A stretch of DNA of 64,000 bases from Lama guanicoe (taxonomy: Eukaryota): assembly GCA_013239625.1 (NCBI GenBank), contig MU053881.1:14748373-14812372 (forward strand), written 5' to 3'. Positions 1-64,000 of this stretch are shown here, piece by piece. The position numbers and the translations under genes are program-made. How positions within the stretch are numbered: position 1 is the first letter of the stretch; the number at the start of each line of letters is the position of its first letter. The notes beneath the pieces are model-generated. The model saw nothing but the letters and a program-made list of their open reading frames with translations, did not search any database and was not told the origin of the DNA.

Positions 1-460
1 TCTCCTAACCTTGCTCATGCTATTGCAAAGAGCTCCCTCTTTACCACTCTCCTCCATGGCCTGGCTTGAGCACGCCACCTATTTCCATGGGCCGGTCATC
101 AACACCTCTTCTGCCTCCATGAACTCAAGCCTGGGTGCAGGTGGGGCAGGGAGGCAGGTGGCCCTGTTTCTTGGGAGGTGGTCAAGAGAAGTCTCTTCAA
201 GAAAGCAACAATTAAAATGAGACCCAACTTGAAGGACCCAGCCCTGCAGATGTCAGGGTAAGGTGCAGGCAAGTAGAAGGTGGGTGTCAAGCAAGGTGGG
301 AGTGTGTGGCCAGCCTGCTTGGGGCAGAGCCCAGAGCTGCCATGCCAGGAGGGATGGGGTCGTGGCAGGACACCATTCTTGCACGTTAAGAGCCACGGAC
401 TGGAGGTGACTGTCGGGCAAAGAGCCACAGCAGCGCTGAGACTGGGCCACACTGCCTTAC

Positions 461-587
461 CCTGTGACTCAAACTGCTCCACAGCCTCTTTCACTGCCTC
501 CTCCGGCTCCATCTCCAATTCCTCGATGTTCTCACGAACGGCTGCATCAAAGGTTTCCTGGGTGATACGCTTGGAGGTCATTGTCAT
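461..587 (-). CDS. ARMC6: Armadillo repeat-containing protein 6, first coding exon (exon 461-630; ATGs at 587 and 581). The gene continues off the left edge.
   Basis: Translates (MT)[41 protein letters not shown], matching the ARMC6 N-terminus. Acceptor cttcttag precedes 630, and a phase-1 donor G|GTAAGG follows 461. Confidence 0.93.
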
Positions 588-2395
588 CTTCTCCTCATGG
601 GGCCAAGGACACCCACTAGTTGCTCCCAAGCTAAGAAGGTAAGAAGAAAGCTTCATCGAGAGGGAGAGGCAACTGAGAACCTGGCCACCATTTAGGGAGC
701 ATCTACCAAGGGGCCACAGCCTACAACCACCCTGGAAAAGTTCTTACAACCTGAGTCACAGGAAAGGGTGATATCCGAACATCCACAGAACATCTAAAAG
801 TACAGAAGAGGGCAGGTAGTTTACCACATTTTATCTAAGAAATGAGGAATGTTAATATAACGTATGTACTTATAGTAAAAAGTAGTAATAATAAAGATAA
901 AATAATATCTTAATAATATTATGTTGTATGTTACATGATTATAATATTATATGTATTACTCATATTTATTCACATATTACTCTGTATACAGTTATAAACT
1001 TTACATGTAATTACATAATGAAATAAAACGTTACAATAGCATATAGTTATACTAATAAAGATTTAAAATAAAAATAATAAGAAGAAGAAGAATGAAAGTA
1101 AATTAAAAGCTAACAGAAATAGTCACCTGTAACAGGAGGTAGAGAAAGGGTAATGAGAGCAGGAACAGAAGTTGAATTATTCTGTCTTAAAGTACTTCAT
1201 TTTACAGGTTTGAATTTGGAACTCAGATAAATGCTTTGTGTGATTAGGAAAATAAATATGCCAAAATAACCAAAATAAAAATAAAAGCAATCCCTAAAAC
1301 TCAAGAGCAAAATGAAACTAATGAATTTAACATTTTATCTTCATGGATCACTTAATGCAATTTTAAAACAGTGATATGACTGTATATTCTTTTTTTTTTA
1401 TAACGGTATATTCTTACTGGGATCTACTCTAAGGATAGAATCGCAAAAGAAAATCTTCAACAATTTTCAGTAATCGTGTTATCAGAAACTATATCAGTAA
1501 TACTATTTGGAAACTATTATAGATGTAGCAAGTAAGTAGTAGCATTTGTATCATTAGGAACCAGCATAAAAGAAAAAAGATTCTAATATAAAATCAAAGA
1601 AGTAAAAACTCAGAACTCCTAAATTTGAACTGGAAATACAAGATGAATCATTACACATTTTCATTTGAGCAAACAAAGAACCAATTTTCTATTAATACGA
1701 ACTGAGAATGCCTGGAGGAAATGATACCACAGCAGTAATGAGCACCCTGAATACCAGCTGTGGTCTCTATATACCATTTTCCACCAAAGAAGCCAGGGGT
1801 CTTGGAATAATGGTTGAGTCTATGTCTGGGTAGGAAATGGGCCAAATGAGCCAGGAGCATCACGTGAGGCCAGAAAGCAAAGAAGCTTCTAAAGACCACT
1901 GGGGTCACATCAAAGGACTCAGACTACCCTAAAGGGCACTAGCTAAGGAAGATGGGATAAGTGAGCATTCAAACAAAACAAAACAAAACAAAACCAATAG
2001 ATACCAAAATCAAAATCTGTGTATTCACAATAGTACTAAAAGAAACTGAGCTCATTCTTCTGAAAGTGGGCATATAAAGAATCCAGCATTAATCCTGCCT
2101 CCCTTATGCAAGTGGACACCAGGTTATAAAGACAGGACAAGGGAAAGTTATTCTTTGCCACAAATCCAGCTAACCAACCAAGACAGGACAGATCTAGATG
2201 ATGATCTCCATGGGCTGCAAAACCATGAGGTGCAAAACTGATGGGGAACCTGATAACAGATGGACAGTACCTGCACCCACTGTGTGATTCCATGTCATCA
2301 AAAGAGAAACTGGAGGCCATCTGCCTCCCAACAAGAATAAAAGGCATCTGTGAAGTCATCTTGCTGAAAACTCAGACCTGAATCTGACTGTGAGT

Positions 2396-2592
2396 CCAGT
2401 GGAACTTTCTACGATGAAGGAGTGTTTTACCTCTGTGCTGTCCAATGTGGCAGCTGCCAGTCCCATATGGGACTGAGCAGGTGAAATGGAGCTAATACAA
2501 CTGAGGAATTGAATATGTACCTTTATTTAATTTTAATTCATTTTAATGTAAATAGCTGCATGTGGTAAGTGGCTTTCATACTGGATAGAGAG
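2396..2592. mobile_element. MER3-like hAT DNA transposon fossil
   Basis: gaactttct..gatg, tgtgctgtccaat, actgaggaattgaat and catgtgg..agtggct motifs. Confidence 0.7.
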
Positions 2593-2759
2593 GCTGTAGA
2601 GCTAATGACTAGTTTATAGGAAATTGAGGACAGACAGACAATACCACAGGGATGTGATCTGCAAAATCCCCATGGAAGGGGCTGGGGAGGGGAACCTCAG
2701 CTACAGGACAAACAGCTAGGGTTTTCAACAAATAAATCGCAAGAACAGTGAAAAGGACT

Positions 2760-3190
2760 GGGGGTCCATCAATAGATGAAAAGATAAACAAAATGTGAAG
2801 TCCATATAATGGAATATTATTCAGACATAAAAAACGAAGCCCTGACACACATGCTATGAGGTAGATGCACTTCAAAAACATCTTGCTAGGTAAAAGAAGT
2901 CAGACACAAAAAGCCACGTGTTGTATGAACCCATTCATATGAAATGTCTAGAACAGGCAAATCCATACAGACGGAAAGTAGATGAGGGCTTACCAGGAGC
3001 TGGGGGAGGTGAAGAGGAGGGGGAATGGGGAGTGACTGCTAATGGGGATAAGGCTTCCTTTCGGGGTGGTGAAAATGTTCTGGAATTAGTGGTGATGATT
3101 ATACAACTTTATGAATATACTTAAAATCACTAAATTGCACACTTTAAGTGGGCGAATATTATGGTATGTAAATTACAGTTCAATTTAAAA
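2760..3190 (+). mobile_element. Old L1M 3' end
   Basis: gtccatcaatagatga, aatggaatatta, gaaaatgttctggaattag and ttatggtatgtaaatta, then an A-rich tail. Confidence 0.75.
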
Positions 3191-3589
3191 AATACTCTTC
3201 CAGTAAAAAACAAACCCCAAATGAAACCCAGCACAGGCACACACTGGAAGCCAGGGAACAGGATCAGTAGTTAGATGACCCAGCACCTTGGGCAGTCACT
3301 TCTCCTTTGCGGGTTTGGGGCACATCATAGAATTAAATAATGCAAACCCCTCAGTAAACTAGCCAATGGTCTTGACAAGAAGGTCCCCAGAGTGCAAGCA
3401 GTTTAACATTTAATATTTGCCACGCTCTCTTTTTAACAAGAGGGCAAACAGGCCTCAGGACCAGAGCCTAACAGAGGTTAACAACTTTTAAAATCTTACT
3501 TGTTTTACTATATCTACCTTGTTTATTGTAGCAATACCATGTTTCCATTTTGGAATTATATTAAGTTTCTACTTAAAATATATCACTTT

Positions 3590-3698
3590 TTATTAATTAA
3601 TTAATTAATTAATTAATTTTAATGGAGTTACTGGGGATTGAACTCAGGACCTGCGTATGCTAAGCATGTGCTCTACCACTGAGCTATATCTTTCCCCC
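3590..3698 (-). mobile_element. tRNA-derived SINE (Vic-1-like, camelid)
   Basis: Reverse complement of GGGG..TATAGCTCAGTGGTAGAGC..ATGCTTAGCAT...GTCCTG.GTTCAATCCCCAGTA plus an (ATTA)n tail. Confidence 0.8.
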
Positions 3699-6228
3699 AT
3701 CATTTTTTAATCTTATAATAAAGTTGCAAGAATAGTACAAGGAGCGCTATCTAGGGGCTATACAAAAGGGTCTTGTAGCTTCACCAATGGTTAACATTTT
3801 GCCATGTTAACCTCTATGTGAGTGTGAGTGTGTGCCTATGTGAGTGTGTGACACATACATCGTTGGAGAGCATGCTTCAGGCATGGGATCCCTTCCCTCC
3901 TACAGATGTCAGCATGACTTTCCCAAGAAAAGGACACTCTCTTATACATTCACAGCACAAATGAAATTTAACACAAGAAATCTAACAATGATGCAATACT
4001 ATTTTCTAACATATAGTACATGATGGACTTTCTTGATTGTCACAATATTGTCTTTTAAAACAATTTGTTTTGTTTTTTTTTTCTGGTCCTGGATCCATTC
4101 CAGAATCACAGAAAGCACAGAAAGTGTGTTACAGGGACAAAGGCACAGGGGGAGCTAGGGCAGTGGTATGGGAATGTGCTACATTGGGCTGTGCGGGAAA
4201 TGAGCCACTCAAGCCCTCGCTTCTCTCTGTGGACGTAGCATTGAATGTGAATATTCCATCTGTGTTTGTGCAGATGCCTGGGGTGGGAAAGGTGGGAGGA
4301 GAGGCTCCAGGGCCAGCCAGGGGGACTCAAATCCCAGGCCCTCCACTTAACCTCACTGTTGGTCAACTCTCTCATTTGTGACACAGGAACAAATACAGAA
4401 TCTAATCATAGGGCTGGAGTGAAAATTCAACCCATCAATTCCTACAAAGCACTTGGAACAGGAATGGCACAGAGCTCAATAAACATCACCTAGTTGTTGC
4501 TCTTGCTTGAGAGGTAATTCGGCCAGTTTATTGTGGGGGTGGAGAACAAAGGCATCAAACACCTCACCTCACTCCCTTGCAGATACCCCTGCCTTTTATT
4601 CCCCAGAACAGGGAGCCTGTTTAGGAGTAGTTAAGAATTTCCAAGATCAAAATTGGAGGAAAAGAAAAAGGGTTTCTGTTTCAAGCTAAAGAGTTTCTCA
4701 GCAGGGAGCCTGGGCTGGTAGTGATGGAATGGTCCTAGCCAGACCTGAGGGGCAGGAACTTCCGGTGTGGGTGCTGCTGGAGGGACTCTGCTCCTGGCTC
4801 TGCCACCAGACATTGCTTTTACCACCCTGGTCGTGCTTCAGACCCAAGTGGGCCAATGGTGACTGGCTACTCTATCACAGAAGTACAGTCCTAAAAGGGG
4901 AATGTCATTGTGCCTACTTTAAGGATGAGGAATCTGAAGCTCAGAGAAACAATAAGAGGCCTGGCCAAGACCCTATCATGTTATCCCATCTCATTAACCC
5001 CTTTCCTCCAGGGACCCTATCACGCTAGCCTGTCTTATTAACCCCTTACCTCCACCTCGGTCCTCTGCAGAGCTTCCGCCAGACCTTCCAAGCCACCTCC
5101 TCCTGGACACCTTCTCTGGCTACTCAGAGTCTGTGTATTCTCAGCTCTCCCCACCCCTACAAGAACCTCCCTCTGTCCAGCCCTAAGATCCCTGAGCTGG
5201 AGAGGCCAGTGTCTGGCTTTGGAACAACCCCTTAGGCCAGTCCCTTAGGTCCAACATAGGCCTAGGGGGTGGGGGCAGGGATGAAAGTAAAGATCTGGAG
5301 TTCATGAGAAAGATGGTGCCTGGGAATGGACATCTGGGAGCCACCTGGGGAACAGCCTAGGCCAGGAGAGGAGAGAAACAGTATTACCAGCCCCCACACT
5401 GCATCCAAGGCATGCTGTAGGGAAGGGAGTTATCAAGGTCCCCAGCTGATAGCTAGCTTCCCTCTCTAAGCCATGGTTTTGCTTATCAAGAAAACGGTGC
5501 CCTGACTCGAAGGACTCTCAATGATTCATCTTCCTCCATCTGCCACACCCACCCTGGTTCAGGGGGCCTCATCTGCTTTCTCCCTGCCATACCCTGTGCC
5601 TCTATTCTCTGCAAGACAGCCAGAGGGGGAATTGAAAGAACAGAGACCACCTCACTCACCTATTCAAAATCCTGCAGTGGCTTCCCAACGCTCTCAGAAC
5701 GAACTCAAGTCTTACCAGGACTTTCCCTGCCTAGACCCTTTCACTTGTGCTTCTCCACTTCTTTTTCATTCTTCCCAGCTATCCAAGGGTCATCATAACC
5801 ACTCTGGTTAAAGCAGCCCCCGCTCTCCTATCGCATTACATTCTTTTATTATTTTAACATTATCTCAACATGGAGAGAAAGGGTTCATCTATTTGCTTTT
5901 ACTATCTAGCCTTCTCCCCAAAGAAATTTGACCTGCATGAGAGCTGGGGCCGTTTTGTTAAACATCTTCCCCACCCCCACCACGGCCTAGGATGGGGATG
6001 GACATGCAGCAGGCACTCAGTACATACATAGGTGATAAATGAATGAATAAATGAAAAGAAAGCGAAGGCCAGGGAAGGTGGGCGATTTTGTCCCCGGGCG
6101 GCTTCCGTAATAGTCTTTCATTACCCAAAACCACGTCCCCGAGCGTCGCTCCACAGCTACTAGACAAACCCCGCGGCGTCCACTCCCTGCCCTGCGCGAG
6201 AAGGGGCTCGGCAGCCGTCATTTCTCAC

Positions 6229-6330
6229 CCGGTCTTCGTGGCCACGTGGGGAAAGGGTGGGGTTCGCGGCTGTCACCGGCTGCGCCGCCTCTGGTCCCTT
6301 TCGGCCGCCGTACGCGCGCAGGCGCGTCGG
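6229..6330 (-). other. ARMC6: Candidate non-coding upstream exon of ARMC6 (5' end not determinable)
   Basis: Minus-strand donor CGG|GTGAGA after 6229, inside the CpG island. Confidence 0.4.
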
Positions 6331-6619
6331 CGCCGCGTCGCCTCGGCTTCCCTTAGTCCCGTGAACCGCTCCTGAGGTGACCAACGGTGACCGCGAGTGC
6401 AGGTAAAGCTGAGAGAGCCAACAGATATGCAACGGCCGCGCCTTAGCCTCCTTTTCTGGGCCGCTTCCCGTTGCCGCCGCCCCCGGCAGAGAAGTTTTTT
6501 TTGCCTCGGGAGTGTCCGCCCTCAAGACGGGGCAGTGCGCCTGCGCAAGGAGGGCTTGGCGGCGGCTGTCTGCGCCTGTGTATCAGAGCTCGGCGGCGGC
6601 CTGCGCCTGCGCGGCGCGG

Positions 6620-6729
6620 CGCTGCGGAGACCGTTGACTCATTTGCATGTCCCCGCCTCGCACGGTGGCGGCGGCGGGTGAGGAACCTGAGGCGGCGGCG
6701 GGGGCGGCTCCGCGCGCGGTGGGCTCGGG
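6620..6729 (+). other. SUGP2: SUGP2 exon 1 (5' leader; start approximate)
   Basis: Donor GG|GTGAGG at 6730 (alternative donor at 6678), inside the CpG island and upstream of the 8108 acceptor. Confidence 0.6.
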
Positions 6730-8118
6730 GTGAGGCCCGGGCCCGGGCGTCGTCGACGGGTGGGCCCCGGAGTGGGGGGCTTGGGCTTGATCCCAGGAAT
6801 CCCAGGTCCCCCCTATGGCGCAGCGGGCTCGGCCCTTGAGCTGCGCTGTGGCCGCGTCCCGCCGGGTCGGCTTGGGGGGCGGTCTTAGGCCTCCCGTGCC
6901 CGACGTCCCCTTTTCTTCGTTCTCGGAGGCCAAGAGGAGGCGGGCCGCGCCCGAAGGGGTTCATTCGTTCATTTGTTCATTCATTCATTCCACCTGAGCC
7001 TGGAGCAGCCCCTCTGGTGGGGCGATAACGGCGGCCGGGCGCTGTATCTGGCTTTTTGCCATTTTTTAAACTGGCTCCATCCCGACAGCAACCCCCACCA
7101 TTAGCTGCTCATTCCGTAGATGGGGAAGCGGAGGCACAGAAAGATTAGGTCGCTTGAATTGATCCCAGGCTACCTGGCTGGGAGACCCTGACCTTCGATA
7201 GCAGAGAACAAGGGGCGCCCCCACGAAAAGGACGGAAGGATAGGAAAAGAGGGTGATGGTTGTAAGAAATGGCTATATGGCTGGGATTGGTTTGGGTTTT
7301 GAAGCTGGGATTTCAAGATGAAAGGGATATCTTGGTGGTTAAGGACACCGCCACTGGCTTTCTCAATGTTGCTTTTCAGTCTCTTTCTTCTCAGCCCTCA
7401 GGGCTTTGTCCCCACTACCAGTGCCCTATTTGCCAGGTTACAGTCTGGGCTGGCTGACCTTGGGTGGGTCACTTAGCCTGAATTTCCCTTTTCCAGTTTT
7501 GTATCTTTTCATTCATAATAGGACCCACTTCTTTACTGGGTTGTTTCCAAGAAGTGAATGGGATCGTGGAAGTCCCTCCCCTGCAGCAAGACCTGACACA
7601 GAGTAAGCTGGTCACTGGTCAGGGATTTTTCCACCCACTCACTGAGAGGCCTCTCTCAGAGGGAAGTCAGCTCTCAGAGCCTCTTCTGTGAAACGGGAAA
7701 ATAGCAGTGGGAAAGATCACATCTTTCCTAACCAGCATTTGCAGGGGTTGTGCTCCTACTCCCCTACACTGTTGTGTTCAGTTACGTGTATTGCTTCATG
7801 CAGTCCTCCAGCAACCCCAGGAGACAGAACTGCTTTTATAGAGCTTCTTTTAAGAGATGAGGAAATAAGCTCCGAGAAGCAGAATAAATTGTCCAGGTTC
7901 AACATGCTTGCCTTGCTCCTCAGCCAACACACACCTTTGAGGTTCATGAGGGCAGAGCTCCCCTCAAATTAATCCTGCCTCCCTCTGAAGTACCGTGCCA
8001 GATTATGGATTACTGCCTTGTTACTTTGAGGATTAGGTGAAACAGAGCAGGCTCTGTGAGCTTTAGTTGTCACTCTTAGTGTCTTTTTTTCCCCCTTCTC
8101 ACTACAGGTCAGAGAAAC

Positions 8119-8239
8119 ATGGCAGCAAGGAGAATCACACAGGAGACTTTTGATGCTGTATTGCAAGAAAAGGCTAACCGATATCATATGGACCCCAGTG
8201 GTGAGGCTGTAGGTGAAGCTCTTCAGTTTAAAGCTCAAG
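8119..8239 (+). CDS. SUGP2: SUGP2 coding exon 1 (exon starts at 8108)
   Basis: Polypyrimidine tract and tacag|, then AAC ATG G. Encodes [40 protein letters not shown]. Phase-1 donor G|GTAAAT. Confidence 0.95.
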
Positions 8240-11043
8240 GTAAATTTTTTTGGGGTAGAGAGATTGAGGCATGTGTTTAGGGTCAGGGCAGGAGGATTTC
8301 AATGCTGTAAGCAAATTGCAACTCCTCTGATCCTACCTTCTTATTTGTTAAGGGGAGATAAAATTTTTTCTTGGTCCACCTGTCAAATCATTATATAGAA
8401 GGAGGTATTGTTATTATCCAGAGCTGCTTTTCCCTAGGCACCCTCCCCCACCTAACGAAGGATTCTTAAATCTCCTGGCTCACCATCACTACCCAGGTTT
8501 GAGCTCTTACCAGTTCTTACCTGAATTATTGCAGAATCTCCTCCTGAAAGGTCTTTCAGCTTCTGGCTTCATTCTCCTTGAATCTGCCCTCCCCACAGAT
8601 CTGCTTGGATTCTTGGGGCTCCCCATTTTGGGCTTAGAGCCTCAGACAAGTACAGGAGCAGCCAGGTAACTGGTGTATAAAAGACAGGAGAGCGTGGGGT
8701 GCAGAGGAGCTGTGGAGCTGCTGAGTGTAGGCTCTGCCTGAAAACATTTCCGTTGCAAAGTTTTGAAACATCATACCAGCAGAATCAAAAATGGTGCCTG
8801 CAAAGATTGCAGGACAGTGTGAAGGTCCCTCACCATGGCACACAAGGCTCCTAGCCCTCATCCCCTGCCTTGGGCCTCATGTTTCTGTGATACAGTGTGC
8901 CTAACTGTGTTTTGAATCCCTCATCCCAGCTCTGTGTGGTTAATTCCCTCAGGCACTAAGACCCAGCTCACAGGTGCCTCCCCCTAGGAGACCTTAGTAA
9001 GCCTTGGCATTGATTTACACTGTGTACTTGCTCCTCTGCCTTGGGCTGGCCTCATCCAGGCTTTGGGCCTGTGCTGCTCGCTGTTGCACCAGCATAGCTG
9101 TGGAGGAGGCTTCCGCCTTATTGGTTGAATGAGTCTAAGTGCTTTGGACCTGGAGAAACTGAAGCTCAGAGACTGTCTCCAGATTCTGAGTTTTCAAAAA
9201 TTATATAAGTGGTACACAAAAACATTCCTATTTCAAAAGACTAGAAAAATTAAGTAGTTAAGAGTAGGATATAAAAAGCCTTTTTGCTTTTACTCTTCAG
9301 AAGTAACCGTGTCAGTGGTATTTTGTGCATCCTTCAATTCTTTTAGCCCTATGTATATAATCCTAAACACTTACATGTTTTCATACATATACATCCAAAT
9401 ATCTGTGTATATGTATGTACACACATGTTTGTGTATATACATATATATTTTAAAATTTTGATTTATCTTTTCCTAGAGACTCATAAACCAATACATACCT
9501 TAGTTACTTCAAGAAAGATTGAGGGCGGCGGAGGCTACAAACCCAATAAGATGCTTGAAGATTTTGGAAACATCTCTACCTTTTAAAAACCCTAATGCCC
9601 AAGTCACGCCTCATCCTCATTAATTAAATCAGAATGCCTGGTTGAGAGGGGTGATCCCCAGGGACTTCAGTGTGCAGCAGAGTTAGGTGCTGCCTTCTTA
9701 CCACTTTGCCTCTCCTTCCTTCTGTTCCATTCTGGCCACATTTGTCCCCTCCTCTTCTTACCTCAGGGCTTTATCCTCACACTCCCTTTACCTGGAAGGC
9801 TTTCCCCATAACTGCACTTTCTAGCCTCTCACACCAGGCCTCTGCTGTTTAGATACATTGTTGTCAGAGCTGCCCACCTGACCAGCCTGTCTGAAAGTGG
9901 CTTTACTTCTTCATGTTCCCGCCTGCTTGATATTTCTTATAGGTGCTTTCTTGCACCTGAAGAATTTTTTGTTTATTGTTTGGCTTACTCAACTAACAGG
10001 TCTAGGAAGGTTGGGACTTTGTTGTCTCCTTTCCCTGCTGTAACTTCAGTGCCCATACACTGTAGGTGCTTAGTAAGTACTTGTTGGACAAAAAGACTTA
10101 GATTTATACAAAGCCCTGGCTTCCTGTGGCCTCTCGGCCCATCGCTACTTCTTAACATCTCTCTCTCGCTCGCTTTTCTTTTCATTTGACTTTGATGAGG
10201 TAGTAGATTCTGATTCAAAAGCCAGAGAATAAGAAAGGCACTCTGTGCAAAGTCTCCCTGAGACCCTCTGTTGCCATATGCCCATAGTTCACTTCTGTTC
10301 CTAGCTTTGTACAGTTTATGCATGAATGAGAAAATGCAAATATAGTTTCCTATTTTCCTCATTCCCACACAGAAGAGGACAAAAGCACACACTGTTCAGT
10401 TTCCATTATGGCCTCTGTTGTTGTGGCTTGTTTAGCTTCTGCCTTCCCTCTTATCTGCCTCAGTCTCTGTTCTTTCAGAGTGTTGGACCTTTCTGAGGGA
10501 GCCTGTCAGCCAACTTTGGGTCAGGTGCTTGGCCATGGCCTAGCCAGCTGTAGTGGGTGCAGTGTCAGATGTGGCTCTTGCCTCAGTGGCACTGTGGGCT
10601 GAGAGTTCCTCCTAGGAAGTGGGGAAGGCAGGCAGCCTCTAGAAAACCTGTCTGCTGATAGAAATAGAAATACACAAGTGGTCTGGTCACAATAAAGTCC
10701 AGGTTTTTGGGGGGACCACACGTCCTTCCCTGAGTCCAAAAGAGGGCTTGTGAAACAGAGCCAGGGCAGGAGATCTGAGTGAGTGAGGGGCACTGCTGCC
10801 CAGCCTCCATGGACTGTTGTCAGGGCAAATGCAGGCCCAGTGCTTGTAGGTCTTCTGTTTTTATAAGAAGTAAATCTAGATTTTTAAGTGAAACCACACA
10901 CATTTTAAATGTTGGCATCAAATATGCATTTCTAAAATGCACTCTGGCTGATAAAGTACTCCTGGCTGTAGGACTGTGGACCATCTGTTTGCAACTTCTG
11001 GTCTAAAGTACCTTTGTATTTCTTTTTGGATTGTTTATTTCAG

Positions 11044-12651
11044 AGCTTCTAAGGACAGTCCCAAGAGCCAGAGCAGATATGTATGATGACATTCACAGTG
11101 ACAGCAGATACACTCTGGGGGGATCTGTAGCTCATCCTCGAGACACTGGGAGAGAAGGCCTGAGAGGTGATGTATTTCCAGGACCTTCCTTCAGATCAAG
11201 CAACTCTTCAGTAAGTGATGACAGCTATTTTCGCAAAGAATGTGGCCGGGAGCTGGAATTTTCCCACCCTGATTCCCGAGACCAGGTCTTTGGCCACCGG
11301 AAATTGGGACATTTCCGTTCTCAGGACTGGAAGTTTGCACTCCGTGGCTCTTGGGAACAAGACTTTGGCCACGCAGTTTCTCAAGAATCCTCTTGGTCGC
11401 AGGAGTATAGTTTTGGTCCTTCTGCATTACTGGGGGACTTTGGTTCCTCCAGGCTGATTGAGAAAGAGTGTTTGGAGAAAGAGAGTCGGGATTATGACGT
11501 GGACCGTCCAGGGGAGGCAGACTCTGTGCTCAGGGCCGGTGGCCAAGTCCAGGGCAGAGGCCGAGGTCTAAACATTGTTGACCAGGAAGGTGCCCTCCTA
11601 GGAAAGGGGGAGACCCAAGGCCTGCTCACGCCTAAAGCGGGGGTCGGGAAACTTGTCACGCTGAGAAATGTGAGCACCAAAAAGGTACCCACTATAAGTC
11701 GTATCACTCCCAAAACTCAGGGCACTAACCAAATCCAGAAAACCACCCCAAGTCCTGATGTGACCCTGGGGACAAACCCAGCGACAGGAGATATCCAATT
11801 CCCCACTCAGAAAATCCCTTTGGGGCTTAATCTGAAGGATATTCGGCTCCCCAGAAGAAAGATGAGCTTCGACCTCATAGATAAGTCTGATGTTTTTTCG
11901 AGATTTGGGATAGAAATAATCAAATGGGCAGGATTCCACACCATAAAAGATGATGTTAAATTTTCCCAGCTTTTCCAGACTCTCTTTGAACTTGAAACCG
12001 AAACCTGTGCTAAAATGCTTGCCTCATTCAAATGTTCTTTAAAACCAGAGCACAGAGATTTTTGCTTTTTTACTATCAAATTTTTAAAGCACTCTGCTTT
12101 GAAAACTCCCAGAGTTGATAACGAGTTTTTAAACATGCTTTTAGACAAAGGTGCTGTGAAGACCAAAAATTGCTTTTTTGAAATCATAAAGCCCTTTGAT
12201 AAATACATAATGAGGCTTCAAGACCGGCTTCTGAAGAGTGTCACACCACTGCTCATGGCCTGCAATGCCTACGAGCTGAGTGTCAAGATGAAGACCCTCA
12301 GTAACCCTCTGGACTTGGCTGTTGCCCTGGAGACCACCAATTCTCTCTGCCGGAAGTCTTTAGCCCTTTTGGGACAGACGTTCTCCTTGGCCTCTTCTTT
12401 CCGGCAAGAGAAAATCTTAGAAGCTGTCGGCCTCCAAGATATAGCTCCCTCTCCTGCCTCATTTCCAAACTTCGAGGACTCTACTCTGTTTGGAAGAGAG
12501 TACATTGATCACCTGAAGGCCTGGCTGGTCAGCAGTGGGTGTCCACTCCAGGTTAAGAAAGCCGAAACCGAGCCAACTCGAGATGAGGAGAAAACGGTTC
12601 CTCCTGCCAAACCCGAAATTCAGGCCAAGGCTCTGGGTGGTCTGAGTGATG
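11044..12651 (+). CDS. SUGP2: SUGP2 coding exon 2 (1608 nt, phase 1-1)
   Basis: Lies within the 557-aa ORF (ELLRTVPRAR...ALGGLSD). Acceptor tttcag| and donor G|GTAAGG. Confidence 0.96.
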
Positions 12652-14764
12652 GTAAGGAAAGTAACAAGTTTCTATTTGTTGTGATTGTTTTTCATGTTTT
12701 ATAATGTCTCTCATTCGCTTTGAGATTTGTACATTGAAGTTCTTTACCCAGCTGAAACAAATCAGAATTTTAGTAGAAAACTCACAGTGACCAGTATACC
12801 CATCTGCCATTCATTCTATAAGCATGTATTAGGAATCTTCTGTCTGCCACAGAAGTCCATAGGCTTTCCAGGTCACAGACTGTGACTGGGAATCTGATGA
12901 AAAGCTATGGTCCTTGCCAGAGAAGATGCACATGTGTTTGTGCACAGTTTTACTTGCACTTTCTGGGGTGTTTGTACCATCGTGTAGCCAAGGTTAAGAA
13001 GGTTATTCTAATAGCACCCTTTTCCCTCCCTTCCCCCACCCCCACCAAGGTTTTACTGGAAGGGAGAGTAAATGCTGGACACTGTCTCTAATGATTCCCT
13101 AGGCTTGTGAGGGAAGGAAATCACAAAACCCAGTCCAGCCTGGCCTGGGGAGTCAAGGAGGCCATGTTTGAGCTGTTTTGAGGGACAGGCAGAAATCAGC
13201 TAGATTGATCCAGGTTGTGGAGGCACATTTTCATTCACTCACTTTTCTAGACTGGCTGGAGACTGAGAGATACTTAGGTATACCTGGTAACCTGCAGTTA
13301 ACCAGTTGGCTTATTGGGAAGGGGAAAGGCCAAGAAGAAGGTAATAGAAATAGAAACGACTGGCTGTTTGGTGTCCCTTTTCTCTCCCTCTTAGATCCCT
13401 GGATGTTCTCACAGCCCAGACATCCTAGAGGTTAAGAGTATACATAGTGGCCATGTGGCCTGTGAGGAAGTGCCTTTTCCCCCGATAGAGTTTTCAGCTT
13501 CCACTGCCCCAGCCAAGTGGGGGAGTCTCATTTTTCCTTGAATCTCTTCAATCCTCTGCACCCTAGTGGAGCCCTGACTGTAGCAGGCAGAGTAGGTCCT
13601 GCCATGGATAGGCAGCAACACCTACTCCCAGAAAGGGAGCTTTCCAGGAGGGGGCTCAGGGCTGAAGCAGGACCGTCTTCCCCACACCCCCAAAGTAGTG
13701 TGGTGGAAAGTCAGTATAACAATGATACTGAAGAACTTTGTAAGAAGGACAGAAAAGTCCCCCATAACCTGAAGTTGCCCACCACCATCCCCTGGTTGTG
13801 TTGCTATGCAGGCCTGCCTGTAGCTGCAGTCTTGTCATACTTTTCTGTATTTCTACAGCATTTGCTGCGTCATGATTTGATTTAATGTAAATTTACCTCA
13901 CCTCTCCCTTGATGTTGGCTTCATGCTGCTTTTTACTAGAGGCTTCTGAGGCTGAGCAGAGCTGGGTTCTCATGTAATTGGCATCTGCAAGCCTTGACTC
14001 TTTGTCTGGTCAGCAGGTAGATGGCACCAGTGTCCATCTTTTATGGGCACTGCCCTACCACTACTTACATTTCTGTTAGAGATGCTGAGATGACATCTTT
14101 GGTTGAATTTATTATTACTATTATTTTCACTAAAATTAAAAAAAAATCCTCTTTTAAAGGAGGTGTTCTCAGAATAATTGTTGCGTCAAAGCTAGGACCT
14201 ACTTTATGACTGTGGTCATCTCTAGAGATGGTTGCAGTGATCCACAAAATTTCATTGTCTTTGAAAGCTTCTGACTTTGAACCTCTTATTCTTTTTAGAA
14301 TCATGTAAAAATAGCAGTTCTATAAAATGAGATCCAGTAACAAAAAAAGGAAAGCAGTTTCAGAGGGGAGATAACATTATAGTTGAAGGATTGACTTATC
14401 CTGTGTTAAAAACTCATACTGATGTTTAAAATACCATTCCACAGAACAAACTGGGAAACCTCTCCAGTTCAAGGGTGATTTTTATTGAATGAATGAATAA
14501 ATAGACCATCTGTGCTAGTAAAACTAGCAAATATCAGAAAACCTAAACAATCTTAGTATTAGAGAATATAATGCACTTCTATGTTGGCTGGTGACATTGT
14601 AAATTACAAGTCATATTGGAGGAAATACACACTTTAAAAAATGTTTTCATACATTCAGCAGGTATTTTCTGTCAACGCTTACCTTGGGACCATTGACTTT
14701 TTTAATTGGGAAGGGTTTTTTTTTTGTAAATTTATGTGTATTTTCTGATTACAAAACACATGTG

Positions 14765-14900
14765 TGGGGGGGTAGAGGGTGGGAAGGGATAGAATGGGAT
14801 TTCAAAATTGTAGAATAGATAAACAAGATTACACTGTATAGCACAGGGAAATACACACAAAATGTTATGATAAATCACAGAGAAAAAAATGTGAAAAAAA
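14765..14900 (+). mobile_element. Short L1 3' fragment
   Basis: gggaagggata, ataaacaag and ctgtatagcacagggaa motifs with an A-rich end. Confidence 0.6.
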
Positions 14901-15109
14901 ATGTGTGTTTATTTTTTATAGATAAAGCACACAAAAAAAATGAAATCCCTGATAAATCTACCACCCATAGATAATCTCTGTTAACTTTCTGGTATATTTC
15001 CTTCTAATCTTTTTGCTATGTGTCTATATTTATGTATCTTTTCTTTCTTCTTTCGTATTGGAAATCACAACCTAGTATACTTTTTACATATTTTATACCT
15101 AGATACCTT

Positions 15110-15285
15110 TTTTTAATTAAAGTATAGTTGACTTAAAATGCTGTGTTAGTTTCTGGAACACAGCACAGTGATTCAGCTACATATATGTACATTCTCCTTC
15201 ATATTCTTTTTCACTAGAGGTCACCACAGGTATTGAATATAGTTCCCTGTGCTACATAGTAGGACCTTGCTATTTATCTATTTTA
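15110..15285 (-). mobile_element. Truncated L1 3' end with target-site duplication
   Basis: aagtatagttgact..gaatatagttccctgtgcta, flanked by acctagatac on both sides. Confidence 0.7.
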
Positions 15286-15670
15286 CCTAGATACATTTTA
15301 TCTTTCTATTTTCCCCTTAATATTGTGAACATTCAAGTTGAACTATATGCAAAAGGTGGTACGGAGTTGCTACACACCATTTCCTTCTATAGACTAGACT
15401 GTGTATATATTGCTCTGCTCAGTCACTGTAACTTTGTGACTGTTTCTCTCCTAGTGATTATGCTGTTACAGCTTTTGAGAGGATAGTTTGCATATTGGTT
15501 TCTAGAATAACAGGCCCTTTTCCTCCTTTGAATGCTTGTCTCTTGGGAATGAGGATTTCAGCTGCTGGTGCCTGCTTAGGTTCTATCCTAAGCCCCTGAT
15601 GCTGTCCTGGGTTTCCCAGGCCCTGTGTGGTCAAGTGTGTTTCTCAGAAAAGCCTTTCTATATGTTCCAG

Positions 15671-15791
15671 TGGTCCCCCAGCGAGCAGATCACAAGGTGG
15701 TGGACACCATTGACCAGCTGGTCACACGAGTCGTTGGAGGCAGCCTGTCTCCCAAAGAGAGAGCTCTTCTTAAGGAGGACCCTGCTTACTG
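15671..15791 (+). CDS. SUGP2: SUGP2 coding exon 3 (start of SURP motif 1)
   Basis: ttccag| VPQRADHKVVDTIDQLV...KEDPAY TG|GTATTT. Phases fit both neighbours. Confidence 0.93.
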
Positions 15792-17267
15792 GTATTTATT
15801 TATTTGTTTGTTTGTTTATTATTTTTTTGAGAATAAATTTGTACGTTTATGTAGGTTGTATAAACAGTAACATCCCCAAGTGTATCGATTTCTTCTGATG
15901 TGTAACTTAGACTCCTGGTTTGGTACAGCCCTTCAGACATCCATTGAAAAGACAGTTTTTCCTTGTACGTTAAATACTGGGTCTCTCCATATCGTTTTAT
16001 ACCTCCATTCCTCACTGATTGATACAGTTTTTCAGTTGACACTGTTCCTTTTTCCCAAGGGATTCCTGAGCACTTCTGATAGTTGATGTTGCTCTTCTCA
16101 ATCCCTCCCATAAAGTGCACAGCAATGTTTTGTGTTGCTGTGATGATGTCTAGAGCTGAGGGTGAGAATGCTTATTTTGAGTGGTGGTGTCAGTCAGTGG
16201 GGAGTGCATAAGGATGGGTCAGATTCACATGGGTTCAACCTCCAGCCCTGCTGCTGACTTGCCCTGTGGCTTCTTGTGCGGGTGTGGAGCTCCTTGTCCC
16301 TGCTGTGCTGGTTTGAGGATGACATGAGAGGTGCATGCAAAGAGCAAGTGTAAGATGAGGAATATGTCACAGCGGTTGTGATTTCTTGCTACTATTGGCT
16401 AAACTGTCTTTTCCTTTTGCCTTATTGTCTCTTCACCTGAACAGAACAACTTTTTAAAATTAAAGTTTTCACCATAAATATAGTACTTGCTTATTAGAGA
16501 AAGTAAAGAAGAACAGAAAGTTGGGGGAAGCCACCCATGTGCCTAGTAATGTCCGTTGACATTTTGGGGTGTTTGTTTCTAGTCATTCTGCTCATTAGGG
16601 ACTGCTTGGTTTTTAACATAGTTGTGTTACATGTGTAACATAGCTGTGATACAATATACCCTGCTTCTTTTAGATAATAGGAAAATGCTCATATTCTCTA
16701 TTCTTTGTAAACATTTCAGGTGGCTGCATTTACTGATCCATAGAATAGGTGATCAGTTTATTTAGCCATTCCTCTCTTGTTGGTCTTTGGGAATGTTTTT
16801 GATTGTACACTATTTAAAATATTTTTTCTTAGAATAGCTTAATGTGTCACACTTTCATGTGTGTTTAGGATTATCTCTAGATTAGATTGATGGAAGTGGA
16901 AAAGTTTTATGCTTTGTTAACTTAAAAAAAAAGATCAAAGGGGCATATGCCATTTGTAAAAATAGAGAATAGTAAAAAGGCAAAGATGGAGTTACTCAGA
17001 ACTCTCCCATTTTTTTCCCTACAGTGTGTGCTCAGTTGTTGTGTCCTATTTTAAACTTAATATAATTGTCCTTATTATCGCCGAGTGTGTACTATTCCTT
17101 CATACACGGTACCCTACACTTAACCACTGCTGATTGGTGGATTTTTACATTCTAATAACATGATGAACAAAGTTTTGCTTTTATTTCTGTCAGTTTATTA
17201 CAGTAATATCTGGGAATGAAATTGTTGGTTTAAAAGCAAAGCTCGCTTTAGAGGCATTTGATCTGTC

Positions 17268-17460
17268 TGTTTCTCAGCTGCAGCTTTATTGACATTTGAG
17301 GCTGGATAATTCTCTGTGGTGGGAACTGTCGTGGGCATCCTTGGCTTCCACCCACTGGATGCCAGTAGAACCCTCCATCCCAGCTGTGACAGTCAAAAAT
17401 ACCTTCAGACATTGCCCAGTGTCCCCTGGGGGACTGAGTTGCTCCTGGTGGAGACCACTG
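17268..17460. mobile_element. MER20-like hAT DNA transposon fossil
   Basis: ttgacatttgaggctggataattct, cccactggatgccagtag and cagacattgcc..tgtcccctgggg motifs. Confidence 0.8.
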
Positions 17461-18869
17461 GTCTTTATCATCAGGTTCCTTTCCATGCGTTATTTGTCCC
17501 AGTTGACACTCTCACTGCCGCTCCATACATGTTCCGTGCCCTCACAGGAGTGTTTTGACTTAAAAATAGTTTCATAGTGTGATGTTTTACCTTATGTTCT
17601 TTTGTTAATTAAAGAGACTATGTGTTTACTCATAGAACTTGTAGTTGTAGTTCCTCTTTTTGAGTGGTCTGTTCAGGTCTGATGTAGTCAACATTGTACC
17701 CATACCAAATAGTCTTGCTGTTGTAATTACTAAAGGTGCTTGAAAGGTATAAATTTCTGTGTAATGGTACCAGGGCTTTGGTCCTAACCAGCATGATTTA
17801 CCAGGAGAAGAGTTGGAACTTGTTATGGTTTTATTTTTGCAGAATTCTGGAATTCATCTAGATTATGTTCATGTATTGAATAAGATAAGCATGTAACTTA
17901 GAAATTTAAAAAAAAAAACAAACACCAATAACCTAATTGCTCCAGTATCATTTACTGAATACTTTTTTTGTCTTTGTATATGTATTTTTTTATTGAAGTA
18001 TAGGCAGTTTACAATGTTGTGTCAGTTTCTGGTGTACAGCATAATGCTTCAGTCATACATGAACATATGTGTATTCATTTTTATTGAATACTTTTATTTA
18101 GCAAATACTTTTGTTTTCTGTGCCTGTAGTACCATTTTAAGCAGTTTACTGATTGAAGCTGTCTGAACCCTCATAAACAACCTTTTGGGGTAGATATGTT
18201 GTCATCCTTATTTTACAGACAAAACTTGCTCAAAAGAGGTCTCTTGCCTCAAGGATACACAGCTAATAAAGGACAGAGCTGAGATTCACATTCAGGCTCT
18301 GTGGGCTTAACCAGTGCTCATGCTGAAGAAAGGAAGCTAGATAGCCTCAGATTGACAGATGAAAGCAGAAACCAAATCCTCTGGGTATGATGTCATCTAG
18401 ACTTGGAAGACCCAGGGGCAATTTCCAGGTGATTGCTGAGATGATTGGGCTAAAGGGGAAGCAGATCCTGAGAGGACTGGGGGCATGTGCCTCTGCCCCA
18501 TGACCACTGCACACTAGCCAGCAGGCTTATGATCACTGACAGCCAGGGGTGGCAAACAGAACCATAGCCAGAGTCAGGTGTGTGTGTGTGGTGGTGGTGG
18601 TGGTGGTGGGAGGGGTGTACAAATCAGAATAAGCATTGAGCTAAAAACCAAGTATTTGAGGAAAATCAGCATTATGAAGGAGGATCATCAAACTCAATAG
18701 AGCTGACACCTAAGAAGACAGAGTTACTATAAGAAAAAGAAGATTGTCTAAAAATGCATATATGTAACTAATAGTTTTAAATGGAAAATAATATATTGTA
18801 TCCATGAAACAGGAACTGCTTGTTATGGAAAAGAACCAATTAAGGATCTTGAAATGAAAAATCTCATTT

Positions 18870-19046
18870 TTAAAAAATTTTATTTGTTAATATTTTATTT
18901 ATTTATTGTTTTATTTAATTATTTTATTTTGGTGGGGGGTGGTAATTAAGCTTATTTATTTTTTTTCGAGGAGGTACTGGGGATTGAACCCAGGACCTCA
19001 TGTATGCTAAGCATGCACTATACCACTTGAGTTATACCCTCCCTGC
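18870..19046 (-). mobile_element. Vic-1-like SINE with target-site duplication
   Basis: tRNA-like head plus a ggtaatta tail segment, flanked by aaaaatctcatt. Confidence 0.85.
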
Positions 19047-19479
19047 CAAAAAAAAAATCTCATTGTTGAATTAAAAATCTCAGTTGTTAGCTAGTAGAAT
19101 AGACCTGGTTGAAGAATAAATTAGGGGGCTAAACTTTGAGCATTGATCACTTGTGAACTCCTTCAGGAGATATTACCCCGAGACCATAAGGAGAAAGAAT
19201 GTGATCCAAAAAAAAACCAATGTTAAGAAACTAGTAAACTTAGGTTTTTGGTGTGTATGTTTGAACTCTTAAGTCAAAGTAGTACTTGTTTGTGATTCCC
19301 CCCCGCCAAATCAGTTAAACTAATCACAAAGGCAAATAATTATACCATAATCCATTCCCATACCAATTCCACTCCTTGGAGGCAGTCACTGTTAATTCCT
19401 TAAGCTGCTTTTAATAGTTACCTCTGTATCTCTAGAAATGATAAGCCTGTTACCTTTTCTTGATCTATCAGGTTTTTTT

Positions 19480-20000
19480 TTAAATGTATAGTCTGAGTTT
19501 TTTTTTGTTGATTGAAGTATAGTTGATTTACAGTGTTGTGTTAATTTCTCATGTAGTGATTCAGTTATACAAATATATACATGTGTATATTCTTTTTCAT
19601 TATGGGTTATTTTAAGATACTGAATTTAGTTCTCTGTTATACATTAAGACCTTGTTGTTTATCTGTTTTATATATAGTAGTTTGTATCTGCCAGTCCCAG
19701 ACTCCTAGTTTATACCTACCCCTCCTCCTTGGTAACCTTATGTTTATTTTCTATGTCTGTGAGTTTCTTTCTGTTTCATAAATAAGTTCATTTGCATAAT
19801 TTTTTAAGATTCCACATGTAAATGATAACATGATATTTGTCTTTCTCTGACTTACTTCACTTAGTATGATAATCTCTAGGTCCATCCATGTTGCTCCAGA
19901 TGGCAGTTTCATTCTTTTTTATGGCTGATTAATATTCCATTACACTTGTGTGCACATGTGTGTGTAAACACACAGTCATCTGTCAGTAGACGTTTAGGTT
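19480..20000 (-). mobile_element. L1 3' end
   Basis: attgaagtatagttgatttac...aggtccatccatgttgc, with flanks tgatcta(t/c)cag. Confidence 0.8.
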
Positions 20001-21114
20001 GCTGATCTACCAGTTTTATGCATTAGTGTTGACACCCTATGAAGATAGATGGGGATTTAGCTTACTTTCCTCCCCAGTGTTTGAGGAATTCTGTCATCGA
20101 TCAGGAGATTCCCAACTCGAAAATAGGGTTTTGTTTTGTTTTTTAATAATAGTTTCTTTTTATTAGTTAGGACAGACCTCAGGAAGCAGATGTAAGAAGG
20201 GTTTCTATTATTTCCACCCTCCAAGGTCCAGCAGGAATTTGTGACTCCCTCTCCCCACGAGGAGGGGCGAACTTAGGTTTGTTCACAGCCTCACAGCCAA
20301 GCCTTGCGAGCAGAACTGACTGCTGCCTCTTGCCGAAGAGGCCTGCCTCTCTGGTGCACTAGCATGTCCATAGTACAGACAGATACCACACAAACTTTGT
20401 TTCCTCATCTGGAGCACCAAGAAGTAGACATCCTCCGCTTTCTATGAGAGACATTGTGGAGCAACAAGCCTCTAGGATGGTCCCAACAATGCAAGAGTAG
20501 AGCTGAAGGAACATGTTATGCTTCGTTTTCTCGCATCTTCTAGATTGTCCCTGGGATTGGAATGACCCTTACCTTTCCTGGACTATGCACTCCAGAGACA
20601 GCCCACTAGGTCCACGTGTTTATAGACTCAGAAAGAAATAGGTGGCCAAGAATCTTGTTTAGCCTCAGCAAGGTTGTCCAAGGGCCCCAAAGGGAACACA
20701 AAAATCTAAATAATTGATGCTTGGGGGAAAAAACCCTAAAATCCCACATTATCTAAATATTAAATATGCAAGGGGAAGAAGGGAAGTGGATGCTAGGGCT
20801 CTTGGCTTGTTTAGAATAAGGATACAGCTGGTGAGTAACTCTGGACAGTAACAGAAAATAAGAGCTTAAATGTTTATTCCCATTAAAGGCATAGAAATGG
20901 GATTTAGAACTTCCCTACTAGTATAAAAGGGTGAGGAAAGCAAAAGGTACTCAGTCTAATGAAAAGCCAAAAAAGAAAAAAAAAAAAAGAAGAGAAAAGA
21001 GAAGCAGATAGGAAACAAGAGTTTAAATTTATTCAGCCTTACTAGGATTACACAAGTTTCTGCCGGTTGATGCTGCCTTTATTAGCCAGAGACTCAAGTT
21101 TGAAAGCAGCAGCT

Positions 21115-21847
21115 GTTGGAGAGGGTGTGGGGAAAGGGAACCCTCTTACACTGTTGGTGGGAATGTAGTTTGGTGGAGCCACTATGGAAAACAGTATGGG
21201 CATTCCTTAAAAAATTGAAAATAGATGTACCCTATGATCCAGCAGTACCATTCCTGGGCATATATCCAGAGGAAACTCTAATTCAAAAAGATACGTGCAC
21301 CCCACTGTTCATAGCATCACCATGTACAAAAGCCAAAACATGGAAACAACTTAAAAGTCTATTGACAGATAAAGAAGTTATGATATGTTTATACAATGGA
21401 CTCCTACTCAGCCCTTAAAAAGAATAAAATAATGCCATTTACAACAACATGAATAGACCTAGAGATTATTACACTAAGTGAAGTAAGCCAGAAAGAGAAA
21501 CAAAAATACCATGTGGTATCACTTATATGTGGACTCTAAAAAAAGGACATAAATGAACTTATTTACAAAACAGAGACAGACTCACAGTCATAGAAAACAA
21601 ACTTATGGTTACTGGGGGAAAAGGGGATGGGGGGATAAATTGAGAGTTTGGGATTTGCAGATACTAACTACTATATACAAAACAGATAACAAGACTCTAC
21701 TATACAGCATAGGGAACTATATTCAATGCCTTGTAATAGCTATAATGAAAAAAATACGAAAAGGAATATATATATATGTATCTGTAACTGAATCACTATA
21801 CAGTACACCAGAAATAAACACAACATTGTAGATCAATCAATCAATAA
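21115..21847 (+). mobile_element. 5'-truncated L1 (end of ORF2 and 3' UTR)
   Basis: [21 protein letters not shown], the ORF2 C-terminal motif. (TCAA)n tail and flanking agcagcagct duplication. Confidence 0.9.
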
Positions 21848-24094
21848 GAGCAGCAGCTCTTAGTTCCTCATCAGAGTCACTTAAAACACAGGGAGTGAAA
21901 CATAAAGATGGAAGACAATATACCAAGCAAATGCTACTGAAGAGAAAGGAGATATGGAAATGTTACTTCAGACAAAACAGAAAAACATTCAAAGGGGCAA
22001 AAAGAGGTTACTGACAAGGGAAAGTCATCATGAGCTACAATGGTTGGGAATCTCACTGCTGGAACCACACGTGGCTATGAGCTATGTAAACATTTGGAAG
22101 TATAAGAGGAACTGGAAATCTTTACTGTGGTAGGAGACTTGAATGTACTTTCCCTGAAATGGGTAGATGTCATCCAAATAAAAGTGTGGAAAATTTAGAA
22201 TACAGAGAATGATCATAAATGAATAGAGATGATGTACTAATCATTGTTGAACAGGCAGTATTCAAAGCATTTTCCTTAAAATGAAAAGTATATAACTCAA
22301 GCCTCACAAGTAGGTTATTATTATTATCTGTCCCTTACAGGTGAAGAAACTGAGGCATAGAAAAATTCATAAATCTCACAGCTAGTAAGTGGCTACACTG
22401 GGATTTGAACCTGGCAGACTAGCTTGGGAGTATTCTGTGCTCTTGATGTGCTCCATTAGAACTGGGGGAGATGGATTTGTGACTCATGTTCTCAGACTGC
22501 ACTTGGCATCAGAACCATCCAGGGGAAAGGGACTTACATTGTGGGATCCAGGTCACCTGGGCACTGACTGTGCTTTCTGCCCTGGATGAGGAGTGGCCTT
22601 GCTGCGGCTGCGTTTGACTTGAGAACCATGTGTTGATCAGCTTTCCCTTATGTGGGAACCCTTGCTTGTTAGGGTTCAATCTTGCAGGATGCTGCTGTTG
22701 GCCAACAGAGTGTCCAGGGCAGTGGAGGAGCCAGCACACAGCCTGTTTCCTCACATCCAGCCAGACCTTAATTGTGCAGAGAGCATCAACAGGAGCTTCA
22801 TATGGAGCTGCTCACCAGGGACATGCTGCATCACATGGTGCTGCCAGCATCCTGCTGTGCACTGCCACCTCGCTTCCAATCAGCTTCTGTTATTGGTAAT
22901 TGGGAACCTCATCTAATGTGATCTCAACATCACAAAAAGCCACATGAAGTATTGCTGTATTCACCAAACAATACTCATTCTTTAACACAGACTGAAAATG
23001 AACATTCACAAAAAACTTGTTATGAATGAGGACATGAAGAGAGTTACATACAGCACATCCCAGGAAAGGAATTACGTGGGCCACTTTATGCAATGCATAA
23101 AAGTTGCAACCAGCAACAGCCAAAATAAAACAGGCTTGTAAATAACTTTTGACTGAAAGAGAATTAGAATTGAAATTAAAAGCTCTTCAGAAGGAAGTAG
23201 CAGGGAGAGCACTGCATATGGAATGTAGCCGCAACAACAGCTGGGGGAAAAGTGCAACCTTGGGTGTGTTTATCAGAAATAGACCGAAGATAAGCATTCA
23301 ACAACTCATGAAGCTAGAAAGAAATGGTGAAAAAAGGCCAGAGACTAGAAGGGAAGAGTTAATAGAGATGAAAGAAGGTGCTAATGAAATGGTCAGCAAA
23401 GTAAATAAAGTGAAAGTCCCTCTCCATGCTCCTTTCTAACCCATTCCTCAGAGCTAATTCTTAAGTTTGCTTTGTATTCTTTCAGCCTATGTGAAAAAGG
23501 CAAATATATGTGTATGTACACAGTGCAGCTTCACATGGTCTGTATCGATGTTGATACTCTTCTATAGCTTGCTCTCCATGCTGTGGATCTCTTTCTATGT
23601 CAGTACTTGTAACTCAAACTCCTTTTTTCTATACTGTTCTCATTGTGACTCTGACATGTGATTTCACAGCAGTGCCACACTGGCCTCAATTCAGTTAAAA
23701 GATCACTGAGTGTCCACCATCTGAAGGGCATCACCTCCCAGAAACAGTGTCCAAGAACAATGCTTGCCACTCCCTAGTAGGACAGTGCTTCCATGGTTCC
23801 AGGTGACTGGTTCGTGAGGCCACCAGGAGCTGCAAGCTCCTTCATGGCTGCTGATGACAGGAATTGAGGAGGAATCGACCAGTGCTCCATCATATCTCCT
23901 GGTTCCCCTGTAGTCACTCTGAGCAGGATGGATGGCCAGGGCCCAGCTCTGGGTACATGTTGGAGCCAGGCAGGGACTCTCCAAAAGCAGGGAGGTCGCC
24001 AAGTACAAAAGGTTTACGGAAATGTATTTACAGCAACAATTTGGTCATGCTGGTGTATTCACAAATGTCCTGCTGTGCGTGTTTTGTTATATAG

Positions 24095-24582
24095 GTTTTT
24101 GTCTGATGATAATAGTCTGGAGTATAAATATTACAAGCTGAAGCTGGCAGAAATGCAGCGGATGAGCCAGACTTTGCCAGGATCGGATCAGAAGCCGATG
24201 GCGGCCGAGTGTGCAGTCCGGGCCATGCTGTATGCCCGGGCAGTTCGGAGCCTCAAGAAGAGGCTCCTCCCGGGTCGGCGGCGGGGGCTGCTTCGAGCTC
24301 AAGGACTCCGGGGCTGGAAGGTGAGGAGAGCAACCACCGGGACCCAGACCCTCCTCTCCTCAGGCACCAGGTTGAAACACCATGGCCGGCAGGCTCCAGG
24401 CTTCTTGCAGGGAAAGCTGCCTCAGCCAGATGGAAATGATGCTGCCAAGGATTGTCCACCAGATCCTGCCAGACCCTCTCCTCGGGACCCCAGCCCAGAA
24501 GCCTCAGATCCATCCCTGAAGCCAGTAGGCGTGGATGTCTCTGAAGCCCCTCAGACTTCCTCTCCCTGCCCGTCTACTGACA
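24095..24582 (+). CDS. SUGP2: SUGP2 coding exon 4
   Basis: atag| FLSDDNSLEYKYYKLKL...SSPCPSTD A|GTGAGT. Confidence 0.95.
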
Positions 24583-25139
24583 GTGAGTTCTCACTCCTTT
24601 CCCCTCCTCTGAGCCCCAGCCCCAACACTGATCAATCTCCAGGGGTCTCTGCTGAGGTGGATGGCTTCAGTGGGCTGGGCTGCACTGGGCTGGGCAGCAG
24701 GCAGTAGTGAAAGGAACCTGGCCAGGGTGGTGCTCACGGAGGCACTCTCCTTGCTTTCTTGAGGGACCAGCCCTAGAATCCCACTGCATGTTTCCTCCTG
24801 CCCTGAGTGTGGAGCTGACATGAGGTGCTGCCCAGTGATTCTGTTCAAGGTCATCCTGTTGGCCAGCAGGGTGTGCCATCTGCCCATGCTTGGGCCTTTG
24901 AGCTCCTTGATCCATTTCTCTATTCTTGCCCATGTATGTTCTGTAAGGCTGCCCTTGTTCTCATTCTGCTTCTTCCCTGCCACGGTCCCTCTGTTTCCCT
25001 TCTCAGGGTTATCTGACCCACATTTTCTTCTGTTTCTCCCAGCCGTTAACTTCTCCTTCCACAACAGGCCTACCCCCTGTCCTGTGCTTTCCATTCAGCA
25101 CTAAGTGGGAATGTAGAGGGAAAGAATCTACCCAACAGC

Positions 25140-25567
25140 TTCATTCTCTAGCGGTTGCTATGTAACGAGCCACTCCAAACTGTGGCTTCAAAGAGGAGGC
25201 ATCCAGTGTTGCTCCGAGTCAGCTGGGCTGGGCCTGCAAATGCATTTGCAGGCAGAGAGTAGTTGCCTGGGACTGCCAGCTGAGGTGATGGGGATGACTG
25301 AGCTACATGCCTGTCACCCTCTAGCAGCCAGATTGTGTTTGTTCACCTGACAGTCAGGATTCAGCATCCTGGAGAGGCAGTGGGGTGCTTGAGGCCTCTG
25401 AAGCCCAGTCTCCACATTTCTGTCCCATTCTCAGCCAGCAAGAGTCCCCGGGCCAGCCCCAGTTCAAGGAGAGAAAAAAGAGTTCACCTCTCCTGGACAG
25501 AGCTGCACAGTCACGTGGCAAAGGGCAAGGCTGCAATGAGGGGCCATCTTTGTAGTCAGTCTCCACA
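25140..25567. mobile_element. MLT1-type (ERVL-MaLR) LTR fossil
   Basis: ttgctatgtaac..ccactccaaact..gtggctt start and gccatcttt....ctccaca end. Confidence 0.55.
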
Positions 25568-25634
25568 GCCCCATAATGTTCACATGGGAATTGACAGCTC
25601 AGAACTGATCCATGACAATTGCTTTGTTTTGTAG

Positions 25635-25746
25635 TTGATGTGAAAACAATGGAGACTGCAGAGAAACTTGCTAAATTTGTTGCTCAGGTGGGACCAGAGA
25701 TTGAACAATTCAGCATAGAAAACAGCACCGATAACCCTGACCTGTG
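25635..25746 (+). CDS. SUGP2: SUGP2 coding exon 5 (SURP motif 2)
   Basis: ttgtag| (I)DVKTMETAEKLAKFVAQVGPEIEQFSIENSTDNPDL TG|GTACGT. Confidence 0.95.
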
Positions 25747-27654
25747 GTACGTACCCATCATGCCCCTTTGACTTGAGTGTTCACCCCATGAGTGTCCTGA
25801 GAGCCCACAGGACAGCCTGGCAGATGCACTCCTGCCCCACAGATCAGCCCAGGATAAATCATGACTTCACTTCCACTGAGCTCAGGGCTGTTAGGGAGAA
25901 GCATCTGTTTGGGTTATTGGGAGATCGGCCCTCATCTGGGGCATCAGGGAAGCCTCCCTGGAGGGGAGCTGGAGCTAGATCCAAAGACTCAATGGATGTT
26001 TGCCAGGGCAAGGGGGAGAGAACACCTCAGCAGAGGGACTAGTATGTTCCCTAGAACCTGTGTGGAGGCAAAGAGGAGGGTGTGTCCTTGCCTGTGAGTC
26101 TGAGGAGGAGGGTGGACACTGTCCCTGGTCTTGCTGGCAGCTCTGGGTAGGATGAGAATGTGCTGCTCATGTACTATAATGGATGGGTCCTGGTCTGGGT
26201 GTGAGCAACAAGCATCTCCACGCATGGGGGCCTGGCACCCTTGTGCCAAGAGGGGGCACCATTGTCCTTTCCATTCCTCAGATAGGGTGGCTGTTCAATG
26301 CTACGCAGCCCAAAGGTGACAGAACCAGGGCTGGAGCCCACTCTGCCTGTGGGGTGCAGGTTCTCCTTCAGGGGAAGGCCCCCTAGGGCCATGTGTTTCT
26401 GGTACTGAGCCATAACCCTGCTGGGCTCCCCGTGAAGTGAGTGGGGTTCCCGTGCTCTGTGGATTGTATCCTATAGCTGGCTAGGGAATCTGGACCCTTG
26501 CCCTGCTCCAACATGCTAGACACTTGTGCCTTAGTTTAATTAAGAATACAGATAAAAATTTTACATTTCCTGGAGCATTTCTGGGGCCCAGCGGTAACTA
26601 AGCGTGCGGTTCTAGCTTGTTTGGGACCTTGAGTGAGTCATACACTGGGGTTGCCTCCTTCCTGTGGGACTCAGACCAGCTACATGGAGCACTGATGGCC
26701 TTGCTGGACTTCAGCCTGCTTCTGCCTTTTACAGACCTGGGGGCTGCTGGGCCTTATAGACCTCAAAGTTGGGCTGCCCACGTATGAGGGACCTTACACT
26801 GGCAGGACCAGGCGAAGGGGACAGCTCAGTGAAGGGCAACCAGGAGCATTTTATCAGTTCTCTTTTTTTCCCCAGTGAAAACTACAGTTTGAAAGAGAAC
26901 TCTGCATTATCCTGGGCACTTGACACTGCCAGGGATTGGGGTTATTCCTTTCCCTCTGACAGCCTTTTCTGAGCAGTGTTCCTCAGATAGCACTTTCTCC
27001 TCCTTTCCCACATGGAGACCCCAGGAAACTACAGTAGCATCAGATGAGGTGATTTACTCTGTCCCCCAGTGCTCGTAGAATAGTTTGAAGAAGACTTCAC
27101 CAAACAGCACACCTGTTTAGTAAAGGCCAAATGACTTTGTGTTTTCTTTTCCTTTAGAAAATTTTTATCTCTAAGGTGCTCCTTAGCTGCTTGAGTTAAT
27201 TCATTTTGTGTTTGTGGTTGTCATCAATTTGATACACACTCAGGTTCCTTTGTTTCTGCTGAAATCAGTTTGGGTGCTTTTTTTTCACATCCTTTTAAAC
27301 AAGTAAATAAGTACAGCATTTGTGTGGCTCTAAAGTAAAAATTAGAAGAGGTAAGTTCAGAGAAGTCTCATGCCCTCTACCTATCAATGGGATACCATTT
27401 TCATTCATTTCTCTGTGTGTGTGTGTGTGTGTGTATGTATGTTCCCTCATAGCTCTTACACCAATAAGTAGTCGTCTATATGTAATAGACTCTTTTGCAT
27501 CTTGCTTTTTTCCCTTTACAGCATATCTAGAAGTTCCCCTCTGCCTGTCCCACCTATACCCTCATCTCTGTTCCATTGTGTCATCCTCCACATGCAGCCA
27601 CACCTGTTCCCAGTGTGCTAGAGAGGCATGCCTTAGTTTAAGATAGATTTTTTT

Positions 27655-27863
27655 TTAAAGTTTTTTCTGTATAGCACAGGGAACTATGTTCAATTTCTTG
27701 TAATAACCTTTAATGAAAAAGAATACGAAAACAAATTTATGTGTGTATCTGTATGACTGGGACATTGTGCTGTATACCAGAAATTGACACATTGTAACTG
27801 ACTGTACTTCAATTAAAAATAAATAAATAAATTTAAACCTCCATCCCAAGGGAAAAAAAAAAA
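27655..27863 (+). mobile_element. L1 3' terminal fragment with A-rich tail
   Basis: ctgtatagcacagggaactat...acattgtaactgactgtacttcaattaaaaa. Confidence 0.8.
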
Positions 27864-28289
27864 AGAATACCGTTTGAAACTTGACATTTCCTGGAGCGTT
27901 TCTGGGACCCAGTAGTGACTCAGCACACTCTTGTAGCTTGTTTAGCCTAGTGCACAGTTGCTTTGTGTTTGTGGCCATTGGGTATCTTCCAGAAGGGGGA
28001 TTAATGCAAACTAAGTTTTGATAGGTAGTGCAGGTTTTCCTCCCTGGGTCCACTCTCCCAGCAGTATCATGAGTGCCTGTCCCCACTCCTCCCACCTTTT
28101 GATGTGCCTTTGAACCAGTGGGATTATGAGACATTTCTCATTTTCTCAATGAAGTTTTAGTTTGCATTTTTCTTAAGTAAAATTTTGAAGCCCTTTTCAT
28201 AAACTTATGTGTCATTTTTATATCTTTATGTAAACTGTTCATATCATTTGCTCTTTGTTTTTTTAAAAGAAGTTTCATCCTCTTAGAAA

Positions 28290-29990
28290 AAAGTTTTGTT
28301 GAGGTATAATTGACATGCCATAAACTTCACATATTTGTCTAATTAGTTTTAATGCATATTTACACCTGTGCAACCATCACCACCATCAAGATGACGAACA
28401 CATTCATGACCCAAAAGTTCCCTTGTGCCCTTTGTCATCCCTTCCTGCAGGCAGCTGCTGATCCGTGCTCTCTCACTGTAAATAGTTGGCATTTTCTATA
28501 ATTATATGTAAATGCAGTTTGTTCTCTCCTTTTGTCTAGCTTCTTACTCCACATAATTACTTGGATTCAGCCATGTTGTGTGTATCCATAGTTCACTTTT
28601 GAATGCTGTGTATCACATTGTGTGGCTGGACCAGTTATTTACTCCTTCAGCTGTTGATGGCATTGAGTTGTTCCTGGTCTGGGATGATTACAAATAAAGC
28701 TGCTGTGAGCAGTCATTTACAAGGTCTGCTTTTATTTCTCTCCAGTAAAATACTGAGTCAGGGAAAGGCTGGCTGCCAAACTGACTTTCTAAGTGGTGGC
28801 ACAGTTCTACATGTCTAGCAGCCTGGATGAGAGTTCTGGTTCTTCCCCATCCTCACCAGCACTTGATAGTGTCAGTCTTTTTCACATTAGCCCTCCCAGT
28901 GTGGAGGAGGGGGTTTCGCACTGTGGTTCTCATTTGTGTTTCCCTGAGGATAACTGTGTTGAGCATCTTTGCATGTGCTCGTTTATTTCTTTAGTGAAAT
29001 GTCTTTTTGGATCTTTGGGCTATTTTTTAATTGAGTTGTTTATTTACTTACTAATGAATTTTGAGAGCTTGTTATATATTCTTAATACAAGTCCTTTATC
29101 AGATATGTGATTTGTAGATATTTTCTCCCAGTCTGTGACTTGTTTTCTCATTCTAGCAGTCTTTTGGAGGGCAGAAGTTCTTAATTTTTGCCCTTTTCTC
29201 GATTGGGCTTTTTGGATTTATTCTTAGTTTCTACGAGTGTTTACCTGTGATGTAATTGCATTTATTTCCTTCTTAATTGGATATTTAACTTTCATTTTGC
29301 TTATGGTATGTTCTACAATGCAGAAATGTTTTATGTAGTCAAATTTATCAATTTTTTTCTTTTATTGCACCTGGATACTAAGTTACAGTTAGAAAGAATC
29401 TCCCAACACTCAGATTATAAAGACATTTATACATTTTCTCCCACTACTTGTATGGCTTGGTTTTTGCATTTAGATTTCCAGTCTTTGTGTGGTTATTTAG
29501 GAGCAGAAAGTACAGCATAGATCCAACTTAAATATTTTTCTAAAAAAGCTACCCAGTTGTCCCAACACTATTCATTTAAAAGATCTTTTTCACAGTGGCT
29601 TGAGGCCACCTTCATCAAATACTGGGTTTCTGGCCTTTCTCTTGGTCTGTCTGTCCACGGACCGGTACCATGCTGTTTTTTTCACTTTGTTTTGTTTCGG
29701 TTTTTTGCTATTTTGACTGTAGAGGTTTCATACACCTTGTAATATCCATTGGAGCTGGACCCCTTGTTGATCTTGTCCAGGTTTTTCCCAGATATTCTTG
29801 CATATTTATGTTTCTATATGAACTGAAGAATCATACCGTGTTTCTATATGAATTAAGAATCATGTTTAGATCCAGAAAAAAAATGATGCTTTTACTGGGA
29901 TACTTTTAAACTTTAATATGTTAATTAGGGGAAATTGACATCATTACGAAGCTGAGTTGTCCTATCTAAGGACAAAGGCTGTCTTTCCTT
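28290..29990 (-). mobile_element. Old, fragmented L1M
   Basis: ttgttgaggtataattgaca, gttgagcatcttt, aagtcctttatcagatat and aaattgacatc motifs. Confidence 0.7.
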
Positions 29991-30183
29991 TGGCCCAAGT
30001 ATATTTTGTGTGTTTTCAGTTTCTCACACCAGCCGCAGCTCCAGTGGCTCAGGCCGTTGGACTCTGCAGTGCAAAGAGGCCATATTACCATGACATTCAC
30101 TCACCTTTGCTGCAGGACATGAGGCAGAAGGTGCTGCAAGTGGCAGACCTTTTTCCATCTCATAGCTGGAGTGTGGGAGGAAC
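29868..30183 (+). repeat. About 315-bp dispersed duplicate, copy 1
   Basis: Aligns end to end with 61852-62167. Confidence 0.95.
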
Positions 30184-30564
30184 AGTGAGCAAACGCAGGC
30201 CCAGAGTGGCCGGTGATGTAATTAGAAAGATGAAGTAAGGCCCAAGTCGGATCTTCTGGCTGTAGTGTTAGAGCTCGTACTAGCATGTTCCCTGGTCGTC
30301 CCTGCATACCTTGTTCCTCCACCTCCCTCCCCCGAAAAGCAGTTAGGCCTCTTACGTTCTGGCTCCTTTGTTAAATTACTAATACTCCTTAAACTATCTC
30401 ATTGCACAGCTGACCATCAACCGTAGCTGGCAGAAAGAGGTCATGTTATTTGCTTCTTTGTCCCACTTCCAGCTTTGTTGAGTCCATTTGGAAGTTTCAG
30501 CGAATGGGAGTGTTCAGAGAGCCGTCTGATTAACCATAACCAGTGTATTTCATCTTTATCCCAG

Positions 30565-31082
30565 GTTTCTACATGACCAAAATAGTTCAGCTTTCAAATT
30601 CTATCGAAAGAAAGTATTTGAACTGTGCCCATCGATTTGCTTTTCATCATCTCCGCTGACCCTCCAAGCCAACGAGAGCGCTGATTCTCAGGAGAGCCCC
30701 CTAGAACCCATGGAAGGGGAAGGAGAGTTTGAGGACGAACCCCCTCAGCATGAGGCCGAGCTGGAGAGCCCAGTGATGCCTGAGGAGGACGAGGACGAGG
30801 AGGACGAAGAGGAGGAGGATGAGGAGGGGGGTGAGGAGGTCCCCACTCCTGGAGAGGCCTCCAGGCCGATGGGCGGGTCTACCAAGTCCGAGTGCTCTGA
30901 GGGCAGCCCCCCTGCTGATGGCCTCCTGAGTGAAGTGGCCGAGGATGGCCCTGCTGGTGCGCCCGCCCTGTCACAGGCTTCCTCAGGGGCCTGCTTTCCC
31001 CGGAAGAGGGTCAGCAGCAAGTCATTGAAGGTCGGCATGATTCCAGCTCCCAAGAGACTATGTCTCATCCAGGAGCCGAAAG
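30565..31082 (+). CDS. SUGP2: SUGP2 coding exon 6 (end of SURP2, acidic tract)
   Basis: cccag| FLHDQNSSAFKFYRKKVFELCP...LIQEPK G|GTGAGT. Confidence 0.95.
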
Positions 31083-32921
31083 GTGAGTACACAGCCAGCC
31101 ATCAGCACAGCGCCCTCAGAAGGGGTCTTCTGTTTAACACCTGAAGAGGAGTCATGGTGCTTATTGTGGGCCATGGAAAATCGTGGAGACGTTCCTGACT
31201 GCTTTGAAGAATTTACTGGCCTTCAGCCCAGGTTCAGCTGTGAGATGACCAGCTGGCCCCTGTCACCCTTCCTGCCTCTGATTGCTTTGGCTAATGTGGA
31301 CGTTACCTTTCAGAATCCCCCCTGGGCCAACACAACATAGGGTTCTTTGGTCTTGAATTTTTAACCTAAAATAGTGCTACTAGTTTTGTATACCAGTCCA
31401 AAATGTTCATGAGAAACTGATGTTTCTAGTTGGTCTAAAGTCGGCACTCTAGAGGGACACTGCATGTGGCTTCTGGCGCCCCACATGCTGCTTGTTATTT
31501 TACATAATTGCTCAGATTCCAGCAGAGGAATCCTGGCAGTGGAAGGAATGGGCCTGGGTCACCTTGTGGCTGTTTGCTGTCTGTGATCTTGAGGGGTGCC
31601 CAGCTTTCTGAACCCCGCAAAGGCCCCAGGGTAGTGACGATGAGACAGGAGGATGTGGAGCAGGACTAGTCTCGGGTAGTCGTTAGTGGGAGCTGTGCAC
31701 TCCCTGCTCTGCCTGCCTTGGCCATGGAAGGCCATCTCCTGCTCCTGTGTTGGGAGGGTCAATCTTCTTGAGATACAGTTTACTAGCAACAAAATGCATC
31801 CTTTTCAAAAAGTGGACAGTGCAAGGAGTTTTGACAAAGGTACATAGGCATGAACCGCTCCCAGTACGCCAGAGGTGGAGCCCATTCCAGAAATGTCTCC
31901 GTGTTCCTCTTGGGTCTCCTCCTCTACCCAGCCCTGGCAGCCACTTTCTGGCTTTGTGGTTTTGCTTTTTCTAGAATGTCAGTTGGTGCATCATCATGTG
32001 CTGCCTTTCGTTAGGCTGCCCGCTGCCCACCCAGGTGTCTCCACACAGCCAGGCCTGGGCCATGTTTCATGTATGGGGCTGATGCTTCAATACTTGTGTG
32101 TGAGGCAGTTTTGGTGAACAGCACTCCGTCGTGTGTGTAGAACCTGTGTGTTTCACGTTATTGAGGCCATCACATTCACCCCCACTAGTGTCAGTTTCTA
32201 CTGCTGATGAAACAGTTCTCGTGGTTTGTGTTTAGAAACCTTGGCATTGCAATGGATTACTAACTATTCTGCCAAAATCTTGTCCTTCAGAACTTAGCAC
32301 AAAGGGTGGTAGCACATCAGAATGACTGCTAAGGTGGTCTCCATGGGGGGAACGTGGAGTTCTTTCTGTTTTAGAAGCTCTCAGTTGCTTGATAGGGTGA
32401 TTGATTAGACAATACCAGACCTGCTGATCTACCCTGTGATAACATGTGTAAATATGGTAATAACTATAATAATAATGTGATTTGGCGCTCTGTAGGAAAA
32501 GCATGTTTGTTTTACTGGAAAGTTACACGTGGACTTTAATTATCTATGGAACAGTCCCAGAGACACAAGGAGGGCACAGTGTTGCAAATAGTTCATTTGT
32601 TGAAACAAAATATATTCCTACAGTCATGGAAAATGATCCCCGCTTCCAGTCCTTCATCATAAATGTGGGAGTCACACTTAAGTAGACTCTACCACAGTGA
32701 GGCAGCCCTCAGTTGAGGCGGTGTTCTGCGTCTGTGCTCTGTGGGTCACACGATTCCTGAGAGGAGCGAGGGCCAAACGGCTGGTGTTGTGGTGCAGCTC
32801 TGAGCCACCTTCTGTCAGCAGAGGGGCTCTTAGCCAAAACTGCAGCACCCTCATTTTCTTTCTTAGTAACTTGGGGAAAGCGCATATATATGTGTGTGTG
32901 TGTATTTCTTTTGTCTTCTAG

Positions 32922-32983
32922 TTCACGAACCAGTTCGAATTGCCTATGACAGGCCTCGGGGTCGTCCCGTGTCCAAGAAGAAG
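32922..32983 (+). CDS. SUGP2: SUGP2 coding exon 7
   Basis: ttctag| (V)HEPVRIAYDRPRGRPVSKKK |GTGAGC. Confidence 0.93.
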
Positions 32984-35879
32984 GTGAGCATGACTGTGAA
33001 TCCTCCCGTGTGACGTAGTCAGAGTTTGCCAGCGTTTCAAAGGATACTGTGGCTGTGACTAAGCTATACTCATACTTCAGGCCAGGTGTCAGTTTTTCTC
33101 TCAGGGGCTTTTCTCTCCAGGGGCTTCTTAAAACTGTTTTGCTTTGTCCAAGGAGGAAGTAATTAGTCCATTTAATGGATGGGTGAGTCTGAAGAGATGA
33201 ACAAGATGTCTCAACCATTGAGAAGTTCAGATTTAGTGAACTACAGTTGTGATTGAAAGAGTGCACTACTTTGCTAGTAAGTGGAGCACGTGCTCGTGTG
33301 TGTTCATTAACTGATCAGCACCTCCTATGTGCCCAGCCCATCTACCTACCTAGAGGCAGCAGTGAGCAGGGCTGGCAGCAACAGAAATGTACAAGATCCA
33401 GTCATCGGGGTGCTGTGGGTGCAGAGAAGCAGGTCAAAGGGAAATGGGGTATAATGTGGGTTGAGGGGTACTCTTTAACCAGGGGGGCCTAGGAGAAGCC
33501 TCAGGGCAGTCATATTTCAGCAGGGGCCCTTTATGCCTAGAGTGGAGTGATGGGGGTGGTGAGGTGAGGAAGTAGAGGTGCAAGCACCCAGGGCACTTCA
33601 AGGTCTGTAGATGGATGTCAGCACCGTGGCCCCTTTTCTCGGAGACACTCTCAGGGAACCATGGTGGTGATTTGAGTGGAAAGCATAGCCACTTTGGCTG
33701 CTGTGTTGAGAGCAACCTGTGGGATCAGGGGCCAGGCAGACTCGGGAGACCAAGTGAAGTTAGTGGGACGTGCTGATGGGTTGGATGTGGAACAGAAAGT
33801 CACGAATCCAGGGTGACTCCAGGGTTGTCAGCCTGGGCAGTTATGAGGATGCAGCTGCCATTGACTGAAATGGGGAGTCCCTCTGGGGGGGCAGGTCATT
33901 GGAAGGAGATGGGGGCACACTCCAAACAGCTGATTGGACGTCTGTCAGAGCAGGTGAAGCTGAGCAAGGTAACCAGGGCTATATGTGGGGACATCTAAGG
34001 ATCCCACAGATCATTAGAGATCAGGAAGGTAAGTAAGGTAGCTGGTGAGGTCTCTACTGGTGTCAGATTGGGAGGAAAGCCCGTGTAGTGGCTCAGACCT
34101 AAGTGCATTGTGTCAGTCTCAATGGCCAGAGGAAGTATCAGTGTGACCCCAGTTACAGTTGGGAGCAGGGACCTTCCTGTGCCCGAAGCTTGTGGTCCTA
34201 AATGGTGTGCTGGCTTTTAAGCTGAGATAGCACCCGGGTACCCTTCTGGTGGCTTGGGTGAAGGCGCAGCCTGGTGAGGGGACAGCTATTTCAGGCTCAC
34301 CTAATCTTGGCATTTGAATCCTGAAGTTCCATTTGTACATCTGTAAAGTGGGGCAGCTATACCAACCATGCAGGTAGGAGATACCTTGAGGATTAAACAA
34401 AATGCATGTTAACTTGGTGTGTAGCCACTGTCCTGCAAAGTGGGTGTTTTTTTTGGGGGGGTGACTGCAGGCAGGTAGGAGACCTCCCCTGCAGCTCTCT
34501 GTGTGCACCTCAGCCTGGCCCATGGTGCACGGCTTTTCTCCAGCCCCAGGAGACCAGGCAGGGTGATTCTTAGACACAAATTGAAAACTCAGAGAGATCT
34601 GTCCAGGCTGAGCTGATCCCTGTCCCTCCCATTGCTCCCACCTGAGCGGCTTACCTGACATTTGGGGAACCCGTGGCCAGCCTTTCCTCTGCCTCCCCCA
34701 CCCTCTTCCCCTCCCGCATTTGTTCCCTACTCAGACCCCCTCTGCTACTCCAGCTGCCTTGATCAGGACAGAGGGGCTCTCTCCCCAGGAGTGTGTAAGA
34801 CCCTCTTGGTCTCCTCAGTCTGTGTTGAGTGTTAAGTAAATCGGTAAGAGAAACACGGGCTCAGGCAGCAGGGACTGAGCCCCCAGCTGCCCAGCAGTTC
34901 CAGCACACTGTGGATGCTGATGAATATTCATGATTGAATGGAAGTCCCCTCTGCTCATCCTAGGCAGGCTCCTCCTCTAGAGGCCTCCAGGCCTCTTAAC
35001 TTATCTTCCCGCAGCCAGCTCTGGAGCCCAGATCTCCTCCAGGTCTCCTTACCGCTGCGCCTGTAAGGTCCTGCCCAGCTGCACTAGCTCCCAGTGGGGT
35101 CTGCTCTGTGGTAGACATGGACTCCCGAGTCCAAGTAAAACCCAGTCCTTGTCCTTAGGAAGCTCTCAGAGCTCCAGACCTGGGAAGGAACAGACAGACA
35201 GACACACATGAGTCAATCAGGTTTGCTGAGCAGTGCCCAAAGGCAGCCAGGGAAGTTTCCAGGCTGGAGTCACACTGCTCATAGTTCTGGAAGCCCATAG
35301 GAATGAATGAAGCAATCGGGTGACGGGGCAAGGGGTCAAATCGGAAGGACCGTTTGAGCCAGTTTTCTGCACAGCCTCTCTCCACCACCTATCTGGCCCC
35401 TCCTGCCTCAGTCCTGCCTCTGCTCTGACTCCTGCACTCCAGGGCCTTCTTTCCTCAAGGCCTGTGCCCTGTTTCCTCAGCCTGGGATGTGCCCTCTGGT
35501 TATCACAGGGCCACACTATTTATCCAGGTCTCCACTCTGGGTTCTTCCTACTGACTCTTTGGTGCCAGGACCCACATCCCCTCATGAAGTTGAACTCACA
35601 GTCTTACCATGGCAGTAAGAGTGGTCACGGTGAAGCCTAAGAGGCTGATCCAGCTCAGTTCTGTAGGGGCACCTGAGGCGGGTGACCTCCAATCTTTAGC
35701 AGCCTCAACCTACCCAGGGAATGTTGCCAGGAACTGGGGAGGTGACCATGGCTTGATCTTGAGCGTCTGGGGAGTCAGGGAGGCATTAGGGGTATTAGTA
35801 CTGGGGCATGTCTAGGTGCAACCCAGGGCAGACCCTCGTTCTTCACTCCACCCTACGTGCCACTCTTCTCTCTCCTCAG

Positions 35880-36016
35880 AAACCCAAGGACTTTGATTTC
35901 ACTCAGCAGAAGCTGACCGACAAGAACCTGGGGTTCCAGATGCTACAGAAGATGGGCTGGAAGGAGGGCCACGGCCTGGGCTCCTGTGGGAAGGGCATCA
36001 GGGAGCCCGTCAGCGT
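35880..36016 (+). CDS. SUGP2: SUGP2 coding exon 8 (G-patch)
   Basis: ctcag| KPKDFDFTQQKLTDKNLGFQMLQKMGWKEGHGLGSCGKGIREPVS GT|GTATGC, a canonical G-patch motif. Confidence 0.96.
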
Positions 36017-36653
36017 GTATGCGGCGGGTGCTGGGGGCCAAGGGTGGGGATGGGCAGCGTGCCTGGGGAGATGAGGCTTTCTGTGGGATTCTTGTCCTCA
36101 GTCCTTTGGTCATCCTGATTCTTGGTTTCTCTCATGTTGAATGTGGCTTGAAGCAGATCATTGACACATGCAGGTGTTCACACAACTCCTTGCACTTGAG
36201 TAGACTTGGTCCCTGGCATTTGGCCACATTCATTATTGTCATAAAAGCGGAGTAGTAATACTGGGTAGTTACACTAAGAACCGCTTACTTCCCTTTTCCG
36301 AGAACCCATACGCAGACTAGCCTGGGTCCAGGGTAGAACATGGCCCAGAGTTAAAGCCCCATTAACATCCAACAAGCATTTCAGTTAAAACTGAGCTTAT
36401 CACCTGCTGGGGAGGCGTTCTGCTGTAATCAGGGGCTGGTTTCTGAGCATGCCCCTCAGAAGTTTCACATACCTGCACAGGTGAGTACCCCTTGTTCCCC
36501 ACAGTGAATCATGTCTTTACTTTCCCTTTCCCTTGCTGTCACTGTTATGTGTCCCTCATACCTCTGTCCCACTCTGACTGCTCGGGCTGTTTTCGGTCTC
36601 CTGGTGGCCAACTCTGGGCTCAGGTGTGGCTAACTCTCCATTTTGCTCCTTAG

Positions 36654-36774
36654 GGGAACTGCCTCAGAAGGGGAGGGGTTGGGTGCCGACGGGCAGGAAC
36701 ACAAAGAAGACACGTTTGATGTGTTCCGTCAGAGGATGATGCAGATGTACAGACACAAACGGGCCAACAAATAG
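36654..36774 (+). CDS. SUGP2: SUGP2 last coding exon
   Basis: cttag| GTASEGEGLGADGQEHKEDTFDVFRQRMMQMYRHKRANK*. The TAG is followed directly by GTATGT. Total CDS is 3288 nt. Confidence 0.95.
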
Positions 36775-37317
36775 GTATGTGTGTGAGCTAGTGTGTGGGG
36801 CAGACTGCCTAAGCTGACGTTCTGGTTCGCAGAGAGGCTTCCTCCAGAAGAGTTGGTGTGCCCCATTCCTCAAAAACCAAACATCAAAATATCACCCCCC
36901 AAAAAATTCAAAAAATTCCATGAGGGAAAAAAAAGGAGTGTTTGGATGCAGATGTGTCCCACCTCTCGCCTTCCAGGTTTGCCTGAAGGAGCGAGCCCCA
37001 TGCTCTCCAAGAGCAGCTGTGTGCAGCCCATGGCGGGGCCTCAGCTCAGGGCTCCCAGGCTTGACTGCACGTGGCCATCTTGTGGAAACAAGCTGCCACA
37101 GGAGTGGCCTTGTGTCCTGCAAGTGTAAGGGTGACCTGGAAGCTGGCACAGCAGAGGATGCCACTTTGCCTCGTGCCTTTCTGAGGGTCTTCAAATCCTT
37201 TTCCTTCTGAAGGGCTTTTGACCTATAAATATCTTCATCTTTCTCCTCTTTTTAGTTGCCCTCTCCACCCATAATTTCCAACTCAGTTTTGAACAAAATC
37301 ATTCTCTCCCTAAATAG

Positions 37318-39590
37318 ATGAAAACCATTGGTGAAAAAAGATAAGCTTGAAGCAGCAATTACTCTTATAACGCCACCTCTGTCCTGGATCTGCCCTGGAA
37401 CCAGTGCCCAAGTAGGTTTGGTGTGTACGTGGAAAACAAACTACAGTTTCTGGTGCAGAGGGTCCACCTGCTGGCTTTTCTTTTTCTTAAAAAAAGAGAA
37501 TGCACCATTTTCAGTCTGCTTTGGCCTTTTCCCCCTCTTCCAAATGCTTCTGGCAGCAGGTCCTCTCCAAGTCTTCCCTGGTTCCTCTCAGAAGGTGGGG
37601 CTGCCCTTGAAAGCACCAGTGCCTTTTAAGTGCTCAGGAGCTCCTGTCGGTTTTCCTGTCCCAGGACACGTTGCTCTCTAAAAGTGATCTGTTAGCAAAC
37701 TTGATGCTGAAACAGACAATCACAGATCATATCTTCTCAAATTTAAATAGGGAACGTAAATCAGTAATAATGAAGTCCATGCTCTGGTCCCACAGCCTGT
37801 CAGTTGGAGTGCTAGAGCCCTTTGAACAAGTGGAGATACTTGATTCAATGAACGTGTTATTTATGGAGTCTCATCTCTTAAATGCATCCCAAGAGACTTA
37901 ATGAAATTTCAGCAACGTATTCAGCAGCTATATTCAGTGGGGAGTAATCATTACACTGATGAAACTTTCCCCAAATTTACATGTCTCTTTAGAATCCTCA
38001 AAGGAAACTCGTTTTTCTTTTTTTTTCCCTAAACCACATATGGAGTCTCCTACAAAGGGGTGGGAGGTGTAAACTCTTCAAGACACTTCATTTTTTGCAT
38101 ATGTGGCAGTGTAAAGAGTTGTTTTATTAGGGCCTTTGTACAGAGCAGAAAGGATCCTCTTGGGGTGGGCTCTGCAGCTGTTTGCTATTTGAAGGCATAC
38201 GATGGCCGCCCCTTCCAGCTTCCCGCACTCTGCTTCTTGCAGCTACATGCGAAATTCTCAGGCTGTGGGAATCTCTCAACCCTTCCTCATAAAACAGCAG
38301 TGTTGAAGTTTTAAATATGTGCCAAAATCTGGAAAACTTGGGATCCTGCTGATACTGCAAGCTTGGGGAACACAGCAGTGAGTTACCCTGTTGGCCACTT
38401 CTATTGGCTGTTAAGAAATCCTTGCTTTCTCAAAGCCGCAGATCTCCTGGGCTGAAGTCCCAGGCTCCTCTGGTTCTGTCTTGTCTGTCTGGCCTGCGCT
38501 CATCGGCACAGTGTCACAGGCCTGTCAGCATCTCATGTGCCCACCTGATGCTGCCTTTCTTCATGTCAGGTGTAGTCCCTAGGGTTCTGCTTGTTTCTGG
38601 TCACTTTTGTTGCTTTGGCAACTGGCAGATCTTAATGGCCAACAACACGCTGGAGGTGCCTTAGCAGAATTGAAACAGCCGGCAGGCATGGTGTGGTTTT
38701 GAGGTTCATTTTTTCCTCTCTGCTAATCCTTCCTGTAGCCTTCCATGTTGGCTGTGGGTCAGTGGTAGAACCTTCAGAACAGGGCCTTGGTCCCCTGTGG
38801 CCTTTCACAGAGCACTTGTTGGCCCTAAGTGATGCATGCACCCTGCTCAGCATGGGTTCTGGCCCTTTCAAGCATAGCTCTGACTATCATATTCCCTTTG
38901 TCTTAGTGGGCTTATTCTTGGCTTTCTCTGCTTTTATTTACAAGTAAAATACTTTAGGAATTCCCAGAGTTTGAGCCCTGTTCCCACAGCCTCCAGCCAC
39001 TCCTCCTCCTGGGGATGTCTTGCTTTGAGCTGACACTGTGAGCCTTTGGCAGATGTCAAAGGGAATACATACTTCTTGAGCCTGGAAAGTCCTGTGAGCA
39101 CTCAGGTGATGCTTCTATGGAGTTGACTTTGAGGCAGTGCAGGCATTGCGGGAGCCGGGGTGGAGCGTGGTGGTGCATCCTCAGGGAGACCAGTGCGCTG
39201 GCTCTCCGCACCTGCCCTCGCTCTCTCCAGCAGAGGCCGCTCTGCAGGGAGCGGGTGTGCAAGCGAGCGCGATGTGCAGTTGCATAGCCTTGTCAAAGTC
39301 ACAGTGTCTTTTCTGTCATTCTAGTTCCAGGGTCTCTTCCATGAGGACGACAGGCATCCGGAAAGTGTTAACTCGCCACTTTGGGTGCTTACTGTCTCTG
39401 CCTTGTTTCCATCACTGGAAATCATATATAGAGAATTTTAGCATTTTTGGTCCTTGGTAAAACCTAGAAGATGTTTGTGATGTTACAAAGTGGAAGTTTT
39501 TTTCTTTCTTTTTTTTAATCTGAGAAGTTGTGAATGTTGTTAATCATTTAGCAGTTGAAATAAATGTAGAGGAAACCCAATTTTCCATGG
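37318..39590 (+). other. SUGP2: SUGP2 terminal 3' UTR exon (probable)
   Basis: Acceptor ctctccctaaatag| at 37317, largely repeat-free sequence, and AATAAA at 39559. Confidence 0.65.
39559..39564 (+). terminator. Polyadenylation signal AATAAA
   Basis: Upstream T-rich run and downstream GT/T-rich element (tgtgttttt at about 39601). Confidence 0.6.
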
Positions 39591-41631
39591 CCTCCATTGA
39601 TGTGTTTTTAAATTAGACTGGTTGGGGAATGCATGGTAGGTGTTGTAGTGCCCACGTGGAACACGACCGTAAACCCTGTGGCCTCCCAGGCACGCCTTCT
39701 GCCTGCCAGGGCCTCTCCGACTGGCCTGCCACAGCTGGAGGGCCTGGTAGGTCACCGGGAAAGCCCAGAAGGTGCCAGAGACTGGGTAGTGATCAGGGCC
39801 AAGCACAGTGGGTGGGTGCACCCTGTTCTGTGGGGAGGAGAGTTTATTGCTGGGTACAGAAATCTGCCTTTGAGAGGGTATTGGGACGTAGGAGCCTTAC
39901 CTGAGCCACCTGTGATTCACCTGCCCACCTCAAGACCTTACTGATCTGAAGGTCAGGGTTCCAGCTGCCAGAGTTAGACCAAGGCCCACTTGGGCTTCCC
40001 CCTGACGGAATAAGCAGTGCATGGGATGTCTTCAAAGCTCTGTGCTATCCCCAGTGCTGCCCTGCCTGTGTCTGATTCCTCCATCAGCAGCTCCTTGACC
40101 TTCCTTAGGAGGAGGGAGGGTAAAGAGCACGCAGCTGGGCAAGCCTGGCACCTACAGGACCTGTGGGGCCTCCGCCTGAGCACGGCATGATGGGCAGGAG
40201 CCCAGAGTGTGGTTGCACCCAGGGCAGAAAGGAGCCCAGGAGAGGTTTTGGGGGCTTTGTCAGGTTAGAGGAGGGCCCCTTAGGAATCTGATGTAGGACC
40301 CCTGAACCTGCCTTCTCCCCACTGTGTCCCAGAGGACACGCAGAGGAGTGACAGGGACCCACATGACCATGATGGGAGCTATTGTCAGCCAAGATCCTCC
40401 CACACATTTGCCTTCATCTTCATGAGAGCCCTGGACATGGGTGTCTGACCGTGGGCTTTACTGCCAGTCCCTGAGAAAGTCACTCATAACCTACAGGGAC
40501 CAACCCCATTCCCCCCCCTCTTGGGAGACCACAGGTGATGTGAACAGCAGCAGGGAATAGCTTCCAGCAGCCCCCCTGCCCACCTCCTCTTCACTCCTGC
40601 GTGGGGTTGGGAAAGGTCACTTAGATGAGGACACGTGGAGTGGGGTTCTCCAGCCTGGGATACCATTCAGGCTTTGACCTCAAGCAGGTCTCTCCACCTC
40701 AGGCCTCAGTTTCCCCTCGCAGTCTGGGAAGAATATCTTCCAGTTTGGAAGGTAAATTTCTGCTCCCTTGTCATTTATGGCTACCTGCAACCTGAACATG
40801 CCAGTCTCAACCTGGAGGGCCCCTCCCCTCATCTTTCCCCTTCACCCCCCCCGCCGCAGAAGCCTTCTGGACACCCCAGGACCCTGAGAGGCAGAGGGTG
40901 CTGCCTGAGCAGCTGCAAGCTCCAGTATTAAAGCAGGCCTTTGCTATGCCTGCCTGCACACGGACGTATGTGACCTGTGCACATGTAACACATGCAAACA
41001 TGCACGTTCAAGCAACACAAGTATCTTTTCTCCGTAAAAGATTTTTTTACTGCAAAACTCAGATGCAGAACAAAGCACAGAAGTTTTCCCTCCTTCCCAC
41101 TCCTATGTAAAAATAACATAAAAAATAAAGACCTCATAGCCTGTAATCCAGGCTATAGACTGTGACAGATCTTCAATAATCAGTGGCCTCTCTGGACTCT
41201 AATCCTCACATCTAGCAGAAGCTGGCCCATTTCCCAGTGGAGAAACTGAGGCCTGGGACAGTCTGACTCCAGACTCACACTAAATGCCAGGATTTCCAGT
41301 TGGTCTCATCTGGTTTGGAAGCTCCCTGTTTACACATGTGTGCATGTACACACAAAGACATGCATGTGCAGACTCAAAAGACCCATGCATATATACACAG
41401 ACACACCTGCGCACACATACATACATACATACATGCCATTTCTATTTCACAGTCAGGAATTGCAGCTCCAAGATGAATCTGGCACCAGCTGCTTCCTTCA
41501 AGACCCAGGAGGGGGACCTCACGAGCTGAGCTTCTCTTGATTTTCCTCCAGAGGTTGTGCAATTTGGACTCATGGGATCGCCACCTCCCAGTTCCTCAAG
41601 TTCTTGGTCCAGGTCTGAGAAACGAGGTTTC

Positions 41632-41759
41632 AGCTGCGAGATTTCAGTGTCCACATCTCGATGAGTTGCTTTTGCCCAGAGATAGCTCAGAGCAAAGCTG
41701 CGAGATTTCAGTGTCCACATCTTGATGAGTTGCTTTTGCCCAGAGGTAGCTCAGAGCAA
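41632..41759 (+). repeat. 64-bp x2 tandem duplication
   Basis: Units start at 41632 and 41696 and differ at two positions. Confidence 0.95.
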
Positions 41760-42349
41760 AGCAGAACCCAAGGGTCTGAATCTTCGGTCCTAACATGTCC
41801 TCCCTGTGCTGTGTGACCTGGAACGAGTGATCCACATTTCCGAGCCTTAGTTGCTTCATTTATAGAATGGGACAACGGCAGTATCTAGTGCCAGGCTTCT
41901 GAGAGTCAGCACCAACATGCTGCGAAGATCACAAATGTTCACTGTACTGTTTCCGTCATTCTGTGTCACTGGGATCCTATCATTGAGGCTTTCTGTTGGC
42001 CTGTTCTTTCTAAAAATAAAGTTTCCAAGTACTTGCCTGAACCCTATGATGTGATGGAAGGGCCACAATGGGTTATCTTGGAAAATTCACTTCACGCCGT
42101 AGAACATCAGTTTCCTCATTTGTAGAATACGGATATTACCCCATCCCGGATCATCAGCTGAAAAGAGTGTGTGCGAGCAAAGGATTTGGAGGAGATCGAT
42201 GCAGGCAGCCGATAATTACCTAAGAAGCATCCTCTCGCTGACCACAAGCCCAGGTAAATGTTAGAATTGCTCGTACCCAGTGCTTGCCTGTGTTGGTGGG
42301 AACAGCACTTTCCTCCTTGCTGGCTTCCATGAGGATCACTGCAATTGTC

Positions 42350-43095
42350 TTGTTTCTTATTGATGTAAAATTCGCATAACGTAAAACTTACCATTTTAAA
42401 GTGAACAATTCAGTGACATGTAATACATTCAGTGTTGTGCAAGCACCATCTCTGTCTGGTTCCAGAACATTCCCATCACCCCAAAAGGAAACCTCATGCC
42501 CATTAGAGTAGTTTTTCCCCATTTCCCTTCCTCGGCCCCTAGGAATCTCTAATCTGCTTTCTGTCTCTGGATTTGCCTGTTCTGGACATTTCATAGAAAT
42601 TGATCATATACTATGCAGCCTTTTGTGTCTGGCTTCTTTCACTCAGCATGATATTTTCAGGGTCCATTCATATTGTAGTGTGTATCAGTGCTTCATTCCT
42701 TTTAATGGCTGAGTAATAGTCTATTGTACAGCTGGACCATATTTTTAAAAAATCTTTATTTATTTCCCACTAACAGAGGCACTGGGATTGAACCCAGGAT
42801 CTCATGCATGTCAAGCATGCACTCTACCACTGAGCTATATACCCCCTACCCCACCCCTGGCTGGACCATGTTTTGTTCATCCATTCATCTGTTGATGGAC
42901 ATTTGATTGTTTCTGCCTTTTGGCAATTGTGAATAGTGCTGCTCAGAACACTCATGTACAAGTTTTGGTTTGAACACCTGTTTTCAATTCTTTTGGGTCT
43001 ATACCTAAGAGTAGAATTACTGGATCATATAGCAACTCTCTATTAAATCTTGTTAGGAACTGCCAAGCTGTTTTCCAGGGCGTTGCACCACACTC
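42350..43095 (-). mobile_element. L1M 3' end interrupted by a Vic-1-like SINE (about 42742-42850)
   Basis: L1M motifs; the SINE is flanked by a gctggaccat duplication. Confidence 0.8.
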
Positions 43096-44169
43096 CAGTG
43101 TCTTTAAAAGCCCTGATCCTCTCCTTCATGGGGTAAACCCACTGAGGTCAACCCAGGGCATGACTCTCGATGTCCACAGATGTGAGTCAGAATCCTGGGA
43201 ACAAAACAAATAGAGGGAAGGTAGGAAGATGTTAAGGAAACTTTGGATGTGAAATATGATGAACCTTTTCACAAAGGAGTTCGATCCCAGAAGACAAAAT
43301 CCAAAGCGCGATGTGATTTTTGTGGAATCCGAAAGGATAAAATTGCAAAAGTGTGATGTGATTTTTGTAGAAATTTTGTAAAATGTAAGCAGATAACCCA
43401 TGTACAGAGAAGGGTCTGCTCCAAACTGAGTATCTGGGAAAGTGGTGGGAGTTGGGCGGAAGCTCTTCCCTCCCTGTCCCCAGCCATGTGCCCGGGCACA
43501 CCGAGAGTGCACACCCGTGCAGTTTGAAAAGAAAACTCATCGAAGAACATTCAAAGGAAGTAACAAATGACGAAGCATGTGCTGGCAGCAATCGTCGGTC
43601 TTTGTTTCAGAGGCAGCTGTGGTCTTAGGAGAAAAAAGCACCAGGTGTGAATCTAGACAGTCTCTTCCTGTGTCAAATGGGTGATTAAACATTGCTTCCT
43701 CCAGGATTGCTGTTCGTAGGCTGCCATGAAAATCCCTCCAGCATCTCTCTGACAGTCTCTCAGTAGCCTCTGTCCATCTACTTGTTGGTTCACTCACTCA
43801 CTCACTCATTCATTCACTACATATTTGATAAACACCTAACTGCTCCTTCTTCGCAGTGAAATTACAAACTGCAGTCAGTGGTTTGAAGGAAACATCCAAG
43901 GCACAAATAAAGGGCCATATGGTCTGGTCTGTGAGATAATATTTTGCTAGAGACCTGAAGGATGAAGAGCATGCCAGGCAGAGGGAGTGGCATGTGCAAA
44001 GGCACCGAGGTACAAATGATCTCAGCTGCAGGACGAGGAGGGAGAGGAAGAGAGGAGAAAGCAATGAGGGTTAGGGTTTCTGGAGTGGGCGACAGCACAG
44101 ATTTTATCCCAAGGCAGTAGGCAACCATGGGAGGCTTCATAGCACAGCAGGTGCATAGCCCTATTTATA

Positions 44170-44712
44170 CTTTTTTTTTTATTGTGGTAAAAGTTACATG
44201 AGGTAGAAGTTACCATTTTAAAGTGTTTAATTCCATGGCATTTAGTGTTGGACAACCATCACCTCTATGTAGTGCCAGAACATTTTCATCATCCCAAAAG
44301 GAAACCCCATACCCATCAGCAATCGCTTCCCATTCCCCATCCTTCAGCCCCTGGCAGCCACCAGTCTGCTTTCTGTCTCTCTGGATTTGCTAGTCCTGGA
44401 CATTTCATATAAATGGGATCATACAACATGTGACCTTTTATATCTGACTTCTCCAATGGATATATTTTTTGAATTGAAGTATAGTCAGTTACAATGTGTC
44501 AATTTCTGGTGTACAAAATAATGTCCCAGTCATACATATATATATATTAGTTTTTATATTCTTTTTCATTAAAAGTTATTATAAGATATCGAACACAGTT
44601 CCATGTGCTATACAGAAGAAATTTTAAAAATCTATTTTTATAGTTAGTAGTTAATATCTGCAAATCTTGAACTCCCAAACTTATCTCTTCCCACTCCCTT
44701 TTCCCCAGTAAC
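44170..44712 (-). mobile_element. Old L1M 3' end followed by a younger L1 3' end (44465-44712)
   Basis: L1 motifs; ctccaatg flanks the younger insert. Confidence 0.75.
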
Positions 44713-45565
44713 CTCCAATGTATACTTTTAAAAGAGCAACTTGGAAGGGCAGGAAGGGCAGTAAGCACTGTGTTACTCTATCCACACCCCTCCATCCTTC
44801 TCTCTGTGTGATTGCCCTGGGCTGCTGGAACACCCTTTGCCTGCATGCCTACCAGAGGGCCAGAAGTGCCTTGAGTTGACATCCCTCAAGGCAGCCCTGA
44901 CCAATGGCATAAGGCATTTCCAGATCTCCCAGCAGGACAGAGCCAAAGCTGCCCTCCAGGCACTCTGCTGGATGCAAACCCTTACTTGTTCTCCCCCCAA
45001 CCTCTCTCTCCACCTGCTTCACATCTTGTCTCCCTGTCCTCATGGAATTTTCTTTAAAAATTACTGGCCACAAATCTTTGTCTCAGGCTCTGCTCCAGGG
45101 GCCAGCCACCGATACAAGAGGCCAGGGCCGAGGGTATCATGTCCTCCATGCCAATGTGCACACCCCTCCTGCCCGGAAGTGGGCCAAGAGACACAGAGCC
45201 AAAGACCCAGTGTGCTGGACAGTTGTTTGGCAAAACAACCTTATGGCTTCACCAGGAAGGATTTTTCAAGCAGTTCCATCAGTGCATTGATGCTACTGTT
45301 TCACTGAGCCTCAGGCCATGACCTGAAACAGGGTTGCAGACAATGTGACTGGGGGAAGTCACTTCTGAGGAATCCAAAGCCAGCCTGCCCCTTCTGGGAA
45401 TGACTCGTCTCTCCCACTGCCCACCATGGAACCTCTGACTCCAGTGCCCAGCCTAAGACGTCTACTCTCTCCCTCCTTATGGCCTTCAGTGTTCTTGGTG
45501 GATTGTTGCAGAGGGCAGGGATAGCCAAGCTCAACTGAATCCCTCAAAAAAACCTTCCCATAATC

Positions 45566-45715
45566 GGGGAGGGAATAGCTCAGCAGTAGAGTGCATGCCT
45601 AGCATGCATGAGGTCCTGGGTTTGATCTCCAGTACCTCCATTAAAAAATAAATGAATAAAGCTAATTACTACCCCACTACCACCACCAACAACAAAATAA
45701 AAATAATAATAATAA
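45566..45715 (+). mobile_element. Vic-1-like SINE
   Basis: GGGAGGGAATAGCTCAGCAGTAGAGTGCATGCCTAGCATGCATGAGGTCCTGGGTTTGATCTCCAGTACCTCC plus an A-rich tail; ttcccata flanks. Confidence 0.85.
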
Positions 45716-46991
45716 CATTCCCATATCTGAGTCAGGAGGAGCCCACGATGAACAGGATGTCCTGAGTAACATTAGTTGTTTTTGTAACACCAGACACAGC
45801 ACAGGGCACTCACCAGGCATTCTTTTTTCAACCTAGAGAAGCACAATCCATTTTACAGATGAGGAAACTGAGGCCCAGAGAGGTTGTTTAACAATCCATA
45901 TCACACTACTAATAAGGACCATATCCATCAGAACTCTTTTGACCATATAAGGCCAAAAGGGAACTGATTGATTAATGAGATTGAAAATGATAGCTTCAGG
46001 TTAAGCAACACTGAGCTGACAGGTATCCACTTGAGCAATATGAAGGAGCTCTGTGATCTGATATCTATAGCAGAAGCACCAAGATTGCATTTTACTGACC
46101 CAGCCGGAGGGCATACGCCTCTCTCCAAACCAATCACAGTGCCACTGCTTGGCAAGGCCTGGGAGGCTTCACTGAGAAGGGCGAGGATCAGCCCTATACA
46201 CACAAGATGCTGTTCCCAGAAGCAGGAGGAAGGTAGCCCACAGGTGGGCAGAGCCAGGGTCGAAACCCAAGCCTTCTTCCTGAGCTGTACCAATCTCAGC
46301 TGCTTTTGACCAAGCACATTCACCCCTTCAGGTGCTTCCCACTTCAAAATCACCATCAATCAGGCCTGAGGAGGACCCCTAGGGCCCCTCACCACCGAAT
46401 CCCAATGCCCGATCTCTCCCCTTCTCTGGGCCTCAGTTTCCTCCTCTGTAAAATGGGCCATAGGGAGGAAGTGTATTGCACTCTGTGAAACATCAAAGGT
46501 CACACTGGGTTTATAGAAAGTGAGATCCACGTTAAGAGTGCAAGGAAAGGATTTTTTTGTGGGATGATGGGGTCCACATTGGGAGAGATATCAGGCTCAA
46601 GGGTCAAGACCCAGCAGGGACCATGTCAGGTGCTTGGGAGCAGCTGGGGGCACAGCAGAGGCAGATCACATGGCTGCTAGCCCAGCACTAGGAGGCCAGC
46701 CTCTGAAGGCTGCATTCATCTTCCCAGGAAAGTCACAATTCTCTCCTTCCCCTCAGCCCCTCCCCAGCCTCCTCCTCCGCCCTAGTTTCTTGTTTACCCA
46801 TTCAGGGCCACAATTTATTTTTGGATGAGAATGCTGGTCCTCCTCATTCTCGTGGCCACCCGCCAGATCCATGCGCTGGCCACACTGGGAGACGGGAGGC
46901 CAGAGAGAATCCAGCCTAGGTGAGAGAAGGCAGGTCCTAGGGAGAGGGTCTCATTCAGGCCTGGCCCTTGATCTTTTGTTTATCCTCATAG

Positions 46992-47122
46992 ACAGCAACA
47001 AAGAGAGCTGGGGCCAAATTTACCAATTCCTCCACATTCCTGATGAATGAAGAGACTGACATGCCATTTACAGCACTGTGTTGACAATGGACATGAACAA
47101 TGTCACTCAGAAATTGACCTGG
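46992..47122 (+). pseudogene. Class-4 semaphorin relic, exon encoding the start of the Sema domain
   Basis: tcatag| ...IY/NSSTFLMNEETDMPFT/VLTMDMNNVTQKLTW |GTGAGA with two frameshifts. Aligns to SEMA4D IYNYSALLLSEDKDTLYI..VFAVNALNISEKQHE|. Confidence 0.65.
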
Positions 47123-47686
47123 GTGAGATAAGTATGGTTCAAGGTGGCTTGTAAAGTCTCTGAATATAAACACTCTTTCAGTTCATGCAGACAAATAAGG
47201 ATGTACTCATTTTCATTTTTAAAATAATGTTTACTTTATTCTGTTTTTTAGAGTTTATAAAGTTGAATTCACCCTCAGCCCCCAACTTCAACTTGGCAAA
47301 CTCCTATTCAGCCTTCAAAACCCAACACACATACTCCTTCCTTCATCCCTCATATGTCCACACAAGTGCTACATCTTTCCTCTCTCTGTGCTGTTAAGAG
47401 AAGGCTCCTCCATTACTATGGTCATCTGTTTATGACTGTCTCCATCTCTGGGCTCTGTTCTGGCACCCAGCTCAGTGACTGGCATATAGTGGGTATTCAG
47501 TAAATGTAGAGCTTTGGGGGACATTTAAAAAAAAACCAGCTTTATGGAGATATAATTCACATATCATTCAATTAGCCCGTTTAAAGGATATAGTTCAATG
47601 GTTTTTAGAATATTCACAAAAAGGTACAACCATCACAACAGTCAATTTTAGAACGCTATCACCACCCCCAAAATAAACCCTGTGCC

Positions 47687-48428
47687 ATGTGGAGAAAAAG
47701 AAATCCGCCTACATTGTTGGTGGGAATGTAGTTTTGTGCAGCCACTATGGAAAACAGTATGGAGATTCCTTAAAAAACTAAAAATAGACTTACCATATGA
47801 TCCAGCAGTACCACTCTTGGACATATATCTGGAGAAACCTCTAATTCAAGAAGATCCATGCACTCCAATGTTCATAGCAGCACTATTTACAATAGCCAAC
47901 ACATGGAAACAACCTAAATGTCCATCAACAGATGATTGGATAAAGAAGATGAGGTAGATACACCCAATGGAATACTTCTCAGCCATAAAAAAGAATGAAA
48001 TAATGCCATTTGCAGCAACATGGATGGATCTAGAGATTATCATACTCAGTGAAGTAAGTCAGACAAAGGCAAGTATCACATGATATTACTTATATATGGA
48101 ATCTAAAAAATGATACAAATGAACTTATTGACCAACAGACTCACAGACATAGAAAAAAAATTTATAGTTACAAAAGGGAGGGAGGGATAAATTTAGGAGT
48201 TTGGATTAGCAGACACAAACTACTGTATGTAAAATAGATAAACAACAAGGTCTTACTGTATAGCACATGGAACCATAATCAACATCTTATAATAACTTAT
48301 AATGGAAAAGAATATGAAAAAGAATAATTATATGTGTGTAACTGAATCACTTTGCTATACACCAGAAACTAACACAACATTGTGAATCAACTATACTTCA
48401 ATTAAAAAATAAAATAATGAATAATTAT
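47687..48428 (+). mobile_element. 5'-truncated L1 inserted into an older minus-strand L1M (about 47535-48830)
   Basis: ORF2 C-terminal motif. 15-bp target-site duplication aataaaccctgtgcc at 47672 and 48429. Confidence 0.92.
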
Positions 48429-49496
48429 AATAAACCCTGTGCCCCTTTTAGTCACTGCCACTCCTCCTACCTGCACCCCTGGCAAACACTAATCTATATT
48501 CTTCCTCTATGGATTTGTTTGTTATAGCAAATTCATGTAAATAAGATCATATAAATAGGATCATACTACATATAGTATTTTGTGTCTGGTTTCTCTCATT
48601 AACTATCTCTTCAAATTTCATCCACATTTTAGTGTGTATCAACGCTGCATTCTTTTTGGTGGCTGAATAGTATTCCATTGGGTGGATGGACCACATTATG
48701 TTCATCCATTCATCCATTGGTGGACACTTGGGTTGTTTCCACCTTTTGGCTGCTGTGTACAGTGCTGCTGTGAACACATACGTCCAAGAGTTTGTGTGGA
48801 CATGTTTTTATTTCTCTTGGGTACATCCTGAGGACTGACTATAAATGTCTAATAGTTATACTAAACTCTGTTAAAGTCAAATAGTCATCTGGGTTGGGTA
48901 GATGAACACTACAGACTTGGAAATCAGGAATCTGCCCCGACTGGCTCATCTGTGATGGGGACTGCAGAGGCTTCTAAGATACTTCAGAGCACCTCATAGA
49001 GGCCTGAGGGCACCATGAGTAGAAAGTGCCCTTTGTTGTCAGCTGTCACCTCCCCACTTCTGGGTCTCTCCAAAATGAAATTTTTGCTCTTTGAGGCCAA
49101 CTGTTCCACCTCTCAGGGCTTTTGGGGCCAAGGACGGCCCTGTCCTTGGAGCGGGCAACACCCAGATCTGTGACCCCGGTCAGCCTTTGGGGCTTTGGGG
49201 GAGCTGATCGCATGGCACCCTGCCCTGGGTTTATTTTGGTCAAGCGTTGTGGGCTAGGTCAGCATGCTGAGGGTCAGCATGCTGGGTCTGCCCAGGACCA
49301 TGAAATCTGAGGCCTTGAATGCATGTCCTTGGCCTGCAGGGGTCTTGGGTGGCATCCAAGGCCAAGAGCCTGGCCTGTGTCTAGCCGGGGTAGGCCAAGG
49401 TAGGCTGAACTCCTGCCTCTGGACATTCTTTGTTAAGGAAATGCCATCTCTGAAAAGCAAGCCTCGCCTCCACCCACTGCCAGGCCTCTGGGTACC

Positions 49497-49897
49497 TGTA
49501 TCAGTCAGGGCTTTCCAGAGAAATGTAATCAACTTGATGTATGTATATTATATATATGGACAGATTTGTTTTAAGGAATTTGTTCATGTGATTGTGCAGG
49601 TTAGTAAATCTGAAATCTGTGTCCAGCAGGATGGAAACTCAGGGGGTTTCCTATGTTGTAATCTTGAGGAGAATTCTTTTTTTTTCCTCAGGAAATTCAA
49701 TTCTTGCTCTTAAGGCCCTCGACTGATTAGGTAAGGCCCACCCAGAGTCTCAAGGATAACTTCCTTTCCTGAAGGTTAACTGACTGGGGATGTTAACTGC
49801 ATCTAGAAAATACTTTCACAGCAACATATAGACAGTGTTTGACCAAACAACTGGGCACCATTGTCTGGCTAAGTTCATACATAAATTTTAACTATCA
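49497..49897. mobile_element. MLT2-type (ERVL) LTR fossil
   Basis: tgtatcagtcagggctttccagagaaa start, aatactttcacagcaaca, and a taaatt..aactatca end. Confidence 0.75.
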
Positions 49898-50429
49898 GTG
49901 TGCTTCCATGTCCCCTCCCCACTACAAACCACCCATGAAAATGCCACGTCCTATGAGAAGACTTCCATGATGTTCCCCAGCCCAAAGGAGAGTACAAAGA
50001 GGCATGTTGACCAGCTGCATCTGGATGGAGGAAATCAGAAGTGGAGCAAGGAAGGCAGGCATGTGGGGTATCTGTGGGAAGGCAGTGGAGATGTCAGCCA
50101 GGGCAAGAACGCCAAGGCCAGACAAGGATCTTGATTTTGCCACAGGGCCATAGGGAGCCAAAGTAGGTGTTACAGCAGGAGAAGAGTATGGTTAGATAAA
50201 TCAACCACTGAAAAACTTGTCACTGATTATTATAGGTTTCTCAGCACTCCCAGGTAGCGGGGAGCTGGGGTCAGACAGGAAATGTCAAGGCCTGGGCCAA
50301 GGACTGTGGGGTTAAGGGTGGGGCCAATTTAAGAGGTTTCAGGTACATCAGCCTGTGATGCATCAGTTTGAGTTGCTAAACCATCATGCTGAGCTCTGAC
50401 CATGGGTTCAGGCCTCAGCTCTCCTTCAG

Positions 50430-50529
50430 GAGCCATACCAGAAACTACCTCCTTGTGCTGCACAAGGTCAATGACCTGCCCCTGAATGTCTGTGGCACCA
50501 ATGCCTCCCACCTGCTGTGGGACAACTGG
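50430..50529 (+). pseudogene. Class-4 semaphorin relic, NY..VL/VCGTNA exon
   Basis: ccttcag|, then 50440-50529 reads RNYLLVLHKVNDLPLNVCGTNASHLLWDNW. Ungapped match to SEMA4D [30 protein letters not shown]. The donor has decayed. Confidence 0.85.
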
Positions 50530-51012
50530 GGAGCTGTTGTGTAGAGATGGCTGCCTCCTATCTCTGCTCCCAATGAAAAGACCACCCCCTTCTCCTGGCA
50601 GACAGCCTGGCAGGGAAAACGGGCTCCATCTTGCAATTCCCCAAATACAGAAAGCTTCTTACTACCCCAGGGCCTTTGCACTGGTGGTTTCCTCTGAAAT
50701 GCTTTTCCCATCATTTTCCCCATGGCAAGTTTCTCCCCATCCCCCAGGCTCAGCTTAATCTTCACCTCTCCCAGGAAGCTGTCTCCACAATTGTCATTCG
50801 CTATGACATCATTTATTTTACCTCCCAGGATCTGAAACAATTTTATTTTCTTTTATGCTTCCCTTTCTGTAGTGTGGAGGCCATGAAGGCAGGATTTTTT
50901 CTGCCATGACCACTACCACATCCATAAATTCTACATCAATGACTCTCAGTAACCATTTGTTGAGTGAGTAAATAAAGACCTGCAGCCCCTTCCTAACATT
51001 CTCATACACTTT

Positions 51013-51620
51013 TTATTGATTGGTTGATTGATTGATTGATTGATTGATTGAAGTATAGTCAGTTACAATGTGTCAATTTCTGGTGTACAGCCAGAATAAT
51101 GTCCCAGTCATGTATATACATATATATATATATATGCATTTTCATATTCCTTTTCATTAAAGGTTATTATTACAAGATGTTGAATATCTTGTGCTTTACA
51201 GAAGAAATTTGTTTTTTATCTATTTTTATATACAGTAGTTAACATTTGCAAATCTCAAACTCCCAAATTTATCCCTTCCCACCCTCTTTCCCCCAGTAAC
51301 CATAAGCTTGTTTACTATGTCTATGAGTCTGTTTCTGTTTTGTAGATGAGTTCATTAGTGTCTCTTTTTTCTTTTAGATTCCACATATGATATCATATGG
51401 TATTTTTATTTCCCTTTCTGGCTTCACTTAGAATGACTATCTCCAGGTCCATCTATGTTGCTGCAAATAGCACTATTTTATTCTTTTTTTTTATCACTGA
51501 GTAGTATTCCATTGTATAAATATACCACAATTTCTTTATCCAGTCATCTGTTGATGGACATTTAAGTTGCTTCTGTGTCTTGGCTATTGTAACTAATGCT
51601 GCTATGAACATTGGGGTGCA
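51013..51620 (-). mobile_element. 5'-truncated L1 with (TCAA)n tail
   Basis: Target-site duplication tctcatacacttt at 51000 and 51621. Confidence 0.9.
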
Positions 51621-52295
51621 TCTCATACACTTTAAACCATGACTTTGGAATCATGGATTTCTTCTCGCCCCCTCCCCCCAGAGTTTGATGTCACCATGGA
51701 AAAAAGAGACTGCTCCCACTGCTTCCCTGGTCCTCTCCTATTGCTTGCCTGAGCCATTCCTGCAGCCTCCGCCCTCATTCCTTCTATCCCATCCTCCACA
51801 GCAGACTTCAGAGGGATCTTTTTAATATGCAACTCTGGCTGCAGGCCTCCCCTGCTCTCATACATTCTATGGTTCCCAATTGCCTTCAAGAGAACATTCC
51901 AACCCTTCTTCACATTTTCCAGAGCCCTTCAAACTGAGCTTTGTATCATTGCTGACTCTTTTCCAAACATAAGCTGTTCCCTTGCCTGGTTTGCTCTTCC
52001 CCATCTCTCTGTTTGGTGAGCTCCTATTCACCCTTCAGAATCCACTCAAATGGCCCCTTCTCCAGGAGCACTTCCTACCACTCAAACAGAGCCCTCACTC
52101 CTCTCTAGGGGTGTCTTTGTCCAAGGGACTTTTGGGGGGCCCTTGATATCACCTATGAAAGATGGATCACCCTGTCATCACTTATTTAATGAAAAGACCA
52201 ATACACACTCCAACATTAATGCTAGTAATCATGTAGTCAGATGTTTGAGAATCACATTCTGAGTCACTCCTTCTTGGTTTCCATGTTGGGTCCAG

Positions 52296-52395
52296 ACTGT
52301 CAAACACACAGGCATGCATCTGGCTAGCTTAGTCAAGCAGAGTTAGGACAGATGCCTCTTGGACCCCTTCTTGCAGTCCAGTCCCATCTCTGCCT
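52296..52395 (+). pseudogene. Class-4 semaphorin relic, GKGRCPFDP exon
   Basis: tccag| TVKHTGMHLASLVKQS*DRCLLDPFLQSSPISA T|GTGAGG. In-frame TAG at 52344, and phase 0/1 boundaries as in SEMA4 genes. Confidence 0.7.
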
Positions 52396-52487
52396 GTGAG
52401 GACTTTCTACATTTCTATGTGAACTTGTGAGTTCAGAGCTTTCACCTGCTGCTGCACAGCCCCCAGGCATGTCCCTCCCTTCTGCAG

Positions 52488-52596
52488 CTGGGACTAAATT
52501 CAAGTTGTGATTCTTTTAGAAGCTAGGATCCTTCTCCATTTTGTTGAGATTTGTCAACTTTTCTCCAAGGAATGTGAAAAGGCTTAAAAGTCCCAC
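52488..52596 (+). pseudogene. Possible further semaphorin relic exon (LYS...LGSEPII.R)
   Basis: Strong acceptor cccttctgcag| after a 92-nt intron. Fragments LNSS and LGSFSILLR; heavily decayed. Confidence 0.35.
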
Positions 52597-55500
52597 GTAG
52601 GGCAAGGGGATCGTTGGGACATGAAAGTAGAGAAATCAGTTCCTCTCAGGAATGTCCTGAATTTTTGAGGCTTAGTTGCTCAGCAAGACTGGTGATGATA
52701 ATTGGAAACCCGAGCATTCTTACAAGAGGCTTTATTGATTACATGGAAGGATCTTGCCTAAGACGCGGTGCTATAAGACCTTACAGCAGCCCCAGTGGGG
52801 CCTCATCTTACAGATGAGAAGTCATAGGCTCAGGGAGACCCGGGGGCAGCACATCCACATGCTGGAGTCCCAGCCTGGACTCTGCCCCACCCACTGAGGG
52901 ACATAGGACGTCACTGAGACTCAAGTCCCTTACCTGAGCAGTGGGAACCACGGTCAGACTTGGTGAGGAGATGCTGTGTGAGTCTGTACAAGGCAGCACG
53001 TATTAGGGCCTCAATCCTCATACTGCTGTTACATTACTACTTTTTTTTTTTAGTTTGTCCTTTGGTAAAATACATATAACATAAAATTTATCATCTTAAC
53101 CATTTTAAGTGCACAGTTCAGTGGCATTAAGTACATTCACAGTGTTGTGCAACCAACCCCACCATCCATCTCCAGAACTTGTTCATCTTCCCAAATTGAA
53201 ACTGTCCCCATTAAACACTAACTCCCCGCCACCTCCCACAGTCCCTGGTAAATTATCTTTCTTTCTCTATGAATATACTAGGTGCCTCAAATTAATGGAA
53301 TCATAAAGCATTTGTCCTTAAAATTTTTTTGATAGATACAGCATAAAATTTGCTATCTTAATCATTCTTCTGTTCTTTTATTTATCGGTAATGGGGATTG
53401 AACCCATGACCTTACGCATGCTAAGCACGCTCTCTGTCACTGAGCTATGCCCTCTCCCCCATCTTAACCATTTTTAAGTGTACAGTTCACAGCGTTAAGT
53501 ATATTCACTTAACTATCACTACCATCTATCTCCAGATCTCTTTTCATCATGCCAAAATGAAACTCTGTCCCCATTAAATAACTCTTTATTCCTACCTTCC
53601 TCAGCCCCTGGCACCCACCATCCTTTCTGTCTGTATGAATCTGACCCCTCTCAGTGCCTCATGTTAAGTGGAATCATGCAGTATTTGTCTTTTTGTGACT
53701 GGCTAACTTCATTCAGCGTGATGTTCTCAAGGTTCACCCATGGTGCAGAATGTGTCAAAACTTCATTCCGTTTAAAATTTTTAAAAATTATTTCTCTTTC
53801 TTTTTTTCCATGGGGGAGGTAATTAGGTTTATTAATTATTATTATTATTATTATTAATTTTTAGAGGAGGTACTGAAGATTGAACCCAGGACCTTGTGCA
53901 TGCTAAGCATGTGCTCTACCACTTGAGCTATACCCTCCCCTGTCATTCCTTTTTTTTAAATTGAGGCATAGTCAGTTTACAACGCTGTGTCAGTTTCTGG
54001 TGTACAGCATAATGCTTCAGCCATACATATATATACATATATTCGTTTTCATATTCTTTTTCATTATAGGTCACTACCAGCTATTGAATATAGTTCCCTG
54101 TGATATACCAAAGAAATTTGTTGTTTATCTGTTTTATATAACAACTTCATTCATTTTTAAGGCTAATATTCTACTGTCTAGATATCCCACATTTGTTTCC
54201 ATTCATCCATCAATGGACACTTGGGTTGCTTCCATCTTTTGTCTATTGCAAATAAAGCTGTTATGAACACAGTGTGCAAATATCTCTTCAAGTCCCTGCT
54301 GTCAGTTCTTTGGGGTAAGCACCAAGAAGTGGAATTGTTGGATCGTGTGGTGATTCTGTGTTTACTGTTTTGAGGAACCATCAGACTGTTTTTCCCAGCA
54401 GCTGCACCTTTTTACATTCCCACTAATAATACACAAAGGTTCCGATTTCTTCACATCCTCAAGAACTCATTATTTTTCCTTTGTTTTTATTATAACCATC
54501 CTAATGAGTGTGAAGCGATAGCTCACTCTGGTTTTGATTTGCATTTCTCTGCTAGCTAATGATGTTGAGCATCTTTTCATGTGCTTATTGGCCATTTGTA
54601 TATCATCTTTGAGAAAAATGTTCAAGTTCTTTGCCCATTTTTAAATTGGGTGGTTTGTCTTTTTGTCGTTCAGTTGTAGTTCTTTGTATATTTTGCATAT
54701 TAATCCCTTATCAGATATATGATTTGCAAATCTTTTCTCTCGTTCTGTGGGTTGCCTTTTCACTCTCTTGATTGTTCCCTTTTGATACACAAAAGGTTTT
54801 AATTTTTATGAATTTCATTTTATATATTTTTTCTCTTGTTGCCTGTGATTTTGGAGCCATATCCAAGGAATCATTGCCAAATCCAACGTCGTGAAGATTT
54901 TGTCCTATGTTTTCTTGTTTTTTTCCTTTTACATTCAGCTCTCTGATCTATTTTGAGTTATTTTGGGGGGGTAGGGGAAGTAATATTTATTTACTTATTT
55001 TAATAGAGTTACTGGAGAGTGAACCCAGGATCTTGTGCATGCTAAGCATGTGATCTATCACTGAGCGATACCCACCCCCATTTTGAGTTAATTTTTGTGC
55101 ATGATGTTAGGTTCCAATTTCATTCTTTTGCATGTGGAGATCCAGTTTTTCCAGAACCATTGTTGAAAAGAGTGTCTTTTCCCCCTTTGAATGATCTAGC
55201 ATCTCGGTCAAAAATCATTTGACCAAGTCGCTGAGAGACTTAACCTTTATAAGAAAAATGGTCTGTGTATTATTCCTGTCACAATAATAATCAACATTTC
55301 GGATATAAAAAGTTGTAATTTACACACACACGCAAATCGTTTGACCATGTATTTGAGCGTTTATTTCTGGGCTCTCTATTTTATTCCACTGGTCTATTTG
55401 TCTGTTTTTATGCCAGTGCTACACTATTTTGATTACTGTAGCTTTGTAGGAAGTTTCGAAATCAGGAAGTCTGAGTCCTCTAATTTTGTTCTTCTTTGTC

Positions 55501-56121
55501 CAGATTGTTTTGGCTATTTGGAGATTAAGAGTCCCTTGAGATTCCATATGAATTTTATAATAGGTTTTCCTATTTCTGCAAAAAATATCATTGCGATTCA
55601 TAGTAATATCAATGAATCTGTAGATCTCTTTGGGTAGTATTGTCATCTTAACAATATTAAGTTTTCCATGTATGAACTCAAGGTGACTTTCCATCTATTT
55701 ATGTCTTCTTTAATTTCTTTCAGCAAAATTTTGTAGTTTTCAATGTACAAGCCTTTCCCCTCCTTGGTTAAGTCTATTCCTAAGTATTTTATTCTTTTTT
55801 TAATTTTATTTTTTATTGAAGTGTAGTAGATTTACAATGTTAGTTTCAGGTGTATAGCAAAGCGATTCAGTTATACACATACATATATTTTTTCAGGTTC
55901 TTTTCCATTATAGCTTATTATAAGAAATTGAATATAGTTCCCTGCGCTTTATAGTAGGTCCAGTATTTTAGTCTTTTTGATGTTATTGTAAAAAGATTTG
56001 TTTTCTTAATTTCCTTTTTGGATTGCTCATTATTAATACATAGAAGCCACAATTGATTTTTACATGTTGATTTTGTACCCTGACTCTGCTGAATTCATTT
56101 CTTTGTTCTAACAGGCTTGCA

Positions 56122-56126
<5 letters not shown>

Positions 56127-56170
<44 letters not shown>
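56127..56170 (+). repeat. (GT)n microsatellite
   Basis: About 22 uninterrupted GT units. Confidence 0.95.
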
Positions 56171-56172
<2 letters not shown>

Positions 56173-56337
56173 TCTTTAGGGCTTTCCACATATAAGATCA
56201 TGTTGTCTGCAGACAGAGATCATTTTACTTCTACCTTTCCACCTTGGATGCTTTTTATTTCTGTTTCTTGTCTAATTGCTTTGGCTAGGACTTCCAGTAC
56301 TAACTTGAATAAAAGTGGTGAAAGCAGACATCCGTGT

Positions 56338-56698
56338 TGTTATAGGCTGAGTGTGTCTCCCTCCCAAATTCGTGTGTTGAAATCCTAACCCCCATGTGAT
56401 GCTATTAGGAGATGAGGCCTTTGGAAAGTGATCAGGTCATGAGGACAGAGCCCTCTTGAATGGGATTTACGACTTTATAATGAGACCCCAGAGAGCTCCC
56501 TCGCCCCCTTCCCACTACGTGAGGTCATGACAAGAAGCGCCCTTTGCAAGCCAGAAGAAGGTCTCCACCAGAGCCTGACCATGCTGGCACCTTGATCTCA
56601 GACTTCCAACCTTCAAAACTGTGAGAAATATGTTTGTGTTGCTTATAAGCCACCCAGGCTATGGGACTTTGTTAGAGCAGCCCATACTGACTAGGACA
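56338..56698 (+). mobile_element. MLT1/MaLR solo LTR
   Basis: TG...CA ends, cccaaattc.tgtgttgaa..cctaacccc, and gctggcaccttgatctcagacttcca..aactgtgagaaata. Confidence 0.85.
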
Positions 56699-57294
56699 CT
56701 TGTCTTGTTCCTGCTATTAAAGGAAAAGCTTTTAGTTATTCAGCATTGAATATGATGTGATCTGTGGGGTTTTCATACACGGCCTTTATCCTATTGAGGA
56801 AGTCTCCTTCTATCCCTAGTTTGTTAAATGTTTTTACCATGAAAGGGTGTCAGATTTTTGTCAAATGCTTCTTCTGCGTCAATTGAGTTCAAATGCCTTT
56901 TCTACATCAATGTGATTTTTATCCTTCATTCTGTTAAGGTGGGGTGTCACATTGATCAATTTTCATGTGTGGATTAGTCTTGCCTTCTCACAGAAATGGA
57001 AGCATCACTTCTGCAGCGCAATGTCTGTGACGTCCAGCCACGTGGTTCCAAGTTGGCAGCTGACTCCTTTTTGTGGCTGTGTAACATCCATAGCATGCCT
57101 CAAGCAGTGTCTCCATCCTTCTGTGGCTAGGCATTTTGTGTGGTTTCTGGTTGAGGTGACTAAGAATGGTGCTGCTTAGAACAATTGTGTCACCTTTCCG
57201 TGGGGCAAGTCCCAGGAGGGGTGTTGCTGGCCTGGGTGTGGTCTCCTACAAGTGAAAAGTGTTTTCTTTTTGTTTTAATATCACTTTTGGGGTG

Positions 57295-57376
57295 TTTTTT
57301 TTTTTTTTGGTTGGAGGTACTGGTAATTGAACCCAGGACCTCGTGCATGCGCTCTACCACTGAGCTATACCCACCC
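57295..57376 (-). mobile_element. Vic-1-like SINE
   Basis: ggaggtactgg..attgaacccaggacctcgtgcatg..ctctaccactgagctatac. Confidence 0.8.
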
Positions 57377-58189
57377 ACCTACCAACGAATGTTTTGATTC
57401 CAGCTTTCCTCTTATCACACCATGGTTTGTCATGTATACATTTACTTCACCAGGCTTCTTGGGTTGGGTCTTGGGGCCGCTCCCAGTTCTCCCCCAGTAT
57501 GAAAATTTCACCGTGCTGTGCATTACTGCGCCAAAGCTTCACCGCTGCTTCTTGAGGAATGACGGGGCAGGAGCATTGGAGAGTCCTTGTATCCATCTCC
57601 CCCCCAACCTCCAGAGCTCAAACTGGCCAGAGGCTGAGACCCATCTCAAGGTCAATCCCTACCAGAAGGTGCACCTGGAGTAACTGCTTCACCCCAAGAG
57701 TTCTACATGATCATTTCCCTCTAATTATAAAAAGCTCAAACAATTTCCTGATGGAGAATCAAAGAAGCAGAAAAGAAAACAAATCAAAAAAGACACAGCC
57801 TCTCCCACAGTCACTCAGTGCAAAGATAATCTCCTTTGGCACTTCATGTACTGCCTCTCAGCATTTGAAAAATGGCCTTTTATTTTTGTTCTTATCCAAG
57901 TAATGTGACTCTCCTGGAGAATAAGCAACCAACAAGATAAGCAGAAAGAAAAAAATTAACAGAAATTACCTATAATTTCCAAAATAAGAACTCTTTATAT
58001 TTTAGAGTGAAGTATTTATTTTTCTTACTATGCAACACTTCAGGTCTACTGCAGACAATTTAGAAAATACAGATAAACCAAAGGCAGAACAGTTTCTTTT
58101 CATTCCTCCACCCAGAGATGAGCTCTGTTAACTCTATGGCTTTTCATACAAAGAACAGCAAACAGTTATGAGCAAAAACTCTGGACCCA

Positions 58190-59005
58190 CAGAATGACCA
58201 TCATTAAAAAGTCCACAAATGATAAATGCTGGAGAGGATGTGGAGAAAAGAGAACTCTCCTACACTGTTGGTGGGAATGTAGTTTGGTGTAGCCATTATG
58301 AAAAGCAGTATGGAGATTCCTCAAAAAACTAAAAATAAACTTGCCATATGATCCAGCAATCCCACTCCTGGGCATATATCCAGAGGGAACATTAATTCAA
58401 AAAGATACATGCACCCCAACATTCATAGCAGCACTATTTACGATAGCCAAGATATGGAAACAACCTAAATGTCCATTGACAGATGACTGGATAACAGATG
58501 ACTAAGAAATGTGGTATATTTACACAATGGAATACTACTCAGTCATAAAAAAAGAATAAAATAATGCCATTTGCAGCAACATGGATGGACCTGGAGGTTG
58601 TCATTTCTAAGTGAAGTAAGCCAGATAGAGAAAGAAAAATATCATATGCTATCACTCATATGTAGAATCTAAAAAAATACGCAAATGAACTTAATTACAA
58701 AACAAAGACAGACTCACAGACATAGAAAACAAACTTATGGTTTCCAGGGGGAAATGAGATGGAAAGGGATAAATTGGGATTTTGAGATTTGCAGATACTA
58801 ACTACTATATATAAAATAGACAAACAACAAGTTTCTACTGCATAGCACAGAGAACTATATTCAATATCTTGTAGTAACCTATAATGGAAAAGAATATGAA
58901 AAGGAACATATGTATATGTATGACTGAAACATTATGCTGTACACCAGAAATTGACACAACATTGTAAACTGACTATATTTCAATTTTAAAAATCAAAAAA
59001 CAAAA
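58190..59005 (+). mobile_element. 5'-truncated L1
   Basis: ORF2 C-terminal and 3' UTR sequence of the same family as the 21115 and 47687 copies. Confidence 0.9.
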
Positions 59006-60426
59006 CGGAACTCAAGTTCAAGTCCCAGCTCTGCCCTCTGGCTGTGCAACTTTGGACAAGTAGCTTCATCTCTCTGGGCCTCAGTTTTCTTATCTATACG
59101 ATAAGAAGGGTGATCATCGTGCTAACTTCCAAAGGCACAGTGAAGATTGAGATAGTACCCAGAACACTTTTTTTTCTTTTCTTTTCTTTTTCTTATTGAA
59201 GTATAGTCGGTTATAATGTGTCAATTGGTGTATAGCATAATGCCCCAGTTATATATATATATATATATATCTGCTTTCATATTCAGAACTTTTTTACAAC
59301 TTGATTTTTATACTTCTTTCCTCTGCTTGCAACAATAAGATGTGCATACCACATAACAAAGATACACACAAACATACACACACACAGCGGTAGCTAATAG
59401 GAAGGGAAAGGCTGGCAGCCCCACCCAGAGGAGCCCAGCCTAAAGCAAGTTAGGGCAGGAGACCAGCTGACACCAGCCTCAGCCTGATCCCACGGGGAGC
59501 CCTGGAGCGTGAACAGCACCCCAGAGTCTGTCTAGCCCAGAGGCGAGCGAGCTGGACTGACAAAACCAAATCCATCCTCATAGAGGCTATTATTTCTCTC
59601 TATTTCAGAGAAGAGGAAATTGTGGCCCAGAATAATTCTTAAATGTGTTTCACTTTTGTTATTTTATTTTAAATACAAAAATAACATATGCTCAGTGTGA
59701 AAAATTAAAAGTTACAGAGTCCTGATGAATAAAGAGAGAACCCCCACTATACCATTTTGAGAGCAGTTTGACATACATCCTTCCAAGTAGTTTATACCTG
59801 CCAAGTATAAATATACAAATGCAGAAATTATATATATTTTTTCTTGTTTTTATAGAAGTGTGATTCTGCTTTACCTATTAATCTGGAAATTGTTTTGTTC
59901 TCACACTCTGTTGTGAATATATGTACACGTCTATACACATAGGTCTACTTCATTTTTTTCCCTTAAATGAACCACTAAACCCCCATTGACATTTTTTATA
60001 ATATTTTTCAAGTTTTTGGTGAAATGTAAAATTTTTTTCTTTTTTCTCTATTACTGCAGTAGGGTATACCCCCAGGAATGTACGTAAAGTGCATTAATTT
60101 TAGGTGTGGAGTTTGGTTAATTTGGTTAATTTTTTTATTATGGGCACACCCAGGTAACCACCACCCAAATCAACCTGGCAAGTTCCCTTGTGCCCCTCCC
60201 CAGACATCAAGTTTCAGATAACTGAATGCATTCCTCAGTAAAACTGGTGGGGAAAAAAAGAAAAAATACAGAGAGAACTGGGGTACCCTTCATCCTGTTT
60301 CTACCAGTGGGAACATCTTGCCTGATTATGGTACATTATCACAATCAGGATACAATGGATAGATTTTATTCATATTTCTCCAGTTGTACATGCCATTATG
60401 CATGTACCTCATAGAACTTTAAAGAA

Positions 60427-60450
60427 ATAATAATAATAGTAGTAGTAGTA

Positions 60451-60490
<40 letters not shown>
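60427..60490 (+). repeat. Compound (AAT)n(AGT)n(AAT)n microsatellite
   Basis: Directly visible in the sequence. Confidence 0.95.
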
Positions 60491-60492
<2 letters not shown>

Positions 60493-61007
60493 GCAGTAAT
60501 TATTTGAGTGTCAGTTACACAACAGGCCTATGCCGAGACCCAGTCCCACCACAGCTCTGCAAGCTGGGGGCCATCTCCCAGAAGAGGCGCAGAGGAAACA
60601 AAGGTGAATTTTTGTGTATGGCATGAGGTAGGGATCCAGGTTCATTTGTCCCATGTAGGTATCCAGTTGCTCCAGAGAAGTTTCTTGAAAACCCATCCAT
60701 TTCCCCAGCTCACATAGGTAACCAGTGCTGGGGCAGGAATTTCAACCCAGAAATATCTGACTCAGCCCAGAGCAGTCTCCAGGTCCCCTGGGGGCCTGTC
60801 CTAACGGCCAGCCAGCCCAGCACGCTTTGCCCTGTCAGCAAAATGGAATGGCTTTTTAGAGCATTTGCCAAAGGAAGTAGGGTGGGGAGGCACAGGCCAG
60901 CTCAAACTTGCTTCCTTCCTGCGGGGATGGCGAAACATCTCACTCTGTCTCCTGCTCCCCCGACCCTACCTTTTAAACTTTTTTTCCTTTTCCTGCTTTC
61001 TTCTGAG

Positions 61008-61169
61008 GCAAAGAAGGTGGGCATCTAGGCTGCGTGTTCAGTCCCAGTGCTGAAGGTCCAGCGTGACTACACCAAGGGGGAGTTCAAGCTCATGTCTGCA
61101 TTAGCACTTTCATCCACTGGGAGATGGGAACATAAGGCTCCCAGGCCACTCTCAGACTGGCCCGGTGAC
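61008..61169 (+). pseudogene. Class-4 semaphorin relic, SAVC...PRPG exon
   Basis: After a long pyrimidine tract: KKVGI*AACSVPVLKVQRDYTKGEFKLMSALALSSTGRWEHKAPRPLSDWPGD, versus SEMA4D [52 protein letters not shown]. Stop at 61026. Confidence 0.65.
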
Positions 61170-61851
61170 CCCCCAAGTCTCCCCAAATCAGAGAGCAGCT
61201 CCAGCAAACACCTAACACCCAAATATCTAGGAGTCTCCCTAGATTCTTCTCCTCCCTCAGCCTCTAGAACATTCCTCCTCTTGGCCTAATTCTCCCCCTG
61301 CTCAGGCAGGCCATCTCTTCCCCTAGCAGGTCTTGGGTTAGTCAGGGAGCCAGGAGGCCTGGGGGCCAAAGCTGATGCTGAATGGAGCCATGGGTACCCT
61401 CCATGCCTCCTTTGGGCTCTTTGTAGAGCTCCGTATGCTTCTCTCTGCCTTCCCTCCTCCCGCCCCAGGTTTATGTGTCATCTCTCTGGCCCCCACTGTC
61501 CTAACTGAACCCTGAAGTTGGACACTAGATGGGGAATTGGGGCTTTGGAGTCATCATCCCATCTCATCCCAGTGAGGGAACATCCACGGGAGCCTGCGCT
61601 TCACGGCAGCCCAGAAGGGGAAACTGAGGTCCAGAAAGGCCTCCCTATTTGCCCAGCCTTGAGAAGGGCACTGAGGCAGGGGTCTTCCAAGTGATACGTC
61701 TCTGGGCCTCTCCAGTACAGGCTATGGATGACACCAGGGGGCAGAGGCTCAGGGAAATTACTTTGCCCGCAAAGGCACAGAGCAAGGAGCCGAGTTCCTC
61801 CTGAGCCAAGGGGGGCCCAGGCTGGCTCTGCTCCCTGTCATGTTTCTATTC

Positions 61852-62167
61852 AGATCCAGAAAAAAAATGGTGTCTTTGCTGGGATTCTTTTGTACTTTAA
61901 TATGTTAATTAGGGGGAATTGACATCGTTAAGAGGCTGAGTTGTCCTGTCCAAGAACAAGGGCTGTCTTTCCTTTGGCCCAAGTATATTTTGTGTGTTTT
62001 CAGTTTCTCACACCAGCCACAGCTCCAACGGCTTGGGCTGCTGGACTCGGTGGCACGGAGAGGCCTTACTGCCACCACATTCACGCAGCTTTGCTGCAGG
62101 ACATGAGGCAGGAGGTGCTGCAAGTGACACACCTTTCTCCATCTCATAGCTGGAGTGTGGGAGGAAC
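61852..62167 (+). repeat. About 315-bp dispersed duplicate, copy 2
   Basis: Aligns end to end with 29868-30183. Confidence 0.95.
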
Positions 62168-62179
62168 CACAGAGTCACT

Positions 62180-62350
62180 GTACTAGGTAATATATGTAGT
62201 CCAGAGATGACTTAAAGTATGCAGGAGGATATGTGTAGCTTATATGCAAACACTACACCATTTTATATAAGGGACTTGAGCATCAGCTGATTTTGGTATC
62301 CAAGGGGAGTCCTGGAACCAATCTCCCATGGATATTGAGGGATGACTATA
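62180..62350. mobile_element. MER2-like (Tigger) DNA transposon fragment
   Basis: ttatatgcaaacactacaccattttatataagggacttgagcatc...ctggaaccaatc.cccatggata.tgagggatgact. Confidence 0.8.
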
Positions 62351-64000
62351 AGATATCTTCTTACCCCAAAGACATCTGTCCACTTCTCTTCATCTCCATG
62401 CCCCCACCCACGCTGCCCCAGTCTCTTTCCGGAGGACCCAGGCTGTGCTTGAAACCTCCTCCTTCCTACTTTGGCTGCAGGGGGCTTCTCCAAATCCTCC
62501 TGTGGCTCCCCAGCCCCATCACCCATCAAGACCTTGCCCCATCTTGCCCCTCCCGATGGCCCCACCCCTAAGTGACTTCAGGCCACTCTCTGCCTCCCTC
62601 TGGTCACACTGACATGTCCTCATTCCCACTGCTGGGCCTTTGCACATGCAACACCCTCTATCAGAAACACCTGCTGTGCCTGCCCCTTTCACCTAGTTCT
62701 TCATCTGCCAAAAACCTCCCCCAACTCCCCAGCCCAGGTTAGGCCCCTGATATAAGCTCTCATGGAACTAGTTCTTTTCTTTCCAAATAGCTCCATTCAA
62801 ACTTAGACATTTATTTCTCTGACTGTATCTTCTGCACTGAATCAGTTCTCCATGAGGACAGGCCCAGGTCTCTCCCAATGGCATCTCAGCCTCAACCTAA
62901 GTCTGGCACATTGTAGGACTCTGCATGCTGAACAAAACTCCCCTGCCCACCACCCTCCCTGGGCCAGGACCTCCCTGTGTATTCAGGCAGCCTTCTTGTT
63001 CTTTCTCCCAGCAAACATTAACTGAGTAGTGACTGTGTGCCCCACGTGATCTACAGGGCTGCAGGCTGGGAAAGGACAAACCTCTCAGAATCTCAGGCCA
63101 GAAGTTCCCTGAATCTCAGTGCCATGTGTTCTCAAAGCATCCCTGGTCTCAGGTCATCTTCCTCATCCACTCCAGACCCTTAAGACTGAAGCCAGGTGGA
63201 GCCCCTGATGCCTCTCCCTCCCAAACCCACATTCACTCAGGCTTCTGGTCCTGACAATTCTCCCTCCTTAGTTCTCGCCTCCATCCCGTGGGCTGTCCCC
63301 ACAGCCTCCCAGGTTCCTGCTCAGACCCTGCCTGGGCTCACCCTGGAGGGTCATGCCTGCCTGACCGCCCCTGCTCTCATACCTTCATGGCTCCCCAGCA
63401 TCCTCAGGTGTTAGAAGGGGGCTCTGTCTCAGTCCTGCTCACCTCAAGTCCCTGTCCTATGTGTAGGGCCCACTGGGGGCCAGGAGGCCTGGGAAGAGGC
63501 CAGAGAAGAGGCCATAGGTCCTTGGACTTCAACTCGCCCAACTCATCCTAAGGCTGCTGGGCCACAGAAAGAGGTCAGAGGCAGCCTGCGACTCAGCAGC
63601 CCTCCAGTCCTGTCCCACAAGACTTCCTACTTTCGTCCTAACAGAGTTGAGAGCTGTAGCTTTGGCTTGTAGCCTGGGGCCACTACCAGCTCTGGCTGGC
63701 CTGAGTCCCCTCCCTACTGCTCCAAGGCCCCATGCTTTGCCCACTGCATCTGCCTGGCCTGGCCTCCCTCCCCTGGTCCTGACTGGCCCAGTGAAGTAGG
63801 AACTGAGGGCATAGAACACTCCCATTTGACAGGCAAGGGATTTAGGGCATCGCTGCGCACGAAGATTTGAACGCTGAATGCAGGGTCCTCAGCTGCCTTA
63901 ACCACTCTCCTATAAGCCCATCATGATAACTGACAAGTGTTGAGTGGCTTCAAAACTAGGGACAGCCTGTTTTAGGAGCAGGCTCTGAGTGGTCTCAAAA

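Follow-up and report, generated by a model that had tools for sequence, protein, structure and literature searches.

Genes that lie head to head and are driven by a bidirectional CpG-island promoter normally have only regulation in common. Duplication or shuffling of exons between phase-compatible introns is a known general process. At the locus described here, the head-to-head neighbours ARMC6 and SUGP2 start with related 40-residue peptides encoded by homologous first coding exons; we put at roughly 80% the probability of an account in which an inverted copy of the ARMC6 exon became the N terminus of SUGP2 and then diverged.

The likeness between the two proteins is not in itself new, as Pfam 38.1 already contains it implicitly. 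The ARMC6_N family (PF27652) is precomputed on both protein families, and the likeness is thus present in a public database: the family is annotated on 120 of the 120 ARMC6 matches listed, on all 41 SUGP2 matches in one set and on 87 of 120 SUGP2 orthologues in another (120 of 211 matches listed), the other 33 being without it. For the window, which is the whole 64,000-nucleotide stretch of Lama guanicoe DNA analysed here, membership is read from the precomputed annotation (PF27652.1) of near-identical orthologues, Vicugna SUGP2 (P0126, 100% identical to the window exon) and camel ARMC6 (P0003, 98%), rather than from scoring the window 40-mers. A literature search for the likeness of the ARMC6 and SUGP2 modules found no paper.

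Organization of the locus

The genes are camelid ARMC6 and SUGP2, arranged divergently around one CpG island, which agrees with the initial annotation. ARMC6 is represented in the window by its first coding exon only. Nine tblastn blocks code for residues 11–1109 of Vicugna pacos SUGP2 (P0126). The camel ARMC6 orthologue P0003 contains Arm repeats (E = 4.6e-18), and the near-identical SUGP2 orthologue P0146 contains Surp (E = 1.2e-18) and G-patch (E = 4.7e-16) domains. The features of the locus are the following.

461–581, − strand: ARMC6 module coding sequence (ARMC6_N), with 98% identity to Camelus ferus ARMC6; it runs from the conserved ATG (581) to 461, the base that opens a split Gly codon, and the GT donor occupies 460–459
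461–630, − strand: ARMC6 exon 2, the first coding exon, from sequence, with acceptor AG at 632–631; it contains a 4-codon upstream ORF (598–584), an alternative in-frame ATG (587) and the conserved ATG (581)
6001–7200, no strand: single CpG island between ARMC6 and SUGP2, presumed shared bidirectional promoter, from CpG o/e and GC
6647–6677, + strand: 3′ end of SUGP2 exon 1; its alternative ATG, which is in frame, opens MSPPRTVAAAG, and the donor that follows 6677 reads gtgagg
8108–8239, + strand: SUGP2 exon 2, the first coding exon in most models, 100% identical to Vicugna pacos SUGP2; acceptor cactacag at 8100–8107, ATG at 8119, module at 8119–8239, gtaaat donor at 8240
11044–12650, + strand: SUGP2 exon 3, large, with a phase-1 acceptor (tttcag/AGCTTC) at 11044; G (8239) + AG gives Glu
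15670–36771, + strand: further SUGP2 coding exons as approximate tblastn blocks (15670–15864, 24069–24581, 25634–25753, 30566–31081, 32909–32983, 35877–36017 and 36655–36771)

The module exons are the second exons of both genes, with an acceptor upstream of each ATG. The peptide encoded by SUGP2 exon 1, which lies inside the CpG island and ends at 6677, corresponds to the first residues of V. pacos SUGP2 isoform X1 (P0126).

The two first coding exons

The module is encoded at 581→461 (− strand) in ARMC6 and at 8119→8239 (+ strand) in SUGP2, giving a 40-residue peptide in each case. Recomputing the identities returned the values initially given, 16 of 40 ungapped and 21 (of 41 positions) with two gaps, and all five synonymous codon pairs listed there (CGT/AGA, ACC/ACA, GAA/GAG, ACC/ACT and GCA/GCT) were verified. 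BLASTP aligns the two peptides with E = 3e-12, and their Smith–Waterman score of 89 was attained in 0 of 20,000 shuffles, the maximum being 47.

The exon structures also correspond. The distance from ATG to phase-1 donor is 121 nt in both exons, as had been claimed; because ARMC6 has an extra in-frame ATG at 587 (MTMTSK...), used by the closest annotated camel protein (start MTMASK), this figure is true of the conserved Met (581) only. Both exons end one base beyond the Q40 codon, at the same intron position and in the same phase, with GT donors after one extra G (gtaagg in ARMC6, gtaaat in SUGP2). Beyond the left edge of the window, at a distance of about 0.66 kb, the next ARMC6 exon has a phase-1 acceptor (cacag followed by GAGTCAAT; G + GA gives Gly). 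In both families, genomic read-through fragments diverge directly after ...SQG or ...AQG. When the whole 2.05 Gb assembly was searched with the ARMC6 peptide, matches were obtained at these two places only, the match counts being lower bounds. The exon homology proposed in the initial annotation is thus upheld by the BLASTP score, the shuffles and the shared intron phase, and derivation of the two first coding exons from one ancestral exon is confirmed.

Outside these exons the genes appear unrelated, as had been stated: ARMC6 is an ARM protein whereas SUGP2 has SURP and G-patch domains, and the sole DNA match between them found by blastn joins 581–544 to 8119–8156 (74% identity, E = 0.01), the first 38 coding bases. 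A search for an inverted repeat joining the flanks of the two exons found none. Third codon positions within the module are saturated, with 12 of 39 identical, in keeping with the old event that had been proposed. The CpG island at 6001–7200 has a CpG o/e of 0.63–1.17 and a GC content of 0.54–0.77, and most flanking 200-bp windows have an o/e below 0.5. We presume that it is the shared bidirectional promoter of ARMC6 and SUGP2, as it is the one CpG island between them. The further proposal that SUGP2 captured a promoter along with the exon finds no support, because the two loci resemble each other at the DNA level within the exon only, third positions are saturated and there is one CpG island, not two.

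A conserved N-terminal module

Profile searches recover the relationship independently of the window. An HMM of ARMC6 N termini, as suggested in the initial annotation, was built from a seed of 31 sequences with zero SUGP2; it recovered 100 of 133 SUGP2 sequences at E ≤ 1e-3 in a proteome-sized search (Z = 20000), a number that falls to 41 of 133 when Z is raised to 1.84e9. Platypus SUGP2 scored 54 bits and the SUGP2 of the window 38–45 bits. Among the 150 profile matches listed, a single protein exceeds 600 residues, SUGP2.

With regard to fold, the ARMC6 copy is confidently predicted by AF2 to form a two-helix hairpin (helices 8–22 and 26–38; pLDDT 92.6, mixed alignment of 92 rows). A model of the first 213 residues of SUGP2, made with a SUGP2-only alignment, has a mean pLDDT of 51.9 and contains helix 3–21 only, the second helix being absent. 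A UBA/CUE-like three-helix domain was also considered; none was detected on the 40-mers (E up to 10) or the full-length N-terminal regions (E up to 1), and no PDB structure was matched by Foldseek at E ≤ 0.001. Pfam models other than PF27652 gave no match to the 40-mers even at E = 10. PDB searches found no solved structure of the module, the best profile match (E = 0.22) being to an unrelated designed protein.

Within ARMC6, mean pairwise identity is 0.70 in the module versus 0.43 in the remaining protein, and 12 of 24 invariant columns fall within the first 46 residues; judged by sequence, no part of ARMC6 is better conserved than the N-terminal module. In SUGP2, identity over amniotes drops from 0.63 in the module to 0.50 in the 170 residues that follow, with the central domain at 0.83; among non-placentals, the module and the next 170 residues stand at 0.81 versus 0.58. 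The SUGP2 copy has kept its start and the motif RITxETFDA, along with the hydrophobic positions in helix 1 (MA.RRIT.ETFDAV.QEK.KRY), a helix that is nearly fixed from birds to mammals. Its surface has changed from acidic to neutral or basic, and in placentals it has gained one residue and lost one. The two compensating gaps noted initially are therefore real in the window pair but are a placental peculiarity rather than a property of the original copy, as no gap is needed to align ARMC6 with SUGP2 of platypus, marsupials, birds or turtle. Similarly, the protein-level constraint that had been proposed holds to a moderate degree for the SUGP2 copy but is lost in murid rodents, in which F11 and part of the loop are gone and matches to the ARMC6 HMM have E values of 1–11. 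Some predicted SUGP2 isoforms begin at a Met in exon 3, downstream of the module exon. Because of the missing Pfam calls, these downstream starts and the murid decay, there is reason, for some lineages at least, to doubt that the module serves a function of its own in SUGP2.

Direction and age of the copy

A search with the module profile gave 1008 cluster representatives at E ≤ 1e-3. Carriers of the ARMC6 module include animals (among them Branchiostoma, Saccoglossus, Apostichopus, Tubulanus, Nematostella and Papilio), choanoflagellates, algae and other protists (among them Monosiga, Salpingoeca, Fabomonas, Ancoracysta, a green alga and a pelagophyte). The 40 longer carriers scanned comprise 19 ARM proteins, one SUGP2 and 20 proteins with no Pfam match, and no third architecture was found among them. 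By contrast, every SUGP2 copy seen came from an amniote, be it a placental, a marsupial, platypus, a bird or a turtle; no amphibian or fish SUGP2 is among the 120 of 211 matches listed, so amniotes are the earliest appearance that we could trace within these matches. In a tree of 38 columns, the SUGP2 copies group in one clade, supported at 100/100, whose stem measures 0.97 changes per site, versus a median ARMC6 tip length of 0.11; the 38 columns do not resolve where this clade joins the ARMC6 tree. The eukaryote-wide ARMC6 module, set against a single, long-stemmed, amniote-only SUGP2 clade, shows ARMC6 to be the donor and SUGP2 the recipient, the direction originally suggested, and provides a lower bound for the event, which is at least as old as amniotes.

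The following course of events may be proposed. The ancestral exon would have encoded the ARMC6 N-terminal module, a modelled two-helix hairpin of about 40 residues that appears to be as old as eukaryotes. At or before the origin of amniotes, an inverted duplication at the DNA level would have placed a copy of this exon, carrying its start codon and phase-1 splice donor, on the far side of the promoter region. There it would have been spliced in phase to the large next exon of SUGP2, providing a new N terminus, and the SUGP2 version would then have evolved fast through a change in charge, placental indels and murid degradation. As no duplicated flanks survive, we infer the DNA-level mechanism from the coincidence of the donor sites and from the orientation.

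Alternative explanations

The principal competing view accepts the same origin but holds that in SUGP2 the copied exon has by now become largely vestigial, kept for its start codon, context and splice donor and not because the hairpin binds anything. The degraded murid copies, the 33 of 120 SUGP2 entries without PF27652 (120 of 211 matches listed), the isoforms starting in exon 3, the low-confidence SUGP2-only model and the long stem branch that followed the copy all point this way; against it, the module still exceeds its adjoining 170 residues in identity, in amniotes as in non-placentals, and helix 1 is nearly fixed from birds to mammals. We regard this view as a possibility to be taken seriously, albeit the less probable one. 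A copy made via RNA, from a chimeric or read-through transcript or as a partial retrocopy of ARMC6 mRNA, would fit the failure to find flanking DNA similarity that would prove a genomic copy. However, the end of the SUGP2 copy coincides exactly with the boundary of the ARMC6 exon, with its donor at the homologous base and phase, and the copy lacks VDLSNIVK, the continuation coded by the next ARMC6 exon, which a retrocopy would be expected to include; such a route is decidedly unlikely.

Transfer in the reverse direction, from SUGP2 to ARMC6, or from a third gene to both, gains some room from the uncertain attachment of the SUGP2 clade in the 38-column tree. Both are nevertheless very improbable given the module in ARMC6 of choanoflagellates, algae and other protists, the restriction of SUGP2 copies to amniotes among the 120 of 211 matches listed and the two copies only in this genome; a third source is further opposed by the uniform architecture of the 40 carriers scanned. 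At 40 residues, the module is short enough for chance resemblance, or convergence of two acidic helical N termini, to be raised at all, but the BLASTP and shuffle values, the profile matches from an independent seed and the identical intron position and phase speak strongly against it. Recent gene conversion between the neighbours conflicts with the 12 of 39 identical third positions and with the separate SUGP2 clade. We give these last explanations hardly any credence, and retain the inverted copy of the ARMC6 exon as the preferred reading.

Discussion

We infer that the module serves to bind proteins as a small N-terminal unit, essential to ARMC6 and only partly retained in SUGP2, in which helix 1 is the portion still constrained. 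More tentatively, and in our view improbably, ARMC6_N may be a portable docking module for one conserved partner common to both proteins, or the basic copy of SUGP2 may pair with the acidic copy of ARMC6. In the former case, having inherited ARMC6_N and sharing the same CpG island, SUGP2 would be recruited to, or compete for, one partner together with ARMC6. In either case, an orphan ARM protein and a chromatin-associated splicing repressor would be linked functionally and transcriptionally, and this link would be the first handle on the role of ARMC6. ARMC6 is mentioned nowhere in the main text of a preprint with rich SUGP2 interaction data. Conserved across eukaryotes, ARMC6 is most constrained in its N-terminal 40–50 residues, and a 2024 paper (PMC11374303) states that its function is unknown. 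Since a copy of its module lies in SUGP2, a better-studied nuclear protein, there would be two entry points to the binding partner of the module.

No new principle is involved; the value lies in the interpretation of the exon copy and in the experiments it suggests. The locus would offer a clean, datable example of how an exon bearing a start codon can be copied, inverted, across the shared CpG island of head-to-head neighbours, with rapid divergence and lineage-specific decay of the SUGP2 exon afterwards.

Among the closest known systems, ARMC6_N stands at the extreme N terminus of both ARMC6 and SUGP2; the family is, however, named after ARMC6 alone, and divergence has altered the charge of the SUGP2 copy and, in placentals, its length. 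The paralogue SUGP1 has the same SURP and G-patch architecture as SUGP2, and to our knowledge lacks such an N terminus. As in exon shuffling between phase-compatible introns, a whole exon with its donor would have been reused in an unrelated gene with phase 1 kept, but here this is a start-codon exon rather than an internal symmetric exon, and donor and recipient are immediate head-to-head neighbours, the copy being inverted across their common CpG island. As in other head-to-head CpG-island pairs, ARMC6 and SUGP2 are divergently oriented with one island between them; unlike such pairs, they additionally share a homologous coding exon.

Paired exons of ARMC6 and SUGP2

The likeness between the first coding exons of ARMC6 (581 to 461, minus strand) and SUGP2 (8119 to 8239, plus strand) is real and highly significant. 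Each exon encodes 40 residues, ends one base into a codon and is followed by a GT donor. Translation of both reproduces the peptides as written in the initial annotation, and the five synonymous codon differences quoted there for the RITQETFDA block are correct. The peptides share 16 of 40 residues without gaps and 21 of 41 with two gaps. The homology proposed from the sequence is borne out by a BLASTP E value of 3e-12, by a shuffle test of one peptide in which 0 of 20,000 permutations reached the observed local score of 89 (shuffle mean 20.7, maximum 47) and by a hidden Markov model (HMM) built from ARMC6 sequences only (see below). Camel ARMC6 protein matches the window at the two exon sites only (tblastn). 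When the ARMC6 peptide was searched in six frames against the entire 2.05 Gb assembly, the same two sites were again the only matches, counts from this search being lower bounds.

In each gene the homologous exon is the second exon and the first to carry coding sequence, and a phase 1 intron follows it at the same homologous base. The peptide on the ARMC6 side matches Camelus ferus ARMC6 at 98% identity, and that on the SUGP2 side matches the predicted isoform X1 of Vicugna pacos SUGP2 at 100%, which identifies the window as camelid DNA. The Vicugna SUGP2 protein maps to 8107 to 36771 on the plus strand in nine blocks. Of ARMC6, the window contains the first coding exon only; the following exon, which supplies the rest of the split codon (Gly), is situated about 0.66 kb past the left window edge. 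The splice junctions and the presumed ARMC6 start site are deduced from the sequence and from protein models of orthologues.

Features of the window
632-631, minus strand: acceptor of the first coding exon of ARMC6
598-584, minus strand: four-codon upstream open reading frame of ARMC6 (ATG AGG AGA AGA TGA), overlapping the ATG at 587
585-587, minus strand: extra in-frame ARMC6 ATG, two codons before the conserved start
581, minus strand: conserved ARMC6 ATG
6647, plus strand: alternative ATG in SUGP2 exon 1, in frame with exon 2
6677, plus strand: 3' end of SUGP2 exon 1, gtgagg donor
8108, plus strand: start of SUGP2 exon 2, directly after the acceptor cactacag
11044, plus strand: start of SUGP2 exon 3, split codon completed as Glu
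18969-19041, minus strand: Rfam tRNA match
42774-42844, minus strand: Rfam tRNA match
45569-45640, plus strand: Rfam tRNA match
53865-53937, minus strand: Rfam tRNA match
57312-57374, minus strand: Rfam tRNA match

The start used differs among annotated mammalian ARMC6 proteins, which begin MASK..., MTMASK... or MKMASK.... On the SUGP2 side, the in-frame ATG at 6647 accounts for the 14 extra residues of isoform X1; if it is used, the module would no longer lie at the extreme N-terminus. Between the genes lies a single CpG island (6001-7200), closer to the SUGP2 exon (1 kb away) than to the ARMC6 exon (5.4 kb away). SUGP2 starts within this island, and ARMC6 would start there as well. The five tRNA matches (35-52 bits), which fall within introns or between genes, probably represent, in a mammal, the heads of tRNA-derived SINEs and not true tRNA genes. 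Downstream of SUGP2, a stop-to-stop listing of 37000-64000 contains no long open frames; by the human gene order, HOMER3 might occupy this region.

Probable mechanism of copying

At the DNA level the two exons resemble each other only over their first 38 coding bases (74%, E 0.01), and no DNA similarity was found between the ARMC6 and SUGP2 sides in introns, untranslated parts or promoter. Third codon positions of the exon pair are near random (12 of 39 identical). The third positions and the exon-only similarity are consistent with an old event, and they rule out recent gene conversion between the neighbours. The initial annotation had proposed that SUGP2 long ago captured its neighbour's exon together with the promoter: the age and the role of SUGP2 as recipient stand, and the promoter part is not supported because the promoter DNA shows no similarity.

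A copy of the ARMC6 exon made from genomic DNA would best account for its presence in SUGP2. A retrocopy is less favoured: the SUGP2 copy stops exactly at the ARMC6 donor, keeps the intron phase and has no counterpart of GVDLSNIVK, the conserved stretch that follows in ARMC6 and is encoded by its next exon. The genomic copy may have arisen by local inverted duplication across the CpG island, as the opposite orientation on its other side suggests.

Direction and age

A profile of 17 sequences of both kinds (A1), searched against 1.84 billion cluster representatives, matched 1,008 of them at E<=1e-3; the listing covers 150 of these. Among the 40 listed matches of at least 137 residues scanned with Pfam, 19 were ARM-repeat proteins, one was SUGP2 and 20 (many of them partial) had no match; no third domain architecture with the module occurs among these 40. 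Names were attached to 14 of the 20 representatives looked up. These carriers are vertebrates (a characiform fish and a bird), invertebrates (Branchiostoma, Saccoglossus, Apostichopus, Tubulanus, Nematostella and Papilio), and protists and algae (Monosiga, Salpingoeca, Fabomonas, Ancoracysta, a Micractinium green alga and a pelagophyte), a spread that makes the ARMC6 module about as old as eukaryotes.

For SUGP2, a search with its conserved central region found the Pfam domain ARMC6_N on 87 of the 120 matches listed (the best 120 of 211); among these 87 are proteins of placentals, platypus, three marsupials, a turtle and many birds. The other 33 are models starting downstream of the exon, or proteins with diverged but recognisable N-termini (rodents, lagomorphs, a shrew and two birds). 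Amphibian and fish SUGP2 are absent from these best 120 matches, and the copy is therefore of at least amniote age and possibly older. Literature searches on sugp2 with zebrafish or Xenopus found nothing useful.

When 24 named modules were placed in one tree (38 columns; placental SUGP2 excluded because of indels, as were all unnamed rows), all six SUGP2 rows grouped together in a single clade with 100/100 support. The stem of this clade measures 0.97 changes per site, compared with a median tip length of 0.11. The 38 columns give no attachment point of this clade among the ARMC6 rows from which it could be dated. The DAVV/DAAV residue was dropped as a dating character, since both states occur within teleost ARMC6.

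The initial annotation expected that an HMM of ARMC6 N-termini would find SUGP2, and it does. Built from 31 ARMC6 proteins, the model matched 100 of 133 SUGP2 proteins at E<=1e-3 when the search space was set to 20,000 proteins, and 41 of 133 at the same threshold when it was set to 1.84 billion. Platypus SUGP2 scored 54 bits, Vicugna SUGP2 38 and the window SUGP2 peptide 45. Weak matches were obtained for 23 of the 133 (E 1-11 in murid rodents) and none for 10.

Divergence and constraint

The module is the best-conserved part of ARMC6: its mean pairwise identity is 0.70 compared with 0.43 for the rest of the protein (31 proteins), and half of the invariant columns in the ARMC6 alignment A3 (12 of 24) fall within the first 46 residues. 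In A3, the conserved N-terminal block continues to about residue 50 (QGVDLSNIVK), past the exon boundary, so the functional unit of ARMC6 may exceed the piece that SUGP2 received. Some genomic read-through fragments of non-vertebrate ARMC6 (for example, database proteins P0232, P0240, P0250 and P0281) have QV... after Q40, not QG[KRN].... This suggests that their intron is in phase 0 and lies one base earlier than the vertebrate one, with possible intron sliding.

In SUGP2, conservation of the module is intermediate (mean identity 0.63 across amniotes, with 0.50 for the next 170 residues and 0.83 for the central domain), and helix 1 is the part held. Platypus, marsupial, bird and turtle modules align with ARMC6 without gaps, platypus SUGP2 being identical to a teleost ARMC6 at 22 of 41 positions; the two compensating gaps in the window are thus a placental novelty. 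Positions common to both families are M1, R5, I6, E9, T10, F11, D12, A13, E17, M24, Q36, F37 and Q40. The acidic stretch ENxEEFEM of ARMC6 is replaced by EKVKRYRM in non-placental SUGP2, and the net charge (counted by hand) is about -8 in window ARMC6, about -1 in window SUGP2 and +1 in platypus SUGP2. Murid and cricetid SUGP2 (P0314-P0328) have changed the conserved Phe to Leu, lost three loop residues and lost the match to the ARMC6 HMM, a lineage-specific decay of the copied module.

Fold and function of the module

AlphaFold2 predicts the ARMC6 peptide to be a hairpin of helices 8-22 and 26-38 (pLDDT 92.6; mixed alignment of 92 rows). Modelled from 31 SUGP2 sequences, the first 213 residues of SUGP2 give a pLDDT of 51.9, with helix 3-21 alone and the second helix absent; an alignment of too little depth could explain this poor model, as could a genuine loss of the hairpin. 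PDB look-ups found no solved structure of the module: Foldseek gave no PDB match at E<=0.001, and the best sequence-profile match in the PDB had an E value of 0.22. An ESM Atlas search with the 40-mer yielded no usable match. Structural matches to full-length ARMC6 are to ARM and importin-like chains only, from residue 71 onward. A UBA/CUE-like module was considered and dropped, having no match in Pfam or in Foldseek against the PDB.

ARMC6_N would be a small N-terminal binding unit, indispensable to ARMC6. In SUGP2, moderate constraint appears to preserve helix 1 and the RITxETFDA motif, and we give a probability of about 0.5 to the reading that, in most amniotes, the SUGP2 module retains an altered binding role. 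That this module is a vestige is the less probable reading; in some lineages the copy seems to decay towards a mere leader supplying a start codon and a donor. The dimerisation or common partner suggested in the initial annotation is unlikely. A complex prediction for full-length camel ARMC6 with the window SUGP2 peptide gave no answer (score 0.00, without controls) and speaks neither for nor against binding.

Relation to the existing record

The likeness of ARMC6 and SUGP2 at the domain level is already present in Pfam. The family PF27652, named ARMC6_N (Pfam 38.1, ESM Atlas listing), is precomputed on all of the best 120 listed relatives of the ARMC6 peptide (264 matches at E<=0.01 among 273 candidates) and on all 41 relatives of the SUGP2 peptide (52 candidates), and the protein-level likeness is therefore in a public resource. 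A literature search found no paper describing it, and neither 'PF27652' nor 'ARMC6_N' occurs in the literature searched. Judging by listings and the starts of abstracts, the six papers naming both genes are lists from GWAS, copy-number or fusion studies. In an ARMC review, passages compare the N-terminal region of ARMC6 to Inscuteable and make no mention of SUGP2. The likeness is not mentioned in passages of a proteasome-interactome paper (PMC11374303) or in main-text passages of a G-patch preprint, and passages of a mouse Sugp2 paper do not discuss the N-terminus. The exon pair is a new, well-documented case of exon duplication and shuffling, a process already known, in an unusual geometry.

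Follow-up and report, generated by a model that had tools for sequence, protein, structure and literature searches.

The stretch of Lama guanicoe DNA considered here, 64,000 nucleotides of contig MU053881.1 and hereafter the window, contains on its forward strand the coding span of SUGP2, within which a single large internal exon is the subject of this analysis. The exon has canonical AG/GT ends (...TTTCAG upstream, GTAAGG downstream), lies within an open frame of 565 codons (11007-12704) with phase 1 at both ends, and has a translation that matches a camelid SUGP2 record (P0003) at residues 55-590 with 100% identity, such that the single 1608-nt, phase 1-1 exon proposed in an earlier sequence-only reading of this DNA is confirmed. 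The features of the locus are as follows.

about 8107..36771, + strand: SUGP2 coding span, with an upstream exon near 8107-8238 and downstream exons encoding two SURP modules and a G-patch
11044..12651, + strand: large internal coding exon of SUGP2, 1608 nt, phase 1-1, residues 55-590 of P0003
11044..11879, + strand: fast-evolving, low-complexity N-terminal half of the exon, as judged from ortholog identities
11880..12548, + strand: folded helical domain, residues 18-240 of P0001 (model mean pLDDT 88, pTM 0.81)
12021..12530, + strand: core aligning with the anuran DIRS-type ORF1, residues 65-234 of P0001 (157 columns, 26% identity, probability 98.7)
12195..12425, + strand: two long helices, residues 123-154 and 160-199 of P0001, the predicted four-helix dimer interface
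12219-12221, + strand: codon of the invariant Q131, whose partners in the other chain of the dimer model are residues 185, 188 and 189
12465..12494, + strand: PNxxxxxLFG motif, common to SUGP2 and the frog ORF1s in the alignment

Annotated spliced SUGP2 proteins include the exon, in a search able to find only those isoforms that hold it, and RNA-like sequencing runs contain its sequence, with no splice junctions seen among them. The exon is of phase 1-1 and has a length divisible by three, and could therefore be skipped in frame to give a SUGP2 that is devoid of the domain. In terms of known families, a Pfam scan of the exon returns none at E values up to 10, the whole protein returns SURP and G-patch and nothing else, and eight further long open frames in the 64-kb window return none. 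PF27652 is found on many SUGP2 records and is absent from exon-only records, and thus probably marks another region of the protein.

An AlphaFold model based on 39 SUGP2 sequences and covering residues 317-563 of the protein (P0001) is all-helical and confident, and describes a domain of ~220 amino acids. The helical motifs from which the sequence-only reading began are all present at 12030-12530, and this range nearly equals the part that aligns with ORF1; the ordered domain, however, starts some 150 nt earlier, since the helices of the model begin at residue 22 (window position 11892) and the domain as a whole occupies about 11880-12548. Its identity is 82-99% across the eight amniote orthologues compared and 32-66% in six non-amniotes, whereas the N-terminal half of the exon is only 32-87% identical in the same eight amniotes (32-48% in birds, turtle, platypus and opossum). 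Comparison of identities at the protein level thus indicates that the domain is under strong constraint. The N-terminal half may descend from the unstructured N-terminus of an ORF1.

The domain is encoded by one intron-free exon and appears to be single copy. No second copy was found in the window's genome, where six candidates were scored, from which it follows that the paralogue SUGP1 appears to be without the domain. The weak matches elsewhere in the same genome (L002-L005 and L009-L011) have E values of 0.02 or worse, with internal stops in three of the first group and two of the second. No remnant of a reverse transcriptase (RT) or recombinase is present in the 64-kb window around the exon; in other words, the rest of any element is gone from the window. 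The exon-only open frames of one mammal and two bird-like records likewise stop after the domain. Sequence searches of the PDB with the domain and with profile A5 gave nothing significant, DIS3 being rejected as a weak candidate relative (E 0.13), and no match at E 0.001 was obtained in a viral structure library.

Relatives beyond SUGP2 are nevertheless evident at the level of sequence. A phmmer search of the domain against 1.84 billion protein representatives gave 54 matches, made up of 43 SUGP2-like proteins, seven other host proteins, three anuran element proteins and one repeat artefact (P0170, 3694 aa, E 5.5e-6; 17 stretches, none above 4.5 bits), which was rejected. The anuran matches are P0171 (record name 'Tyrosine recombinase', E 5.7e-6, 31% identity), P0172 (E 1.7e-5) and P0174 (E 7.8e-5). 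A profile built from SUGP2 sequences only detects complete frog ORF1 domains at ~70 bits, as against at most 4.3 bits for shuffled sequences (300 shuffles for each of six targets). Conversely, a profile built from ten frog sequences only detects the SUGP2 domain of the window at 43 bits and matches 21 of 21 host carriers tested, while matching neither LAP2alpha exon nor any reversed control. Alignment of SUGP2 and frog ORF1 profiles with hhalign gives a probability of 98.7 (E 2.7e-16, 157 columns, 26% identity). Within the window's genome, the frog ORF1 P0174 has the SUGP2 exon as its sole match (E 7.3e-7) and the shark-type exon P0162 has it as its only significant place (E 1e-18); the Xenopus protein P0238 matches window positions 12195-12521 (E 5e-10).

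The anuran ORF1s, which are the closest non-host relatives of the domain, resemble it in helix order, are 26-32% identical to it over 105-157 residues, and have in common with it invariant Q, P, GQ, PN and LFG positions. Five alignment columns are invariant over 20 host and element sequences, and Q131, itself invariant in SUGP2, is also invariant across hosts and elements, where it corresponds to Q160 of P0174. From these comparisons, the SUGP2 domain is almost certainly homologous to the anuran ORF1. The proposal that this segment of the exon resembles a DIRS ORF1 is thus supported by two-way profile matches, and the non-SUGP2 relatives for which profile searches had been suggested do exist, including anuran proteins in which the domain lies upstream of an RT (P0241) or a tyrosine recombinase (P0171 and others).

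The nature of the anuran proteins is therefore an important factor. With P0174 as the query, 16 long proteins were retrieved, 15 of them from Pelobates cultripes; these 15 models lie on seven contigs and 13 of them are at least 98% identical over the 225 aa of ORF1, near-identity across seven contigs being indicative of a young dispersed repeat. In P0241, which is a gene model and not DNA, ORF1 occupies residues 1-160 (83% identical to P0171) and is followed by an RT at 246-408 (PF00078, E 5.3e-21). A tyrosine recombinase (PF00589) follows ORF1 in P0171 and in six of nine other toad models at E 0.001-0.005, these matches scoring 17-19 bits, below the Pfam cut-off of 27.1, with the other three models giving no match. 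Thirteen of the 15 toad models carry the source name 'Tyrosine recombinase', and an integrase family is listed in none. P0241 and P0208 have a post-RT linker in common; P0208 runs from this linker into an SDAS motif, which we take to be the start of RNase H (there is no RNase H Pfam match), and ends in the recombinase. HSIR and FY motifs are visible in the recombinase, presumably those of a tyrosine recombinase catalytic site, and its C-terminal motif looks, in our judgement, DIRS-like rather than Ngaro-like. The proteins appear therefore to be those of a retrotransposon of DIRS order, as known here from automated, frame-stitching gene models alone, the DIRS gene order being ORF1, RT, RNase H and recombinase (PMC9210276, in the part available). 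The same part of that source reports a LAP2alpha-type domain in the ORF1 of all Xenopus DIRS-like families. Unlike the SUGP2 domain, the anuran element is multi-copy, has an ORF1 followed by RT, a putative RNase H and recombinase, and carries a basic tail at the C-terminus of its ORF1.

The element copies found are anuran only (P0171, P0208 and P0241 from Pelobates cultripes, P0174 from Dendropsophus and P0238 from Xenopus laevis), with no invertebrate element confirmed and no relatives found in viral contigs or metagenome scans. In Pelodytes ibericus, a gene model of the NLR type (PYD-NACHT-LRR) has a piece of this element's ORF1 attached to it (P0214), which is likely to be a recent insertion or an annotation join. 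The nearest Atlas clusters of SUGP2 and of the frog ORF1 coincide, and are unnamed and mostly arthropod (scores of 0.93-0.95, one with PF30815). These clusters are probably invertebrate DIRS ORF1s, and their being common to both sets of sequences points to an older element family.

Turning to the fold, a Foldseek search of the SUGP2 model, as the sequence-only reading had suggested, ranked the LAP2alpha structure 2V0X first (probability 1.00, E 0.027, TM 0.40-0.46), with the next entry at a probability of 0.20. VIA-align likewise placed 2V0X first (Z 8.8, rmsd 4.4, 166 of 205 residues), ahead of an entry with Z 6.9 over 81 residues, and its rows other than 2V0X cover at most 107 residues. These searches spanned 48,161 chains for Foldseek and 350,542 for VIA-align. 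The hit had been predicted beforehand, but its scores are modest for a helical fold, the Z of 8.8 lying below the VIA-align caution line of ~13 for helical bundles, and the structural alignments carry 11-16% identity. In the Atlas, PF11560, the LAP2alpha family, is a lead for the SUGP2 domain at a score of 0.90 (14% of members), and a frog ORF1 model aligns with a cluster that is 77% PF11560 at a TM of 0.71. The frog ORF1 model built here is poor (mean pLDDT 54) and 2V0X is absent from the listed rows of both of its fold searches; such a model neither closes the triangle between SUGP2, ORF1 and LAP2alpha nor speaks for another fold.

At the level of sequence the link to LAP2alpha is not significant, the SUGP2 domain scoring 3.2-6.6 bits against the camelid TMPO and ZNF451 exons with hhalign probabilities of 0.8-2%. 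Only the PNxxxxxLFG stretch lines up with the LAP2alpha exon of ZNF451, again weakly and without significance. In the window's genome PF11560 matches at two sites, a TMPO-like and a ZNF451-like exon, which on the family match are taken to be those exons themselves; the SUGP2 exon is not among them. The domain does not reach the PF11560 cut-off. Taken with the model, the domain is best described as a distant relative of LAP2alpha with a predicted LAP2alpha-type fold that lies outside PF11560, and its lack of PF11560 membership and of significant similarity places SUGP2 in another DIRS lineage from TMPO and ZNF451.

The comparison with these two genes is instructive. The LAP2alpha domain of TMPO (PF11560, 2V0X) is DIRS-derived and, as far as the available part of PMC4495291 describes, the DIRS-derived exons code for 506 aa in TMPO and 497 aa in ZNF451, sizes similar to that of the SUGP2 exon. 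Like SUGP2, TMPO has one large exon of ~500 codons with an unstructured N-terminal half and a folded C-terminal half, a fold and dimer to which those predicted for SUGP2 correspond, and a nuclear, chromatin-associated product. The exon of ZNF451-L2a is likewise a large, DIRS ORF1-derived exon (PMC4495291, same part), with a C-terminal R..xL...P....LFG stretch weakly in common with SUGP2. The differences lie in position and age: the TMPO exon is alternative, terminal and confined to mammals, and that of ZNF451 is alternative, terminal and Eutherian-only (PMC4495291, same part), the latter also passing the PF11560 cut-off at 37.8 bits, whereas the SUGP2 exon is internal, in frame with the downstream SURP and G-patch regions, and found from sharks to mammals. 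The likeness to the TMPO and ZNF451 exons that had been drawn earlier therefore holds for the large single exon and the predicted LAP2alpha-type fold, but not for age, SUGP2 being far older, nor for an alternative terminal position.

The age of the SUGP2 exon follows from its carriers. Of 18 SUGP2-like matches that were looked up, 16 could be named, and include elephant shark, catshark, coelacanth, lungfish, caecilians, salamanders, frogs and a lizard. No ray-finned fish is among the 16, which could mean that SUGP2 or its exon has been lost from that group. In salamanders and caecilians the domain is retained in several divergent SUGP2-like paralogues, not all of which have the G-patch (P0134, P0139, P0146, P0155, P0157, P0161, P0135 and P0141); several of these lie on one contig, which suggests tandem expansion and fast evolution. 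In trees of 46 and 23 rows, without an outside root and with TMPO and ZNF451 left out as unalignable, the SUGP2 domains of sharks through mammals group as a single clade (100/99), which places the gain before the split of sharks from bony fish. This split took place about 440-460 million years ago. The gain in SUGP2 thus long predates the events in TMPO (mammals) and ZNF451 (eutherians), as dated by PMC4495291 in the part available.

The seven non-SUGP2 host proteins comprise two shark and ray groups with RRMs of the MATR3/ZNF638/RBM20 type, in which the domain is C-terminal, and a coelacanth protein. In a stingray ZNF638-like isoform X9 (P0163), the domain lies at residues 1078-1426, C-terminal after the RRMs, and the exon-only record P0162 matches the domain of P0163 from residue 9, as expected for a single terminal exon; the arrangement looks like the TMPO/ZNF451 pattern in a cartilaginous fish. 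A second shark and ray gene of the RBM20/MATR3 family, with a zinc finger and RRMs (P0167, P0168, P0169, P0173 and P0231-P0233), has the domain directly after its last RRM, and its carriers form their own clade (100/99). Latimeria LOC102359790 (P0165, P0184 and P0185) has the domain and no other Pfam domain, and is either a domesticated gene in its own right or an old copy of an element. In addition, a chordate Atlas cluster automatically named 'DBIRD complex subunit ZNF326 isoform X1' contains PF11560 in 77% of its 56 members, and is a possible further co-option of a LAP2alpha domain that is absent from the literature found.

As to what the domain does, two copies of P0001 residues 18-240 were modelled as an intertwined homodimer with a score of 0.80, the best control scoring 0.00, with at least 73% contact agreement between runs, pLDDT of at least 73 and the surest contacts centred on Q131. 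The mark used for a dimer was attained by 21 of the 30 solved microbial pairs and none of 23 single chains, and in the eukaryotic set by 17 of 29 pairs and none of 30 single chains; only one of seven eukaryotic pairs without a solved relative attained it, and the pass for SUGP2 may accordingly reflect likeness to the solved LAP2alpha dimer, 2V0X. On this modelling, the domain would probably form a homodimer in cells. In the available part of PMC11417337, the chromatin association of LAP2alpha requires dimerisation through its domain, for which an artificial dimeriser substitutes. SUGP2 is found on chromatin and binds deep within long introns that are rich in U and contain LINEs; hnRNPs and MATR3 purify with it, and its repression of splicing is largely independent of DHX15 (10.64898/2026.06.30.735655 and PMC6108849, each in part). 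Its paralogue SUGP1 (SF4) likewise has two SURP modules and a G-patch (10.64898/2026.06.30.735655 and PMC8558236, each in part) but acts with DHX15, which SUGP2 mostly does not (the former, in part). By analogy with LAP2alpha on chromatin, the domain is likely to be a dimerisation module that would give SUGP2 avidity on long nascent introns: a bivalent SUGP2 could be held on such introns, on chromatin and within hnRNP/MATR3 meshes, and this would explain splicing repression without DHX15. Mice lacking Sugp2 are fertile and only mildly affected (PMC8558236, in the part available).

Several other accounts have to be weighed against descent from a DIRS element. That the likeness is one of chance or convergence between helical hairpins has next to no probability; long helix pairs do match many unrelated PDB chains at Z 6-7, and matches of this kind were all that the low-confidence frog ORF1 model yielded, such that chance is conceivable for the LAP2alpha link, but between SUGP2 and the frog ORF1 it is refuted at the level of sequence by matches with shuffled and reversed controls, by reciprocal single matches and by the five invariant columns in 20 sequences. 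It is also very improbable that an old cellular dimerisation domain was captured by an anuran DIRS family in place of its own ORF1. Such a capture would accord with the element copies found being all anuran while the host copies occur in all jawed-vertebrate groups named, and a tree without an outside root gives no direction of transfer. The direction from element to host is instead inferred because the domain occupies the ORF1 position, as do LAP2alpha-type domains in Xenopus DIRS-like families in general; because the host exon is intron-free; because the fold matches that of LAP2alpha, itself a precedent of DIRS derivation; and because the 54 phmmer matches include no recognised SUGP-like carrier from a jawless vertebrate or an invertebrate (16 of the 43 SUGP2-like ones being named). 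The mostly arthropod Atlas clusters nearest to both SUGP2 and the frog ORF1 also speak against capture. A DIRS origin of the SUGP2 domain is, then, highly probable.

Whether this origin was direct is a finer question. It is possible, if the less likely course, that the domain was domesticated once, early in the jawed vertebrates and perhaps in a gene of the MATR3/ZNF638/RBM20 family, and that the exon was then shuffled or duplicated into SUGP2 and other genes. Two features absent from the frog ORF1s are found in all the host copies, namely a W-A-G-like motif in an N-terminal helix and an insertion of ~9 residues ahead of the first long helix, and the SUGP2 profile scores the other host carriers at 97-119 bits and the frog ORF1s at about 70 or less. 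Several insertions from one ancient family, extinct or unsampled, would however give the same pattern, the role of the exon differs between carriers (internal in SUGP2, C-terminal in the shark proteins), and the trees leave the four host groups without a resolved order, AU tests rejecting neither a union of the two shark groups (p 0.21) nor one of frog and SUGP2 (p 0.25). The independent co-option proposed in the sequence-only reading thus stands relative to TMPO and ZNF451, from a separate lineage, while entry straight from an element and exon shuffling from another host gene both fit. With regard to function, it is conceivable, though rather doubtful, that a domain of the same origin is not simply a homodimeriser but a Gag-derived RNA-packaging or hetero-oligomerising module, for instance one that recognises retroelement RNA or partners. 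SUGP2 ranks near the top of the proteins that bind LINE introns by eCLIP (PMC6108849, in the part available), the LAP2alpha domain also binds lamin A/C and chromatin weakly (PMC11417337, likewise), and all nameable carriers are nuclear RNA- or chromatin-binding proteins. Against this, the SUGP2 domain is near charge-neutral (K+R 0.13, D+E 0.11), and the basic tail with which the frog ORF1 ends (K+R 0.25) is missing from SUGP2.

The reading we prefer, to which we would give a probability of about 0.8, is that the exon represents the core of a DIRS ORF1 which was exonised before the split of cartilaginous and bony fish and has been kept since. In this account a Gag-like ORF1 core from an element of DIRS order would have entered SUGP2 as one in-frame internal exon, the remainder of the element would have been lost and the domain retained under strong constraint, with a fold like that of the LAP2alpha C-terminal domain and a putative intertwined homodimer formed through its two long helices.

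No published link of SUGP2 (SFRS14) to DIRS, to retrotransposons or to LAP2alpha was found in the literature covered, which excluded subscription papers and newer Pfam/InterPro text. The 2015 discovery paper of Abascal et al. gives homology only in TMPO and ZNF451 in placental mammals in its available part, and SUGP2 is absent from three of its four supplementary files (PMC4495291); a 2018 Repbase review, as far as available, gives TMPO and ZNF451 as the only human traces of DIRS (PMC5753468). One preprint places SUGP2 among HMM-predicted ERV-ORF genes, with no domain or DIRS named in the part available (10.1101/628875), a prediction that we suspect is due to the G-patch. Exons derived from L1 ORF1 are similar to the SUGP2 exon in that a transposon protein domain is fused to a host gene by exonisation, but come from another element class, and neither SUGP2 nor DIRS is mentioned in the text and ten supplements of the paper that describes them (PMC12129022). 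SETMAR and L1TD1 are also transposon-host fusions, again from other element classes. What is supported as new here is an internal exon of great age that derives from the ORF1 of a separate DIRS lineage, together with further carriers in cartilaginous fish and coelacanth.

If this is true, SUGP2 is the third DIRS-derived mammalian gene, from another lineage and, on vertebrate divergence dates, at least twice as old as the other two. That sharks, rays and coelacanth have additional carriers suggests repeated recruitment into one class of nuclear RNA-binding proteins. More speculatively, the DIRS Gag-like domain may be a recurrently domesticated assembly module (TMPO, ZNF451, SUGP2, the two shark and ray MATR3/ZNF638/RBM20-family genes, the coelacanth gene and possibly the ZNF326 isoform), and the preference of SUGP2 for LINE-rich deep introns could be a leftover of Gag-like RNP assembly, turned to the surveillance of retroelement RNA from its origin in jawed vertebrates, a proposal to which we would not attach much weight. 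The well-folded SUGP2 domain would, in addition, be a practical structural stand-in for DIRS ORF1. For SUGP2 itself, an origin and a fold can be named for one of its most conserved parts, with dimerisation as an activity open to testing, and the domain offers a reason for SUGP2 behaving unlike other G-patch proteins.
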